Source of the DNA: a virus
Virus record (IMG/VR): IMGVR_UViG_3300025636_000001
Coordinates: 32,001 to 96,000 of that record
Strand: one strand, 5' to 3'
DNA length: 64,000 nt
A model generated the notes under the pieces. The model had not been told where the DNA came from, did no database searches, and worked only from the letters and a program-made list of their open reading frames with translations. Made by a program: the position numbers and the translations under genes. Positions within the stretch are counted from its first letter, which is position 1; each line of letters begins with the position of its first letter. Below are positions 1 to 64,000 of the stretch, piece by piece.

Positions 1-168
1 ATTTCTTACTCTTGCTTTTAAATCATCTCTGTATTGCATACCATCACTATTTACTTGATCAAATTTTTCTTTTTCTTTTTGTGTTTTATATCTTGTAGAT
101 ATAAACTGCCATATGCCTGTAGATCCAGCAACTGTGATCAAAGTTAATATTATTTGAGTGATATCCAT
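1..168 (-). CDS. Partial membrane-anchored protein (holin-like candidate); missing from the ORF track and truncated by the window start
   Basis: Manual translation from ATG at 168: MDITQIILTLITVAGSTGIWQFISTRYKTQKEKEKFDQVNSDGMQYRDDLKARVRN..., open to the edge. N-terminal hydrophobic helix then a charged segment; promoter-like motif upstream at 231-249. Confidence 0.7.
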   Translation of the reverse strand, partial: MDITQIILTLITVAGSTGIWQFISTRYKTQKEKEKFDQVNSDGMQYRDDLKARVRN

Positions 169-230
169 TTTAAAATTTTTACATACATAAACAAAAAGAA
201 AACATACAAATTCTTATATTTGCATACTAT

Positions 231-249
231 CTATATATAATATACAAAA
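231..249 (-). promoter_or_regulatory. Putative phage promoter motif TTTTGTATATTATATATAG
   Basis: The same motif recurs intergenically, oriented with the downstream gene, at several other sites in the window. Confidence 0.6.
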
Positions 250-300
250 TTCTGAATGAATTTTGAAATTTTAAACTTATAATCTTTAAATTACTATAAA

Positions 301-492
301 ATGTCAAACGTAACTGAAAACACATTCAACCACAAAGTCAATTTTACATTGTTTCCATCAGAGCCTTTATTAGGTATTAACACAATTAACGCTCAAGTTA
401 AATGTGCTGATGAGCAATTTAGAAACGTGCTAAGTATTGAAGTGGGTTTATTTTTTTTTAAAATTAGTTATTCCAATATGATTTGGAAATAA
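301..492 (+). CDS. Small hypothetical protein (63 aa)
   Basis: ATG ORF with an A-rich leader; Bacteroidota-type TAnnTTTG (TATATTTG, 215-222) upstream; hydrophobic C-terminus. Confidence 0.5.
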   Translation: MSNVTENTFNHKVNFTLFPSEPLLGINTINAQVKCADEQFRNVLSIEVGLFFFKISYSNMIWK

Positions 493-499
493 TCTAATT

Positions 500-507
500 T
501 ACATTTG
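500..507 (+). promoter_or_regulatory. Possible Bacteroidota sigma70 -7 element (TACATTTG) upstream of nrdB
   Basis: Matches the TAnnTTTG consensus in intergenic DNA, but it is a short motif in AT-rich sequence. Confidence 0.35.
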
Positions 508-548
508 TAAGATACATCAATTTTTATTAAATTGATTATACACTAGAC

Positions 549-594
549 AGCTATACTGCCAGCTTAAATGAGCTGGTTTTATAGCTATTTTTTT
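549..594 (+). terminator. Hairpin plus T-run in the nrdB leader (terminator or attenuator)
   Basis: AGCTATA(549-555)..CCAGCTT-AAAT-GAGCTGG..TATAGCT(580-586), followed by T7 at 588-594. Confidence 0.45.
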
Positions 595-621
595 CTATAA
601 ACTATTATAAATTAACACATT

Positions 622-1602
622 ATGAGCAAAAATATTTTTATGCCTAGGGAAAACATAATGCCCTATGAATACCCGTCCTTACTTGATTATAAGGATGCTA
701 TAAGACACTCTTATTGGATAGATACAGAGTACAACTTTACAACTGATATTGATGACTTTAAAACTAAAGTTTCAGATGAAGAACGTGAAGTTATTAAAAA
801 AACAATGCTTGCTATTGCTCAAATTGAAGTTAATGTCAAAACCTTTTGGGCTGATCTTTACAAGAGAATGCCTATCACAGAAATTGGAGATGTTGGAATG
901 ACATTTGCAGAATCTGAAGTAAGACACAAAGATGCATACGCAAGACTTCTTAGAATTCTAGGATTAGAAGAAGAATTTAAAACGGTTGTTGAGATACCTG
1001 CTATTGCTGGAAGAATTAAGTACTTAAAAAAGTACTTAGATGGTTCACGTAGTAGAGATGATAAGATGTACACTAAATCAGTACTTCTATTTTCTTTGTT
1101 TATTGAACATGTAAGTTTGTTTAGTCAATTCTTAATTATGATGTCCTTCAACAAAGAAAGAAATTTATTTAAAGGTATTTCCAACGTAGTTGAAGCAACA
1201 TCTAAAGAAGAAGATATTCACGGTAACTTTGGTGCAGAACTTATCAATATCATTAAAGAAGAAAACCCAGATTGGTTTGATGAAGAATTTAATGATTTAA
1301 TTTATTCAGCATGTAAAAAAGCATATGATGCTGAGTGTAGCATATTAGATTGGATCTTTGAAAAAGGAGAACTTGAGTTTTTACCAAAGCAGACTATATA
1401 TCACTTTATAAAAAACAGGTTCAATAACTCTTTAGCTAAAATTGGAATGAATCCTATATTTGAAGTTGACACCAATTTATTAGAGTCAACAAAATGGTTT
1501 GAGGTAGAAATTACAGCAACCAAAGAAGGAGACTTCTTTTACAAAAAACAAATTGATTACAACAAAAAGTCCAAGGCAATAACCGAGGATGATTTATTTT
1601 AA
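622..1602 (+). CDS. nrdB: Ribonucleotide reductase class I beta subunit (class Id/NrdBi-like)
   Basis: Ferritin-like ligand motifs QIEVNVK, ESEVRHKDAY, IEHVSLF, EEDIHG; C-terminal EGDFF..Y; adjacent to nrdA. Confidence 0.95.
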   Translation: MSKNIFMPRENIMPYEYPSLLDYKDAIRHSYWIDTEYNFTTDIDDFKTKVSDEEREVIKKTMLAIAQIEVNVKTFWADLYKRMPITEIGDVGMTFAESEVRHKDAYARLLRILGLEEEFKTVVEIPAIAGRIKYLKKYLDGSRSRDDKMYTKSVLLFSLFIEHVSLFSQFLIMMSFNKERNLFKGISNVVEATSKEEDIHGNFGAELINIIKEENPDWFDEEFNDLIYSACKKAYDAECSILDWIFEKGELEFLPKQTIYHFIKNRFNNSLAKIGMNPIFEVDTNLLESTKWFEVEITATKEGDFFYKKQIDYNKKSKAITEDDLF

Positions 1603-1616
1603 TAAACCAACAAATT

Positions 1617-3242
1617 ATGGAATACAAAAAATATTATTGGCTTAATGATGATAGCCGTACTTTTTTATCAAGGGGTTATATTTCAGAAACTCCAGAACAA
1701 AGAATCAAAGATATTTCTATTAAAGCAGAAAAATATTTGAATATAAAAGGCTTTGCAGAAAAGTTTGAAAACTATATGGCTAAAGGATATTACTCTTTGT
1801 CAACACCAGTTTGGATTAACTTTGGTAAAGCAAAAGGTTTACCTATCAGTTGTTATGGATCTAACGTTGATGACAACTTAGATAGTATCTTAAATGCTGG
1901 CCGTGAAATTGGAATGATGTCTAAATACGGAGGAGGTACTTCTGTATACTTAGGTAACATTAGACCTAGAGGTACAAAGATAACAACAGGTGGAACTGCA
2001 GATGGTCCTGTGCATTACGCTAGAATCTATGATACTGTAGTAGATGTATGTAAACAATCTGAGGCTCGTAGAGGTGCATGTGCTGCTTGGTTACCTGTAG
2101 AGCATCCTGATGTTTTAGAATTTTTAGAAATAGGTGGAGAAGGTAATCCTATTCAAAATCTACAATTTGGTATTACAGTAACAGATAAGTGGATTGAAGA
2201 AATGAAAGAAGGGGATTCTGATAAACGTAAGATTTGGGCTAAGATTATTCAAAAAAGAAATGAGTTTGGATTTCCATATATTATGTTTAAAGATAATTCT
2301 AATAATAATTCACCATATAAAGAATTAGGTTTAGATATTACAGCATCTAATTTATGTTCTGAGATTCAATTACCAACTGATTCATTCAATTCATTTGTAT
2401 GTTGTTTAGGTTCAATCAACTTATTGCATTGGGATGAAATTGTTAAAACAGATGCTATTGAAACTTACACTTTATTCTTAAATGCTGTTATAGATGAATT
2501 TATTACAAAGTCTAAAACAATGCCAGGTATGAGCAGAGCATACAACTTTGCAAAAGATCATAGAGCTGTTGGTTTAGGTGTAATGGGATGGCACTCTTAT
2601 CTACAGTCTAAGCTGATTGAGTTTGAATCAATGGAAGCTAAATTCTTAAACACAAGTATATTTAAAACAATTAAAGATAGATCTGAGGTAGCGTCCAAAG
2701 AACTATGTGAAGTTTATGGTGTAGAGTCAATTAGAGAAGGTTATGCAAATACTACATTAGTAGCTATTGCACCCACTAAATCAAGTTCATTTATTCATGG
2801 TCAAGTTTCTATGGGTATTGAACCAATTAAATCTAATTACTTTATCAAGGATCTTGCTAAGTCAAAGACTATATATAAGAATTCATTCTTAGAGTGTGAA
2901 TTAGCTAAGTATGATATGAATACTCCTCAAGTATGGGAAGACATCTTGAAAAAAGATGGAAGTGTGCAACACTTAGACTTTCCAACAAAAGCTGTATTTA
3001 AATCATTCATTGAGATTAGCCCTAAAGAAATAATTATTCAAGCGGGTGCTAGACAAAAGTTTATTGATCAAGCACAGTCATTAAACTTAATGATTCATCC
3101 AACAGTGCCAGCAAAAGATATTAATCAATTGTATTTATTTGCACATGAATCAGGAGTTAAGACTTTATACTATCAATTTAGTATGAGTTCTGCTCAAGCA
3201 TTTTCAAGAAATATTCTTGAATGTGCTAGCTGTGAAGGATAA
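1617..3242 (+). CDS. nrdA: Ribonucleotide reductase class I alpha subunit, short form without ATP cone
   Basis: Motifs LPISC, GGGT, RRGA, SNLCSEI, APTKSSS, TLYY and C-terminal CASCEG. Confidence 0.95.
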   Translation: MEYKKYYWLNDDSRTFLSRGYISETPEQRIKDISIKAEKYLNIKGFAEKFENYMAKGYYSLSTPVWINFGKAKGLPISCYGSNVDDNLDSILNAGREIGMMSKYGGGTSVYLGNIRPRGTKITTGGTADGPVHYARIYDTVVDVCKQSEARRGACAAWLPVEHPDVLEFLEIGGEGNPIQNLQFGITVTDKWIEEMKEGDSDKRKIWAKIIQKRNEFGFPYIMFKDNSNNNSPYKELGLDITASNLCSEIQLPTDSFNSFVCCLGSINLLHWDEIVKTDAIETYTLFLNAVIDEFITKSKTMPGMSRAYNFAKDHRAVGLGVMGWHSYLQSKLIEFESMEAKFLNTSIFKTIKDRSEVASKELCEVYGVESIREGYANTTLVAIAPTKSSSFIHGQVSMGIEPIKSNYFIKDLAKSKTIYKNSFLECELAKYDMNTPQVWEDILKKDGSVQHLDFPTKAVFKSFIEISPKEIIIQAGARQKFIDQAQSLNLMIHPTVPAKDINQLYLFAHESGVKTLYYQFSMSSAQAFSRNILECASCEG

Positions 3243-3290
3243 AACTATCATTAAGACGTAAAAAGACTTTTAATGCTAGTTAAAACAAAC

Positions 3291-3329
3291 AAAGACCGGT
3301 CATATAATGTGGCTGGTCTTTCTTGTTTT
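3291..3329 (+). terminator. Intrinsic terminator after nrdA
   Basis: AAAGACCGGTCAT/GTGGCTGGTCTTT stem (with G-U pairs) followed by CTTGTTTT; a second imperfect hairpin lies at 3243-3281. Confidence 0.7.
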
Positions 3330-3342
3330 ACATTCTTAAAAG

Positions 3343-3359
3343 TTGTATATTATTATATA
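3343..3359 (+). promoter_or_regulatory. Putative phage promoter motif TTGTATATTATTATATA driving the two-component operon
   Basis: Same core TTGTATATTA as upstream of several structural genes; lies between the nrdA terminator and ATG 3389. Confidence 0.6.
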
Positions 3360-3388
3360 AATACTTATGTATATTTTAATATAATATT

Positions 3389-3589
3389 ATGAAAGAATTA
3401 CTTAATAGCATTACTGATACCCGTATGGTTTATCTTTTAATGTCAATTGTTTTATTGACAGGTTATTTTTTTCAATCATGGAGTGTAGTAATATTTGTAA
3501 CATTTATGTTAAACGTTGGTGTATGGACGGGGTTTTGTCCTAGCAAATGGTTCTTTGCTAAATGTGGTTTTAGAAAAGCTGATTTATAA
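3389..3589 (+). CDS. DUF2892/YgaP-like small membrane protein
   Basis: Two hydrophobic helices then TGFCP, the G-x-C-P hallmark of the family; stop overlaps the next ATG (TAATG). Confidence 0.7.
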   Translation: MKELLNSITDTRMVYLLMSIVLLTGYFFQSWSVVIFVTFMLNVGVWTGFCPSKWFFAKCGFRKADL

Positions 3590-4869
3590 TGAAAGCACTT
3601 TCAGGTTTATCAATTAACTCTAAAATATCTTTAGGAGTTGCTTTAGTTATCATGATGACATTCTTCATGGTGCAGACCTGTATTGTTTTTGGTTTATGTG
3701 AGCCTTCATTAGAATTAGCTAAATTTGGCTGGGGTTGTGTAGTGTTTTTCATGCCCCCTTTTTTTAAAGTTGTGCAAGAATTTGTCAGCAACATTAAAAG
3801 AAAAGAAGAAAATATAGATGTTTATTTAAATGCTATTGATAAATCTAATCTAGTTGTTATACTGAACATTGATGGTTATGTTTTAGAAGCAAATCAAAAC
3901 TTTTGCTCAGTAATGGGGTATCAAGAAAAAGATTTAAAAAATAAGCTTCACAAAAATTTAGTACCTAAAGAATATAATGAAAGTAAAGAATACTTTAACT
4001 TTTGGAAAACATTAAAAGAAGGTAAAAGTATAACTGGTGAATTTGAACGTATAGGGAAAAATGGAAAAAGTGTTTGGTTATTTGGTAATTATACCCCTAT
4101 TCAAAATAAAGCAGGTAAATATACTAGGGTCTTAAAAATAGCAACTGATATAACAACTCAACATGAGGCTGAGATAATAGTAAATCAAAAGAATACTTAT
4201 TTAGAATATGCAGCAAAAATCATACGTCATGATATGCACAGTGGTATCAATACTTACTTACCAAGAGGAATTAAGTCCCTTAACCGCAGACTTAGTCAAG
4301 AAAATATTAAAGATCTAAAAATAAGTGCTCCTTTAAAATTAATAAGTGATGGTTTAGATCATACACAAAAAGTTTATAAGGGTGTATACGAGTTTACAAA
4401 TCTTGTTAAAGAGAATGCACAGCTTACCACTGAACAAAATGATGTAACTGAAATACTAAAAGATTATCTAAGACTAACAGCTTACAAAAACAGCGTTATC
4501 TTATCTGATGACTTACCTAAAACATTGGAAATAAATAGAGCTTTATTTTGCACAGCTGTAGATAATTTTATTAGAAATGGATTAAAGTATAATGATAGTG
4601 GTACAAAATGGGTTAAGATTTATCTTGAATCAAAAATTATAAATAGCAAAACAAAAAACTTTATTGTTATTGAAGATAATGGTAGAGGTATTACAGGTGA
4701 AGAATTTACAAAATTATCAAAACCATACATACGTAAAGAAGATCAAAGTGAAACTGGAACTGGATTAGGATTAAATATTTCTATTGCAATTTTAGAAGAG
4801 CATGGGTTTAAAGTTCACGCAGAAAAAAAACAAAAAGATAACGGTACAAAAATATATATAAGGTTATGA
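3589..4869 (+). CDS. Membrane-bound PAS/PAC sensor histidine kinase
   Basis: Two N-terminal TM helices; PAS/PAC (ANQNFCSVMGY..FWKTL..GEFER..WLFGNYTPI..IATDIT); H-box IRHDM (H214); N-box DNFIRNGLKYN; G1 IEDNGRGI; G2 GTGLGL. Confidence 0.92.
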   Translation: MKALSGLSINSKISLGVALVIMMTFFMVQTCIVFGLCEPSLELAKFGWGCVVFFMPPFFKVVQEFVSNIKRKEENIDVYLNAIDKSNLVVILNIDGYVLEANQNFCSVMGYQEKDLKNKLHKNLVPKEYNESKEYFNFWKTLKEGKSITGEFERIGKNGKSVWLFGNYTPIQNKAGKYTRVLKIATDITTQHEAEIIVNQKNTYLEYAAKIIRHDMHSGINTYLPRGIKSLNRRLSQENIKDLKISAPLKLISDGLDHTQKVYKGVYEFTNLVKENAQLTTEQNDVTEILKDYLRLTAYKNSVILSDDLPKTLEINRALFCTAVDNFIRNGLKYNDSGTKWVKIYLESKIINSKTKNFIVIEDNGRGITGEEFTKLSKPYIRKEDQSETGTGLGLNISIAILEEHGFKVHAEKKQKDNGTKIYIRL

Positions 4870-5300
4870 TAAATACATTGATGTTGATTGATGATGAGAA
4901 TCTCTTTCATTTAGTGTTTGAAGATGCATGTTCAATGCTAGATATAGCATTATCAATACAATCACTAGACAGTAGTGATGAAGCAGATAAAATGTTTAAA
5001 AGTTGGTTTCCAGATAATGATGAGGAAAAACCTGAGTGTGTCTTTGTGGATCTAAATATCATTGGTTCTAGCTTTGATGGCATAGAAATGATTAGGAAAA
5101 TAAATCAGGATTATGGTAATGGTTGTGTTATTGGAATTATTTCTAGTAGTTCAGATCAAGAAGAAATTGAGAAAGCCAAAGCAGTAGGTGCTCAGTTTTG
5201 GATTATTAAGTCTGATGACATTGAACCAAGACTGGAAGAATTTCATAAAGATTATGAAGGGTATGTTAGTAAAACAAATCCTTTCAAAGTATACAGATGA
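4866..5300 (+). CDS. Single-domain (CheY-like) response regulator
   Basis: LIDDE acidic pocket, VFVDLN (D62 phosphoacceptor), ISSS, FWIIK; no output domain; ATGA overlap with the kinase. Confidence 0.92.
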   Translation: MINTLMLIDDENLFHLVFEDACSMLDIALSIQSLDSSDEADKMFKSWFPDNDEEKPECVFVDLNIIGSSFDGIEMIRKINQDYGNGCVIGIISSSSDQEEIEKAKAVGAQFWIIKSDDIEPRLEEFHKDYEGYVSKTNPFKVYR

Positions 5301-5869
5301 TAAGCTCTAAACATACAATCAAAGAAGCTTTAGAAATAGCTAAAAATAAAAAAGTTTACATAGAAGGAAACTTTACAAAGCTATTAAATGAAACTTCTGA
5401 TAAAGAAGTTAAAAGCTACATTGATTTATGTAAAGAAAAAGATTTACAGAACAGAAAGAAAAGATTACAAATAACTAAACAAGTTCAAAAGCAAAATAAA
5501 GATCTTGAGTCAGCAGCTAAAGAAAATGAAAAACTTGTTGTTGATTTGAAAAAGGCTTTAAAAGAAACTGAATCAGCAAAAAAAACTGCTGAGGATAGTA
5601 TGGATAAAGCTTTACAGGATCTAGAGGTTGTTCAAAAGAAAAGTCAATTTGAACTTATTGGTACTATTGTAAGAGTTGCTTTATGGGTTATAGGTGGTGT
5701 TGGTATACTAACAACCTTGATGTATGCAGTAGCTTTAATGAATGATGTAGATACTCAGATAATCGGTAGTACCTGGTCTAATATGTTTGGTATACTCCTA
5801 ACTAATGCTTTCTCTATTGTAGGGACCATTATGGGTGTAAAGTATGCCACAGATAATACAAAGGAATAA
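5297..5869 (+). CDS. Coiled-coil protein with two C-terminal TM helices (holin/effector candidate)
   Basis: About 115 aa of charged helical sequence, then IVRVALWVIGGVGILTTLMYAVAL and MFGILLTNAFSIVGTIMGV; ATGA overlap. Confidence 0.75.
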   Translation: MISSKHTIKEALEIAKNKKVYIEGNFTKLLNETSDKEVKSYIDLCKEKDLQNRKKRLQITKQVQKQNKDLESAAKENEKLVVDLKKALKETESAKKTAEDSMDKALQDLEVVQKKSQFELIGTIVRVALWVIGGVGILTTLMYAVALMNDVDTQIIGSTWSNMFGILLTNAFSIVGTIMGVKYATDNTKE

Positions 5870-6453
5870 TGAAAAAGTATTTTAAGAATTTACAGACACT
5901 GCTTATAGTAGTTCTGGTTGTAGTTATATTACTAATGAGAAGTTGTTCTGGTAAGTCAGAACCTGTTGAACCTGTTATTATAACAAACGTTGAAGTCAAG
6001 TATGACACCATCACTGAATATGTACCTGAGTACATCCCTAAGCTTATCACAAAAGTGGAGTATGTACATGACACAGTAGTTAGAACACAACCTATTGATA
6101 CAGTAGCAATACTTAAAGATTATTTTGCTACATATGTATATGAAGATCGTCAAAAGTTAGATAGTCTAAACATAACTATCAAAGACTCGGTAACTCAAAA
6201 CAAAATTATATCAAGGTCTATAGCTTATGATCTTATATATCCCACTACTACTATTACAAAAGAAATCTACTTAAACAATAGAGAGTTTTATTATGGTCTA
6301 AACCTTAACGGTAAATCAGATCAACTAAACTACTTAGGTGGAAGTCTTTTATATAGAACTAAAAGCAAGCAAATATATAGTATTGGTTTAGGTGTTAATC
6401 AAAACATGGAACCTGTTATATCAGCCGGATTATACTGGAAAATAGGAAAATAA
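5869..6453 (+). CDS. Envelope protein, spanin-like candidate
   Basis: N-terminal basic plus hydrophobic anchor ending in MRSC; extended (Y/V)DT(I/V) stalk; C-terminal amphipathic beta-strands ending SAGLYWKIGK; TAATG overlap. Confidence 0.6.
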   Translation: MKKYFKNLQTLLIVVLVVVILLMRSCSGKSEPVEPVIITNVEVKYDTITEYVPEYIPKLITKVEYVHDTVVRTQPIDTVAILKDYFATYVYEDRQKLDSLNITIKDSVTQNKIISRSIAYDLIYPTTTITKEIYLNNREFYYGLNLNGKSDQLNYLGGSLLYRTKSKQIYSIGLGVNQNMEPVISAGLYWKIGK

Positions 6454-6484
6454 AAAAGGAAGACTTTTACATCTCCCTCTTTAG
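6452..6484. terminator. Terminator between the convergent blocks
   Basis: On the - strand AGGGAGA-TGTAAAAG-TCTTCCT followed by a T-run; lies between the stops at 6453 and 6485. Confidence 0.6.
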
Positions 6485-9400
6485 TTATTTTATAAAGAAA
6501 TTATTTAGCTGAATGTAATCTTGCCACTTCTTAATTGTATAGAGAATTGGTACTATATCCATAAATTCTTTACCTACTTTTAATTTACCGGCTCTTCTAC
6601 CTCTCTGATAGTATACGTCTTTATTATAATACCAGTCATCTTCATTACCTGTGACCATGTATTTAATACCGCTTGTTCCATAATCCCAAGATGCATCTAT
6701 AAGCCCTCCCATTTCACCAAGAGTTCTTGTTATAGCAAAGGGGCTATCAAAGAATTCAACAGTTTGTGTTAAACCACTAGAACTAGGTACAAATATTAAT
6801 AATTCTTTTTTAGTTCTATCTGCTTGATAGCGTGCAATATTTTTAAGCTTCTTTACAAAATCACTATCATCATCATCACTTAATAGTATTGAATCAAATA
6901 GATTAATTATTAAAAATGTTAAACCAATTGTAGCTAACTCACCATTAAATCTATGAACATTTAATATTTTGTTTTCTATTCTTTGTCTTTCAGATTCACT
7001 TATTTCTTTATCATTATTTAACCTTGCTATACTGTCTATGTAACCTTGAACAGTCATACCTTTATTAAGATCCCCTTTAAGTTTACCTAGACCAGCTTCA
7101 CTCATGTACTTTACAAATGACCACCAAGATCTAATCCTACCTTCCATCCAACCTAAGTTTTCATCAAAATATTCCCTTTGATATCTCGCTCTTATTGCTG
7201 GAGCAACCCACTTATGAAATTGAAATAATAATTTACCAACATAAAGTTGTTGTAAAACAACCTTATCTTCAGCAGCATAGTTACCATGAATTTGTTTATT
7301 TACTTCACGTATTTTCATACGCAGATCATATCTAAACTTATCATTGTATTCACCAACCTCATCATAAAGCATATTACCTTGCTCATCTTTTTTAATGTTG
7401 TTACCTTTTAGAGCTTGCTTAAATGTTGGAATTTCTTTTTTAGGTTTTATTATTGTTGTAAATCCTTCTTTTAATTCTAATTTTTGATCTCCACTAAATT
7501 CAAATGCATCATATAAACTTAAGATTTCACCAGTGTCTTTGTTTAATATATAGGTGTCCATTACTATTGCCATACCTATTTTAGTTTGAACATTATATTC
7601 AGCTGCATCCTGTAACAAATATCCAAACTCTTTAAATCGGTCATAATAACTTTTACCTGTTCTATCAGTAACACCACCAGATTCCCTTAAATCTCCTTTA
7701 TTATCCATCATTCTAAAGAGATCAACAAAACCTTCAAACTTACTTGTTGGTTCATATGGATCATACCTACCGCTACTTCTAACAGCAGTAACATCATGGG
7801 CTGTTCTTCTAATAAAATCTGGAATAGCTCTGGTATTAAATTCTTTACTTGCTCTTATATAAGCATCTCTTGCAAAGAATCTTTGACCCATTACTTCAAT
7901 ACCATTATTAACCCTTGCAATAACGTAGTTATTAAAGTTACCAAAAACGTTAAATGCAACATAACTTAAAGAAGTCCATCCTAAAACGCCATCAATGATT
8001 TTTTCAAATTGATTTTTAGTCATATCATCTGAATCATAGAATACCATTTCCATGAATTTTTTTGCAGCCTCTTTAGTATTACGTGCTTTTTGATCAGCAG
8101 GTGTATCATCAACACTACGACCACCTGTTAATTTTTTAGCTTTTCTTGCAACTTTCTTAACTGTTGTAACTCTTTTACTATATTCTCTTTTATTAATTAC
8201 TTCTTGAAAAGCCAACATTGTTTCTTCAACACCACTCATGACTTCATAGTTTTCAGCCATTGCAGCGTATTTCATTATAGCTTCCGTCAAATCATAACTT
8301 AACTCTTCTGCTGCAGGTTTAGACCTTACGGCAACCAGTTCAGATTCCAGTTTTTGTAATTTTTTTAAATAGCTTTGAGAAGTTGCAGCTGTTGAATTAC
8401 CATATTGATTTTTAAGCTCAGCTATTTTATTTTCAATAGCTTCAACATCTTCAGCTTGTCTAAGATTTCCAGTATACATTATTGGTATACCATCAACCAT
8501 TTCACCCTTTTCATTTACATTAACCTTTGTAAGTCTTGTTGTTGTAGAAAAGAATTCTTTAGTATTAGTTTTAGTTGCTGCCCAAAGAGCTTTAGCACCT
8601 GTAGGTTTATTTTTAGCATAACTTGAGAAATTACCACGGACTCTTGGTGATTTACCATACATGTAACTACCAACACCATCAGGTAACTTATCATTAAGAT
8701 CTTTCCACAATGCAGTATAAGCTATATAATAAGCTTTTCTAGCTGACGCTAATGCATCAGTTTGTGGAGCATCCATTATAGCTCTATACTTATCACTAGT
8801 CATAATCTGACCTGACTTAGATGTTTCTAAAATTTCTACATATTCTTTTTTAGGAAAAACACCTTCTTTCTCTACAACCTTTCCTGTAAATACACCATCT
8901 TTCATTATAGCTTGGTTGTACTTAACTACATTATAATATTTATTATAGTACATCTCTTGTTCTTTCCCTTTAGAACCATTGTATACCCAGCGTCCATTAT
9001 CTAGTTGTATTTCATTTTTATTTCTTGCATTTATAAACTCAGAATTATATGTATGATATTCACCAGTTTCAGTTGTACCATCATCATTTACAACTTCAGC
9101 TTGCATAAACTTTCTATACTCTTGTTTCTTTCTATATAACTCTTGATTAAAAGCAATATCTTCAGGTTTAGCTTTTGATATATCACCAATAGGTCTATAC
9201 ATAATCATCTCACCGTTAGAGTCACGTAGTGATTTATATAAAGCATTAAACTTATCATAGTATTGAGGACCTATTTTTTTAACTAGCTCCCCTGTATGTA
9301 CACCATTTTCATCAAGTTCAATCATGAACTCATAAATTTCTTTAGCATTTTTACCTGGAGATAATTTAGCTAACCTTGATGCATACAAAACAAAAGACTT

Positions 9401-12247
9401 TCTTTCTTCAATTCTATCTAGAACTTCTTGTCTTTTAGCATGCCACATCTTTTTCATTAATGCAATTAAAGTGTCTTCTGCTGTATTTGTATCTCTCGTG
9501 TAATAATCCGTAAGGCTCATATCTTCAATTACTGAATGAAATAAATCTTCAAATGGATCAACAACTTCACCTGTTATTGGATCCACATAAGGAGCAAAGT
9601 CTTTACTTGAATTTTCTCTAACAATGGCCTTAACATGTGTAAACAAAGCTTCATCAATAACACTTTGTTTTTCTGAAGTAGATTCACCTAATCTATTTAA
9701 TGTATTTTGTATCTGAAGTATGATATCCTTTTGTGTTGTATTTAAACCCGCAATGGAAGGAAGCTTATATAAACCTTCAAAGGTTTTAATAAAGTTTTCA
9801 TAGTTTCTTGCTCTTGTTAAATACAAAGGATTAGAAGCATTATCTTTATTTAAAAGATATTTTTCATACTCCTCTAATTCTTTTTTAATATCAAGAAGTA
9901 ATTCTGTAAATACTCTAGGTGCTTCTCCTGTCTCTGTTAGTGCAATTGTTGTTAATGCAATGTTTGAACTTAATCTTTCAACAGCATCTTCTTTAGTTCT
10001 ATCCATATAAACAGCAGACTTTACTGTTTCTATAACATCACGTCTTGTTGTAAGACTTTTTCTGTATTCTTTAATAGCACCTATATACATGTTTTGTTCC
10101 AACCCACCAAACTCTGTTGGGCCAGCTAAATCCATGTTCTTTATATCACCAAGATCTTGACCATCAAATTTTTCAATAGCAGTATCTGTTTCATTTAGAA
10201 GCTTTTCTAATTCTGCTTTAGATTGTTTGTTTACTTTTTTAGGTACTAAGGCATTAACATAAGGCTCATTTTGATTTAGTGGATGAAATACAACATTCTC
10301 TATTTCAAAATTTCCATTAAACTTTTGATCTTTCCCTTTACCTGTTATATCCACCCATAAGTGATGAGTGCTTGCACCTTGTTCACTTGCATCAACTTCA
10401 TAACCCATATTTTCAAGCATCCTTCTATATAAGTTTACTTGAAGATTGTGTTTTTGTTTTGTTGATAGAGTCTTTACACCGTAAGCTTTTAGTAAAGAGT
10501 CATCTTTTAAATCCCACTTATTATTATACTTACCATCTTCACTTGTTGATAATCTATTCTTACTTGTCTTTAAATCTAAAATCTTCAGCTTTCCCTGGGG
10601 TGTTATTGCAAGTAAATCTATAGTTCCTGCAATATTAACACCGTCTGCATTTTCACCATGCACTACAACTTGAGGAACTAAAATATCTCCATCATTGGTT
10701 ATTGCTTTTATATAACCGTCCATTGAATAGTAAGCTCTTGTTAGCTGTTCATCTGTTAAGATTTGCATACCCGCTTCTTTCACATCAGCTAGGGATTTTC
10801 CTAATACTATAGCTTCTGCTATATTATCAAAGTCATTACCTACAGCTAAATTAAGTTCTACATCATCAAGATTTTCCATCTTACCACCTATAGCAGTTGT
10901 TGATGAAACATATTCAATTGATAAATCTTTTAGATTATAGTATGTATGATTCTTCTCATTTAGAATTACTATGTCATCATTGTTTCCAACATCTTTTTTA
11001 CCAGCACTAAATGTAGGAGTCTCTCCCTTTCTTTGTTGTGCAGCATGAAATAGTTTATCTAAAACAATTTTTTGAGCGTCATTAGCATTTCTTCTTATCT
11101 GATCAAGTGCTGTTTGTTTTTCTTCAGATAATGAATATCTAACTTTAGAATCTACTTTCTTCTCTAATATAAATTGCAATTCACTTGTATTCAAAAGTTT
11201 TGCAACATCAGATAAGTTTGATCCGGGTTTTATTTTATCTACTTTAAGTTTAGCAGTACCACCAGTGTATGCTTCATGAAGATTTTTAATTACACCTAAG
11301 AACCAATTTAGGAACTCATTGATTTTATCTTTAAAAGATTTAGTGGGTGTGTTCTCAAATTCATTTGAAAAATATCTTGTAAGAGCTTGTGTTACCAACT
11401 CTAGTTCTCTGTGTCTTTCACTAAACTTTCTATACTTGGTATTATAAGCTTCATCTATTTCCTGCTTTAATATAGGAAAGTTTGCAGCAGCTTCATCGTA
11501 AAGAGTTTTAAACAGCTCTGGGTTGTCTACATACACAGCATCAATAAAAGGGTGTAAGACCTCTTCTATAGCTATATCATGTGTCACTTTACCTTTAATT
11601 AAAACAGCAGTTTGATTTACATAAAAACTTCTTACCTGTGAAAAAGGTGTTTTGTTTTTTTGATATGCTGGTAATGTATCATACAAGTTCTCTGCTTCTT
11701 TAGCAGATAAGATCTTAATTGCTAAACCTGGGAACATTTTTTGTATGTGACTTAACACATCTACTGTATGTGTACCTGCAGCTCTTCTGCTTTTTGGTAA
11801 AACATCCACAGGCATTAAAGCATCTTCATTTATAGAGATCCTTCTTGACCTCCTTGTTATAGTATCATTTATAACATCTCTTGGTATTTTATTTTTATCT
11901 AAGTATCCAAGTAATCTATTATAATTAATCTTTAGACTTTTAGGGTTACCAACCATTTCACCATCTCTTGTGTTGTTGAGATAGTAACCACCATACTTTT
12001 CAGAATAATGTATAATTTTATTTCTAACAAGGTTGGCAATCAAAGCATCTGTAAAAGCCTTTGTCTTTAATGAAAAAGACATATTAAGTTCTTCTTGCAC
12101 TTGCTTTGCTTGCTCTACCGTAGGAAACTCTTCTGAGTTATTTAATGATTGCCATTTTTCAATTAAACTATCAACAACCATATTGTCTTTAAACTCCTCA
12201 CTTAAAGACTGATACTCAGGTAAATTTTTATTATAACACTTAGCCAT
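6485..12247 (-). CDS. Giant virion cargo protein with PD-(D/E)xK nuclease domain and degenerate zincin-like motif
   Basis: 1920 aa; IAGTIDLL..KILDLKTS..HNLQVNLY (about 10428-10630); IEEVLHPF (11552-11566); adjacent to the vRNAP gene as in crAss-like phages. Confidence 0.8.
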   Translation of the reverse strand: MAKCYNKNLPEYQSLSEEFKDNMVVDSLIEKWQSLNNSEEFPTVEQAKQVQEELNMSFSLKTKAFTDALIANLVRNKIIHYSEKYGGYYLNNTRDGEMVGNPKSLKINYNRLLGYLDKNKIPRDVINDTITRRSRRISINEDALMPVDVLPKSRRAAGTHTVDVLSHIQKMFPGLAIKILSAKEAENLYDTLPAYQKNKTPFSQVRSFYVNQTAVLIKGKVTHDIAIEEVLHPFIDAVYVDNPELFKTLYDEAAANFPILKQEIDEAYNTKYRKFSERHRELELVTQALTRYFSNEFENTPTKSFKDKINEFLNWFLGVIKNLHEAYTGGTAKLKVDKIKPGSNLSDVAKLLNTSELQFILEKKVDSKVRYSLSEEKQTALDQIRRNANDAQKIVLDKLFHAAQQRKGETPTFSAGKKDVGNNDDIVILNEKNHTYYNLKDLSIEYVSSTTAIGGKMENLDDVELNLAVGNDFDNIAEAIVLGKSLADVKEAGMQILTDEQLTRAYYSMDGYIKAITNDGDILVPQVVVHGENADGVNIAGTIDLLAITPQGKLKILDLKTSKNRLSTSEDGKYNNKWDLKDDSLLKAYGVKTLSTKQKHNLQVNLYRRMLENMGYEVDASEQGASTHHLWVDITGKGKDQKFNGNFEIENVVFHPLNQNEPYVNALVPKKVNKQSKAELEKLLNETDTAIEKFDGQDLGDIKNMDLAGPTEFGGLEQNMYIGAIKEYRKSLTTRRDVIETVKSAVYMDRTKEDAVERLSSNIALTTIALTETGEAPRVFTELLLDIKKELEEYEKYLLNKDNASNPLYLTRARNYENFIKTFEGLYKLPSIAGLNTTQKDIILQIQNTLNRLGESTSEKQSVIDEALFTHVKAIVRENSSKDFAPYVDPITGEVVDPFEDLFHSVIEDMSLTDYYTRDTNTAEDTLIALMKKMWHAKRQEVLDRIEERKSFVLYASRLAKLSPGKNAKEIYEFMIELDENGVHTGELVKKIGPQYYDKFNALYKSLRDSNGEMIMYRPIGDISKAKPEDIAFNQELYRKKQEYRKFMQAEVVNDDGTTETGEYHTYNSEFINARNKNEIQLDNGRWVYNGSKGKEQEMYYNKYYNVVKYNQAIMKDGVFTGKVVEKEGVFPKKEYVEILETSKSGQIMTSDKYRAIMDAPQTDALASARKAYYIAYTALWKDLNDKLPDGVGSYMYGKSPRVRGNFSSYAKNKPTGAKALWAATKTNTKEFFSTTTRLTKVNVNEKGEMVDGIPIMYTGNLRQAEDVEAIENKIAELKNQYGNSTAATSQSYLKKLQKLESELVAVRSKPAAEELSYDLTEAIMKYAAMAENYEVMSGVEETMLAFQEVINKREYSKRVTTVKKVARKAKKLTGGRSVDDTPADQKARNTKEAAKKFMEMVFYDSDDMTKNQFEKIIDGVLGWTSLSYVAFNVFGNFNNYVIARVNNGIEVMGQRFFARDAYIRASKEFNTRAIPDFIRRTAHDVTAVRSSGRYDPYEPTSKFEGFVDLFRMMDNKGDLRESGGVTDRTGKSYYDRFKEFGYLLQDAAEYNVQTKIGMAIVMDTYILNKDTGEILSLYDAFEFSGDQKLELKEGFTTIIKPKKEIPTFKQALKGNNIKKDEQGNMLYDEVGEYNDKFRYDLRMKIREVNKQIHGNYAAEDKVVLQQLYVGKLLFQFHKWVAPAIRARYQREYFDENLGWMEGRIRSWWSFVKYMSEAGLGKLKGDLNKGMTVQGYIDSIARLNNDKEISESERQRIENKILNVHRFNGELATIGLTFLIINLFDSILLSDDDDSDFVKKLKNIARYQADRTKKELLIFVPSSSGLTQTVEFFDSPFAITRTLGEMGGLIDASWDYGTSGIKYMVTGNEDDWYYNKDVYYQRGRRAGKLKVGKEFMDIVPILYTIKKWQDYIQLNNFFIK

Positions 12248-12254
12248 TATTTAT

Positions 12255-15200
12255 TTATTTTAAGTAACACTTTCTCAAGTGCTCTTCATATTGTGATTCT
12301 TCTGTGAATGCGCTCTTCTTAAATGATTCTTTAAGAGAATTTAAATCTGATATGTTAACACCATCTTTTTTCATTTTTTGGATTGCTCCAGGTGTTGTTT
12401 TTAAATCATCCAGCAATATACTAAAATTATCTGTCAAGCCTAAATTCATAGCTGATAATTCTTCAACATCAAATAAATCTAATTGAGCATTTTCAACCTC
12501 ACTAGCTTGTTGTGTTGGTTGTTTAGATATAAAAGCGGTAAGTTTATCATTCACTTCCTCTGAAACCTCTGCTGGTATATCTGCTTGAGTTAGATCTGCA
12601 ATATTTTTTCCTTCAACTTCAATACCTTTTTCTGTAGCAGTTCTTGTTAAGTTGTTTAAACTACCAAACTCTGCAATATTATCAGGCATTGTAATGTCAT
12701 CTGGAATTGTATCCATATTAAAATCAACATCAATTGAATCAAACCTATCAGAAACATACAAGTCTTTTGTTTTAGGTCTTTGGAAGTTATCATTATTAAA
12801 GATAAACCCTATTGCATTTTGGTAATAAGAACCTTCTAAATCAAACCTTTCATAAACGCCTTCTGTTAATACTGAACCATCTATGTTATCAACAGGAACT
12901 TCTAAATTTTTATTACCCCCTTTAACTAGTATGTAGTATTGTTTTTGAACACCTATTGGATTTTTAGTTTCTCTAGAAATGAATTTAGGGAAAACTATAG
13001 CAGGTAATCCATCTTCTTCTACAGCTCTAGATACTCTAATTATGTCTTTGTTATCTTTATCAACATTTACTTTGTACCCATTGTCTTCATTAAAAACAAA
13101 ATAATCAGGTTTTATATTTTTAGAAAATGCAGCAGATCTACCATAATTATTTATAAAATCTTTGCTCATATCTTCTAAGCTTTCACCAAACACCTTTTCA
13201 AATTCAACTTGACCTTTGAATGCTTTGAATACTTCTGTACTAGAAGATAAATATTTTTCAAGACCAAATGGAGTGATTGCTTCTAATAGACTACCAGCAG
13301 CTAGACTTAAACCATCCTTAGCCATTATATAATGAAGTATGTTAACTGCCTCTTTTCTTGTTTTAATATCACCATATAAAGCTTGGAAACCATTTTGAAT
13401 TCTTACCTTCTCATTATCACTGAGCTTTCCAAAGCCTCGTGTAGTTGCAATATTCATCCCAGTTTTATTATCTTCTGCATTTACAGTTTTTGTAAATACA
13501 AAATAATCTAGGAAATAATTATCTCCAACATTAAAGTTACTCTTAAGATCTTTAATTACAGTAGTAATATTAAAGTCACTGTTTTCACTTGGATACAAAA
13601 ATTCATTTGATAATGATGCACCAACAAGAGAACCTGCTTCTCTATCAAATAGATCTTTTATGTAAGCTTTTATTGTAAAGTAAGACAATATATCTTTCTG
13701 AACTTGTGCTTTTAGTTTAGCACCTTCAGGTCCAAAAGAAACATTAGCATAAGACATTACACCACTAAAAATACGTTTAAAAGCAGGACTTTGAGAAGTG
13801 AATACTTCCGGTAAAACATTTCTTTTAAAGTCTTCAAATACTCTTATGTTTTGACCTATGTAATGACGTACAGGTTTATCTTTTGTTAAGTCAGTACTAA
13901 ATGCATTTCTTAAATCAAATATTAATTCTTTTGTTCTGATCTTATCTTTCATTTCTGAATTAGATGTATATAAGCCAGCTTTTTCTATTGACTCATCTAC
14001 ACTTAACAAAGAAGAAAAATCTTTACCAAAACCTTTATTTAATTGAAATATAGCTTGAAGATTATCAACTTCTTTTGTTAATCTATCCACCTTTAATACT
14101 TCAAGAAGTAAACCTAATAAAGCTCCGGGCTTTTCATTACCTTCTATACCTTCACTTAAAGTTTTAGTTGTTACTCTTTCAGGTTTAACACCTCCAGCAT
14201 TTAAATCTTTAATTATTTCTCTGATCTGACCAACAGGACTCTCAGTTTCTAAAGCTTCTCTTATGGCTTTTACATTTACAAGCATTGTTGCTTGCTCCAA
14301 AGGAACACCAAATGAGACCATGCTTAATACATACTTAATACCTTTTTTATTATATCCAAGTTTACTTAATAAGCGTTCTTTAGCATCATCTGTTGCAAGT
14401 GTTATTAAGTTGGATAATACATACTGTGTTCTTTGCAACTCACCATTAGAGTCTATTTCATTTACAAATCTATTATAAGATTTCCCATCTACTTGTAATT
14501 CAAACCATTCTGAAGAAATATTCATTTCTCTTAAAAAGTTTATAATTGTAGCTGGTGGTACAACACCTCCAATAAGGCCTGAGTTTTCTTTAACATTTTT
14601 ATGACTATAGAACTGACCAACTAGATTATCAATAGCAATACCCTCATCTTTAGTGTACGTTTTAAGTATACTAAATCTTTCACTTAAATCTTGCCATACT
14701 TGTTTAACAGCCTCAATGTCTGCGGGCTGATAAGATAAAGGAACAGAATCATCTTTACTTTCAGTAAGTTTAGTGTTACCAACAAGAGTATACTTTAGAT
14801 CAACTAGTTTATTAGTGATTGCAGCTTTGTACGGTTCTACATCATTATCCTTAATATAATCTTTATACTCTTTTTGAGTTAAAGGTAAACCTAACATGGT
14901 TGCACCATCTATTGCTTCTGAAGTATATCCAAGTTCTAATAGTTCTTTTATCTCAGCTAATGACTTAGTCTCAACCTCAGATGAAAGACCACCATCTTCA
15001 TACTTTGAATAAGCTTCATTTAAGTTGCTGCCTTTTTCTGCCACCTTTTTATTAGTATACTTAATGTAATCAGCATATCCTTCTTCTCCCTTTCTGCTAC
15101 CATATTCAATGAATTTACCGTCTTGGTAATACCATTCTTTAATTGCAGCATATACTTTATCAATATCAAAATCCGCTCCTGATATTTTAATTAAGTCTTC

Positions 15201-18200
15201 AGGGAATATTGCAGTTGATCCATAATATACAGGTAAGAAATCAACAACCTTTGAAGCCATTGAAGAGTGTTTATCTTGTGTAGGTATCCTAACAGCAAAC
15301 ATCTTAGCTACAGAATCAGGTACATCTTTAATATTTTTATTTTCTAAATAACGCATCACTTCTTCATGATGAGCAGGCATTAGTGTTTCAGCATATCTGA
15401 CATTAGTTGGCACCCAAGTTGAAGGATCATTTGGATTAACCATATTATATTCTTTCATGTCATAACGCAATCTATCTAAAACAACAATTGGTTTAGAAGG
15501 ATCAGATTCAAGTTGTTGTTGTGCTGATTGTAAATCTTCAGCATTAGTTATATCTAATAACTTTTGACCATTATATTGGTTAGAGTTTTTTCTTCTAATA
15601 ACTCTTTGTTTATCTGGTCTACCCGTCTCATCAAATGAATATATCTCTCTAATAACTGGAACACCAAAGTCAGACATCAATGCTAAAGTAACACCTGGTA
15701 CTTTTTGAGACAATACTTTTTTACTAAAGTATGCCATAAAGAACTGTTCAAACTTCTGACTGATTATAGGATTATTTAATTCATATTTAGGTTTACCATC
15801 TTCTTCTGTAAAGAATTCTATTTCTTTACTACTTGCCGCAGATGATTTTAAGTTAGCCTGAGCTGTTTTAATAAAAGAATATAAATTAGGCTCAATATTC
15901 ATTTGCTCTAATACTTCTTCATCTAAGTGAGGTATTAAATCAAATATTAAATTCTTTTTACCAATATATTCAAAATCCAATCCTGCAGCTGTAAGCTTAT
16001 GATATTCACTTACAACATCAGCCATTGGCAGTTCAACACCATCAATAACAACTTTAAAGTCTTTATCATTTATATCTTGTTCAGAAGATATAATTGTTTT
16101 AATTTGACTAGGATCTGTTATTAAAAGTTTGTTTGAAGGGTTTACCATTTGTCTACCAAAATCTTTGGCGTCTAACAAGGTAACATGCTCTTCATTTAAA
16201 ACCATTGTTTCAGCAGTCATGCTTTCATTGTCAATGACATTTTGCTTTAACATTTTAACAGCTGACTCAGGAGCACCTATAGCAATCTTATCACCATTTT
16301 GAGACTCCCACCTTTCCATGTTTTCACGTAAGTTGTGCAACCTTTCCATTCCTACTTTAGCTACCCACGCACCTTCTTCATTTTGATAAGAGGTAAGTTC
16401 TTTTGTTAAGACAACTGTAGATGTTTTGATAAATGTTTGACCATTACCAAAAACATATTTTTTAGAATTTAATGGAGCATGCTTAGAGAATTTTTTTAAG
16501 TAATTATTAAACCACTCATTATCCACACTTTCCCCAGCTTCAATTTTATCATACATTTTAGCTAAGTCACTATTTAAGCTACCTAAACCAAATGCAGAAT
16601 AACGTGCACCTTTGATTGTTTGATATGATTGTGCATCAGCTTTATCACCACCATCTTCTGTTGAAGGATCTGTGAATGTAAACAATCCAATAGATTTATC
16701 ACCAAGTGTATGAGATATACCAAAAGAATCATCCTTTGGTAAGAAATCAAAAGCAATAGAATCATGAGCTGCGTTTTGCATCTTAGCTCTTTTTATTGGA
16801 TCTACTACAGCATCTTTAAATAGTTTAGCTTCTTCACCCAATATTAGTTCATTGATTGCCATTGTATTCAACCAGTTGCTAATAAAGATCTGAGCAAGGT
16901 TTGCTTTTTCATTCTTTCTAAATACATTAAGCTTTTCCATACTGTTTGAAGCTGCTTCTGTATCTGGGAATATACCTTTTGCGTGTTGTGATATACCTTG
17001 TAATTTTCCAGATGCTAGATCTTGGAACTCTTTTATATAATCTTTTAATTTATTATTAAGCTCTGTCTTGTATTCTTTGCTAAATACGTCATCAAAGTTT
17101 TTACCTTCAGCTGCTGCTTTAATTAATTCATTCTGAGTTTCTTCACTTATAAGTTCAGCACCCTTAAAGAATTTAAATCCACGTCCATTCTTACTATCAT
17201 TATAACCTTTTATGTTACCAGGTCCATTTAAATCATATTCTTGATTATTTTTCTGAATAACATTATATTCTGTTTTAAGTCTGTTAACAAACTGATCAAA
17301 TGCTTCAGGTGTCAATACAACATATTTACCATCTGAACTTAACTTAACACTTTTTATAATAGGTAGTCTTGTACTATCACCTGTGTTAGATGATTCAATT
17401 ATTCTTATAAATACTGGTGCTAATGCAACATTAGCTGCAGTTTCTACTTTGTTTGATTTTGTATTAAACCCTTCAAAGTAATTATTTATAAGGTTAGTTA
17501 CAAACTCAACAGAAGTAAACTTACCATACTTCTTACCTTGTATAGATCTTCTTGATAAGTCATCAGCATCTTGGAGATCCATTGACTCCATGTTTTCTGC
17601 AAGCATGTTTGAACCAGCCGTTCTAATTAACTGAAGTTGTTTGGATGCTGACAATTCTAAGAAAGCTTCTGAATTAAGTAAAGTATTATCAGGGAACTCT
17701 GATTGAAGTTTTCTAATAACCTCTTGATCAGATAACTGAATCATTCTTCTTGAATGTAGAGTTTGATTTTGATGTGCATATATTAGATTTCTTTCAGGAT
17801 CTTCAAACACAGTATTACCAACCGTCTCATCAAACTCTGCATTTCCTAATGCTATTTGTTTCAGCCTAGAGCTAATACCTTTTTCGGCATCATCAATAAA
17901 TAAATTCTCAGGTAGTGGTTTTGCTGTTTCTTTATCCTTACCTGTTAATTTGTTATTAATTAAAACTAAATCTTCTTTAGTAAGCAACCTTGCATTTCTA
18001 CCAATATCTTTTAGTGTTTCTTGATACTTAGTTAATTTACCAGATATAGCATTAGCTATACTAATTTCTATATAAAGAGGACTGAGTTTTATACCTAACT
18101 GATCATTAATAAGTTTAGAATACATTAAAGATTTAGCTCCTAGTTCTTTATTTGTAATTCTAGTTCTCTTCTCAGAGAAATTAGTCAAGTCTTTTAAAAG

Positions 18201-21200
18201 CATGTTTACACCAGAAACTGCTTCTCTTATACTAGCATTATCATTTCTAAATATTTCAAACTTATCATTAAATAACTTTTTCCAATAATCTATTTGAGCA
18301 TTAGCAGCATCCCTATTGGAAGCTGATATAATTCTAACTTTACCTGTGTTAGGGTCAGTTAATTGGAAAATGTAATCAAATCTAGCATTCTTAAATGTTG
18401 TCATAAATTGATTAAACAACATTGAGTTATCTATTGTATTTGGTATCTGACCTGTTTCTTGAAATTCATTTATATCAATACCTGTTACTCTAAATAATTC
18501 ATCTATTACAGCAGCCGTGTTTTCATTTCTACGTGAGAAGTAATACATCTTCTCTAACATTTTTGCATCACTGGTTTCATTCATACCAGCTAACATTAGA
18601 CCGTTATAAACATCTACATGATTTACAGGAACTCTTATTGGTGTACCATCCATCAATTCAACGTTACCAAACATATCTTTAGATTGTATGGATACACCTG
18701 CTATAAAGGTTCTTACTTCTTTTGTAGCTGAGTTATAACCACCGGTCTGATTAGCATCTTTAGTATAGTCACCAACCTTTCTTGATCCATAGTCATCCTC
18801 ATCTTCTTCAAGCTGCTCATCCATCTCATCAAACTTGAGATTTAAAATATCAAGATATTGAACAACAGATTCTTTGACAGCTTTACCATCTTGAAGATTA
18901 AGTGCTTCATTTAGTTGTTCAACAGTATCTAATTCAACGTCAGAAAGACTTGCATAGATATCTCTCTCTGAATCATAAAGATCTGCAAAATCAATAATGA
19001 TAGTATCTAATAACTCTTCATCTTGCAACTCACTATAATCTGATTGACCTCTTTTTAAAACAAATATCTGTCCAATCATTCTTGTAAGAATATCTGCTTT
19101 TGAAGGATCTAAATATTTAGCTGATTTTAATTTATTACCTCTTATAATTTTATAAGGTATTGCTTTAAATGCATCTAGGGCTACACCAGACTCTAAAGAT
19201 CTTGTGTATTGATTATCTAATATTTGACCACCTCTGTATTTACCTGCATCAATTCTTTCATAAAATAAATCAAGTTCATTTTTTCTGAATGATTTTAAAA
19301 CAGACTTAATCCACTCAACAACACGGTTAAAGAAACTCTTAATTGCTGAGCTAGTTTTAGTACTTCTTGGGTTTGTTTTAAAAGCTTGGAATTGATCTGC
19401 CATATACTCTTCCAAGTATTCACGTTCTAAAGCTTGTTTAGATAGTGCTCTATACTTTGGATGTCTATTTGCAAATCTGCTAATGTCTTCTTGTAAAGCT
19501 TCAGTTGTTTTAAACTTCTTTCTTACTTCATCTTTAGCAAGTTTTAATAATCCGTTTTGCTCTTCAGTTGTAAGTAACATTCTAAATATAGCATGGAAAG
19601 ATTCATGATAACCTATACCATTAGACGGACCCGTATAAATAGTACCTTCTATATTAAGACCACCAGCAATATTTCTCAAAGCCATTGTAAACTGACCTAC
19701 AGTTGTACCTGTACTTTTAAGACGTGACTTAATCTCAGATAAATCTTTGATCTTAATAAAATCAGGTAAGTTCTGAGCTGCCCATTCTAAGAACTCATCT
19801 ATAGACTCTTCTTTCTGTAAAGACTCAGAAGGATCTAATATCTTAAATGCACTCTCATCAGTACTTCTTCTTTCTAGTTCATCCAGTTGATCCATCAAGC
19901 TGACATACAACTCAGAATTTTTTCTAAGAGTTGCTTGATGTTGACCGGTTCTTTTAGCTTCAGCAGCTATACGTCTCTTCTCTTTTTTTATTGCAGCTTC
20001 TACTTCAGCTATTTCTTCCTCTAAAGATTTAGATTCTTCAACAGGTTTTTGATATGATTTACTCATGATAAGCAATTCAAGCTCATCACTATTCATTTTT
20101 AATATCTCTTGTTCTCTAGCATCTAATGAGTCTCTACCTTCTTGGACTACTTTATTTACAATAGCAACTTTTATTGATCTAGGTAGATCTTTAAAGTCAT
20201 TACTTTTAAATTCATTATAACGCTCATCACTCATTTCTTGCAAGCTGTTATCTTCTTGTAATAACTCTTCTGCACGTTTTTGCTCTAATATTTTATTAAT
20301 CTCCGCTACCTTATCTTGGAATATAGCCTTCTCTTCTATTGTAAGAGAGTTAGGGTTATTAACATATTTGTTTGCTATCCTTTCTAAAGTTTCTTGTGAT
20401 ACAATACCTTTAGCAACAAACTGAGTATATTCATCAGACTGTGTGTTAACTGGTTTTGATGGTTGTACCATTTCAAGACCCTTAACCATTTCATCAGTTG
20501 TATCAAGCTTTACTCTAACACCTTTAAGAACACGTGGATCTAAGTTTGTTTTGGTGCTACTAAGCATTTGTTGTAAAGATGCCGATAATGGGAAAGTTTC
20601 TCTTATATTATTGTCCCCAAAGCTAAATGGATATTCAACTGTTTTATTAAACTTTATAATCTTTTCATTTTTATTAAGCAATGAATATAAAGTTAAAATG
20701 TCATCAGGGTTTAATCCATCTAGTTCAGATGCTTTAAAACTTTCACTTACTGTAAAACCTGTTTCATCTACTTTAAATCTTAAATAAATATCTCCTTTTG
20801 ATGAAACGTTTAAATCTAAATATGATTTTACTGATGGATTAGTTGCACTGAAAAATTTATTATTAAATTGCTTATTCCAATCAAGTAAAGACATGCTCTT
20901 TTTTGTAGCACCAACCTTAGTAGTTGTTTGTGGTGCTGATTCTAAAGCAGCTAATTCTGCATCATATTTAGCATTAATTTTGTTAGTATTTGTTACACCT
21001 TCTTTAAAATTATCTAATTCATTTAATAATGCAAACAATTCATCTCCTAAAAATTCACCTCCAAAAGGTAAAAGTTGAGTTAGTTTATTTTTATATTTAG
21101 AATCAACTACCTTATCTCCATTTACAAAAGACATTTTTAATATTTTGTTTTCTAAATTTTCTTTTGTAGGAATATTATTTAACTCTTCTTGCCTTCTTTT

Positions 21201-24200
21201 TTCTATATCAGCTTTTTTAGCTTCAATATTAGTTGTTTGTTGTCTTGGTTGTTGACCACTTTTAGAATCTCTAACTTCTTTAGCTTTTTCTATAAGTTCA
21301 GTAAATAATTCATTACGTTCATCTACTTCTAATTTTCTAGGTTTTAATCTAGCTAATACAATTTTACCCGTAAGCGGATCTTTTATAATACCAACATACC
21401 CACCTTTTGACAAAGCTTTTCTAAACATGTTAGACCCTTCTTTGGATTTACTATCAGATGCAGGTGTTGATTCAAGATCTTTAATAAGCTTCTGTATAAA
21501 AGCTTCATTCTCTTTAGGATCTTCAATATCTGTTTCAAATCTTTCTCCTACTGTGTCTACGTTTCTTGTATTAACTATTACAACCTTATGTCCATCATAT
21601 GTATTCTGTGCTAGATCATCATATGAGTTATCATAGTTTTCTGTATCCTCATACTGACCACCTGTTACTTTAACTGAGAAACCTAGTTCTTCTAAGTCTG
21701 CTATAGTAATAGCAGCATTAGTTTTGTCTTTCATGAACTCATCAATCTTCAAAGTAAAGTAGTCTTGCTTAAGCATTTCATTTCTTAATTCAGAAACGCT
21801 TACACCTGTAGGTGTTATATACCTATCAATTACTTTATCTTCAAGCTGGCTAATCTTTACAATTTCTTTTGGATTACCGTTTTTAGTAAATCTAAAATGA
21901 TCATTTCTTATAAAACCAATAGAACCATCCCAATTTTGAGGATAGTCAAAACCATCCATATTTTTAGCAATCTCTTCTCTTAATACTTCAGGTATAAATA
22001 CTTCTATTGAATATTTATCACCTCTAACAATAAGCTTGTTTTCAGTTGTATCATCACCAGCTCTAAGAAAATTAGATGATTGATTTGGATTTGGTCTTAT
22101 TCTTATTTCTAAAGCAGAGATTTGCTCAGGAGATAATAAAGACAAAACCTTATTAAGTCTTAGAGCTGAATCTGCATCAACTGCACCAAATGATTTAGGA
22201 TATAAACCATTTACTTCACCTGGTAATAATTTTACAGCATCTGTTGAAAGCTTAACACCTTCAAATGTTTCTTCAACCTTTGTATATATGTCTGAGAATC
22301 CTGCTTCTTCAACTGTAAAAGATGCAAGCGTTTTATCGTTGCCCTCAAGATCTTTTTTATCTAAAGCAATTAATTCAAGCTTTGCTGCATTTTTAGCAGA
22401 AGTTGAAGTACCAAGAACTACAAATTTATTTCCATCTACATCTTCTACAACATCTAAATTTACTAGCGTTGTACCATCAAAGTTAAATGGTGTTGTGTCA
22501 GGCATTAGTTTCTTTAATTCATCAAAAGCTTCAACAGCCTCATCAAAATTTGTAAATGCTGCCTTGTCTAATCCAGCCAATTCCAAAAGATCTCCGGATA
22601 AAGTATCACCGTTATTATCAGTTAGAACATATATTGTTTCTCTCAACTCAGAAGCATCTTCATTATCAATAGAATCAATACTAGCTATTTCTTTTTTAAG
22701 AATATTTACACCAGGTCCTTTATCAGCCCATTCCATTAAAGGATCATTCTCAACAACTGAGTCTAATCCTTCATTAGTCTCATTTCTTTCTATATCAGCT
22801 GCTTTTAATCCAGCAAATTCAAGGGATCTGTATACAAAAGTATCATCCTTTTGATCAAGAATCCATTGTTGAAAGCCTTCTTCACTTTTAGTAATATTGT
22901 TTTTAGCTTGCTCTGATAAAGCTTTATTGCTTTCTGAGGCTAGCCATATACCTTTAATTTTTTCTAACCCTGCAACAGCGTTAGTTCCTTCTTTTGTATT
23001 AATCCAATCTGCTTTGCTAAGTATTGTTTTTTTACCTAACTGTTGTTTTTGTTTATACTTTAAATATAAATCATCCAATAACAATTTTGAAAAAGGAGAT
23101 TCATTTTCTTTTAAAATATCAACACCCTCTTCAACATTTGCAATAGGACTATCAGAAGTTAATTTTAAATATTCATTTAACTCTGATGTTTTATTTGAAC
23201 TTGTATCTTTCTGATTAACATCTGTTTTTTCTTCTTCAGCTTTTTTATCAGCATTTTCAGTTTCAAACTTTACTCTATTGTAATTATCAATAAGTGTTTG
23301 TATTTTCTGATAAAGTTCATTGTTATTAGATTTAAAAACTTTACCAGCTTCAGTATAAAAATCTGTTAATACAGATGTATCACCAGTCTCCATAAATTTA
23401 ATGGACTGTTCTGTATCTGCATACACACCTCCGTTTTTATTTTCACTACCTATACCAGCTAGAGCTTCAAGTAAAGAAACTCTTTCTTGATTTTGAATAC
23501 CTTTTATGACACTCTTCTTAAAATCAGCTTTAATATTATTAAAACGTGTTAAGAATATTTCACTAAGTCTATCTGACATTTCAGTAAACTTAACATTATC
23601 ACTAAACATAGAAACACTACGGGCATATACTTGAGCTCTCTTGTCTAAATAACTGTGATCTACTAACTGCTTTACCAAGTATGATAACTTAGCATCATCA
23701 ATCATTGCACCTTTTGATACAGCCTCAATATATGATTTAAGTGGAGTTTTTAAATTTTCCATCTTATCTCTATCATATACATCTGAGTCTTTATCATATA
23801 TACCTTCTAGAGTTGTTAAGTAACCAGCTAGAGCTACTAGTTTATCTTCCTTATCAGTAAGAATTTTTTTATCTACATTTTCAGAATCCTTTAAAACTCT
23901 TATCTCATCTGACAATAAAGCTATTTCTCTTTGTATAGAATCAACAGCTAACAATGGTGTAAGGTCATTAACATCAGTACTACCTTCAACTGTTGAAAGT
24001 TTTAATGCTTGTTCAATAGCATCTCTTCTGTTTGCTGCAGATTTAAAAGATTCTTTACTAACTAGATAAAGCAAACGTCCGTGTTCTACAGCACTGTATT
24101 TTGCCAACTCTGCATTAAATTCCTTTGTACCTTTATCAAATCTTTTAAAAGCATAAGGGTTTTGTATAACATCAAAAGATGCATCATAATCTTTTTTAAA

Positions 24201-26360
24201 GTCCTTAACTCTATCAATTGATTTACCAATACGTTCTTTAAACTTACCAGACTCTATATCTTCTTTTTGATTAGGGTATGCTTCTATTAAAGCTTCATCT
24301 GATAGTTTTTGTAAGTCTTCTAACTGCTCAATATATAAACCTTCAGTTCCATTAGTAACCATGTGATGAGCATTCATAATAAAGGAATCATCCTTACTAT
24401 CTCTCATACCCAACTCATCATCTTCAAACATGTGCTTATCACCGTCATCTTCAGATTGCTTTTGAGCAAAAAAGTTTAGTTTAGAAGAGCTCATAAAGTT
24501 TTGAGGATCTTTAGCTACTTCTTCAGCTATATTATTAACCTCATCTACAAAAGCATCTCTTTGTTTTTTATACTCTTCATATTGTTTAGGATCTCTTTTT
24601 TGTTGTATGTAATCAGGTAATACTTCAAAGAATAATCTTTGAGGTCCTTGAACCAAACCACCCATTAAAAATCCAGATAAAAAAGTTTCAAAACCTTGAC
24701 CTGTCATTTGACTATTAAAGCCTGATTGAAAAGCTGCTTTTTGAAGATCGTGCCTGTTTGCATTTGGGTTTTCTAATAATAATGAATGATAATCAACAAG
24801 TCCTTGAGATACACCTTCTTGAAACATTTCCTGAAAACCTTCTCCCAATCCACCAGATGAGTATCTAAGTATCCCACCTGCTGTATGTTTGATACTACCT
24901 TTAACACCTAAAGCTTTTAACTGATTCCAACCAATTAATTTACCAAATATTGTTTTATTAGATGTTTCTTGAAATAATTTACCTGCTGTTTTTCCAGCAG
25001 CTCTATTCTTAACAAAGTTTTCTACTGTTGTCCTTCTAACAATATTTTTAGAATTACCAAGTTTATTAAATATTCTTCTTAGTTGTGGAGAAAATCCACC
25101 AAGTGCTTTACCTAATGCTATTTTATTAGTTACAAAAATTACAGGAGCATTAAACAAAGCAGCATTTGAAGCCGCCTTTAATGCTTCTTCATTAATTTCA
25201 CTTAATTGATCTGGTGTTAATTGAGCACCTCCGTTTTCACGCATCACTCTTTCAACATTTCTACCAAACATATCTTGATATACAAAACCTCCTTCAAGTT
25301 TTGATTCGCTTATTGTAAGGTTTAATGCTCTAGCATCTCTATAAAAAGCACCAAACCCTTTTGATGTTTTAGCTAAATTACTTAAACCTTTTGCCGCGCT
25401 TTCTGTTGATTTAAAAGATTTTAATGTAGCTCTTAATTCTGGTGTAAAGAAATCACCTGCAAGTTTACCACCCGTTTTAGCCACGCTCCAAAAATCTTTT
25501 GCTTTATCTGCTGTTCTAAGTGTAGCTAAAACATCCTTACCAAGCCTCATTGTTCTTGTAACATCAAAAATGTTACCAATACTTTTAACACCCCTAACAA
25601 GGTTTTTACCCGTCCTTGCTAAAAACATAGGTGCCGCACCACCTTCAGTGGCAGCAGTAGCACCGGCTAATACTAATTCTTCAGCTAAAATCTCACTAAT
25701 TGTACCTAAAGTTTGAGCTGCGTTTAAATTAAGATTTATCAAAAAACCTGTTGCACCACCTCTTGTGCTTGCCCCTAATCTATTTGCTTCAGACATAGCT
25801 GCAGCACCTTCTAAATCTGCAGATGTCCAATAACTTTCATCACCTGAAAAAAGATCACCCCAAGATCTAAATGCACTTCCAAAACCACTAGAAAAATTAG
25901 TCAACCAAGGCATTACTGATCTTTTATAATCATCCCATCCTGTTGTGTTTGCATTATAATAAGATTCCATATCCATATCAGGTCTCCAACCTAATTTTTC
26001 AAAAGCACCCATTCTTGCATACCTATCATAACCGGAAGATTTAATTCCAGATATAATAGGGTCTTGTATTTTCATTTGCTGTTCACCTCCTAGAAAAGGA
26101 GTTGGAGCATTAAAAACTTTTTTAAATGATTCAAAATTATCAAACCCAGGTTTTGGTGAGTTATGTCTTGACATAGGTAAATCAAGAGGTATAGCAAACT
26201 GATTCATCTTTGGTGCCAAAGATTCTAAATCTTTCATGTAATCACCCATATCTTGAACGCTTTCAACGTCAAAGTCTAAGTCAAACATTTCATCAATTGG
26301 TTTAAACTGAAAATCATCTGGTTGATACATAGGATCAGTTTGGATATTTGAATCTTGCAT
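12255..26360 (-). CDS. Virion-packaged single-chain RNA polymerase of crAss-like phages, within a giant multidomain protein
   Basis: 4701 aa; RIPTQ..SGADFDIDK (DFDID at 15159-15173, the catalytic motif of the phi14:2 gp66-type vRNAP); zincin HESFH (19593-19607) with downstream EEYMADQF; Gly/Ala-rich N-terminus. Confidence 0.9.
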   Translation of the reverse strand: MQDSNIQTDPMYQPDDFQFKPIDEMFDLDFDVESVQDMGDYMKDLESLAPKMNQFAIPLDLPMSRHNSPKPGFDNFESFKKVFNAPTPFLGGEQQMKIQDPIISGIKSSGYDRYARMGAFEKLGWRPDMDMESYYNANTTGWDDYKRSVMPWLTNFSSGFGSAFRSWGDLFSGDESYWTSADLEGAAAMSEANRLGASTRGGATGFLINLNLNAAQTLGTISEILAEELVLAGATAATEGGAAPMFLARTGKNLVRGVKSIGNIFDVTRTMRLGKDVLATLRTADKAKDFWSVAKTGGKLAGDFFTPELRATLKSFKSTESAAKGLSNLAKTSKGFGAFYRDARALNLTISESKLEGGFVYQDMFGRNVERVMRENGGAQLTPDQLSEINEEALKAASNAALFNAPVIFVTNKIALGKALGGFSPQLRRIFNKLGNSKNIVRRTTVENFVKNRAAGKTAGKLFQETSNKTIFGKLIGWNQLKALGVKGSIKHTAGGILRYSSGGLGEGFQEMFQEGVSQGLVDYHSLLLENPNANRHDLQKAAFQSGFNSQMTGQGFETFLSGFLMGGLVQGPQRLFFEVLPDYIQQKRDPKQYEEYKKQRDAFVDEVNNIAEEVAKDPQNFMSSSKLNFFAQKQSEDDGDKHMFEDDELGMRDSKDDSFIMNAHHMVTNGTEGLYIEQLEDLQKLSDEALIEAYPNQKEDIESGKFKERIGKSIDRVKDFKKDYDASFDVIQNPYAFKRFDKGTKEFNAELAKYSAVEHGRLLYLVSKESFKSAANRRDAIEQALKLSTVEGSTDVNDLTPLLAVDSIQREIALLSDEIRVLKDSENVDKKILTDKEDKLVALAGYLTTLEGIYDKDSDVYDRDKMENLKTPLKSYIEAVSKGAMIDDAKLSYLVKQLVDHSYLDKRAQVYARSVSMFSDNVKFTEMSDRLSEIFLTRFNNIKADFKKSVIKGIQNQERVSLLEALAGIGSENKNGGVYADTEQSIKFMETGDTSVLTDFYTEAGKVFKSNNNELYQKIQTLIDNYNRVKFETENADKKAEEEKTDVNQKDTSSNKTSELNEYLKLTSDSPIANVEEGVDILKENESPFSKLLLDDLYLKYKQKQQLGKKTILSKADWINTKEGTNAVAGLEKIKGIWLASESNKALSEQAKNNITKSEEGFQQWILDQKDDTFVYRSLEFAGLKAADIERNETNEGLDSVVENDPLMEWADKGPGVNILKKEIASIDSIDNEDASELRETIYVLTDNNGDTLSGDLLELAGLDKAAFTNFDEAVEAFDELKKLMPDTTPFNFDGTTLVNLDVVEDVDGNKFVVLGTSTSAKNAAKLELIALDKKDLEGNDKTLASFTVEEAGFSDIYTKVEETFEGVKLSTDAVKLLPGEVNGLYPKSFGAVDADSALRLNKVLSLLSPEQISALEIRIRPNPNQSSNFLRAGDDTTENKLIVRGDKYSIEVFIPEVLREEIAKNMDGFDYPQNWDGSIGFIRNDHFRFTKNGNPKEIVKISQLEDKVIDRYITPTGVSVSELRNEMLKQDYFTLKIDEFMKDKTNAAITIADLEELGFSVKVTGGQYEDTENYDNSYDDLAQNTYDGHKVVIVNTRNVDTVGERFETDIEDPKENEAFIQKLIKDLESTPASDSKSKEGSNMFRKALSKGGYVGIIKDPLTGKIVLARLKPRKLEVDERNELFTELIEKAKEVRDSKSGQQPRQQTTNIEAKKADIEKRRQEELNNIPTKENLENKILKMSFVNGDKVVDSKYKNKLTQLLPFGGEFLGDELFALLNELDNFKEGVTNTNKINAKYDAELAALESAPQTTTKVGATKKSMSLLDWNKQFNNKFFSATNPSVKSYLDLNVSSKGDIYLRFKVDETGFTVSESFKASELDGLNPDDILTLYSLLNKNEKIIKFNKTVEYPFSFGDNNIRETFPLSASLQQMLSSTKTNLDPRVLKGVRVKLDTTDEMVKGLEMVQPSKPVNTQSDEYTQFVAKGIVSQETLERIANKYVNNPNSLTIEEKAIFQDKVAEINKILEQKRAEELLQEDNSLQEMSDERYNEFKSNDFKDLPRSIKVAIVNKVVQEGRDSLDAREQEILKMNSDELELLIMSKSYQKPVEESKSLEEEIAEVEAAIKKEKRRIAAEAKRTGQHQATLRKNSELYVSLMDQLDELERRSTDESAFKILDPSESLQKEESIDEFLEWAAQNLPDFIKIKDLSEIKSRLKSTGTTVGQFTMALRNIAGGLNIEGTIYTGPSNGIGYHESFHAIFRMLLTTEEQNGLLKLAKDEVRKKFKTTEALQEDISRFANRHPKYRALSKQALEREYLEEYMADQFQAFKTNPRSTKTSSAIKSFFNRVVEWIKSVLKSFRKNELDLFYERIDAGKYRGGQILDNQYTRSLESGVALDAFKAIPYKIIRGNKLKSAKYLDPSKADILTRMIGQIFVLKRGQSDYSELQDEELLDTIIIDFADLYDSERDIYASLSDVELDTVEQLNEALNLQDGKAVKESVVQYLDILNLKFDEMDEQLEEDEDDYGSRKVGDYTKDANQTGGYNSATKEVRTFIAGVSIQSKDMFGNVELMDGTPIRVPVNHVDVYNGLMLAGMNETSDAKMLEKMYYFSRRNENTAAVIDELFRVTGIDINEFQETGQIPNTIDNSMLFNQFMTTFKNARFDYIFQLTDPNTGKVRIISASNRDAANAQIDYWKKLFNDKFEIFRNDNASIREAVSGVNMLLKDLTNFSEKRTRITNKELGAKSLMYSKLINDQLGIKLSPLYIEISIANAISGKLTKYQETLKDIGRNARLLTKEDLVLINNKLTGKDKETAKPLPENLFIDDAEKGISSRLKQIALGNAEFDETVGNTVFEDPERNLIYAHQNQTLHSRRMIQLSDQEVIRKLQSEFPDNTLLNSEAFLELSASKQLQLIRTAGSNMLAENMESMDLQDADDLSRRSIQGKKYGKFTSVEFVTNLINNYFEGFNTKSNKVETAANVALAPVFIRIIESSNTGDSTRLPIIKSVKLSSDGKYVVLTPEAFDQFVNRLKTEYNVIQKNNQEYDLNGPGNIKGYNDSKNGRGFKFFKGAELISEETQNELIKAAAEGKNFDDVFSKEYKTELNNKLKDYIKEFQDLASGKLQGISQHAKGIFPDTEAASNSMEKLNVFRKNEKANLAQIFISNWLNTMAINELILGEEAKLFKDAVVDPIKRAKMQNAAHDSIAFDFLPKDDSFGISHTLGDKSIGLFTFTDPSTEDGGDKADAQSYQTIKGARYSAFGLGSLNSDLAKMYDKIEAGESVDNEWFNNYLKKFSKHAPLNSKKYVFGNGQTFIKTSTVVLTKELTSYQNEEGAWVAKVGMERLHNLRENMERWESQNGDKIAIGAPESAVKMLKQNVIDNESMTAETMVLNEEHVTLLDAKDFGRQMVNPSNKLLITDPSQIKTIISSEQDINDKDFKVVIDGVELPMADVVSEYHKLTAAGLDFEYIGKKNLIFDLIPHLDEEVLEQMNIEPNLYSFIKTAQANLKSSAASSKEIEFFTEEDGKPKYELNNPIISQKFEQFFMAYFSKKVLSQKVPGVTLALMSDFGVPVIREIYSFDETGRPDKQRVIRRKNSNQYNGQKLLDITNAEDLQSAQQQLESDPSKPIVVLDRLRYDMKEYNMVNPNDPSTWVPTNVRYAETLMPAHHEEVMRYLENKNIKDVPDSVAKMFAVRIPTQDKHSSMASKVVDFLPVYYGSTAIFPEDLIKISGADFDIDKVYAAIKEWYYQDGKFIEYGSRKGEEGYADYIKYTNKKVAEKGSNLNEAYSKYEDGGLSSEVETKSLAEIKELLELGYTSEAIDGATMLGLPLTQKEYKDYIKDNDVEPYKAAITNKLVDLKYTLVGNTKLTESKDDSVPLSYQPADIEAVKQVWQDLSERFSILKTYTKDEGIAIDNLVGQFYSHKNVKENSGLIGGVVPPATIINFLREMNISSEWFELQVDGKSYNRFVNEIDSNGELQRTQYVLSNLITLATDDAKERLLSKLGYNKKGIKYVLSMVSFGVPLEQATMLVNVKAIREALETESPVGQIREIIKDLNAGGVKPERVTTKTLSEGIEGNEKPGALLGLLLEVLKVDRLTKEVDNLQAIFQLNKGFGKDFSSLLSVDESIEKAGLYTSNSEMKDKIRTKELIFDLRNAFSTDLTKDKPVRHYIGQNIRVFEDFKRNVLPEVFTSQSPAFKRIFSGVMSYANVSFGPEGAKLKAQVQKDILSYFTIKAYIKDLFDREAGSLVGASLSNEFLYPSENSDFNITTVIKDLKSNFNVGDNYFLDYFVFTKTVNAEDNKTGMNIATTRGFGKLSDNEKVRIQNGFQALYGDIKTRKEAVNILHYIMAKDGLSLAAGSLLEAITPFGLEKYLSSSTEVFKAFKGQVEFEKVFGESLEDMSKDFINNYGRSAAFSKNIKPDYFVFNEDNGYKVNVDKDNKDIIRVSRAVEEDGLPAIVFPKFISRETKNPIGVQKQYYILVKGGNKNLEVPVDNIDGSVLTEGVYERFDLEGSYYQNAIGFIFNNDNFQRPKTKDLYVSDRFDSIDVDFNMDTIPDDITMPDNIAEFGSLNNLTRTATEKGIEVEGKNIADLTQADIPAEVSEEVNDKLTAFISKQPTQQASEVENAQLDLFDVEELSAMNLGLTDNFSILLDDLKTTPGAIQKMKKDGVNISDLNSLKESFKKSAFTEESQYEEHLRKCYLK

Positions 26361-26383
26361 GTTGATTATTTTATTTTAATATG

Positions 26384-29300
26384 TTATTGTGCTGCTTTGT
26401 TTTTCTTCTTCCAAGCTTTCTCTGTTTCAATATTTCTTCTAAACTCTTCCATCATTATTAATTGATAATGATTTACAAAGTTATCAATATTATGCTTACC
26501 TGCAGGTCCATTTTCATCTTGAACTAAAATAGGATCTTGTATACCTGCTGAATTAAACAAACCTGTCTTTGGATCTAGCTGCATCATTTCCATTGCAACA
26601 TAATAATTGTTATTATTTTTAAAGACTTTAAAAGACCCAGCTTTTTCAGAAAATGCATCATAGTTATAAACTTTATCTTCTGATAAATCAATGGCTGTTT
26701 GAATAGCTGATACATTATACTGACCAGCTCTTTTTGGATTCATGTCTTGTTCTGATGGTACTAATACTTTAATACTTGTGTATTCGGGTATTTGTGTAGG
26801 ATTTAACATTGCTGTGTTTTTACCACCCCCTGTACCTTTTGTTGCACCGGAAAATTCTTTAATATAATCATAATCAGTTTTAAGAGTATATGATGCAAAT
26901 GATTTACCATCTATTGTTTCAACGGGATTATATTCTATTTGATATGATAGTTTCTTTGAAGCTGCTGATTTTGGATTAAGCATTGCCTGTCTACTATCTC
27001 TTATTATTTCATCAACAATAAATTTAGCATTTGCATTGTTTTCAACTTCAGTTGCAGATTGAGTCATAACAACTTTATCCGCTGACATATCATACTGTCT
27101 CTTAAAATTAAAAATCATTTCTTGAGCCTTTTTATCCTTAGCTATAGTACTAACACTAAATGTGGCACCATATCCTTGATAAGTAAACAAATTACTTTCA
27201 TTCATTTCTTCTAAAGGAACACCTCTAAAAACAGCTTCTGCTGAAAATGGTTGGAATGTTCTTGACCCACCCATTTCATTCATATTTAAAGTACCATTTA
27301 TAGATTGATTTAATAAACCATATTGTACTTTATAAGCTTCTTCAGCATCTTCCTTTGCTCTTTTTTCTACAAATATTGTATTTCCAAATAATTCATCTGT
27401 CTTTTTACCAAGATAATTAGCTATTCCTGGAAACATGCTTATTTCAATAAGATCTTTACTACCATCGTCATTCCTACCATTTCTACCTTCTATGTAGTCT
27501 TTACCTTTTATTACACCTTTTTTTGCTCTCTCTACATATTCAGCAATAAAATCATCTTTGGATAAAAGAGCTCTTTGAGTGTCATCATTTTTACTTGTGA
27601 TAACAAGCTCAGGCATATTAGCTTCAAGTTGTCTTTTTAATTCTGCACCTTGTTTTGTAGTACCTACTTTTAATAAATCATAATTTTTACCAAGAACTGT
27701 ATTTAAACTTTTTTCATAAGCAATAGATTTACTTTGTCTTCCTTGTATTGTATTATACATACTGTAAGCTTCAACCAGTTGAGGACTTTCTAAAGCTTTA
27801 GGATTATTAGTGGGTAGTTTATTTGTAAGAGTCTTTACAGCATTATCATAATTTAAATCAACTAAGTTTTCATTTCCTTCTTCTGATAGTTTAGCTTTTA
27901 TTTGATCATAAGATCCTTTAAATGTGCTACCATCATTGAGTTTAATCTCCATACTATTATAGTTAGTATTTTGAAGACTTCCACCCATCTTACTAAGTTG
28001 ATCTATTTTAAGTATAAAGTCAGTTTTACTTTGATTAGTTTCTTGTGCATAAGCTGCTGCTCTCTGAGCATTATCAGCCATTGCATCTTCAACCTCTCTA
28101 ACCTCAGTTGAATTTTTTGTTATACCTGTTGTTGAACCACCAAACAAAGCATCAACTAAATTACCATCAGCTGTTGATTGCAATGTTGGATCTAATTTTG
28201 CCTTTAATTCTATTTCTTTTTTTCTATTAATGTGCTGTTGCTCAATTTTAGCCATGCTATATTTATGCTGAACCTCTAATTTTTTATAAGGGTTAGCCGT
28301 AATAGTTCTGGAATAATCTTTCATACTATGAGCTTTAGCCGCTCCTAAGATATCAGAGCTGAGGTTATAGTTCATCAAAAGATTAAAGGCTTTATTTAAA
28401 AGCTCAGGATCCTCATCAATATTTATATTATCAACTCTTTGTAGAGTTTCTTCATTTCTTTCAAGAGCACCTCTGCTTTTGTCATACTGCTCAATAGCTT
28501 CAAGCATTGCTTTAGCTTCAGGGCTGTTTGGTGTAACACCTGATGTTCTTTCATACTCTTCCCAATTCTCTTTAGCTTTTAAAGCTTCATCAAATTGTTG
28601 TTTGATAATCTCATTGGCAGTAGCATTTCTTTGAGCAAGATCACTTAACTTATCTTTTGCCCATGCAGTCTGTCCCTCTAACACAGTAGAGTATAAACCG
28701 TTGTCTAAACCTTTTTGAGCAAAGTTTCTAGAATCAACATAACCACTTGCTCTGTAGGCATCCATTACTCTTGGATCCTCTATTAAAGTTTTTTGTAAAA
28801 AATTATATGCACCTGGTACTTGTTGTTTACCATTCTTCTCTCTGATAATCCAATGACCTGTTGGATCTGGAATATCAATTTCTACATCTCCAAATCCAGC
28901 ATCTTTTAAAAGTTTAGTAGACATTGAATATAAATCAACGTTTTCTATATATGTTGGTAGACCTTGCTTTAAAGCTGCATCTCTATCAGCAGTTTTAAAA
29001 TCTTCCATTTGATAGTTCAAGTATTGCATACCTGTAGACCAATATTTTTTTCTTTGATCTACATTATCAGAATCTTTAAATGTCAACGCACGTTGTGCAT
29101 TTTGTTTATACTGTTTTGTATAAACAAGATCTTTTACAATAAGATCATCCTCATAAAAAGGTTTAAAAACGCTCTTAGCTGAATCAACATTTTGACGTAG
29201 AGAAAGATCCATGCCTGAAATTTGTTGAATCTTTGGTGCAAGTTGATTTGCATACTGATCCCTCATTGCAATTGTATCTTCTCTTGATAAATCTGCATAT

Positions 29301-29452
29301 ACAACCTTACCATATAAATCACTTAATTGTTTATAGTTGGTATCATAGCGATCCTGTCTTGTATCCAATACAGAAGACAAAAACTTATAGTCTGGTGTAA
29401 ATGGTTGAATCTCTCTTGAATATGTCTTACTTCCTGGTACGTATGTTGCCAT
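26384..29452 (-). CDS. Putative virion cargo/ejection protein (1022 aa)
   Basis: Long helical ORF directly upstream of the vRNAP gene; the call rests mainly on position. Confidence 0.65.
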   Translation of the reverse strand: MATYVPGSKTYSREIQPFTPDYKFLSSVLDTRQDRYDTNYKQLSDLYGKVVYADLSREDTIAMRDQYANQLAPKIQQISGMDLSLRQNVDSAKSVFKPFYEDDLIVKDLVYTKQYKQNAQRALTFKDSDNVDQRKKYWSTGMQYLNYQMEDFKTADRDAALKQGLPTYIENVDLYSMSTKLLKDAGFGDVEIDIPDPTGHWIIREKNGKQQVPGAYNFLQKTLIEDPRVMDAYRASGYVDSRNFAQKGLDNGLYSTVLEGQTAWAKDKLSDLAQRNATANEIIKQQFDEALKAKENWEEYERTSGVTPNSPEAKAMLEAIEQYDKSRGALERNEETLQRVDNINIDEDPELLNKAFNLLMNYNLSSDILGAAKAHSMKDYSRTITANPYKKLEVQHKYSMAKIEQQHINRKKEIELKAKLDPTLQSTADGNLVDALFGGSTTGITKNSTEVREVEDAMADNAQRAAAYAQETNQSKTDFILKIDQLSKMGGSLQNTNYNSMEIKLNDGSTFKGSYDQIKAKLSEEGNENLVDLNYDNAVKTLTNKLPTNNPKALESPQLVEAYSMYNTIQGRQSKSIAYEKSLNTVLGKNYDLLKVGTTKQGAELKRQLEANMPELVITSKNDDTQRALLSKDDFIAEYVERAKKGVIKGKDYIEGRNGRNDDGSKDLIEISMFPGIANYLGKKTDELFGNTIFVEKRAKEDAEEAYKVQYGLLNQSINGTLNMNEMGGSRTFQPFSAEAVFRGVPLEEMNESNLFTYQGYGATFSVSTIAKDKKAQEMIFNFKRQYDMSADKVVMTQSATEVENNANAKFIVDEIIRDSRQAMLNPKSAASKKLSYQIEYNPVETIDGKSFASYTLKTDYDYIKEFSGATKGTGGGKNTAMLNPTQIPEYTSIKVLVPSEQDMNPKRAGQYNVSAIQTAIDLSEDKVYNYDAFSEKAGSFKVFKNNNNYYVAMEMMQLDPKTGLFNSAGIQDPILVQDENGPAGKHNIDNFVNHYQLIMMEEFRRNIETEKAWKKKNKAAQ

Positions 29453-29511
29453 AATACTAAATTACTAAAATTTTATAAGTTTTAAAAACTTTTTCAATAC
29501 ACTTTTTGAGT

Positions 29512-32187
29512 TTAATAACCCGTTTTACCTGTATAAAAAGGAACAACATATTTTTTCATCTCTTTTCCTTTCTTTCCAGTTGTTCCTGGATAACCGCCTG
29601 TTTGACTTAGCATCTTTAATGCATCCGCATATGGATTAGCCCCATAAGATGGAGCACCTTTTGTAGAAGAAGTTTTAGAACCAGAACCCATTATGGTTTT
29701 AATATCTTCTTCACTAAAGCCGTCTTTTTGTAGTTGTGAATAAGCGTTAGCTCTATCTGTATAACTACCATAATTGTTAGTATTAGCTGCTGATTTATTA
29801 GCAACTATTGCAGGTAAATTATCAGCCACATTTATTACACCACCAGTTGTTGGATCTATATTAAAATATGGATATAAAGTATTTAAGTTTGCTGTGTTTG
29901 CTCTATTGGTTATAGCCGTATTCATCAAACCTGTATACTGCTCCCTATCAAGATTTTTTTCATCCATATAGTTTTGCAATGTCAACTGCGTATCATCATA
30001 CAATTTAACATCTCTATCTCTTTGCTCTCTTTTACCTGCTGCTTCTAATTGAGCATTCATTGCTAAACCTCTATTAACAGTGCCTATATTTCTTTGATGA
30101 ACTTGAGCAAAAGTATTTGCATTTTGCGCAAATGCTTTACCTTGAGCTTGTGATGCTCTAGCATTAAATGATTGAGGATTACCAAATGAGGCAGCACCTT
30201 GAGTTATAATATTTAACTGTTCATTTACATCAGCAAGTTGTCTTGTAGGTTCTTCTAAAACATAATCAGCTTTAGGTATTTCTACAGCAGGTTGCCATGG
30301 TAAAAACATCTCCCTATCTCTCATTGCAATTGCAGCAAGATTATTTAAATCCTGTGTCCAGTATTCAGGGCGTAAAGGTGCTAGACTTTTAACTTCAGGA
30401 ATATCAGATTCTTTTTTCTCTTCCTCTTTTTCTTTCTTTGGTTCTGGTTTTTTTGATTCCTTTACCTGTAATGTTTGATTCAAAGTGTTGTTACCGTAAA
30501 ATCCTTCAGCTTTAGAAATTGTTTTATTATCTGCCCAGTTACCTTTTTGATCAGGTCCGCTAGCAACATAATTTAAATTAGGGTTGTCACTTTCATTATC
30601 TGCTAAAGTAACAGCTTGAAAAAATAACTGATTCATTTTAGTTGTAGCGTCATCTATTTGATAAGCTTCATACTGATCAGGATATAATTCAGCAGTTCTA
30701 TTAAACAACTTCTGAGTATTTTCATTCTTCTTTACATCAGCTGCCTTATCACTACCTTTATCTAATTGGGTTGCATACCTGTATTCATCAGGAACTAAAT
30801 CTTGAATCTTATAATTATTTTCTTGATACTTCAAAAAGTTTTGCATTGCAACATCTTTTGTTGGTATCTGATCTTCAGCTATTCCTTGAGCAAGTGCATT
30901 TGCTTTAAACGCAGCATAAGCTCTATCAGTTGTTGCTTTCCATTCAGGGGAATCAGAAGTAAATAAACGCTCTAGTTCTTGATACTGTTTGTATCCAGAA
31001 CCTAAAGATCTACCACCTTTAAACCCATCTAGATCTATTCTTCTTCCACCTATCTGTCTACCTGTAGTTCTACGTTCTGTATTAGTATTGCTTTGAGTAT
31101 TTGTATTAGTGTTTGTATTGGTGTTTTGATTTGCTGCATCTTGATTAACACTTGTTATACCAAAGTCTGTAAGATCAGGTTCATCTTGCTTTATAGCAGT
31201 ATTTCCAAAATATTTTTCTTCAAAAGCTTTATTTTTTTCTTCATCTTTTTCAAACTGGTCTTTCGCGTCTTTAAAATCAAACACACGTGGTTGAAATACT
31301 CTGGTATTATCTTGCGCTACTGTAGGTGGTATAAAATCATACTTAAATTCATAATCATTTTTACCATCTTGAGCCTTTGGTAATTCACTACCATATTTAG
31401 CCATAGGCATTTGTTGCTGTTGTCCAGCTTGTGCCATCATCTGCTGAAGAGCTGCCATTTTTGCTTGTTCTTCAGGAGGTAAAGATTGTAACATTCTTTG
31501 TGCCGCTTGCTCTGCAGTTATATTCTCAACCTTTTGAGTAAACTCTATAGGATCAATACCCATACCTATCAAATACGGATGAGATGCAAGTGGTACTCCA
31601 TCTTCAAAATTCTTTTTTGATTCTTGAGCAAAAGCCAACTTAGATAATTTATTTTGATTTTTATCAATCATTAGTTCAGCACTCTTAAATTTTATAGGAT
31701 CTATATCCTCAGAGTCCATTGCACCAATAAATTCATTAAGTTGATATTTTTTTGATATCTGTGCTGGAGTCATTTTCTTTTTTGATTCTATACCAAATTC
31801 TGCAAGCTCTCTTCTATTAAGCTTCATCTTTTGTGTATCAGAAAAAACAAATGACTGTTCTGGTAAGAACATAGGAACACCACCACTTCCATGTCTAGGA
31901 CCAGTTATATTATATAAACCAAATTGACCATCATCATTAAGATCAGTAAGAACTGTTTCTCCACCTTCAGCTTCAATATTAGCCATATCTCTAGGTACTG
32001 AAGAAAGTGAATATCTTATTGATTTACCATCTTCATCATTAAATTGCTTGGGTGTAAGATTATTTGTAACAAGACCGTAACCAGATTGATCACCTGTGGT
32101 TGCACCACCTTGCTGCATTGTCTTTACAACCTTACCTTTTTTTAATTCAAAACCTTCAGGTAATTTATTTATTTTAATTTTTGCCAT
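29512..32187 (-). CDS. Putative virion cargo protein (891 aa)
   Basis: ANIEAEGGET..GPRHGSGGVP..VFSD segment typical of crAss-like cargo proteins; Q/N-rich linkers. Confidence 0.7.
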   Translation of the reverse strand: MAKIKINKLPEGFELKKGKVVKTMQQGGATTGDQSGYGLVTNNLTPKQFNDEDGKSIRYSLSSVPRDMANIEAEGGETVLTDLNDDGQFGLYNITGPRHGSGGVPMFLPEQSFVFSDTQKMKLNRRELAEFGIESKKKMTPAQISKKYQLNEFIGAMDSEDIDPIKFKSAELMIDKNQNKLSKLAFAQESKKNFEDGVPLASHPYLIGMGIDPIEFTQKVENITAEQAAQRMLQSLPPEEQAKMAALQQMMAQAGQQQQMPMAKYGSELPKAQDGKNDYEFKYDFIPPTVAQDNTRVFQPRVFDFKDAKDQFEKDEEKNKAFEEKYFGNTAIKQDEPDLTDFGITSVNQDAANQNTNTNTNTNTQSNTNTERRTTGRQIGGRRIDLDGFKGGRSLGSGYKQYQELERLFTSDSPEWKATTDRAYAAFKANALAQGIAEDQIPTKDVAMQNFLKYQENNYKIQDLVPDEYRYATQLDKGSDKAADVKKNENTQKLFNRTAELYPDQYEAYQIDDATTKMNQLFFQAVTLADNESDNPNLNYVASGPDQKGNWADNKTISKAEGFYGNNTLNQTLQVKESKKPEPKKEKEEEKKESDIPEVKSLAPLRPEYWTQDLNNLAAIAMRDREMFLPWQPAVEIPKADYVLEEPTRQLADVNEQLNIITQGAASFGNPQSFNARASQAQGKAFAQNANTFAQVHQRNIGTVNRGLAMNAQLEAAGKREQRDRDVKLYDDTQLTLQNYMDEKNLDREQYTGLMNTAITNRANTANLNTLYPYFNIDPTTGGVINVADNLPAIVANKSAANTNNYGSYTDRANAYSQLQKDGFSEEDIKTIMGSGSKTSSTKGAPSYGANPYADALKMLSQTGGYPGTTGKKGKEMKKYVVPFYTGKTGY
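31080..31135 (-). repeat. Low-complexity (Asn-Thr)n coding tract
   Basis: NQNTNTNTNTNTQSNTNT within the 891-aa ORF. Confidence 0.6.
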
Positions 32188-32189
32188 GA

Positions 32190-34232
32190 TTATAATATTT
32201 CTATATCTGCACCTGCAGCTATTAATGCTGCTAGCGTATCATTATCTATTTCTATTTCACCACCACCTTGCATTTCATCTTGATGTAAAAAACCTAATTT
32301 AGCAAATCTATTATGATCTGCTTCTACATTAGCTTTATAACCTTTTCCTGATACAGGATCAAACATCATATGAGGTTGAAACTCACCTCCTGATTTATAT
32401 AGTTCTTTACCATACATTGCTTGAGCATAGTAATCAACAAGATTATCTGGTTCAGCTAAACCTGAATTTGCATCAAAAGTACCTCTTTTATTTACAGGAT
32501 TTTCTGTTGCTAAATAAATATTATCTGCAGCTGTTGAATTTCTTAACTTATTTCTGTAATCATCAAACTCTTTTTGTTGGAATATTTCATTAGCTAAGTT
32601 TGCTCCTTTAACAGCAAAATCTGAGACATCACCAAAAGCCCTCATTGCTGGGTTCTCTTTAATAAATGTTTCAGCTTGATTAATTGCATTACCTATTGTT
32701 CTTTTTCTTGCAACTTTAGGTTCTACATTTTCAATAATATCAGTTTCAATATTATTAATGCTAGGTGTAGTTAAACCAAAATCTTCTTGAGTTTGTTTTT
32801 CAAAAGGTGTAGGACCTAAATTAGATTGTTTCTGTTGTAACTGAGCATCTGCTACTATTTGAGTATCTCTAGCATAATCACTTTGTCCTTGATTTTGCAA
32901 ATATTCATTCATGTCAGGTAGTGAATATTGATTTACAAAAGTAGAAAGGCTATTCATATCCGGAATTCCTAATTGAGCTTTTGGTAAATCACCTCCATAT
33001 TTAAACTCGGTATTATTATATATTTCTTTAGCTTCAGCTTTACTTTTATCCATTAAAGATTGTGAGTTTTTAACATACCATTCTTTAAAGTCTGGTATAT
33101 TAGCAACCATTGGTTTATCAGAATTTGGTATTGTTAAAATACTTCTTTGATTAGAATTAACCGGAGCTTTAGACTCTTCAATTTGAAGTGTAGGTATAGC
33201 ATTAGGTGTTAACCTTTGAATACCCAACATTATATCTCTAAAAGAATCTTGCTGTGCTTTACGCTGTCTGCCTGTAAGGTTTGCTTGTGTTCCAGGACTA
33301 TATGATCCAAAGCTTCCTTCTTCATTCATAAACATCCCCCTACCTTTATCATACTGCATTCCTTCCAGTAACATCTCTTTATCTTCTTTACTGTAGTCAG
33401 ATATGTTATTAATAAAGTCTTGTAATGCTATTGTGTTTTTGTTTTGATTTTTACCAAATGTTTTAGCTTGATTTTCTGAAAAAGCAAGAGCTCCTGTATA
33501 TTTATTTGATTCTGGATCAAAGTTAAGTCTGCTATACTTTGCAACATCTGAGGCTATTTCTTCATTAGTTCTAAGTTTACCTTTATCTAAATCTTCAGCT
33601 GTAACTATATAATCATTAGGATTGTTAGAACCAAAATCTACTTCATAAGATTTATTATCAAGTTGTTTTTGTTTATATCTAGCATTTTTAGCTTCCCAAT
33701 CTTTAAAAGTGCCATCCATTAAACCGTCACCATCTTTATCAGATGTTCCAAAAAATTTACCAGCAGCATCATCTAATAAAAATGCAGCACCTAATACATT
33801 CCCTTTAGCAGGAACAGGAGGCATATAAATAGGACGCTCATCTTGTGTAGTTGGTGATAAATAACCTGAAGAAACATTACCACCATATTGCATTGGAGGT
33901 TGCTCTTCATTTTGTGGTTGCATCATTGAAGGTTCAATTGGTGAAGGTTGTTGAGGTTGTTGTTGAGCTTGCTCTTCTTGAGCCATCATTATCTCAACAT
34001 TTTGTAGCAACTCACCAAATAATGAAGGATCTAAGCCTGCTGATTCAAAAGCCAATGTAAGCTGATCTACAGGAATACCTTGTAGTAAAAAAGTTTTTAA
34101 TATTTCTTCTGGAGATCCGCCGCTTTCTATATTATTTTTTATAACATCTGAAAGCTCACTAACTACAGGATTTATAGAATCCTTAGCTACTGAACCTCCT
34201 TCTTGATATAAACTTTTTTTGTTTGCTTTCAT
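32190..34232 (-). CDS. Putative virion cargo protein (680 aa)
   Basis: Q/P-rich, probably largely disordered, with several xxxGG motifs; in the cargo cluster. Confidence 0.65.
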   Translation of the reverse strand: MKANKKSLYQEGGSVAKDSINPVVSELSDVIKNNIESGGSPEEILKTFLLQGIPVDQLTLAFESAGLDPSLFGELLQNVEIMMAQEEQAQQQPQQPSPIEPSMMQPQNEEQPPMQYGGNVSSGYLSPTTQDERPIYMPPVPAKGNVLGAAFLLDDAAGKFFGTSDKDGDGLMDGTFKDWEAKNARYKQKQLDNKSYEVDFGSNNPNDYIVTAEDLDKGKLRTNEEIASDVAKYSRLNFDPESNKYTGALAFSENQAKTFGKNQNKNTIALQDFINNISDYSKEDKEMLLEGMQYDKGRGMFMNEEGSFGSYSPGTQANLTGRQRKAQQDSFRDIMLGIQRLTPNAIPTLQIEESKAPVNSNQRSILTIPNSDKPMVANIPDFKEWYVKNSQSLMDKSKAEAKEIYNNTEFKYGGDLPKAQLGIPDMNSLSTFVNQYSLPDMNEYLQNQGQSDYARDTQIVADAQLQQKQSNLGPTPFEKQTQEDFGLTTPSINNIETDIIENVEPKVARKRTIGNAINQAETFIKENPAMRAFGDVSDFAVKGANLANEIFQQKEFDDYRNKLRNSTAADNIYLATENPVNKRGTFDANSGLAEPDNLVDYYAQAMYGKELYKSGGEFQPHMMFDPVSGKGYKANVEADHNRFAKLGFLHQDEMQGGGEIEIDNDTLAALIAAGADIEIL

Positions 34233-34242
34233 TGATAGTATT

Positions 34243-34263
34243 ATATATAACTAATATACAAAA
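34243..34263 (-). promoter_or_regulatory. Putative phage promoter motif TTTTGTATATTAGTTATATAT
   Basis: Recurrent motif immediately upstream of ATG 34232. Confidence 0.6.
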
Positions 34264-34278
34264 TATTGACGAGATTGC

Positions 34279-37200
34279 CTAATCATTACCTGCATTCATT
34301 AATACACTTAAAATATAGTTTGGTACAGTTGTTCCAGCTTTCTTTGCATCTTTATAATGTACTCTATTAAGTTTGTCATATACTTTTTGTGCTTCTTTTT
34401 CTTTTGGTGTATTATCATATATCCCATTTACATAATTGTTAAATACTTGATATTCACCGCCTTTTGCCATTACTTTTGAATCAAAAGTATTATTATTATT
34501 TACATCTGCATACTGTTTTTTATTTTTATTATAAACTTCATTTATGTATCTATTTGATTTAGACACATAACTTTCATCACCTTTATCATTAGTAATATCA
34601 TAAATAAGGTCACCAATACTACCAAGATGATTTAATTTTGTAGATGATACATCTTTTATGTTTCCTTGATATAATTTTCTTAAACTTTCAATTTGTTCTT
34701 CAATTGTTCTATTATCCCCAGGGCCAGATAAATTTCTACCTGTTTTCAATAACAAATTTGTACCTTGATTATGTGCAAGTATAGACATATTTTTTACATC
34801 TTGATCTGATAATCCAAACTCCGGATATTGCTTTGCATAATTTTTAAATAGCTCATAGTGTTTAACTAATAAATAACTTGCTGCATCTACTGCTTTATTA
34901 TCATTGGCCAGATCTTCTGCGCTATTAATATTAAAATACTGTTTTGCAAAATTATCTAAAGAATTAAATTTTACTTTACTCACACCTAATGATATATCTT
35001 CTGGTGTTTTACCCTTCCATGCATAAGCTAGTCCTTGCAAGCCAAAATTTTGACTAGCCGCTTCTTCTGCAGTTCTTGGTGTATTAGGTGAAATTCCTGC
35101 AGAACTTTCAACACCTGTTATTGCAAATGTTGCTGCTTCCAACCAATTTTTGTCAACTGATGAATTAAGCATTTCAGGAATAGTTTGTGCATTGTATCTT
35201 GACCTTTTCATTATATTACTAACAACATCTTTTTCATTAGTTGTTAAAGGTCTTTCTTTTTTTGCTTCAAAATTAGAAATAAGATTTTCATCTACTTCTA
35301 TATTTTGATATTCAGAAGCATCATACTTTTTGTTAAGTTTTATATTTTTGTCTGGTCTTGATATCCAAGTTGTTTGAAGCTGATCATACGGCTGCTGTAA
35401 CACTTTACCGTTAACATTATGAGTTATAATGGGTTTACCATTCTTATCAAAATCAGAAACAAAACCAACGTGTGTATTAAACGTTTTTGAATTTTTCAAA
35501 GTTTCTTCATGGTACTTTGAATTAGGCCAATACAAACCAACAATGTCTCCAACTGCATAATCTGATTCTTTTGTTTGTGAACGTTGTTTAACTTTTTTGG
35601 TTATTGATTTAAGTTCTTCAGCAGATGTATCTGGGCCCAAAGTAACAAATTCAGGTTCATCATATATATTATATATACTTTTACTATTACCTGCATTCAT
35701 CATATTTTCATGAATGTCCCAAGCATTTTTATACTTTACACCTAATGATTCAGTAATTACATTGTTGTCTTCAAGTATAGAACACATTCCCGCAGCACAC
35801 CTTGGATCTTCTAATTTATTAGGTATCTTATTAAATATAAAAGATTGAGGGTCTTCACTATTTATTGAAGAATTATATTCTTGAAGAGCCTGTTTAGTTC
35901 TATCTCCAAACTTACCATCTATATTAGTTTTACCTTCTTTTGTTTTTTCAGACAAGTAACCTTTTTCTACAAGTTCAGCTTGAAGTTTTTTAACGGGTAT
36001 TTTATTATTATTAGAATATTTTTTGTAAAATTTATCTATATTATTTAAACCCAAATCTCCTTCAGAAATTAAACTTTCATATGCAGCTTTTGTCTTAGGT
36101 CCAAACTTACCATCCACACCATTTTCATTATCCCCAAAATCACCCAATAAACTACCATATCCTTCTTTAATTAAAGTTTTTTGTAATTCTTTAATTTCAG
36201 TTTCTGAAGCATTAGTATAATCCTTTTCATATTTATTTTTTGGTTTGTAATCATTTACAGTTTCTGTAAAACCACTTATTAAATTGGGTCTTTCATATTC
36301 TCTTTCTGCAATATCAAATCGTTCTTTTGTGAATCGTCTATAGTCTATTTGTTTTATTGGTTTTACATATGTATTGTCTTGAGCTACCGTTGGTTTATCA
36401 AATTGATATTCCCTTTGATCAATATCAAATTTTTTTAAATTATTTACCTTAACTAAATCTTTATTAACTGCAGGTATACTAACCCTAGTATTATCTTGTG
36501 CAACAATTCTTTGTTCTTGTTCAAACTTATCTCCAACGTTTTTAAAATAAGGTGAATCCATAAGCATAGAATATTTAGAATCTTCTGTTTTTTTACTAGG
36601 TACTTCACCTTTAAGTTGATATTTATACAATTCTCTTAAATCTTTGTATTTATCTTCTTTAGTTGCTTTCTTAAAATTTGTTTGAACATCAGGTCTTTTC
36701 TCTGTTACCCCATCATAGACAATCATGTCTATGTACTCTCTAGTTTCTTTAGGTAATTGTTTTGTCCAATCATTACTTTTATAAATATCATTACCTTTAG
36801 CTTTTTCTGCTTCTAATATGGCTTTTACTTTACCTCTCCCATAATTATAAGAAGCTAAAGCTTTAATTAATCTATTTTCTGCAGTAGCACCTGGTTTATC
36901 TATAAATGAAGCATTGTATAATTCATTCATAGACCATTCTTGAACATCATGATTCTGTCTTGGATTAAATGGATCTACTTCTTTAACACCTGTTGCTTTC
37001 TTATAATCTGTTATAACACCTTCTCCTATCTGTCCTAATCCCATGTAGCCTAAACTATTTTTTGCTTTAGGGTCTAATCTTGATTCTACAAAAGCCTGCT
37101 TATAAAGTAACTGAGGTGTTATTTTATAATTATCAAATGGTTCTGTTTTAACAGCTTTATTTAATTTATCAGATACTTTTTCAACTTGAACTGTCGCATT

Positions 37201-38919
37201 CTTTGCACTAGTTGGTTTAAGATCTGTAGTATATCTTTTTCCATACCACACAAATTCATCTTCACCTGCTTCACGTGCTGCTCTAAAAGCTTGTTTAAAA
37301 TCACCATCATCATCTCTATCACTAACACCCCAATTCATAGGATTTAAATAATCACTCCAAGATGTTTCTTCAGGTTTTTGTACGTTATCTTGTACATTAT
37401 CTTGTGCAGGAAATTTAATAGTTTGGTTTAATTTAAGATTTTGAATATCTATTCCTGGATTAGCCTTTATCAAATCTTCTTTTGATATATTGTTTTTATT
37501 AGCAATACCATAAAATGTATCTCCTGATTTTACTTTATATTCACCACCTTCTTGTAATTTATCTAACGGTGCTTTTTTATAAGCCCAAAAAGGATCCTTT
37601 TTATAAAAATTAAAATTCTCAACATCTCTCATTTTAGGCTTCATAATAGCAACATCTCCAATTTGTTTATTAAAAAGCCTTGAGTCAAGAGACATGGTTT
37701 TCAAATATGCTGGTTGAAAGTATGAATCCATACCTTGATATTTAATTGGATCTGATGGATTAAACTCAATCAAATAATCAGCACTTCCCGATCTTCCTCT
37801 AGTATTAGGAATACCATCTAAACCAGGTCTAGACTTTTTGTTATAATCAAAAAATGTTTTTCCCTTTTGAAAAAATGGTCCCGGATATCTTTTATCTAGT
37901 GAAAAACTTACACCTGTTTGTTGGTTTTTTAACGCAGCAAGTTTTTCTGCAAAAAGTCGCGGACTTATTTCTTCACCTATTTCTCTTACAGTACCTGTTG
38001 CTTGTGCATCTCTAATTGCTGGTTCCCCAACTTGTCTTAACCATTTTTCATTTTCTTTATTAAACTGTAAAAACTCTGGAAGCTTTGAGTTTATATTATT
38101 ATATGCCCAAGGGTTATATTTATATAAATCTTTCTGAATAAACTCATCCTTATATTTAGCTGCATTTTTAATAACATTTTTTCCTGCTTTAGTAGCATTC
38201 TTACCTTGCGCTAACCAAGCGGGTACTACAGGTATTGCACCTAATGCATCAAACCCAGCATCAAGATATTCTCCTTGATCTACATTACGTTTAGAGGATG
38301 CCGCATACTTTGCCCAAGCAAATGGATTGATCATATCAATTACTCCATCAAATGTATTTCTATTTTCTGCACTAATTGGTAAATTATCTGGTAAGTCTTG
38401 ATTCCTAGCCAAGTAACCAAAAGCGGTCATAGGACTTGCTAAATAGTCTACTGCTTTTTCATACCAAGCTGGTTCTTCGTAAGCAGATATAGTTGCCTGT
38501 TCACGCCCATTCTGTGCTGTAGGTAAAGCTTCTCCCCCACACTTATGACAAGTTGTTACATCATTACCACCATCTGCAGCTTTCCATGACCAACCACAAC
38601 TATTACATTTCATAGTCTTAGTTAAAAGAGCACCTCCTCTTTTATACATTGGAGTTTCAAATACAACATCACCAGGAAATTTATAATCATTACCTGGTAT
38701 CATAGCTTTACTATTACCTAAGTTATCTATACCTATAACAGGGAAGTCTACACCTTTCATAGTTATATCACCTGAAGGTATAATATTAAAAGGGTTATTT
38801 ACATCAGGACTATCTGATTTATAACCCTCTGTACTAAATATACCTGATACATGAGTTATGTATTCATTAGGTCCACCCGGTAATCCTATTCTTTCTGTGT
38901 ATTCAAATTTCTTTTTCAT
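34279..38919 (-). CDS. Multidomain virion-associated peptidoglycan hydrolase / polyvalent protein
   Basis: Zn ribbon (CNSC..CHKC); LysM (YKVKSGDTFYGIA); SLT-like (FVESR..MGLGQ..SYNYG..ETREY); two PG-binding repeats (DGKFG); CHAP/NlpC-like (CAAG..GDIV..THVG); second lysozyme-like domain (GVES..AHNQG). Confidence 0.85.
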   Translation of the reverse strand: MKKKFEYTERIGLPGGPNEYITHVSGIFSTEGYKSDSPDVNNPFNIIPSGDITMKGVDFPVIGIDNLGNSKAMIPGNDYKFPGDVVFETPMYKRGGALLTKTMKCNSCGWSWKAADGGNDVTTCHKCGGEALPTAQNGREQATISAYEEPAWYEKAVDYLASPMTAFGYLARNQDLPDNLPISAENRNTFDGVIDMINPFAWAKYAASSKRNVDQGEYLDAGFDALGAIPVVPAWLAQGKNATKAGKNVIKNAAKYKDEFIQKDLYKYNPWAYNNINSKLPEFLQFNKENEKWLRQVGEPAIRDAQATGTVREIGEEISPRLFAEKLAALKNQQTGVSFSLDKRYPGPFFQKGKTFFDYNKKSRPGLDGIPNTRGRSGSADYLIEFNPSDPIKYQGMDSYFQPAYLKTMSLDSRLFNKQIGDVAIMKPKMRDVENFNFYKKDPFWAYKKAPLDKLQEGGEYKVKSGDTFYGIANKNNISKEDLIKANPGIDIQNLKLNQTIKFPAQDNVQDNVQKPEETSWSDYLNPMNWGVSDRDDDGDFKQAFRAAREAGEDEFVWYGKRYTTDLKPTSAKNATVQVEKVSDKLNKAVKTEPFDNYKITPQLLYKQAFVESRLDPKAKNSLGYMGLGQIGEGVITDYKKATGVKEVDPFNPRQNHDVQEWSMNELYNASFIDKPGATAENRLIKALASYNYGRGKVKAILEAEKAKGNDIYKSNDWTKQLPKETREYIDMIVYDGVTEKRPDVQTNFKKATKEDKYKDLRELYKYQLKGEVPSKKTEDSKYSMLMDSPYFKNVGDKFEQEQRIVAQDNTRVSIPAVNKDLVKVNNLKKFDIDQREYQFDKPTVAQDNTYVKPIKQIDYRRFTKERFDIAEREYERPNLISGFTETVNDYKPKNKYEKDYTNASETEIKELQKTLIKEGYGSLLGDFGDNENGVDGKFGPKTKAAYESLISEGDLGLNNIDKFYKKYSNNNKIPVKKLQAELVEKGYLSEKTKEGKTNIDGKFGDRTKQALQEYNSSINSEDPQSFIFNKIPNKLEDPRCAAGMCSILEDNNVITESLGVKYKNAWDIHENMMNAGNSKSIYNIYDEPEFVTLGPDTSAEELKSITKKVKQRSQTKESDYAVGDIVGLYWPNSKYHEETLKNSKTFNTHVGFVSDFDKNGKPIITHNVNGKVLQQPYDQLQTTWISRPDKNIKLNKKYDASEYQNIEVDENLISNFEAKKERPLTTNEKDVVSNIMKRSRYNAQTIPEMLNSSVDKNWLEAATFAITGVESSAGISPNTPRTAEEAASQNFGLQGLAYAWKGKTPEDISLGVSKVKFNSLDNFAKQYFNINSAEDLANDNKAVDAASYLLVKHYELFKNYAKQYPEFGLSDQDVKNMSILAHNQGTNLLLKTGRNLSGPGDNRTIEEQIESLRKLYQGNIKDVSSTKLNHLGSIGDLIYDITNDKGDESYVSKSNRYINEVYNKNKKQYADVNNNNTFDSKVMAKGGEYQVFNNYVNGIYDNTPKEKEAQKVYDKLNRVHYKDAKKAGTTVPNYILSVLMNAGND

Positions 38920-41900
38920 TACCTAAAAGATAAATTTAATTTAGTATTAGCTAGTTTAAAAAGCATTTTTCTATTTTTAGATTTTTTTCTTCTAAAAAGT
39001 ATTTTATTATAATAATGTCTAAATTTTTTATGTTGAATTTCTTCTTTATTATAATTAAGATTTACATTATTTAAGTCTTTAATATAACCATTTACTTGGG
39101 TAATAAACTGATTATTTTGAACACCAGTAAATTCACCTCTATCGTTAGTAATGTCATAGAACTGATTAAATCTAAATTTTTGTTCTTCTTTAGAATATAG
39201 AATTTTAATATCATTAAATCCTACTAAAGGATATTGAATCATTGCATATGGATCTTCTTTAGGATGCATCTCTAATTTTAATAATCCTGATATTTGTTCT
39301 GAATTATATATAATAGATTCATCAAAATTGTAATCTAAATCATGCCATCTATCATCACCACAACCATTTATAAGATCACCATCATACACATAAGATTCTA
39401 ATTGATATTCAACACTTTTTAATGTCATAACATTTTGACCTGTGTTTTCTATTATTTCTACTTCCCATGGGTATTCTTCATCATAATATTTAGCATAGCT
39501 TTGACAAGTTGCATTATGTCTCCATATACCTCCTTTATCTGTAACTGCTGCGCTGTTATTTGTTTTAGTAGTAAAGAAATGATTAATACTTGGTAGCACA
39601 AGTTCAGGATGCCAATCATGAAATGAAATCCAAGTTCTTGATTTAGGATCATATGATACAGTCCATGATGCATCTTCAAAAAATATAGGGTTTCCTATTT
39701 CCAATTTAATTTTAGAAGCACCTACACCCATATAATAAAATGTATTATCAATAAGTAAAACTTTACCTGTTTGATCTGCTTCTTCATTATTTAAATCAGG
39801 TACATATTTTTCCTTTAATTTATAATCTTTTTTAGTAAAATAAACTATATCATAATTAGGATCATAAATTGCTTGACAACCAACTCCAACAACAGGGTTA
39901 TCTGATAATGGGCTTTGTTCTAAATCAGGAAATTGTCTAACTAATATTGATGGTAAATATTTATTAAACCATTGTTTCATTCCTGCATTAGCAATGTTAT
40001 CAAGTTTTCCGGTATAATGAAATATCTTACCTTGTGCTTGAGAGATAAAAAATAAACCAAAAGGTGTATTAATAACACCTCTCATACTTTCAGATGAACC
40101 ATATTCATTTGATAAATCTGAATTTACAATATTTTGAAGTGGTTGGTTAAATAGACCACCATCACCTATTGTAACTTTAGTACCTAGATCTGTTTGTAAA
40201 GTATCAACACCTTGAAACATTACAGGAGACTGATATGGAAATAATATCACAGCTCCACTCTTACTAATAGGTTTTATAGTATTAACCTTTGTTTTAAAAT
40301 CTTTATAATTATTTGGTAAGAACACCCTCCAAAAATCTTTTTTAGATTCTTGTTGAGATCTTAAAGAATATAATAATCTTTTTGGGTAATATTGATAACA
40401 ACTTTCGGCAACACTAGGGTCATAATCCCTTGGTTGAACATTACCAAAAGATGTTACTTGTGTAACAAATTTAGAAATGCTTAATGATAAATCATATTTA
40501 TAAAAATTACCTTTCTTTATTATGTCAGCATGAAACAAACCATCCGTTTCTGCATACTCTATATAATCATAATGACGTTTATCATCTGTATCATCCCAAT
40601 CTCTATGCGCTAAATTATACTCAGACTCAACAAAAAAATCTTGGATACCATTACAATGAGTATACATGTAAGCATATCTCATAGCAAAAGATGGATTAGG
40701 ATCACTACCACTACCTAATAAACTTCCAATGTTGCTATTACAAGAACTATTACCTCTATCTAAATAAAATAAATCATTTGGTAAAGGATCACTTGTTGAT
40801 GCTAAACTAAAAGTAGCTATTTCTTGACCTAATCCAGTCATATCAAATTTTCTAGTATCCATCCAAAATCTTGGATATGGTATATTTATACGTTGTAAAT
40901 AATCATAAGTATATTGATCAGGTTGTCCATTTAAAAAATCAGAAAATATAGGCATGACTGTTTTTTCTGTATACCTATTAATATATACATCTCCACTAAA
41001 TATAGGTTCACTAGTAAATTTTTGACCAGGGTTGATTGCATTAATAAATTCAATACAACCTCTCATTTGAACTTGCTTAACTCCATCAAGTTGACCATAT
41101 TGATTATCAAATTGAAATTTTAAACCTCCATATAAACAAGAAATTGTTTTTGATTGAAATTCTTCTGGTTTTTTTAAATATGAGTTTCCAAAATCAGAAT
41201 CAGCATCTCCACCTACTACATATCTAGAAATATCTTTTGTGCCAGGATCATCTAATTGATCTTCTGTTGCAATAGCAACTGTTGCAGGTCTAAATAAATT
41301 ATTAATTTTATGACCTTCAAATTCTTGAAAAGAACTTCCTAAATAATTTGAATTTAAAGTTTTAGTTCTATATTGTTGAGTCTTAGATCTTTTTGTAAAA
41401 TTACTATAGAATCCATGTGAGTTATGTTTAAAAGCAAAATCTTCTTCTTTAACAAGGTTGTATATTAAATCAATTATCTCTTGACCACCTATTGCTATAT
41501 TAGTTGCACCTATCTGAGTACCTAATACAAGTCTGACAAATCTTGGTAAATTTGAAGAAGCTGTATTAAAAGTATATGCATTGTTTGTTGTACCTCCTAA
41601 TATACCAGGAATATTTCCTAAATTTTTTGCAATACCTGCGTCAACTTGTTGGCTTACGTATGCCAATGATCCACCATCAACAATAGAAGCTAAAGAAGTT
41701 GCATCATCAATAAGAGTTGCTATTATCACATCTGCAGCTGTAGATCCAATTAAACCAGCTCCAACTGCAGCACTAATTCCAACTTGTGCTACACCTGGTC
41801 CATTACCAACACCTGCTGGACCACCAAAACTAAAGTTAGCTGAAGACATATTACCTTTAGGACCTTCGTATTCAATTTCTCTTGTCCCTTGTACTTGATT

Positions 41901-43961
41901 TATTGCATAACCTACTCCAATAATTGCAGCTATAATAGCACCACCATTTCTAATAAGTTTATTTTGTGGGTGGTTCTCTGATTTAATAAAATGACCTATT
42001 GAAGTTCCATCCAACTCTCCATATATTCTAGTTTCATAAGCGTTTAAAAAAGGTCTTCTAAACATTAAATCTGGCGAATGAAAAGTAAAATAATCTTTTT
42101 TATAACCTTGAATAGGTTTAAAATCTCTTTTGGAATTTCCAAAATTATCACAACCATCCGTTCTATGTGTATCAGGATCAGCCTTACCATCATGAAAATA
42201 AACATCAGGTCTTAAATCATTGTAAGGATAGTTAGGGTATAACCCTTTGTCATTACCAAGATTTTGACCACCTTCTGGGATGGTATATTCTCTCATGTTT
42301 CTAAATATACCTTTTGCAAGAATAGATTTATGTCCTTCTCTTGATCCTCTTAGTATTTCATAACCAACTATATTTTCTAATAAATTACCATCATTATCAA
42401 CTGGTGGGCTTATATTTTCAAATTGAACACCAAGAACTCTTATTTTTTCTTTTGAATCATTTGTTAATTCAACTTGTTGAGCCGTTTCTTCTGTTGGCAT
42501 TTTATGATGTCTAATAGGTAATCCGCAAAGATCACCCCAAATATCAGGTCTTATTGGAGAATATATTTCAGTTGATTCCCAATATGCCATATCTCCTTTT
42601 GCAATCAAAACACCACCATCGTCAAGTGGTATATTTAAATTGTTAGTAAGTGTTGCTGTATTATATACTTGCCAATTTTTTTCATCAGAACTTAAAGCAT
42701 TTACATTACTAGTAGATGCTTGTGTTGTTTCATTGATTGTTTGACCAAATTGATTAAACCCATTAACTCTAGGTTCTCTACCTGGTATATGATATGAACT
42801 TGAACGCTCTCCAGTATTATAAATCCAACGTATAAAAAAAGCATATTGTTCATCTCTTAAAAAACCTACTTTATTTCCGCCTTTATAGTAATAAGTTGAA
42901 TCATATTCTGCAACTGTCCATTTACATTTAATTTTATTTGCTAAAGGTTGATAGTTAAAATCAAATTGTTCTCTTGGGCCTTTTCTTATTAAATAATCAT
43001 TTACCACAAACATTGCATCTGATTTTTCATATGCGGGAGTTCTAAGAGGTATAAGTTCTAAAGGTATAGTAACCAAAGACTGATCAATGTAATCTACTTG
43101 TATAGCTGATGTTTCTGTACTATATAAACCTATTTTTTTTGCAACTGTTTGTTCTTGATTATTAGATAATATAACTAATTCAAAATAATCAAATTCTTTA
43201 TCTAAATTAGATACATTAATCACCAAACTTCCAGAACCACCTAAGTGATCAAACACTGATTGAATATTAGAAATACCAATATAATCAGTTACTCTTTGTT
43301 CATTAACTGTATAAGCTACATATGCTTGATATGATCCATTTCTTAATTGACCACCACTTTCTGATTTTCTTATGTCTACACAAGGTGTATCTAATAAAGG
43401 TGCTAATCTAATTTTTTCACAATCTAATTCATTTGTATCTTCATATATAACGCAAGGGTCTTTACCTGATACAATAATTTGTTTATATGGTATATTATCT
43501 ATATTAAGAGTTCTTGATGGATTTTTACCATCATCCCAATATACTTGCCAAGAACAATCAAAGTTTTCTTTACCGGCACCAACAACTAAATTTTTTCTAT
43601 TAAATTGTAAACATTGATCATTGACTATTGTTTTATATTCACATTTACTATCATCAAATCTACCTATTTCAGAATTAATATCATCTGTAGAATAAATAAC
43701 CCATTGATCTGCATATAAATGAATAGCACCAATAATAGTGTATGGTGCAGCTGCACAACTAATATTGGCAGGTTCATTCCCTAAAACAGCTAAATCTCCA
43801 TCTACAGAATTATTTATAGCATTACGTGCATGAGACCAAGATTCTTTTGCTTGAAAAGAAGCATTAGTATCTTTAACCATCCCCTTTAAAAAAGTTCTAC
43901 TGTCAACAGTAGATGTATTTTGCATTTTAGGTTTTGCTTTGTTTACTCTTTTCTTTGCCAT
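38919..43961 (-). CDS. Tail stabilization/muzzle protein
   Basis: 1680 aa; N-terminal KGMVKD..ARNA..GNEP; C-terminal WTVSYD..WISFHDWHP as in P22 gp10-like crAss stabilization proteins; follows the tail tubular genes. Confidence 0.75.
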   Translation of the reverse strand: MAKKRVNKAKPKMQNTSTVDSRTFLKGMVKDTNASFQAKESWSHARNAINNSVDGDLAVLGNEPANISCAAAPYTIIGAIHLYADQWVIYSTDDINSEIGRFDDSKCEYKTIVNDQCLQFNRKNLVVGAGKENFDCSWQVYWDDGKNPSRTLNIDNIPYKQIIVSGKDPCVIYEDTNELDCEKIRLAPLLDTPCVDIRKSESGGQLRNGSYQAYVAYTVNEQRVTDYIGISNIQSVFDHLGGSGSLVINVSNLDKEFDYFELVILSNNQEQTVAKKIGLYSTETSAIQVDYIDQSLVTIPLELIPLRTPAYEKSDAMFVVNDYLIRKGPREQFDFNYQPLANKIKCKWTVAEYDSTYYYKGGNKVGFLRDEQYAFFIRWIYNTGERSSSYHIPGREPRVNGFNQFGQTINETTQASTSNVNALSSDEKNWQVYNTATLTNNLNIPLDDGGVLIAKGDMAYWESTEIYSPIRPDIWGDLCGLPIRHHKMPTEETAQQVELTNDSKEKIRVLGVQFENISPPVDNDGNLLENIVGYEILRGSREGHKSILAKGIFRNMREYTIPEGGQNLGNDKGLYPNYPYNDLRPDVYFHDGKADPDTHRTDGCDNFGNSKRDFKPIQGYKKDYFTFHSPDLMFRRPFLNAYETRIYGELDGTSIGHFIKSENHPQNKLIRNGGAIIAAIIGVGYAINQVQGTREIEYEGPKGNMSSANFSFGGPAGVGNGPGVAQVGISAAVGAGLIGSTAADVIIATLIDDATSLASIVDGGSLAYVSQQVDAGIAKNLGNIPGILGGTTNNAYTFNTASSNLPRFVRLVLGTQIGATNIAIGGQEIIDLIYNLVKEEDFAFKHNSHGFYSNFTKRSKTQQYRTKTLNSNYLGSSFQEFEGHKINNLFRPATVAIATEDQLDDPGTKDISRYVVGGDADSDFGNSYLKKPEEFQSKTISCLYGGLKFQFDNQYGQLDGVKQVQMRGCIEFINAINPGQKFTSEPIFSGDVYINRYTEKTVMPIFSDFLNGQPDQYTYDYLQRINIPYPRFWMDTRKFDMTGLGQEIATFSLASTSDPLPNDLFYLDRGNSSCNSNIGSLLGSGSDPNPSFAMRYAYMYTHCNGIQDFFVESEYNLAHRDWDDTDDKRHYDYIEYAETDGLFHADIIKKGNFYKYDLSLSISKFVTQVTSFGNVQPRDYDPSVAESCYQYYPKRLLYSLRSQQESKKDFWRVFLPNNYKDFKTKVNTIKPISKSGAVILFPYQSPVMFQGVDTLQTDLGTKVTIGDGGLFNQPLQNIVNSDLSNEYGSSESMRGVINTPFGLFFISQAQGKIFHYTGKLDNIANAGMKQWFNKYLPSILVRQFPDLEQSPLSDNPVVGVGCQAIYDPNYDIVYFTKKDYKLKEKYVPDLNNEEADQTGKVLLIDNTFYYMGVGASKIKLEIGNPIFFEDASWTVSYDPKSRTWISFHDWHPELVLPSINHFFTTKTNNSAAVTDKGGIWRHNATCQSYAKYYDEEYPWEVEIIENTGQNVMTLKSVEYQLESYVYDGDLINGCGDDRWHDLDYNFDESIIYNSEQISGLLKLEMHPKEDPYAMIQYPLVGFNDIKILYSKEEQKFRFNQFYDITNDRGEFTGVQNNQFITQVNGYIKDLNNVNLNYNKEEIQHKKFRHYYNKILFRRKKSKNRKMLFKLANTKLNLSFR

Positions 43962-43965
43962 AATA

Positions 43966-44847
43966 TTATCTTAATGTAGGACTGCTTTTAAACATGTTGT
44001 AATAGTTATGGTATTGAGCTTTTCTGTTCACTAACCACATTTTCTTCAATTCAGCAAAGTCTGGAGTATTAATAAAAGACAAAGCGTTATTTCTTGCAGC
44101 TCTTAATCTTTGTTCTATTAACCCCATTTGATTACCTACAGGCTCACCTGCAAAAATCATGTTTTCAAGTATACGCTGCTTAAGTGCATACTCATAATAT
44201 TCATTACAGTAAGGATGATCTAAAACTAAAAGATTACCACTATTGTCTTCCATGGCTCCTTGATAATTTATGTAAACCTTACCACTCTTAAAATTTGTTT
44301 TTAAAAAACCATCTTTAACCTCACCTACGTTATCTGAAACAACGTTTATGTTTGGGCAATCACAAGTAGAATCATTTACAGTAGCAATGCGTAAAGGAGC
44401 AAAAGCTGTATAAGATCTATATTGACTTCCTGCTACTTTGTGAATTAATTTGTATTCTTCACCATCAGGACAATTCTTAATAACACAAACATCATTACAT
44501 TTACCGTCACTACATGAATCTGTAAATCCTGGATCAGGAACATAATCTACATGAACATCTTCAACATGTGTGCCTGAAGGCATTTGAGTCTCTATAGTGT
44601 ACTCACCACAAATAAATGCATAATTTAAATATGCAAAATCATGGGGTAATTTAGCTTTATTATGTTCTACTTCTAAAACAACTTGTTTTGTTCTATGTAT
44701 TTTTATACCTAGATCATAATTAACTCTTGTTGCTACTTTAATAAGCTGAGCAGGATCTATCATGCCATCTAAAGCATAAGTAGAAAAGTCAATGGAAACA
44801 TCTTCCATCAAACTATCAAAGGTTCTGTATTTATGTGAAATTGCCAT
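43966..44847 (-). CDS. Tail tubular/ring protein
   Basis: AKLPHDF..LKTNFKSGKVYINY..DNSGNLLV pattern; sits directly upstream of the muzzle gene. Confidence 0.7.
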   Translation of the reverse strand: MAISHKYRTFDSLMEDVSIDFSTYALDGMIDPAQLIKVATRVNYDLGIKIHRTKQVVLEVEHNKAKLPHDFAYLNYAFICGEYTIETQMPSGTHVEDVHVDYVPDPGFTDSCSDGKCNDVCVIKNCPDGEEYKLIHKVAGSQYRSYTAFAPLRIATVNDSTCDCPNINVVSDNVGEVKDGFLKTNFKSGKVYINYQGAMEDNSGNLLVLDHPYCNEYYEYALKQRILENMIFAGEPVGNQMGLIEQRLRAARNNALSFINTPDFAELKKMWLVNRKAQYHNYYNMFKSSPTLR

Positions 44848-45518
44848 TATCTATGTAAATTAATTTTGTTATCTGAATCTTCTGAAGGTATCTTAAGAGT
44901 GTTCATCATAACTCCTAATACTTGCTGTTCTATTTCAGCAAACAGTGACTCAGGAATATTAATATCCTGTTCATATCTTGGCGTGCATTGATCTTTGGTT
45001 TCACATAACCAATCAGATATATCATCATCAAAAACACCTTCTAGTTTTATTGCATCCCATTCTAAGTCTGGTAAATACAAATACCCGTTAAGGTACCAGA
45101 AGTACTTTTTGTTATTGTATCTAAATGAAGTTGTTTTTGTCAATGAAGTGTAAGTACCCGGATGAGTAGCTTGAAGCTCTTGAGAGCCGTCTATTGAACT
45201 CACAGTTCTAATTAAAGGACCCCAATATCCTTCTAACATATTAGGGAGTTTATTTTTTGTACGTTTTATTGTACAACCTGATTGTATTCCTGTGCAAGTT
45301 GCTTCTACTTTATCTACTTCAATTAATTCTATAAAAGGAAGAGTTTTCCATATAGCATTAAATTTCATAAGCTTATTTGCATTGTCTTGTCTTCTAATTA
45401 AGAGTTGTGCAAATTTTTGTATTAAGCTATATACATATCTATCAGTTACAAAAGCATCTTGCGTTTCTGCTTTTACCTGACCTCTTATTCTTGATATTAC
45501 TGATCCTATAGTTGTCAT
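44847..45518 (-). CDS. Tail ring/adaptor protein
   Basis: KRTKNKLP..WYLNGYLY..IKLEGVF pattern resembling crAss ring proteins; coupled to the next gene. Confidence 0.6.
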   Translation of the reverse strand: MTTIGSVISRIRGQVKAETQDAFVTDRYVYSLIQKFAQLLIRRQDNANKLMKFNAIWKTLPFIELIEVDKVEATCTGIQSGCTIKRTKNKLPNMLEGYWGPLIRTVSSIDGSQELQATHPGTYTSLTKTTSFRYNNKKYFWYLNGYLYLPDLEWDAIKLEGVFDDDISDWLCETKDQCTPRYEQDINIPESLFAEIEQQVLGVMMNTLKIPSEDSDNKINLHR

Positions 45519-45523
45519 GATGT

Positions 45524-46090
45524 TTATATTTCAAATTCATCATAGTCCTTTAGTGCTTTGTTAGTATTTTTTAAATTAGGATCATACAGATGTGAAACTT
45601 TCATTTTACTCTGCATCTTTATATACTTTGTCCAGTTCTTAGGATATTCTTTTGCAACTGATCTTTTAAAATCTCTACAAGCTGTGAATGACCAAAGCTC
45701 TCTATTTTTAAATCTGTATTTAGTTGACCAGTTTGTATAAAATATTTTTCCTATGTTTCCGTCTGTATCCCAATTTTTATTTCTTAACACTTTACCATAC
45801 TCATTTGATTTAGAATAATCTATATTAACAGTCTTTGCTGGAGGACATGTTCCTATAAATAAATAACCCAATGAGTCTGGTAATTCAACACCGTCTCTAT
45901 GTTTTATTACGCCTTCCCACAATGCTTTATTATATAATTTAATAATACTTTTTAACTTATTATTATCAATATGTGAATATAGTGGTCTCTTGTCTTTAAA
46001 TTCTTTTAACGTTTCTTTGTTTAGTATACCTAAAGTTTTACTTCTATATCTAGGAGCATTTAAATCAGGTTTATTAAAATTATTAATCAT
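45524..46090 (-). CDS. IHF/HU-like DNA-binding protein of the crAss type
   Basis: Basic protein; IIKLYNKALWEGVI..GVELPDSLGYLFI matches the HU/IHF helix-strand pattern; typical location before tail genes. Confidence 0.6.
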   Translation of the reverse strand: MINNFNKPDLNAPRYRSKTLGILNKETLKEFKDKRPLYSHIDNNKLKSIIKLYNKALWEGVIKHRDGVELPDSLGYLFIGTCPPAKTVNIDYSKSNEYGKVLRNKNWDTDGNIGKIFYTNWSTKYRFKNRELWSFTACRDFKRSVAKEYPKNWTKYIKMQSKMKVSHLYDPNLKNTNKALKDYDEFEI

Positions 46091-46148
46091 ACTTATATTA
46101 TTAATTTACAAAAAAAACAGCACTTATGAAAGTATAAGTTGTTGTTCT

Positions 46149-47363
46149 TTATATTGCCTGATATGTTAATTCAGTTATTGTACCTATAATTGGATCTTGA
46201 AGTTCTAATTTACCTGATCTTCTATTGCAAGTATATTTATTTGAATAATGATAGTAATCTGTTTTACCTAAACTTGGTAAACTCTTTTCAATAAAACCAG
46301 CAGTTTCATTAGAAGTCATATATTCTGTTTTTCTATCTGTATGAATGTGACCTTTAAATAATGTTCTGTTGATTGTTTTACCCCATTCAATAGGATATTC
46401 ACTAGCATAAACTAATGGTGTATTTTTAGAATGTTTATCTCCATGCTCAAATGCATTAAAATTATTATGATAAACATGTACTTTTCTTTCATCATATTTT
46501 ACATCCCATTCAATTTCATCAGATTTAATTGATTTAGAAAGGGCATGTGCTAAATGATAAGATGATAATCTGTCATGATTACCCGGGATATAGACAACTA
46601 CTAATTTTTCACAAAATGCTTTGATATAATTAATAGCCCAATGCATTGCATCAAAAGCTTGTTGATAAGCCTCTGTAGCATTCATGCAGTTATCTAAAGG
46701 TGTTCCGCTTGTGGTTGTACCAGAAAAGGTGTCCATGTTGATTAGATCACCTCCTAGTACAAAATACATTTTTTCTATGTGATGTGTAGGTACAGCTCTT
46801 TTTATTAAGTTTTTGATTGTATCCTCAAAATCTTTATCTATTGTTTCATTACCTTCTTTACCAAAATGAATATCTTGTAAAGACATTACACCACAAACTA
46901 CATCTTTATTAAGCTTGTTTAATTTTACTTTTGGTATTTTAAAAGTCTTAGGTTTCCATTTTTCTAATAAATCCTTCAATAAATCTCCAGGACCTTCTTT
47001 TACTTTACTAACCAAAGCTGATACACGCCAGTGATCAGACATTTGTTTATTCCAATATTGAGATAATTTCCACTGAGTTGTGTCAATTTTTAAAAGTTCT
47101 ATAATCTCCTCTGCTGATTTAGGTTCAGTAGTTGAGGAAATTGAAAGTGTTTTTTCACCTTTATCTAAGTCAACTGATTCTGTAAATTTACTAGTTCCAT
47201 CATTTATAATTTTAGATCTTTTTTTTGCTTTACGTCTTTCTCTAAGTATTTCTTTTTTAATTTTAATATACTCTGATTCAAGTATACCTAACCTGGCAGC
47301 ACAGTATGTTGGATTTTTTTTCCATCTAATTGTTTCTGCAACTTGTTTTTTTAATGAACTCAT
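46149..47363 (-). CDS. Calcineurin-like metallophosphoesterase with N-terminal helical extension
   Basis: Motifs DIHFG, GGDLIN, PGNHD, FEHGD, GHIH. Confidence 0.85.
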   Translation of the reverse strand: MSSLKKQVAETIRWKKNPTYCAARLGILESEYIKIKKEILRERRKAKKRSKIINDGTSKFTESVDLDKGEKTLSISSTTEPKSAEEIIELLKIDTTQWKLSQYWNKQMSDHWRVSALVSKVKEGPGDLLKDLLEKWKPKTFKIPKVKLNKLNKDVVCGVMSLQDIHFGKEGNETIDKDFEDTIKNLIKRAVPTHHIEKMYFVLGGDLINMDTFSGTTTSGTPLDNCMNATEAYQQAFDAMHWAINYIKAFCEKLVVVYIPGNHDRLSSYHLAHALSKSIKSDEIEWDVKYDERKVHVYHNNFNAFEHGDKHSKNTPLVYASEYPIEWGKTINRTLFKGHIHTDRKTEYMTSNETAGFIEKSLPSLGKTDYYHYSNKYTCNRRSGKLELQDPIIGTITELTYQAI

Positions 47364-47386
47364 ATAAAAAATATTTATAAATTAAC

Positions 47387-47394
47387 CAAATGTA
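47387..47394 (-). promoter_or_regulatory. Possible Bacteroidota sigma70 -7 element (TACATTTG)
   Basis: TAnnTTTG lying between a terminator and ATG 47363. Confidence 0.45.
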
Positions 47395-47410
47395 TGAAAA
47401 AAAATTTAAT

Positions 47411-47445
47411 AAAAAAAGAGAAGGCCCCTATAAAGGGACCTTCTC
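47411..47445 (-). terminator. Intrinsic terminator
   Basis: GAGAAGGTCCC-TTTATA-GGGGCCTTCTC followed by T7 on the - strand. Confidence 0.8.
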
Positions 47446-47484
47446 CACCGTTAGTAGTAGAAAACCAACAAACCACTACTTTTT

Positions 47485-48081
47485 TTATACTAATGTTTTA
47501 ACTAAAATTTCAACACTGTCACATAATGCACTTCCGTCAGTTGACGTAAGTTTTATTTTATATTCAGTATCTGGACTTAAAGTTGTAATATTAAAATCAT
47601 TTATTGATGATGTTAATAATACACTGTTGGCTTGAACCCATCCTGATGGACTTGTTAAAGTATCATAAAATACATTTATACCTAAACTTAAAGAGGAAGT
47701 ATTATTCCAAACTATAGATAAACTTGTGTCTGTAATATTTTCAGCGTATACATTATAAGGAGCGTGATGTACATTATTTGCTGTACATGTACCTAATCCA
47801 TTTGCAATCATTAAGGCAAACTTTTGTATTACTTGATCTAACCGTTCACCTGAATCTATTTTTAAAATACCATTGGTTGTTTCTATTTGAAAAGATGTAC
47901 CACAATAACTAACACACTCAACACATTGAACATCATCACATCTTTCATTACCAACACCACATTGAGTATAACCGCATTGTGTTTCATATGCTACATCAGA
48001 GCAACCACATGGTAATTTTGAACAAGAGCAATTTGAATTTTGACATCCATTACAATTTTCACAGTTATTATTACAAGCCAT
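47485..48081 (-). CDS. Cys-rich protein with C-terminal fibronectin type III domain
   Basis: N-terminal Cys cluster; APYNV..ITDTSLSIVW..LSPDTEYKIKL. Confidence 0.75.
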   Translation of the reverse strand: MACNNNCENCNGCQNSNCSCSKLPCGCSDVAYETQCGYTQCGVGNERCDDVQCVECVSYCGTSFQIETTNGILKIDSGERLDQVIQKFALMIANGLGTCTANNVHHAPYNVYAENITDTSLSIVWNNTSSLSLGINVFYDTLTSPSGWVQANSVLLTSSINDFNITTLSPDTEYKIKLTSTDGSALCDSVEILVKTLV

Positions 48082-48105
48082 TTTATTTAATTTTTTATAT
48101 TTTTA

Positions 48106-50304
48106 TTAACAAGATGCTATTATTTGGTCATTTATAATTGTAGCATCAAAGGTACTATTAAATCCACCATCTGTTGCAGTAGCTAAATATTGCCATGGAT
48201 AAACAGTTTCTCCGTATGATGTTGTAAAAGTAGCATTAACACCTGCTCCTAAGATAAATATTTTAACTCCTTGACTCTGAGCCGAAGCTGCTAACGATTG
48301 AATAAATGTCCAATCACTATCTTCAAAAGATCCATCATCACCACCTGGTAATACGTCTGTACCAACAATAATATATTTAGCAACATCAGGTCTCCATGCG
48401 TTTGTAAAATCGTAACTCAATACTCTACTTATAGCTTGATCTGTACATTCAGGTCCAGTAGAACCTCCATTACCCATATTAATACAAGTATCATCAACAC
48501 CACCATTAAGCTTATTTAATGCTGCTGTTGCAGAAGCCCCATTATTATCTTGGAACATTTCCCAAGCAGTAATAAATAATTGATGGGAATCGCCACCTGT
48601 ATAATTTAATCTTTGTGCTTCAGGTAAACTTGTATAATCTTCACAAGAAGCATAAGCTGGAACAGTTGAAGATATTTTTTCATCTGCTGTAACAATAGAA
48701 AGTCTATAGTTATTCACTCCAGATGAACTTTGTATGGTAGTAATTAAATTTGCAAAACCAGTTTTTAATGTTTCTATTTCATCTCCCATACTTCCTGTAT
48801 AATCCATAATAAAGGCTACATCCATACCATTAGAACAAGATGTTTCAGCTGATATAAAAGTAACCGGACTACAAGTTTGAGTAACACCATTTAATGATAT
48901 TTCTAATACAACTTCATAATTAGTATTTGCTTCCAAACCTGTCAGATCTACTGAAGGATTAAAAGGTAAATTAGAAACCGATATTATATTATTACTACTA
49001 CCATCATCTAAATCTGTAATAGTAAATTTAAAAATTGCACTTGTACCTAATGTATTTGTAAAACTTAATATAGCTGATTCTTCAGTTATATCACTTACTC
49101 CTAAGTTTGTAGGACAAGTTATTGCAGCTTCAACTGAAGAAGTTACTGTTTCTTCACATTGGTCTGTTCCATTTGTAACACAAAAAGAAATAGATGTATT
49201 TAAATTAGAATATAAATTTAAAGTAGAACTAGATAGATTAAACTCATATGTTGTATTTGTTCCGGCATAATTAGAAAATGTAAAATTATTATTAGCTAAT
49301 ACACCATTACTATCAGTGATAGAAATTGTTGTTTGACCACCACAATCTGTAAAACCACTAGGAATATTAGAATTAACAAAATTAAATTCTACTCCAGTTG
49401 GATTTCCTACACTGTTTGTTATAATAGAAGTTTCATATGAAAAAATAGTTTCATCACAAGGACCAGGACAACAATTTGTTTGAATTGTTTTAATAGCTTG
49501 ATACATGTCACATATTACTATCCAAGCGTTACCTACTGCATGTGCTAAAGTTGTTGGTGTTTCAATCCAACCAGTTATATTATCATAAGTTCCTGAAGAA
49601 CTTAACATAGGTTCACTATTTGTAATACAAACAGCTTGATTAATTGCTGCATTAACTAATGGAGGTGTACCTACAGCTTCTCTTAAATCACAAAAAGCAG
49701 TTTCTAATGCTAATAATAAAGTAGATGCTGCTATAGTTTGATTTTCTAAAATACAAGTTGAAAAAACATTAGGATCTCCTCCTCCAAGATTACAATCACC
49801 GTTTGAATCTAATACACAAGACTCAATAACTTGTATTCTTGTTTCATGATCTTCAAGTTGCGTATTAATTTCATTTATTTGTTCTAATATAGAACATATT
49901 TCATTTGCTATAACTTCAGCATATATATCTAATTGTAAAGCTGTATATTCATCACCGTTACCATCTGTGTAGGGTGATAAACATGTAGGTAGTTCTAAGA
50001 TAGGTAGTTCAGAATTTTCTTCTGTTTGTAAATTACATACATAATCAATAATTAATTGAACAACATCTTTTAATTTAGGTGGTTCAATTTGACCTTGAGG
50101 TAATACACATAATAAATCTAAACCATTTGAATCTGGTTCTGGTATAACTAAATCACATAATTTTTGTGCTAATGCTGCAACCACATCACTTACTGTATCA
50201 CCTGTGCATAAATCTATACAAGAAATATCCGGCCCTTGCCAAACAACACAGTTTGAAGATATATTAGTACATGGTGCAATACCATTGTTAGTTTTTGGCA
50301 ACAT
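48106..50304 (-). CDS. Cys-rich coiled-coil/FN3/von Willebrand A protein (putative fibre or adhesin)
   Basis: Coiled coil EQINEINTQLEDHETRI; FN3 (PTNL..LTGLEANTNYEV); vWA with MIDAS-like DVAFIMDYTGSM..GTD..GVKIFILG. Confidence 0.8.
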   Translation of the reverse strand: MLPKTNNGIAPCTNISSNCVVWQGPDISCIDLCTGDTVSDVVAALAQKLCDLVIPEPDSNGLDLLCVLPQGQIEPPKLKDVVQLIIDYVCNLQTEENSELPILELPTCLSPYTDGNGDEYTALQLDIYAEVIANEICSILEQINEINTQLEDHETRIQVIESCVLDSNGDCNLGGGDPNVFSTCILENQTIAASTLLLALETAFCDLREAVGTPPLVNAAINQAVCITNSEPMLSSSGTYDNITGWIETPTTLAHAVGNAWIVICDMYQAIKTIQTNCCPGPCDETIFSYETSIITNSVGNPTGVEFNFVNSNIPSGFTDCGGQTTISITDSNGVLANNNFTFSNYAGTNTTYEFNLSSSTLNLYSNLNTSISFCVTNGTDQCEETVTSSVEAAITCPTNLGVSDITEESAILSFTNTLGTSAIFKFTITDLDDGSSNNIISVSNLPFNPSVDLTGLEANTNYEVVLEISLNGVTQTCSPVTFISAETSCSNGMDVAFIMDYTGSMGDEIETLKTGFANLITTIQSSSGVNNYRLSIVTADEKISSTVPAYASCEDYTSLPEAQRLNYTGGDSHQLFITAWEMFQDNNGASATAALNKLNGGVDDTCINMGNGGSTGPECTDQAISRVLSYDFTNAWRPDVAKYIIVGTDVLPGGDDGSFEDSDWTFIQSLAASAQSQGVKIFILGAGVNATFTTSYGETVYPWQYLATATDGGFNSTFDATIINDQIIASC

Positions 50305-50341
50305 AAAATCCTATTTTACAACTTAGAAAACTTATTTGTAT

Positions 50342-50360
50342 CTATACATAATATACAAAA
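50342..50360 (-). promoter_or_regulatory. Putative phage promoter motif TTTTGTATATTATGTATAG
   Basis: Recurrent motif upstream of ATG 50304. Confidence 0.6.
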
Positions 50361-50436
50361 GTTTTTGTAATCAAGCAAGAACTTAACCACTTAAGTTATA
50401 AAATAGGATTTATATAAATCTAAAAAAAGATTTTTA

Positions 50437-50727
50437 TTATTCTGAAACTACTTCCATAGAAGAATTTTCTTCAACAGGTATATCTGAAATAGTACCATCA
50501 GCAAGAGAAATATTTACTTGCCCATACTTTTCTTCAAGTTTAGCTGAAGCTTTTTGCATTTCTGATTTCATAGTAGCATGATCTTGTAATAATTCATACT
50601 TTGAAATTTCAATACTTGCAAGATTATTTACAATAATACCAATTTTTTGTTGTAAGCCTCTTAATGTTTCTAATTCTTCAGCAGTAATTTTTTTATCTGC
50701 TACTTCTTTTGTTGCTTTTTTTGCCAT
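50437..50727 (-). CDS. Small coiled-coil protein in the fibre cluster
   Basis: Helical 96-aa ORF ending LEEKYGQVNISLADGTI; variant motif TTTGTATATTTG upstream at 50760-50771. Confidence 0.7.
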   Translation of the reverse strand: MAKKATKEVADKKITAEELETLRGLQQKIGIIVNNLASIEISKYELLQDHATMKSEMQKASAKLEEKYGQVNISLADGTISDIPVEENSSMEVVSE

Positions 50728-50786
50728 GGTTATTTTTAATTAAATAATTATTATTATTACAAATATACAAATTATTATTTAATTAC

Positions 50787-51143
50787 CTAATTATTTATAG
50801 GATCGTCAGCTACAGTTAGTGTAACTGATACAGGTGTGATTAAAGCGTTAATTTGATTTTCAATACTTTCCTCTATACTAGCAACCTGCTCCTCTCCCAT
50901 AGCTTCTTTAACCCATCCTATAACATCGCTATGTACTACAGTATCAAAAGCTGTAAAATTAGATAAGTCTTCTGTACTTAAAGATTGTGTTCCTATGTTA
51001 GTACTTGAGTAAGGATTGCCTTGAGGATCAACTTGATCTGAAGTACCTGTTACTCTCCAATGCACATTATACACTACATCAGATTCTCCTCCGTGTGTTG
51101 GGTATGTGTCAACCGTTTTGCAATTCCAATTATACGTTATCAT
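50787..51143 (-). CDS. Tail-fibre-associated small protein, paralog 2
   Basis: MITYNW..VYNVHW..FTAFD..VIGWV; similar to the upstream neighbour. Confidence 0.75.
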   Translation of the reverse strand: MITYNWNCKTVDTYPTHGGESDVVYNVHWRVTGTSDQVDPQGNPYSSTNIGTQSLSTEDLSNFTAFDTVVHSDVIGWVKEAMGEEQVASIEESIENQINALITPVSVTLTVADDPINN

Positions 51144-51504
51144 CTTCTATATTTGTTTCTGGTTCTACTGGCTCTTCTGTTGCTAACCAGTCTAATTCTG
51201 TTACATCTTCGTTAGTAGGCACAACCTTAGCTTTAATACCTTTTTCAATAACTTCATTCATATGATCTACAGGGTGATTTGCTTTTGCCCACTCGATAAC
51301 CATATCTTCAGTTAATGTTTCAATACTTGCAAAGTTTTCAGCAGATGGTGCTCCTACGGGGCAAGCTCCATTAAATGTGTGGGACTCTCCAGATTCCGCA
51401 TCAGTACCTGTATAATCAAATTTAATGTGTGTAATCACATTAGACAATCCGTCTAGCGTTGGTGCTTTCTTTAAAGCCGTGATTTTCCAATTGTAAGTAA
51501 TCAT
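51130..51504 (-). CDS. Tail-fibre-associated small protein, paralog 1
   Basis: MITYNW..ITHIKF..FASIE..VIEWA; directly follows the fibre gene. Confidence 0.75.
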   Translation of the reverse strand: MITYNWKITALKKAPTLDGLSNVITHIKFDYTGTDAESGESHTFNGACPVGAPSAENFASIETLTEDMVIEWAKANHPVDHMNEVIEKGIKAKVVPTNEDVTELDWLATEEPVEPETNIEDDNV

Positions 51505-51506
51505 AA

Positions 51507-54500
51507 TTATTTATTTTCTAATGTTTGTATTCTTGTTTCTAATAATTCTATTTTTTGTATTGCCTCTTTTAGTGCTGCTGTAAGGACAGGAATCACTTTA
51601 CTATAATCTAGATCTTGATAAACAGGATTACTATTCTCATCTACTGCATCTTTTACTCCTGTTACAGCTTCTGGGACTACCTCTGCTACTTCATGAGCTA
51701 TAAAGCCGTCAACTTCAATGCCGTTTTCAATCCATTCAAATCTGCTTGGTTTTAATTTTTTTACTTTTTCTATACCATTTTCTAAGTCTACCACGTTTGT
51801 TTTTAACCTATAGTCTGAGGTAGTTCCGTAGTTAACAGTTGTAGAAGAAGGCATTGATATTTTACCGGCTTGAGTATTCGCTGAATTTCTAAAATCAATA
51901 ACAGAACCCCCGTTGCTTATATTTTTAATTTGTATTAAGTTAGATGTTGTAGGATTAGTTGACCCAACTACGGTTATTTTAGCAACAGGGCTGTAATCTC
52001 CAAGACCTAAATTACCGTTTGTCTTAAACGTCATGTTAGTTGAAGTATTCGCAGAAGTACCTATTACTTCAAATCTACTGTTAGTAGCAGAAGCGTCATC
52101 AGGTGTATTTACCAGTAACCTACCGTCATCCGTTAAACGCATTTTTTCCGTTTGACCAGATCCTGTTCTAAAAGCAATCTTATAAGTGCTGGATATATTT
52201 AAAATAGTATTAAATGGATTTATAGAACCCATAAGAGCGGAGCCATCATAAAAGTCTATGCCATTTCCACTATCAATTCTCATGGTTCCACCTTTAACGT
52301 GTAGTCTTGCCGAAGGGTTTCTGTTTCCTATACCTACATATCCATTAGATTTTATATTTAGGTTATTACTACTCCATCCGCTAGAAGCTCCTAGACCCAT
52401 TATACCGTTTCTAGATACAACATACATATCGTCAACAGTATCCGATATTTTTAAACTTGTATTTATTCCAACAGTGTTTTCAAATACTGCAACAGTTCCC
52501 GCGTTGGCCTGAGCAGAAACTCTAAATGGTCCTATTCCAGTTGCACCATCATTTGTATTTACAACGTCTAGCTTATAATCTGTTGGACTAGTAGTCCCAA
52601 TCCCCACGTTGCCTGTATCAGTCAATGACATCATAGTGCCAACACCTGTAGTGGTTTTACCCATATAGAAGTCAAGTCTTGCTGAGTCTGTTCTTACTAC
52701 TGAATGCGTAGAGTAGCCTTCAAAAAGAGTACCTTGACTACCAGTAGTAAAATTACCAAAACTTAAAGTTGAAACAAATTTACCGTGATTTAATCTAGAA
52801 GTGCTTGCTGGGTTTAAATAATAATTAGTGTCGTTACTGTCGTAAAAAATAGGTGCTCTTGATGACCCTGGGGATAATGTGTATGAGTTAAAAACTTGAA
52901 ACTCAAGATTATTGTCGCAATAAAGCTCTAATGGGTTTGTACCTGTTTGAGTTCTAACCGCCCAATTACCATCATTATCTAACAACCCGAATCCTGTTCC
53001 ATCAGCAAATACATACCCTTTTCTAGTACCACCACCGTTTAAAAACTTTATACCACCTGTAGTAGCATCTCCATACTTAAAGTTTAAATAACTATCATTA
53101 CCATCATCATAGAACCTTACGTTGTCATTAAAATGTAGTTGAGAAACGTAATTTACTTCTGTGTTATTCACATTTATGCTTCCACCCATAGTCAAAGCAT
53201 ATCCAGCAGATATAGAGGTTCCTCCAATACTCATTTGACCTCTTAAATATACATCGTTTCCAGACTCTCCAAGATACATTCCTTGTGAACTTGTATCTCC
53301 ATACCAATGCTGTCCCTGTATAACATAAAAAGCAGTATCATACCTAGGGATAGCACCAGATGAAGAGGTTTGTATTTTATTAAATCTTGAAGTACTATTT
53401 GGGTCTACATAAAAAGCTGTGTCGTTTGAGTCATAAAATATAGGTGCTCTCATATCTACCGTACTTCTTAGTGAATTCACAAAGTTTGTATCAGTATAAT
53501 TCCAAGTGTGAGTTATAAGGTTTGATCCTTCATATAATCTCCAATTTACATTAACACCATTTCCATTAGCGCCGTCATTAAAATGTGGATAGTGATTTCC
53601 ATTAGAGTCATGCGGATTAAGATAATAATGCCCACTATAAACATTATTTCCGCTTAAAAGTGAAACAGCAGTATCTGTACTCGCACCTCTTGCTGTTACG
53701 GTAGCTAAAGTATCTGTTTCCGAGTATGATGTAAGAAAAGCAGAAGCATGCTGCCCATCTAACAAATCAGCATCTAATCCTGAGTCTGAGCCATCGTTGC
53801 CGTCTGTCCATATTTTTTGCCAAGAGCTCCACGCTGTGTTAAAACTTCTAGTGTAAGGCAACCCTGAAACAAAATGAGTAGCTAACTGCCCTGTTACATT
53901 ATCGTTATTACCAAAAGTAGTTATAGCGTAATGCTCGTTTGTAGGATTACTAGCGTTAGGATCAACCCTTCTGCTAGAAGGAGTAGTATAATCAGGTGAG
54001 GTTGTGTTTCCTAATTGTTTTACAAAACCCGTAGAATCAATACCATCTAAAAGGTCAGAGTCTGCGGCTTTACCTGTTGTTGTTAAGTAACCACTTAAAT
54101 CTTGATCTCCTGTGTTAGTACCAGAAAGATTAGTTGCAAAAATATCTCCACTAAAAGTTCCTCCATTAGCAGCTGATACAAAATCAGTTGGAATAGTGTT
54201 TGTATCCTGTGTTAAATCTCTCCAAGAATACCAAGTTCCATTATAGTATTGTCTTTGGTATACATTTATAGAGTTATATTTACTATATCTTTGTACTGTA
54301 AATAAACCGTTGCCGTAATCATCGTTGTATACTTCTAAAATACCAGCTGAATCTGTTGGATAATTACTACCGCTAGCTGCATCAGCATTGGCGTTTTGAC
54401 AAAATATACCTGTAGTTCTATATGTATTTAAATCTACACTTCCAGGTATTTCACCTCCTTGTAATCTGAAAGCCCCTGAATCTAAGTTTATACCTGTACC

Positions 54501-54944
54501 TGCTGTGTATGTTGTATTTGCATCAGTTCTCCACGCTGGATTACCTGTTGCATCAGTTTTCCACACTTTATTTGCCTGTCCTGATCCTTGAGCAACATAA
54601 CCATCTGAATCAACTGCGTTAGCCCTCCAAGTGTTAGTATCTGTCCAAGGCACGTTTATAACCGCTTGGTTAGAAGAGTTTAATTGTAGCCCATAAGTTC
54701 TATTTGCTGTTGTTGTAACTGCGTTAGCGGCTACTGTTTGGTCGGTGTTATTAAATAACTTAATTAAACCTAATGTAGTATTGGTTGCAACAGTTGTATT
54801 TAATAAGTACCCACTTAAATCTTGAGTACTTTGATCTATCCAAGCGACACCTGTACCTGTAGATGATAACACTTGTCCATTAGTACCTGTACTGCCACCA
54901 ATCTCTACACCTGCCTGTATTTTTATGTCACTTTTAAATTTCAT
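51507..54944 (-). CDS. Tail fibre with knob modules and C-terminal intramolecular chaperone (peptidase S74)
   Basis: DADLLDG motifs, GNVGIGTTSP-type repeats, pyocin-knob-like segment, SDYRLK..GFIAHEV..DYSKVIPVL plus terminal coiled coil. Confidence 0.9.
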   Translation of the reverse strand: MKFKSDIKIQAGVEIGGSTGTNGQVLSSTGTGVAWIDQSTQDLSGYLLNTTVATNTTLGLIKLFNNTDQTVAANAVTTTANRTYGLQLNSSNQAVINVPWTDTNTWRANAVDSDGYVAQGSGQANKVWKTDATGNPAWRTDANTTYTAGTGINLDSGAFRLQGGEIPGSVDLNTYRTTGIFCQNANADAASGSNYPTDSAGILEVYNDDYGNGLFTVQRYSKYNSINVYQRQYYNGTWYSWRDLTQDTNTIPTDFVSAANGGTFSGDIFATNLSGTNTGDQDLSGYLTTTGKAADSDLLDGIDSTGFVKQLGNTTSPDYTTPSSRRVDPNASNPTNEHYAITTFGNNDNVTGQLATHFVSGLPYTRSFNTAWSSWQKIWTDGNDGSDSGLDADLLDGQHASAFLTSYSETDTLATVTARGASTDTAVSLLSGNNVYSGHYYLNPHDSNGNHYPHFNDGANGNGVNVNWRLYEGSNLITHTWNYTDTNFVNSLRSTVDMRAPIFYDSNDTAFYVDPNSTSRFNKIQTSSSGAIPRYDTAFYVIQGQHWYGDTSSQGMYLGESGNDVYLRGQMSIGGTSISAGYALTMGGSINVNNTEVNYVSQLHFNDNVRFYDDGNDSYLNFKYGDATTGGIKFLNGGGTRKGYVFADGTGFGLLDNDGNWAVRTQTGTNPLELYCDNNLEFQVFNSYTLSPGSSRAPIFYDSNDTNYYLNPASTSRLNHGKFVSTLSFGNFTTGSQGTLFEGYSTHSVVRTDSARLDFYMGKTTTGVGTMMSLTDTGNVGIGTTSPTDYKLDVVNTNDGATGIGPFRVSAQANAGTVAVFENTVGINTSLKISDTVDDMYVVSRNGIMGLGASSGWSSNNLNIKSNGYVGIGNRNPSARLHVKGGTMRIDSGNGIDFYDGSALMGSINPFNTILNISSTYKIAFRTGSGQTEKMRLTDDGRLLVNTPDDASATNSRFEVIGTSANTSTNMTFKTNGNLGLGDYSPVAKITVVGSTNPTTSNLIQIKNISNGGSVIDFRNSANTQAGKISMPSSTTVNYGTTSDYRLKTNVVDLENGIEKVKKLKPSRFEWIENGIEVDGFIAHEVAEVVPEAVTGVKDAVDENSNPVYQDLDYSKVIPVLTAALKEAIQKIELLETRIQTLENK

Positions 54945-54960
54945 ATATTATTTTTTATTA

Positions 54961-56313
54961 TTAGCCTATCAACTGTATCAAAGCTATTACACCTGTTGGT
55001 TCAGTTACTCCATAAGTAACAGAAAAAGTTGTAGTACTTAATCTTTGTACATCTGCGTGTACTGTTTCTCCGTTTGAATCAACTAATTGTATTAATACAT
55101 TATTTGTACTTGTAGCTTCCATACTGTTAGGGTATGTATATGTTGCTGAGGTTGGGACAGCAATACTTCCAGATTTTGCAGTAATTAATGTATTAACTTC
55201 ATTAGTTAAATCAGAAGAAGTTAAAGCCGTTACATGACCATAGTCATCTAATGTTACATCTTGTATAACTGTAAGACCTGAATTGTCTACTGATGCTTGA
55301 TCAGAAGTGTCTGCGTGAGATATTGTGATTGTTGTAGCATCTGCATCATTAGCTGTAAACGTTCCTGAACCTATAAGTCCATTAGTTCCTTCTACTGTTA
55401 ATATTGCATCATTAATATCATCTAAAAGAGCAATAGTACCTGTAGCGTCTGGTAATGTAATTGTTCTATTTTCTGTAAGAGTGCCTGCTAATAATGTTAA
55501 TGCAATATCATCTGAAGCTACATTACCTTCAAAAATAACTCCATTACTTGTAGATACTGTTTCTACATTATTTGTAGTTGTTGTACCTACAACTTGTAAA
55601 TCACCAGGAATAACAATAGTAGATGTTTGACCACCAAGTGTTAAACTATTAGCACCAATAGATGCACCAATAGTTCTATCACCAGCAGCAAAATCTAAAG
55701 ATGTTAAACCATTTAACAATGTTGATGCACCTCCTAATGAAATAACTGTTGTACCAATAGTGATTGAACTATTAACAAGTTTATCATTAGTAATAGAGTT
55801 GTTATCTATACCAAGAGTAATTACACCATCGCTTGTAATTGGAGATCCTGAAACATTAATACCATCATTACCTGATATACCAATAGATGTTACTGTACCT
55901 ACAGTTGAACTCCAATTTTGATCATTTTCAAAATTACTTAATTTAATTTCAGAAGCTGCTTTTCTACTTTCAGTTTCACCATCTTGCAAAATGAATTCAG
56001 TAGCTCCTGTAATATCAGCAGTCATGTCAGTTAACTCTGAGAAGTCAAGATCAAGAGTTATAGAACCAACTGTACCACCTCCTGATAAACCTACGCCTGC
56101 TATAATATCTGTAATATCACCAGATGCTGAAACCCAGTTTGCCCCATCCCAAACCTCTAAAGCTTTTAATGTTCCATTATAAACTGTTTGACCAACTGTA
56201 GGGTTTGCAGGCCTAGTTGCAGTAGTTAAAGGATGTATTACCACATTGGATAATACATTTTGTTGCATATCTATTGCTAAACTTTCTATATTAGAAAAAT
56301 ATTTAATTGCCAT
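54961..56313 (-). CDS. Tail fibre/structural protein
   Basis: G/T/S/I-rich beta sequence (GTVTSI, SPITSDG, RTITLPDATGT, DDYGHVT). Confidence 0.75.
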   Translation of the reverse strand: MAIKYFSNIESLAIDMQQNVLSNVVIHPLTTATRPANPTVGQTVYNGTLKALEVWDGANWVSASGDITDIIAGVGLSGGGTVGSITLDLDFSELTDMTADITGATEFILQDGETESRKAASEIKLSNFENDQNWSSTVGTVTSIGISGNDGINVSGSPITSDGVITLGIDNNSITNDKLVNSSITIGTTVISLGGASTLLNGLTSLDFAAGDRTIGASIGANSLTLGGQTSTIVIPGDLQVVGTTTTNNVETVSTSNGVIFEGNVASDDIALTLLAGTLTENRTITLPDATGTIALLDDINDAILTVEGTNGLIGSGTFTANDADATTITISHADTSDQASVDNSGLTVIQDVTLDDYGHVTALTSSDLTNEVNTLITAKSGSIAVPTSATYTYPNSMEATSTNNVLIQLVDSNGETVHADVQRLSTTTFSVTYGVTEPTGVIALIQLIG

Positions 56314-56350
56314 AATTGTTTTTATTTATTTATTTTTACTTATTGTTTTA

Positions 56351-56872
56351 TTAATTTAAATAAGCTGTACCAGATAAAGGAACAGCAAAAATTATTTTTA
56401 ATGTGTTTAAATCTATATAATCAATTTCAGCAACAATATCATTTCCTGCTAAATCTTCAATTCTAACAGAAGGTTTTTTTTCTAAATCATGTGTTATAGT
56501 CCAAACAGCAAGAGCTGTTGATTGTGTATGAACATAGTTTAAATCTTTTTCATCAACCGCATTTGCAAAAGTTTCTTCAAGTATTTGAAGTCTATCAATT
56601 AAAGCTTGCACATCAACTGAAGTCCAAGTTGTTGTTCCTGTTTCTGTAGGTGTTAGACAAACTTCAACTCCTAACATTGAAGAATAAACATCTGATAATG
56701 CTACATCTGAATTTAATTCTTGCCAGTCAGATAATTCTTTTTTAATAGATACTTTTTCCATATCTAAAATACAACAAGGAGTCATACCAAAACGTATAGA
56801 ATTAAAATTTTTATATACAGCCGTAGCAAATTTTTTTTCAGTTTCTATAGTTTTTATTAGTTTGCTATCCAT
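56351..56872 (-). CDS. Structural protein (tail hub/fibre base candidate)
   Basis: RFGMTPCC N-terminus; C-terminal YVHTQ..WTITHDL..PSV..SGTAYLN beta domain common in phage structural proteins. Confidence 0.6.
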   Translation of the reverse strand: MDSKLIKTIETEKKFATAVYKNFNSIRFGMTPCCILDMEKVSIKKELSDWQELNSDVALSDVYSSMLGVEVCLTPTETGTTTWTSVDVQALIDRLQILEETFANAVDEKDLNYVHTQSTALAVWTITHDLEKKPSVRIEDLAGNDIVAEIDYIDLNTLKIIFAVPLSGTAYLN

Positions 56873-56875
56873 TTT

Positions 56876-57001
56876 TTATTTTTTTTCTAAGCTTTTTTCT
56901 TCATATGCTTTAACACAAGTTTTATGGACTATTGATCCATCAGACGCTTTTGTTTTTTGACAGCCACAACTAAAGCTTTTATTACATTGTTTACAATTCA
57001 T
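56876..57001 (-). CDS. 41-aa Cys/His-rich (Zn-binding-like) peptide, missing from the ORF track
   Basis: MNCKQCNKSFSCGCQKTKASDGSIVHKTCVKAYEEKSLEKK*; fills the intergenic gap; its 16-nt start region is identical to that of nrdA. Confidence 0.75.
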   Translation of the reverse strand: MNCKQCNKSFSCGCQKTKASDGSIVHKTCVKAYEEKSLEKK

Positions 57002-57022
57002 AATTTGTTGGTTTTTAAAAGT

Positions 57023-57574
57023 TTAACATCCAATTGTTTTACAAGATATTTTTTGCAGTCTTTTTTTAGCATAATCATATAAATCCATTCCTTCCCCAGG
57101 ACTGTTACAATATTCAACTTTAGCTATAGCTGCATCAATTAATGTTCTAATATATTTCATTTCATTAATTAAATCTTTTCTTTCACTATGTGGTTCACAA
57201 TCATTTACATCAATGTGACATAATGTTTCATAATATAACTTTAAAAGATTTGTAGTTCTAAGATGATTGTATTCAACATAAACTTTATTAGTTGGTGCTA
57301 CACTATACTTAATAATGTAAATACCATCGGCTAATGCAGTTCTCATATCACCACAATTTTCAGTTTGTGTTCCTAATAAACAACCATTTAAGTTAAGATT
57401 AAAATTAGGGTTTAATTTAATCAGTACAGGAACCGTATAACCAGGACTAGTTATTAATAATTCTCCACAGTCAATATTTAATTGTTCAACGTATTGACTT
57501 GTATCTTTGATGCTTAAAATTTCACAATTAGAAACTGCAGGTAATTCTAAACTTAATATATGTTTGCTTGCCAT
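57023..57574 (-). CDS. Conserved crAss-like structural protein (tail hub candidate)
   Basis: IKDTSQY..ITSPG..LADGIYIIKYSVAP pattern; position downstream of the capsid block. Confidence 0.6.
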   Translation of the reverse strand: MASKHILSLELPAVSNCEILSIKDTSQYVEQLNIDCGELLITSPGYTVPVLIKLNPNFNLNLNGCLLGTQTENCGDMRTALADGIYIIKYSVAPTNKVYVEYNHLRTTNLLKLYYETLCHIDVNDCEPHSERKDLINEMKYIRTLIDAAIAKVEYCNSPGEGMDLYDYAKKRLQKISCKTIGC

Positions 57575-57603
57575 ATCAATCTTATTATAATATAGTTATA
57601 TTA

Positions 57604-57624
57604 CTATATATATAATATACAAAA
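57604..57624 (-). promoter_or_regulatory. Putative phage promoter motif TTTTGTATATTATATATATAG
   Basis: Recurrent motif between a terminator and ATG 57574. Confidence 0.65.
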
Positions 57625-57644
57625 AAAAGCTGATATTTTGAAAT

Positions 57645-57676
57645 AAAAAAAGGCAGGAGATTTACCCCTGCCTTTT
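57645..57676 (-). terminator. Intrinsic terminator
   Basis: AAAAGGCAGG/CCTGCCTTTT inverted repeat with a T-run on the - strand. Confidence 0.8.
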
Positions 57677-57698
57677 ATATTAAAAACTTTTATTAATC

Positions 57699-58910
57699 TT
57701 ATTGATCAATAGAATCTTCTCTTTCAATTGGATTACCTGATGCATTTGCAGCAGCTACTAAAATATCCAATAAAGCTTCCACTTCACCTTGAGTTGTAGT
57801 ATCATCACACTTAACAAAGATTTCATATACATATTGATCATTATCAAATACGCTAGTTGCATTGTTTAAACGTGGTACACTGTGTTGTACATAGTATGTT
57901 TTATAAAGAGCAGAACGGTCTACTGCAGAAATTACTTCTTCAGAACCTTCAATCTCACGCATACGTACAGCATCTACATTACCTTGGTGATAAGGAGCTT
58001 GACCGTAAGACTCAGTTAAAAGAATATTTCTCAATACGCTTTCACCTGTTTTTTGTTGCATTGTACCTGGAGTAGTTACTACATCTCCACAGTCATTACA
58101 AGGATTTCCGCTTTCATCCATAATAGATCCTATTAATTGAATAGGTTCTTTTCCAAAGTAATCACGTGTGTCAAAAGAACAATCACCAAATTTAGTGTCA
58201 ACATAAGCACCTATAAAAGTTACAGTAGCTGATACTTCATCACTAATTGGATCAACAGAAGGAGTATAAGTTCCATCTAACACTTCTTCAATTGTATAAG
58301 TAGTTGTTACAGCAGAACCTGAAGCACTTGAAGTAACAGAAACACCACCACCTGCAGCTTCTTTAACAAAAGGTTCAATGATTGGATCAGCCAATAACAT
58401 TTTAGCTGCTTCAGCAATAGCTAATGCAGGATCAATAAATTCTTGACCATCTTCACAACAAACACCAGCAGAATCACCGATAGCATAAGCATTATGATTT
58501 AAAAAACGTAAAGCAGGAGCACCTTTAACATCCAATCTCATCATAAGAGATGATCCACATGGTGCACATTTAGGTCCTACAGAAATAGCAACAGTTGCAG
58601 AAGTAGCATCAACACAGCTAGATTCCCACACTCTTGTTAAGTATTTAGGATTAATTCCTTTAGATTTTACAGATTCAGCGTAACCACCGTGAAATTTATT
58701 CCCACCAATAGTATCACTATTGTGTAAAGAACCTTGTACAAGGTACGCTAATCCTGGTTTTGGGAAAGCACCAGTTGCATGAGCAGTCCAGTCTTTTCCA
58801 TCAACTAATGCTAATTGACCAGCAGCCAACGCAGAAGTTTTTGTTCCATTAGCAGCAGAAGCATCTGTTGCTAAAAAGCTTTTATAAAAAGCATGATTAA
58901 AATAAGCCAT
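57699..58910 (-). CDS. Structural protein, auxiliary capsid candidate
   Basis: 403 aa with its own promoter motif and terminator, suggesting a separately expressed unit; position downstream of the major capsid gene. Confidence 0.6.
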   Translation of the reverse strand: MAYFNHAFYKSFLATDASAANGTKTSALAAGQLALVDGKDWTAHATGAFPKPGLAYLVQGSLHNSDTIGGNKFHGGYAESVKSKGINPKYLTRVWESSCVDATSATVAISVGPKCAPCGSSLMMRLDVKGAPALRFLNHNAYAIGDSAGVCCEDGQEFIDPALAIAEAAKMLLADPIIEPFVKEAAGGGVSVTSSASGSAVTTTYTIEEVLDGTYTPSVDPISDEVSATVTFIGAYVDTKFGDCSFDTRDYFGKEPIQLIGSIMDESGNPCNDCGDVVTTPGTMQQKTGESVLRNILLTESYGQAPYHQGNVDAVRMREIEGSEEVISAVDRSALYKTYYVQHSVPRLNNATSVFDNDQYVYEIFVKCDDTTTQGEVEALLDILVAAANASGNPIEREDSIDQ

Positions 58911-58959
58911 TTTTTCAAAAATTTAAATTTAACAAATATATAATTGTGCGTCATTGCAC

Positions 58960-58974
58960 ATATATAATATACAA
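58960..58974 (-). promoter_or_regulatory. Putative phage promoter motif TTGTATATTATATAT
   Basis: Recurrent motif, immediately followed by hairpin TGTGC-AATGAC-GCACA (58945-58960). Confidence 0.6.
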
Positions 58975-58994
58975 TATTTCTTTTAATTTACCAA

Positions 58995-59471
58995 TTAACT
59001 AAGAAATAATAATTTATACTTAGCAGAATTAATTTCATCTTTGATAAGATCTAAATTATTAACCACTTCTGAATGAGGTATCACATTTTGAGCCTCAGCT
59101 ACTTTGGAGGATAACATTCTTAAATATTCTACAGCACCTTCTACACTTGTTAAAGTAACAGGAGCCTTATCTGGATAGTTGAGTATTACCTCACAAGCAC
59201 CTTGATAACCTTCTGCTACTGTATCAATAAGATCTGGTAATGCATCATATATTTCATTTAATGCTTTATGTTGTGCATAAGAACCCTCACCTGTTACTTG
59301 TAAATGTAGTTTATGAAAACTAGTTCTAGCATTCATAACTTCAACAACTAAATCTGCAGTTAAAGCATCAATTTGTTTCATCTCTGAAGATCTTTCCATT
59401 GTAGCTTTTTTTACAGAAGGTCTTTTTAATCCTTCAGATCCTTTTGCTTTTAAAGGTCTTTTATATTCCAT
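58995..59471 (-). CDS. Dps/ferritin-like protein
   Basis: HKLHLQVTG..YAQHKALNEIYD..IDTVAE matches the Dps-type H..H/D..E four-helix pattern. Confidence 0.75.
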   Translation of the reverse strand: MEYKRPLKAKGSEGLKRPSVKKATMERSSEMKQIDALTADLVVEVMNARTSFHKLHLQVTGEGSYAQHKALNEIYDALPDLIDTVAEGYQGACEVILNYPDKAPVTLTSVEGAVEYLRMLSSKVAEAQNVIPHSEVVNNLDLIKDEINSAKYKLLFLS

Positions 59472-59473
59472 AA

Positions 59474-60175
59474 TTAATTATTTCTTTCAGCATCTTGCTG
59501 ATTAGTTTGATATTGATTAAAATTTTCAATGTCACCTGCAATTACAGCTGCTGTTTCATCTAATAAAATTTCCACTATATCATTTTTAAATTCACATGAA
59601 ACATCAGCAGTTGTAGTACTTCCATCATAAGGATTTTGACAACCGGCTATTTCAATAAGTACAGGTTGTCTATAGTATGTTAAATTAACATCTGTAATAT
59701 TAAAATCTCTTTTGTATATTCTAATATCATTTCCAATCCAAGTACAATATGTTTCACCCCAATCATAATCAGGCCTCTTTAAAGGATCTCTCATAAGTAG
59801 ATCTACATTGGCTTCCTCAGCTAAATAAACTGTCATTGATCTAGGTTGAGGACAACATTCACTGGTAGCAAATGCTGATATTCTTTTGAATTCCATATAG
59901 TCACCTGGTATAGCTGTTGATTCAAAATAATTATTTGTGGAAAAACCAGGTAACTTGGCTTCTTCTAATAAATTTTGTAAATCATCAATTCTTCTTTTAG
60001 ACATTTCATCTCCCTCACGGAACATGTTATTTCCATGTAATTGACGTCTAACCCATTCTATTTGAGCTTTATTAAAAGCTTCAACTATTTGCCAGCATTC
60101 TATATTATCATAGTCATTACTGGCAAGTTTGTTAAGCCTTTGTTTTAATTTAATTTGAAGAGTCTGATTATTCAT
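59474..60175 (-). CDS. Head-tail ring/adaptor protein
   Basis: LNKLASN..FNKAQ..RRIDDLQNL..YYRQP..EILLDET pattern of crAss ring proteins. Confidence 0.6.
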   Translation of the reverse strand: MNNQTLQIKLKQRLNKLASNDYDNIECWQIVEAFNKAQIEWVRRQLHGNNMFREGDEMSKRRIDDLQNLLEEAKLPGFSTNNYFESTAIPGDYMEFKRISAFATSECCPQPRSMTVYLAEEANVDLLMRDPLKRPDYDWGETYCTWIGNDIRIYKRDFNITDVNLTYYRQPVLIEIAGCQNPYDGSTTTADVSCEFKNDIVEILLDETAAVIAGDIENFNQYQTNQQDAERNN

Positions 60176-60185
60176 TATTTATTGT

Positions 60186-61202
60186 TTATGAGTTCCAATA
60201 TGGTTCAACCTTGGACAATAAACTTAATAATGTATCTTCATTTCCTGGATTTTTTAGATATTCAATTACTTCACTAGATCTTTTACCTAGTTTTTCTGAA
60301 CTATCTATTGTTTCAATCCAACCTGAAGATTTAGGTACTAAAAATCTATAATACAAAGAATCTTTAACTAAAGCTCTTACTTTAAGATTTTCCATAGAAT
60401 CTTTAGCAGCATCTAAGAAAGATTGAGCTGCTCTTTTTTTGTTAGATTCTGTACCTTCACCATTTATATACATGTCCATATTTTCATACATAATGTCATT
60501 AGGTGTTGACTTAGTGTATTGTACACTTTCCACATCAACACTTTTAGCAACATACATTAGCTTAGTAACATCTGTATCATACAATTTTTGTAATTCAGAT
60601 AAAGCTCTATTTCTAAGTTTAGTATATTGTGTTCTTTCACTTATGGTTTCTTCTAATTGATCTAGATAAAATTTAGGTGCATTAACTGCTTTTTTTGCTT
60701 CTTTTAATGTTCTAGCCACCATAGCAAAACCTCCAGCATTAATAGCATAAATTTTAATTAAATCATAAGCATCTTTTTGTGGATCTAAAAAAACAGGATC
60801 ATTACCACATCTTAAAGATATTTTAGACCAAAAAGCATCATTATCTGGTTTAAGTAATGTTACTTTATTCCAAAAATCTTTATCTTCTACATCTATAACA
60901 TTAGCAGCTAATTCTGCTTCTAATTGTGCTACAGTATTTCTTATTTCTTTAATCTTAATTTCTTTTTCTCCGGGAGACAATTTTTTTACTTCAGGAGCAA
61001 ACTCATTTAATCCTGTAAGATATCTTTTAACTCCATTCATCTCTAAACATGCTAGAGACTCTTCATGCCAAACACCTTCATGCAAAGCCATCCCATAATT
61101 TTGTAATCCCATATTATCTTTATTAGGATTAAAAAATGGTCTTATTGCAATAGCAGTGTTTTTATTTTGTTGGTACTTTTCTACAATAGTGTAATCACTC
61201 AT
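60186..61202 (-). CDS. Conserved crAss-like capsid-module protein
   Basis: 338-aa ORF just downstream of the major capsid gene, matching crAss-like synteny; function unknown. Confidence 0.6.
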   Translation of the reverse strand: MSDYTIVEKYQQNKNTAIAIRPFFNPNKDNMGLQNYGMALHEGVWHEESLACLEMNGVKRYLTGLNEFAPEVKKLSPGEKEIKIKEIRNTVAQLEAELAANVIDVEDKDFWNKVTLLKPDNDAFWSKISLRCGNDPVFLDPQKDAYDLIKIYAINAGGFAMVARTLKEAKKAVNAPKFYLDQLEETISERTQYTKLRNRALSELQKLYDTDVTKLMYVAKSVDVESVQYTKSTPNDIMYENMDMYINGEGTESNKKRAAQSFLDAAKDSMENLKVRALVKDSLYYRFLVPKSSGWIETIDSSEKLGKRSSEVIEYLKNPGNEDTLLSLLSKVEPYWNS

Positions 61203-61326
61203 TTAATTTGGTTTTAAAAATTAATAATTATTTGTTTTAAACTCAAAGGTACATAATTATGTACAATTTATTATTAATATTTCTAAAGTCAGGTTATACC
61301 TGACTAAAGTTCTTTGAATTTACAAA

Positions 61327-61506
61327 CTATGCAGGATTTTCAAGACCTGCAACTGTTGCTTTTAAAGCTGCAATTTCAACTTCTAATTCATTTATTTTTT
61401 CAACAAGTACATTATTATGAGCAAATGTTGAAAAACCATGCTCTGATCTTTCGCTTTTTTTAAGCACTGGATCATTTACTATTTGTTTTTGTTTTGTTAA
61501 TGCCAT
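61327..61506 (-). CDS. 59-aa protein with C-terminal coiled coil, missing from the ORF track
   Basis: MALTKQKQIVNDPVLKKSERSEHGFSTFAHNNVLVEKINELEVEIAALKATVAGLENPA*; A-rich leader; fills the gap after the capsid gene. Confidence 0.7.
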   Translation of the reverse strand: MALTKQKQIVNDPVLKKSERSEHGFSTFAHNNVLVEKINELEVEIAALKATVAGLENPA

Positions 61507-61531
61507 TGTTTTAGTATTAAAAGGTTAAAAT

Positions 61532-61562
61532 AAAAAGGGAGGAGGTATTAACCCCTCCCTTT
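61532..61562 (-). terminator. Intrinsic terminator after the major capsid gene
   Basis: AAAGGGAGG/CCTCCCTTT inverted repeat with a T-run. Confidence 0.8.
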
Positions 61563-61574
61563 ATATTACAATTC

Positions 61575-63191
61575 TTAGAATGATCCTCCAGTTACTGGGT
61601 TTCTCATTACAATTTTTAATACTTTGGTTGGATCCTTCACCCAAATAGCTGGCATAGTTTGAGTCATATAAACTCTATAACCATTAAAGTTACCGCTAGA
61701 TGCAAAACCTTGAGTTCTTCCCATGTAGTCCATAGTACCATTTTGGTAGAACCACTTAAGTTGATTATCCCAAGATAATTTCAATAAGTGAATGTTATCA
61801 TTTCCATTTTCACTTACATCAAAGATGATAAAGCTATAAGAGCTTAAAGGACGTCCATCAATTAATGGATTCTCAACATCATTAGTATGTAAGTTGTCAA
61901 ATGCAGGATTCAATACAAATTTAACATTTGCAAGGAAAGGAATAGTAAAGCTTGTATAAGCAAAACCAAAATCTAAATCCATACCAGAACCTTTAACTGC
62001 ACCAATTTCAGAAGCATTTTGAACTAATCCAGAACCATATACTTCATCAGCAATAGCTTTGTTGATTAATTGCATACCACCAATACCAGTTTGTACAACT
62101 AATTGTCTTTGTGGGTCCGGTCCTTTAAATTCAACTTTACCTTGGTAGAAGTTGTATAATTCAGACTTGAACATGTCTAAAGTGAAAGAAGACTTGTTGT
62201 ATACTCTCTTGAAAGAGTTATCCAACTGAGACCATAAACCTACAGATAATCTGATATCATCTGGTCCATCTTGTTTTACTTTTCCACCTTTACCCCACAT
62301 TAAGTAAGTTTCAATGTCATTTGCAATTTTGCTTAAGTGAGCAGCTTCCATATTAGTAACAAACGTTCTTGATAAACGTCCATCTTCCATTGCTTCACGT
62401 GCACCGGCTTTACCCATTGATGCTACTAATTGCTCAATAGAAGATACAGAAGGATTTCCACTTTCATCAAAGTTTCTCCAGATTTCTGTTACAGGTACAG
62501 TACCGTCAGCATTTAAACCACCTTTGATCATAAGATCAGCACGGCTAGAAATAGAGTAATGTACATGTGCTTCAGCTCCACCAACAAAGTTGTAAAACTC
62601 ACGGAATCCAGATCCAGTTTCAATGTCTGAGAATCTTTCACCATACTCACCACGCGCAGAACCTTTTCTAAAGAATTTAGTTCCTGGTGCTAAATAAGCG
62701 TTATCTAATGATACTGCACTATTATTATTTACAAGTTGTACAGTGTAGATAAATCCATCACCTGCAGGGATAATATCATCTGCTGTAATGTATAATTCTA
62801 AACCATTATACTTGTCATAAGTAATAATGTCACCATGTCCAAAAGCTCTTTTAGACACTTTAATTTTAAAAGTAGTACCGTCAATACCTTTTTCATCATT
62901 TGCAGGCTCAATGTCTGCAACTACAAAAGGTAGGTCTTGTGCAATTGGCGTTTGCCATTTGTACTCACCACGAGCGTTATCTACTAAGATTGTGTTCTTT
63001 CCACCAAAAGAAGCCATTTGATACAAAGGCATTTCTACCTTCTGGGTCATAGCCCAAAGATCAACTGGTCCCATATCCATAGGCTCAGAAGATCCAAGCA
63101 TTTGGGTAAGGTGATAAGAATCAACGTGAGAACTTGCTTTATAAGCAGTATCTCTAAGGAAAATTCCATTGTTTAATACAGGAGTTGCCAT
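61575..63191 (-). CDS. Major capsid protein (crAss-like)
   Basis: 538 aa; EYKW, GEYGER, LMWGK..GLWSQL, NPAFD, IWVKDPT patterns; own terminator; synteny. Confidence 0.8.
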   Translation of the reverse strand: MATPVLNNGIFLRDTAYKASSHVDSYHLTQMLGSSEPMDMGPVDLWAMTQKVEMPLYQMASFGGKNTILVDNARGEYKWQTPIAQDLPFVVADIEPANDEKGIDGTTFKIKVSKRAFGHGDIITYDKYNGLELYITADDIIPAGDGFIYTVQLVNNNSAVSLDNAYLAPGTKFFRKGSARGEYGERFSDIETGSGFREFYNFVGGAEAHVHYSISSRADLMIKGGLNADGTVPVTEIWRNFDESGNPSVSSIEQLVASMGKAGAREAMEDGRLSRTFVTNMEAAHLSKIANDIETYLMWGKGGKVKQDGPDDIRLSVGLWSQLDNSFKRVYNKSSFTLDMFKSELYNFYQGKVEFKGPDPQRQLVVQTGIGGMQLINKAIADEVYGSGLVQNASEIGAVKGSGMDLDFGFAYTSFTIPFLANVKFVLNPAFDNLHTNDVENPLIDGRPLSSYSFIIFDVSENGNDNIHLLKLSWDNQLKWFYQNGTMDYMGRTQGFASSGNFNGYRVYMTQTMPAIWVKDPTKVLKIVMRNPVTGGSF

Positions 63192-63243
63192 AATTGTTAA
63201 TTGTTATTTAGTTAATTATTATTGTTTATTGTTGTTTTACTTA

Positions 63244-63999
63244 TTAAAACCTTTTAAATATGTTATTGCTTCTTGGTATCTTTCTTTTTGTAGAACGTGA
63301 TTTTGTTTCTTCTTCACGTTGATCTACTCCAAGAGAGGAACCTCCAGCATTAGCTTGCTCAGTCTTTAGCTTTCTTACTGTTTTTTCAACACTACTTTGT
63401 GCTCCTTTATCCATGATCTTGGACTTATATCCATCAGGATCAGATAACAACCATAGTGCTTCAGAAATTAAAGTATAGTTTGGTTCTACAAACTGATACT
63501 TCTCAAGCAAATGACCTAACAAGTTTGTGTTCTTTCCACTAACAGAAGGGTAATTAGGTTGAACTAATCCGTTATATAGCATAGACTGTGTCTTTCTATC
63601 AACTTTTAAATCACCCAGTGATCCTTCTTTTAATGTGTTATACACATTCTCCATATACTGTTGAGATGCTTTTTGCTGTTGTGCTTTACGCATCTCTTGT
63701 TCTTCTAGCTTTTTAGCTAAAACTTTTTCTTGCATCTTGTCCAACTTAGGTTTAAATTTCATAGCCTGTTGTTCAAGCTTTCCTAAATCTTTCCAGATCT
63801 CAATCTCTTCAGCAATCTCTTCAGCATTACCGTAGCCTGTTGCTTGCAAGTAGTCACTGATTATAATTTCTTGGTCTTTTTCTTTGGTAACATCTAAGCT
63901 TTTTTTTGTCTCAGCTTCTGCTAACGTAGAAAACAAACCTTTTAAATCTTGACCACCATCAGCTACATAACGTGCAGCAATTTGGAGTTCTTGTGGTAA
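63244..63999 (-). CDS. Partial scaffold-like protein upstream of the major capsid gene (5' end outside the window)
   Basis: The frame stays open past the TTG at 63936 to the edge (LPQELQIAARYVADGGQDLKG-LFSTL..); charged coiled coil. Confidence 0.7.
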   Translation of the reverse strand, partial: LPQELQIAARYVADGGQDLKGLFSTLAEAETKKSLDVTKEKDQEIIISDYLQATGYGNAEEIAEEIEIWKDLGKLEQQAMKFKPKLDKMQEKVLAKKLEEQEMRKAQQQKASQQYMENVYNTLKEGSLGDLKVDRKTQSMLYNGLVQPNYPSVSGKNTNLLGHLLEKYQFVEPNYTLISEALWLLSDPDGYKSKIMDKGAQSSVEKTVRKLKTEQANAGGSSLGVDQREEETKSRSTKRKIPRSNNIFKRF

Positions 64000-64000
64000 A

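Follow-up and report, generated by a model that had tools for sequence, protein, structure and literature searches.

The timing of lysis sets burst size and phage fitness, and among the few known cases of signal-dependent lysis timing the lysis inhibition of T4 is the classic one. In Firmicutes, LytSR controls the holin/antiholin-like lrgAB and cidAB, and CheY acting on FliM provides an example of a stand-alone receiver that works by protein binding. LiaFSR and BceRS-AB, in turn, comprise intramembrane-sensing kinases with accessory membrane proteins. Lysis inhibition in T4 involves the holin T with the antiholins RI and RIII (PMC11413866). Here, our analysis of a 64,000-nt stretch (the window) of a 116,877-bp IMG/VR record from an uncultured marine phage points to a cassette of signaling and membrane genes by which the phage probably adjusts the moment of host lysis to a signal that it senses.

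The cassette lies on the plus strand as five genes (Table 1) that, as the sequence-only reading had described, overlap at TAATG (3589 and 5869) or ATGA (4866 and 5297). The same reading had placed terminators on both sides of the operon, which proved right for the upstream but not for the downstream element. On the plus strand the upstream hairpin folded with -23.6 kcal/mol (z -8.2), a value that none of 200 shuffles equaled; it ends the ribonucleotide reductase genes that lie upstream and thereby insulates the cassette. The downstream hairpin folded well on the minus strand (-14.2 kcal/mol, z -2.0) and weakly on the strand of the operon (-7 kcal/mol, z 0.16), and therefore ends the converging gene. 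The motif ahead of p66 occurs five times in the window compared with 0.27 copies expected, a number reached in 0 of 100 shuffles. Its four remaining copies are intergenic, lie on the minus strand and are oriented toward downstream genes, and more copies are found 5' of other minus-strand genes elsewhere in the genome. In agreement with the earlier claim that the operon shares this motif with structural genes, the motif is common to late/structural genes and to the gene for a 103-aa TM and coiled-coil protein. The motif is promoter-like, and its presence before structural genes makes late expression of the cassette plausible.

Table 1. Positions of the cassette genes and their flanking elements in the window
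Feature	Position	Strand	Description
Intrinsic terminator	3291-3321	+	14-pair stem followed by a T run
Promoter-like motif TTGTATATTAT	3343-3353	+	11-mer, ends 35 nt before the p66 ATG
p66	3389-3589	+	ORF, 66 aa
Histidine kinase	3589-4869	+	ORF
Receiver	4866-5300	+	ORF, 144 aa
p190	5297-5869	+	ORF
p194	5869-6453	+	ORF, 194 aa
Terminator hairpin	6453-6482	-	Serves the converging 1920-aa gene

The second gene encodes a histidine kinase that begins with two TM helices and almost no outer (periplasmic) loop (residues about 1-75). A PAS domain on the cytoplasmic side (88-192) comes next, then a probable DHp domain containing H214 and, at 321-426, the catalytic domain. Pfam searches returned PAS (6e-14) and HATPase_c (1.2e-14; 55.1 bits, cut-off 26.4) and no HisKA-type match at E<=0.1, and phmmer aligned residues 206-422 to HK853 (3dge, 3.7e-10; 6azr shown), with H214 in the H-box region. 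Moreover, the segments RHDMHSGINTY (containing H214), NGLKYN (N), DNGxG (G1) and GLGLN (G2) were all invariant in 11 aligned kinases, in agreement with the earlier annotation of this protein as a PAS histidine kinase with intact H, N and G boxes. The PAS domain itself was missing from 4 of these 11 kinases; it was present in 36 of 65 related viral loci and missing from the other 29, and therefore cannot be the sole input of the kinase. The best solved matches to residues 84-199 were the PAS of MmoS (3ewk, E 6e-13) and Aer (8dik, E 6e-9), and the PAS domains of both these proteins bind FAD.

The receiver matches Response_reg (PF00072) with 34.1 bits against a cut-off of 30.2, and this sole Pfam domain spans residues 6-116. 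D9, D10, D62, S93 and K115 were invariant in 21 receivers, D62 being the phospho-acceptor. A C-terminal extension of ~28 aa (about 117-144) is likewise conserved, with E120, P121, R122, L123, E124, F126, D129, Y130, Y133, F140 and Y143 invariant in the same number of receivers. Among the 120 matches listed, all homologues were 135-148 aa long and contained PF00072 only, which upholds the earlier view of a receiver that lacks an output domain; no chemotaxis genes were found near it. With the kinase boxes and the receiver quintet both invariant, the relay looks functional, and the description of the locus as a phage-borne two-component system is retained.

Directly downstream, p190 was modeled by AF2 (pLDDT 87.6) as a small head, one helix (36-148) that runs into the first TM helix and a second TM helix (154-188). 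Together with the alignment, the model agrees with the proposed coiled-coil/2-TM protein: residues 1-45 form the head at the N terminus, residues 118-188 a conserved hairpin of two TM helices, and the coiled-coil helix between them varies in length. Both termini are predicted to lie inside (N-in/C-in), the tail is short and charged, and the second TM helix, in which small and polar residues are abundant, is the best-conserved part (mean column identity 0.80). At 90% identity the p190 family falls into 6943 clusters and at 50% it has 198 representatives; Pfam domains are absent from all of them, and relatives were found on >392 plus 180 IMG/VR contigs. For p190, no holin or antiholin family was found in Pfam or PHROGs at E<=0.1; the best PHROG match was 'hemolysin' (E 0.0075), and the one significant match in BFVD was an uncharacterised family member. 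Mostly chromosomal homologs would, according to the sequence-only reading, have spoken against its proposal; the Atlas neighbours of p190 were 100% viral, the contigs carrying its relatives measured at most a few hundred kb, and the family looks virus-only.

The p190 hairpin also occurs fused to PAS-PAS, PAS or GAF domains that replace the head. Neither a receiver nor a kinase core was found in any of 80 PAS-PAS fusion loci, nor did any of four fusion MAG loci (L031-L034) contain a receiver or kinase. From these domain swaps the hairpin behaves as an output module. The domain swaps and the gene order make p190 the likely output of the two-component relay, as had been suspected for the 2-TM protein, and on the same two grounds binding of the receiver to p190 is proposed. 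In P0220 and P0257 the p190 head lies N-terminal to a HisKA-HATPase_c core, which is the usual place of an input domain.

The two outermost genes are less constant parts of the cassette. p66 is a two-TM peptide with a conserved GFCPSKW motif, and copies with 53-92% identity lie directly 5' of the kinase in relatives, which suggests that it may be an accessory membrane partner of the kinase, optional and present in some relatives only. Its earlier designation as DUF2892-like (DUF2892/YgaP-like_TM, PF11127) was dropped, since p66 had no Pfam match at E<=0.1 and a six-frame search with PF11127, which hit 13 of 14 control genomes, found nothing in this genome at E<=10; the one lead was an Atlas neighbour at 0.89, 10% of whose members have PF11127. 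p194, a predicted envelope protein whose start overlaps the p190 stop codon, has an N-terminal TM anchor (the sole TM helix, 2-26), in which R24 and C26 hardly vary, and a C-terminal part rich in beta structure; its AF2 model has a pLDDT of 69. It had been called spanin-like, a label that could not be maintained. A u-spanin was rejected because p194 has neither a hydrophobic C-terminal segment nor a C-terminal TM helix, and the L-M-R-S preceding C26 does not fit the lipobox consensus. An o-spanin was rejected on the length of 194 aa and the lack of an adjoining TM and coiled-coil gene. Searches of Pfam and PHROGs gave no family match for p194, and its model no clear fold match. In six other phage loci it stands before a T4-type terminase with the portal adjoining and with kinase and receiver absent nearby. 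Judged from these positions, p194 lies outside the conserved system, a passenger in the variable slot that follows p190.

Across related viral loci with room, the receiver was directly 5' of p190 in 85 of 85 and a kinase core was upstream of p190 in 79 of 79. Further viral loci, on contigs of up to 322 kb, had the receiver directly 5' of p190 in all 12 cases. The five-gene order as a whole was not conserved in this comparison: just 3 of 90 related loci had p194 behind p190, and p66 was detected in 46 of 65 with room. On gene order, it is kinase, receiver and p190 that form the conserved unit, not five genes. Receivers are about 70-91% identical between relatives, whereas the neighbouring RNR alpha proteins are about 38% identical, and therefore the cassette, which often adjoins RNR genes, moves between phage backbones as a unit. 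None of the cultured phages carries the genes, and no paper describing this system was found in the literature. The best cultured match of the capsid protein has only 29% identity.

In the phage studied here, the Amidase_2 endolysin gene (genome positions 104592-105506) is about 66 kb from the operon, in line with the earlier statement that the operon contains no endolysin. On the opposite strand, at a distance of about 4 kb, is a c9-type holin-like 2-TM gene; the genome has no Phage_holin_4_1 gene, and neither this phage nor its close kin L016, L042 and L057 have a lysis gene in or beside the operon. The link to lysis that had been suggested gains comparative backing from related phages, although not from this operon itself. 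Among the first 15 related loci, 13 had an endolysin-type gene (Peptidase_M15_3, 1.4e-22; PG_binding_1+Amidase_2; GH19-like) or a Phage_holin_4_1 gene (4.9e-8) beside or around the cassette, and in L003/L004 and L010-L012 it is flanked by the holin gene c4 on one side and gene c5 on the other. In a tblastn lysis panel of few queries, an endolysin-type or Pfam-holin-type gene was within 3.5 kb on the same strand in 55 of 90 kinase-type loci (61 of 90 including 2-TM holin-like genes), a raw count without a formal null over loci of which many are close relatives and thus not independent events. No panel lysis-type gene was near the cassette in 29 of the 90 loci (10 of the 30 that extend at least 3 kb to either side), and its neighbours in L041 and L043 are large ORFs. 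Likewise as a raw count, 74 of 80 PAS-PAS fusion loci had an endolysin-type gene within 3.5 kb (64 of the 65 with at least 2.5 kb downstream), in at least 12 arrangements and with four endolysin types. Holin-like genes of the c9/tm2 type were present in 64 of the 80 fusion loci, and 44 of the 90 kinase-type loci had a Pfam Phage_holin_4_1 gene. In three fusion loci ('PAS PAS p190 PGb_c40') the panel detected an endolysin gene with no further membrane gene next to it. The c40 domain, one of the panel members, is classed as an endolysin solely because it is fused to PG_binding_1.

We propose, with a probability of roughly 0.55, a relay from the kinase through the receiver and the p190 head to the membrane hairpin that tunes holin triggering. 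The cassette would be transcribed late from the promoter-like motif common to structural genes, and the kinase would respond to conditions in the membrane or cytoplasm of the infected cell, which might, via the PAS domain, include its energy or redox state. After autophosphorylation at H214 and transfer of the phosphoryl group to D62, the phospho-receiver would bind the head of p190, the conserved extension at the receiver's C terminus being the probable contact. A signal passing down the long helix of p190 would then alter the packing of the hairpin in the inner membrane, and the hairpin could delay or advance holin triggering in an antiholin- or pro-holin-like manner. The likely holin in this phage would be the c9-type 2-TM protein; a lesion formed by the p190 hairpin itself would be less likely. 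The wider generalization, to which we give slightly less than even odds, is a class of phage signal-gated lysis switches with a conserved two-TM output hairpin and interchangeable cytoplasmic inputs (phospho-receiver or fused PAS/GAF) that would read the energy, redox or second-messenger state of the dying host and so determine when the holin is triggered.

Alternatively, p190 might be a gated holin or pinholin, whose hairpin oligomerises into a lethal lesion under the gating of the receiver or the fused PAS/GAF. Although its predicted topology (two TM helices, short charged tail), the well-conserved TM2 rich in small and polar residues, the lack of a Phage_holin_4_1 gene in this genome and the three fusion loci without another panel membrane gene beside the endolysin gene would suit such a role, most cassettes have one or two other holin-like genes beside p190 (64/80 fusion, 44/90 kinase-type), p190 matched no holin family in Pfam or PHROGs, and a holin with about 115 aa on the cytoplasmic side would be unusual, so that we regard this explanation as unlikely. 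It would still be lysis control, with p190 as effector instead of modulator. A rather improbable explanation removes lysis altogether and assigns the cassette another membrane role, for example in superinfection exclusion, ion/PMF homeostasis or envelope remodelling, its nearness to lysis genes reflecting a module-boundary neighbourhood of small membrane genes. The location of the fusion form close to endolysin-type genes of four types in at least 12 arrangements (<=3.5 kb in 74/80) and of the cassette between c4 and c5 in five loci argues against this, while the distance from lysis genes in this phage and in 29/90 loci, the frequent adjoining RNR genes and the moron-like travel of the cassette between unrelated backbones are in its favor.

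The direction of signaling could also be reversed, with p190 as an accessory membrane sensor that steers the kinase by TM-TM contacts and the receiver targeting another, possibly host, protein (cross-talk or a CheY-like decoy). LiaF and YycHI are accessory membrane proteins that control their kinases, and a kinase almost without an outer loop has the layout of accessory-dependent intramembrane-sensing kinases. The position of the head in P0220 and P0257 fits an input as well, and the receiver-p190 contact is itself a proposal from gene order and domain swaps. However, where PAS/GAF replaces the head, kinase and receiver are both gone (0/80), which is expected if the sensors act on the hairpin and not if the hairpin feeds the kinase; moreover, p66, directly 5' of the kinase, already fills the accessory role. 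We consider this reversed order improbable and continue with the relay in which p190 receives the signal.

If this relay is correct, very abundant uncultured marine phages carry a modular sensor-to-membrane switch in or near their lysis genes, and the cassette would constitute a widespread marine counterpart of T4 lysis inhibition. It would also represent a new type of two-component output, of which we found no description, with a receiver acting post-translationally on a membrane hairpin, and would open a route from host physiology to the latent period and hence to viral lysis rates in the sea. The small modular parts are, in addition, attractive as controllable lysis devices.

Compared with the known systems, the proposed switch resembles T4 lysis inhibition in a signal-dependent delay of the holin via its own membrane-associated regulator, the gene for which may or may not adjoin that of the holin. 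In T4, however, superinfection is sensed in the periplasm by direct protein binding and, as far as the account cited above goes, without kinase, receiver or phosphorylation; RI is a secreted/anchored periplasmic protein, whereas here sensing parts lie in the cytoplasm or within the membrane and a two-TM hairpin serves as the proposed regulator. Like LytSR, the cassette would link a kinase-receiver pair to lysis and to membrane proteins that resemble holins. Yet LytSR is bacterial and acts transcriptionally via a LytTR DNA-binding output, and LytS is a multi-TM sensor, while the phage kinase has two TM helices with or without PAS. A LytSR-type lysis regulon was rejected because the LytTR output is missing from the phage receiver, which has no second domain; therefore control must be post-translational. 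In this respect the receiver is closer to CheY, which likewise consists of one receiver domain (about 120-145 aa), has the complete quintet and acts by binding a partner (here proposed), but its proposed partner is a virus-only membrane protein and it has the conserved extension. Similar to LiaFSR and BceRS-AB, finally, the cassette combines a two-TM kinase with a minimal outer loop and a small membrane protein (p66) that may provide or shape the signal; those systems are bacterial, use DNA-binding regulators and respond to envelope stress, whereas the phage system is viral and its p66 optional.

The constant part of the cassette in related phages consists of three genes, those for the kinase, the receiver and p190, a protein with a small head (residues 1-45), a coiled-coil helix and a two-TM hairpin (118-188). 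We surveyed 90 distinct IMG/VR loci that code for relatives of p190 (L002-L016 and L036-L112, leaving out L097 and L106, which duplicate the contigs of L007 and L016), using window proteins and neighbour proteins as a tblastn query panel (E<=1e-5). The receiver was found immediately 5' of p190 wherever the locus left room of 500 bp or more (85 of 85), the kinase core 5' of p190 in 79 of 79 loci, and the receiver also adjoined p190 in 12 of 12 further loci on contigs of up to 322 kb. In contrast, the 66-aa gene p66 and the PAS domain were present in 46 and 36, respectively, of the 65 loci that left full room, and the 194-aa gene p194 lay 3' of p190 in only 3 of the 90 loci (L016, L042 and L057), all of the same type as the source phage. 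The five-gene order, whose conservation the sequence-only reading proposed to check, was therefore not found to be conserved. At six loci elsewhere, p194 lies directly 5' of a T4-type terminase and portal, and neither kinase nor receiver is encoded in the vicinity. Since kinase, receiver and p190 are constant while p66, PAS and p194 vary, the unit comprises the former three, with p66 and PAS optional and p194 a passenger. Receiver sequences share about 70-91% identity between loci whose ribonucleotide reductase (RNR) alpha subunits share only about 38%; the cassette has thus moved from one phage backbone to another.

Additional genes accompany the unit in some phages. In L002-L004 and L009-L012 an extra gene between receiver and p190 codes for one of two products, a multi-TM protein of 163 aa that has a coiled coil at its C-terminal end (neighbour-protein cluster c22) or an acidic protein of 109 aa (c17), and a 176-aa soluble protein (c16) is encoded 3' of p190 in many loci. 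In L036 the cassette is preceded by genes for a DUF5675 protein (3477-3929; 8.6e-28) and a 74-aa 2-TM protein (3951-4175), a 53-aa TM peptide (5847-6008) separates receiver from p190, and the slot of p194 is occupied by a 143-aa protein (6576-7007) whose layout resembles that of a u-spanin: a lipobox-like LTSC lies in its N-terminal part, and its C-terminal end is hydrophobic.

The strongest evidence for a link to lysis is the domain swapping of the p190 hairpin. In four of eight contigs from metagenome-assembled genomes (MAGs) that matched p190 (L031-L034), PAS-like stretches lie beside the hairpin without receiver or kinase core, and in L031 and L034 a single ORF of about 370-385 aa joins PAS-PAS, coiled coil and p190 hairpin within a lysis cassette. 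The L031 fusion is flanked on one side by an 82-aa 2-TM gene and on the other by genes that include those for a GH19 enzyme (3.9e-6), a Phage_holin_4_1 protein (2e-6) and a 120-aa TM and coiled-coil protein, while the L034 fusion is followed by a 93-aa 2-TM protein, a PG_binding_1 protein and a Phage_holin_4_1 protein (1e-11). The PAS-PAS-hairpin fusion occurs on 180 IMG/VR contigs. Among the best 80 of these, which form a single clade 83-91% identical to the query, neither a receiver nor a kinase core was found, and an endolysin-type gene lay within 3.5 kb of the fusion in 74. Where the contig extends 2.5 kb or more downstream, such a gene was equally close in 64 of 65 loci. The arrangements number at least 12, with four endolysin types. 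Further variants among the 50%-identity representatives of the p190 family join the hairpin to GAF (P0145; 2.5e-17) or to a single PAS domain (P0174). Together, the PAS-PAS, PAS and GAF fusions indicate that the hairpin serves as a fixed C-terminal module to which different cytoplasmic inputs can be attached. The p190 head, on the other hand, seems to occur only beside a receiver gene, and because of this and of the swappable inputs of the hairpin we regard p190 as the target of the receiver and the hairpin as the output. In two other representatives, P0220 and P0257, the head stands N-terminal to a HisKA-HATPase_c core in kinases of 337-342 aa, predicted to be soluble, which hints at a second signalling tier with the head as a reusable input domain; P0220 as IMG/VR query retrieved only ordinary kinase-receiver-p190 cassettes and no context for the head-kinase fusion.

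The neighbourhoods of the three-gene unit point in the same direction. An endolysin-type or Pfam-type holin gene stands beside the cassette in 13 of the first 15 loci, and within 3.5 kb on the same strand in 55 of the 90 (61 if 2-TM holin-like genes are included), and in 16 of 30 where the locus extends 3 kb or more in both directions (20 with 2-TM holin-like genes); the counts over 90 loci carry no formal null, and many of these loci are close kin. In L007 the strand of the cassette carries, 3' of it, genes for a 176-aa protein, a 79-aa 2-TM protein (cluster c9), a Peptidase_M15_3 protein (1.4e-22), a Phage_holin_4_1 protein (c4; 4.9e-8) and a TM and coiled-coil protein of about 360-430 aa (c5). 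PG_binding_1+Amidase_2 replaces the M15 peptidase in L008, where c4 adjoins c5, and in L003/L004 and L010-L012 the cassette is inserted between c4 and c5. The association with lysis genes is thus frequent, not universal. In the genome of the source phage itself, no family match to PF00959 (phage lysozyme) or PF05105 (Phage_holin_4_1) was found. A PG_binding_1+Amidase_2 protein is its probable endolysin, encoded about 66 kb away from the cassette, with only non-membrane genes around it. About 4 kb 5' of the cassette, on the opposite strand, a 103-aa gene whose product has an i-spanin-like layout is followed by a 108-aa gene, both preceded by a copy of the 11-mer TTGTATATTAT, and their products are the best candidates for holin and spanin of this phage. 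The lysis genes of the source phage are therefore scattered, and the operon includes none of them.

Features of the source phage genome outside the cassette genes (G000:C1, whole-record coordinates; window, window coordinates)
Feature	Position	Strand	Remark
PG_binding_1+Amidase_2 protein, 304 aa (probable endolysin)	G000:C1:104592-105506	-	N-terminal peptidoglycan-binding part, Amidase_2 45.8 bits, locus L027
c9-type 2-TM protein, 108 aa	G000:C1:31292-31618	-	homologous to c9 holin-like genes in lysis cassettes of other phages
N-terminal-TM and coiled-coil protein, 103 aa	G000:C1:31857-32168 (window 1-168)	-	phrog_2658 'hol-like chemotaxis', 5e-7
TTGTATATTAT copies	window 237-247, 3343-3353, 50348-50358, 57612-57622, 58964-58974		intergenic, 35-68 nt 5' of start codons
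Giant gene, 1920 aa	window 6485-12247	-	converges on cassette
Giant gene, 4701 aa	window 12255-26360	-	converges on cassette

The signalling proteins of the cassette appear to be intact. Pfam assigns PAS and HATPase_c domains to the kinase, residues 206-422 of which align with HK853, H214 falling in the H-box region, and none of the H, N, G1 and G2 motifs varies among 11 relatives. Two TM helices with almost no outer loop imply that the kinase must sense in the membrane, via p66 or via its PAS domain. The latter, absent from 29 of 65 relatives, is best matched among solved structures by MmoS (3ewk) and Aer, both flavin sensors of redox or energy state. Tandem kinases, or a kinase with a different coiled-coil/TM N-terminal part, were seen in L015 (4408-6147 and 6745-8181) and L014 (66-1043), where no p66 was found, suggesting that the input end of the kinase is itself swappable. 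The receiver scores above the Pfam cut-off, and D9, D10, D62, S93 and K115, as well as eleven residues of its extension (117-144), are invariant in 21 sequences.

The family labels proposed from sequence alone for the two flanking proteins were not upheld: p66, described as DUF2892-like, fails the DUF2892/PF11127 model, and p194, described as spanin-like, matches no family in Pfam or PHROGs, where neither it nor p190 matched a holin, antiholin or spanin family. A Foldseek search of the p194 model against the PDB gave no match at E<=0.001, and a wide structure search gave a top Z of 5.0, below the meaningful level. Its last four predicted beta-strands (residues 138-194) resembled outer-membrane beta-barrel pieces (trimeric autotransporter anchors, OmpA, OprF and PagL) at Z 4-5, too weak for meaning. 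The p190 model (pLDDT 87.6) consists of a small head, a helix (36-148) that runs on into TM1, and a second TM helix, and its only match in BFVD was an uncharacterised family member. Complex prediction for the receiver with p190 residues 1-117 (score 0.01, mark 0.32) is neutral as to whether the two bind.

In the window, all five + strand ORFs were confirmed, as were the four overlaps that join them. Genes for RNR beta and alpha lie 5' of the cassette, followed by a strong terminator at 3291-3321; the second terminator proposed to bound the operon, at 6453-6482, did not hold, as this hairpin folds well on the - strand only and thus terminates the converging 1920-aa gene. The product of that gene is 82% identical in L016 and has a faint PD-(D/E)XK match alone (E 0.002). 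The motif said to be common to the cassette and structural genes proved real: TTGTATATTAT, frequently extended to TTGTATATTATATAT, occurs in five copies in the window against 0.27 expected, each intergenic and aimed at a downstream gene, with additional copies 5' of other - strand genes in the genome. The copy at 3343-3353 ends 35 nt 5' of the first ATG of the cassette. TTGTATATTAT is probably a late promoter, possibly one for a phage RNA polymerase. Contigs from RNA-library run X21 were identical to window positions 3374-3579, 3595-3789 and 4491-4643, and run X22 gave one identical contig at 3397-3599 and another at 5773-6019 with 5 differences, while 3248-3371 was covered by a DNA run and by no RNA-library contig. 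Given that DNA can occur in RNA libraries, these contigs hint no more than weakly at a transcription start just 3' of the motif.

The source record, of 116,877 bp and rated complete by CheckV (the window covers bases 32001-96000), is a phage that encodes a major head protein (phrog_11589, 2e-32), further virion proteins, tail-fibre-like genes and giant genes on the - strand, the longest of 4701 aa; no tRNA genes were found in the window. Among cultured phages its capsid protein is most similar to that of a Leptolyngbya phage (29% identity), with weaker matches to a crAss-like phage and Cellulophaga phages, and the sequencing runs containing the stretch carry marine or seawater metagenome labels. 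With the region as query, blastn against 50,697 GenBank phage records gave no match, p190 and the receiver had no match among GenBank phage records, and tblastn of the kinase against cultured phages yielded partial PAS or catalytic-domain matches, with no record covered to at least 80%. When one genome per species was scanned with p190 (185,579 species), no isolate genome matched, and the eight MAG contigs (L028-L035; 3-89 kb), with cassette or fusion form, carried labels of eight different phyla. They are probably mis-binned phage DNA and provide no reliable host.

In summary, the observations of the sequence-only reading were largely borne out and its interpretation in part. Intact catalytic motifs, architecture, gene order, domain swaps and neighbourhoods are present in the sequence; as to function, we propose that the cassette would be transcribed late, that the kinase would answer a signal and pass its phosphate to the receiver, and that the receiver would then bind p190, which in turn would act on the holin. 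The hairpin might instead be the holin itself. We consider this less likely than a role as holin modulator, because most cassettes already contain one or two other holin-like genes. The modulator role is therefore the one that we favour for the hairpin.

In the main texts outside subscription journals that our literature search covered, no phage two-component system in a lysis cassette was found. Judged by its parts, the nearest analogue is bacterial LytSR-lrgAB, which works through transcription. Judged by function, it is T4 lysis inhibition, an example of signal-regulated phage lysis (PMC11413866). The kinase-receiver-p190 system would join such signal-regulated lysis with two-component signalling, and what is new in it is the output module.
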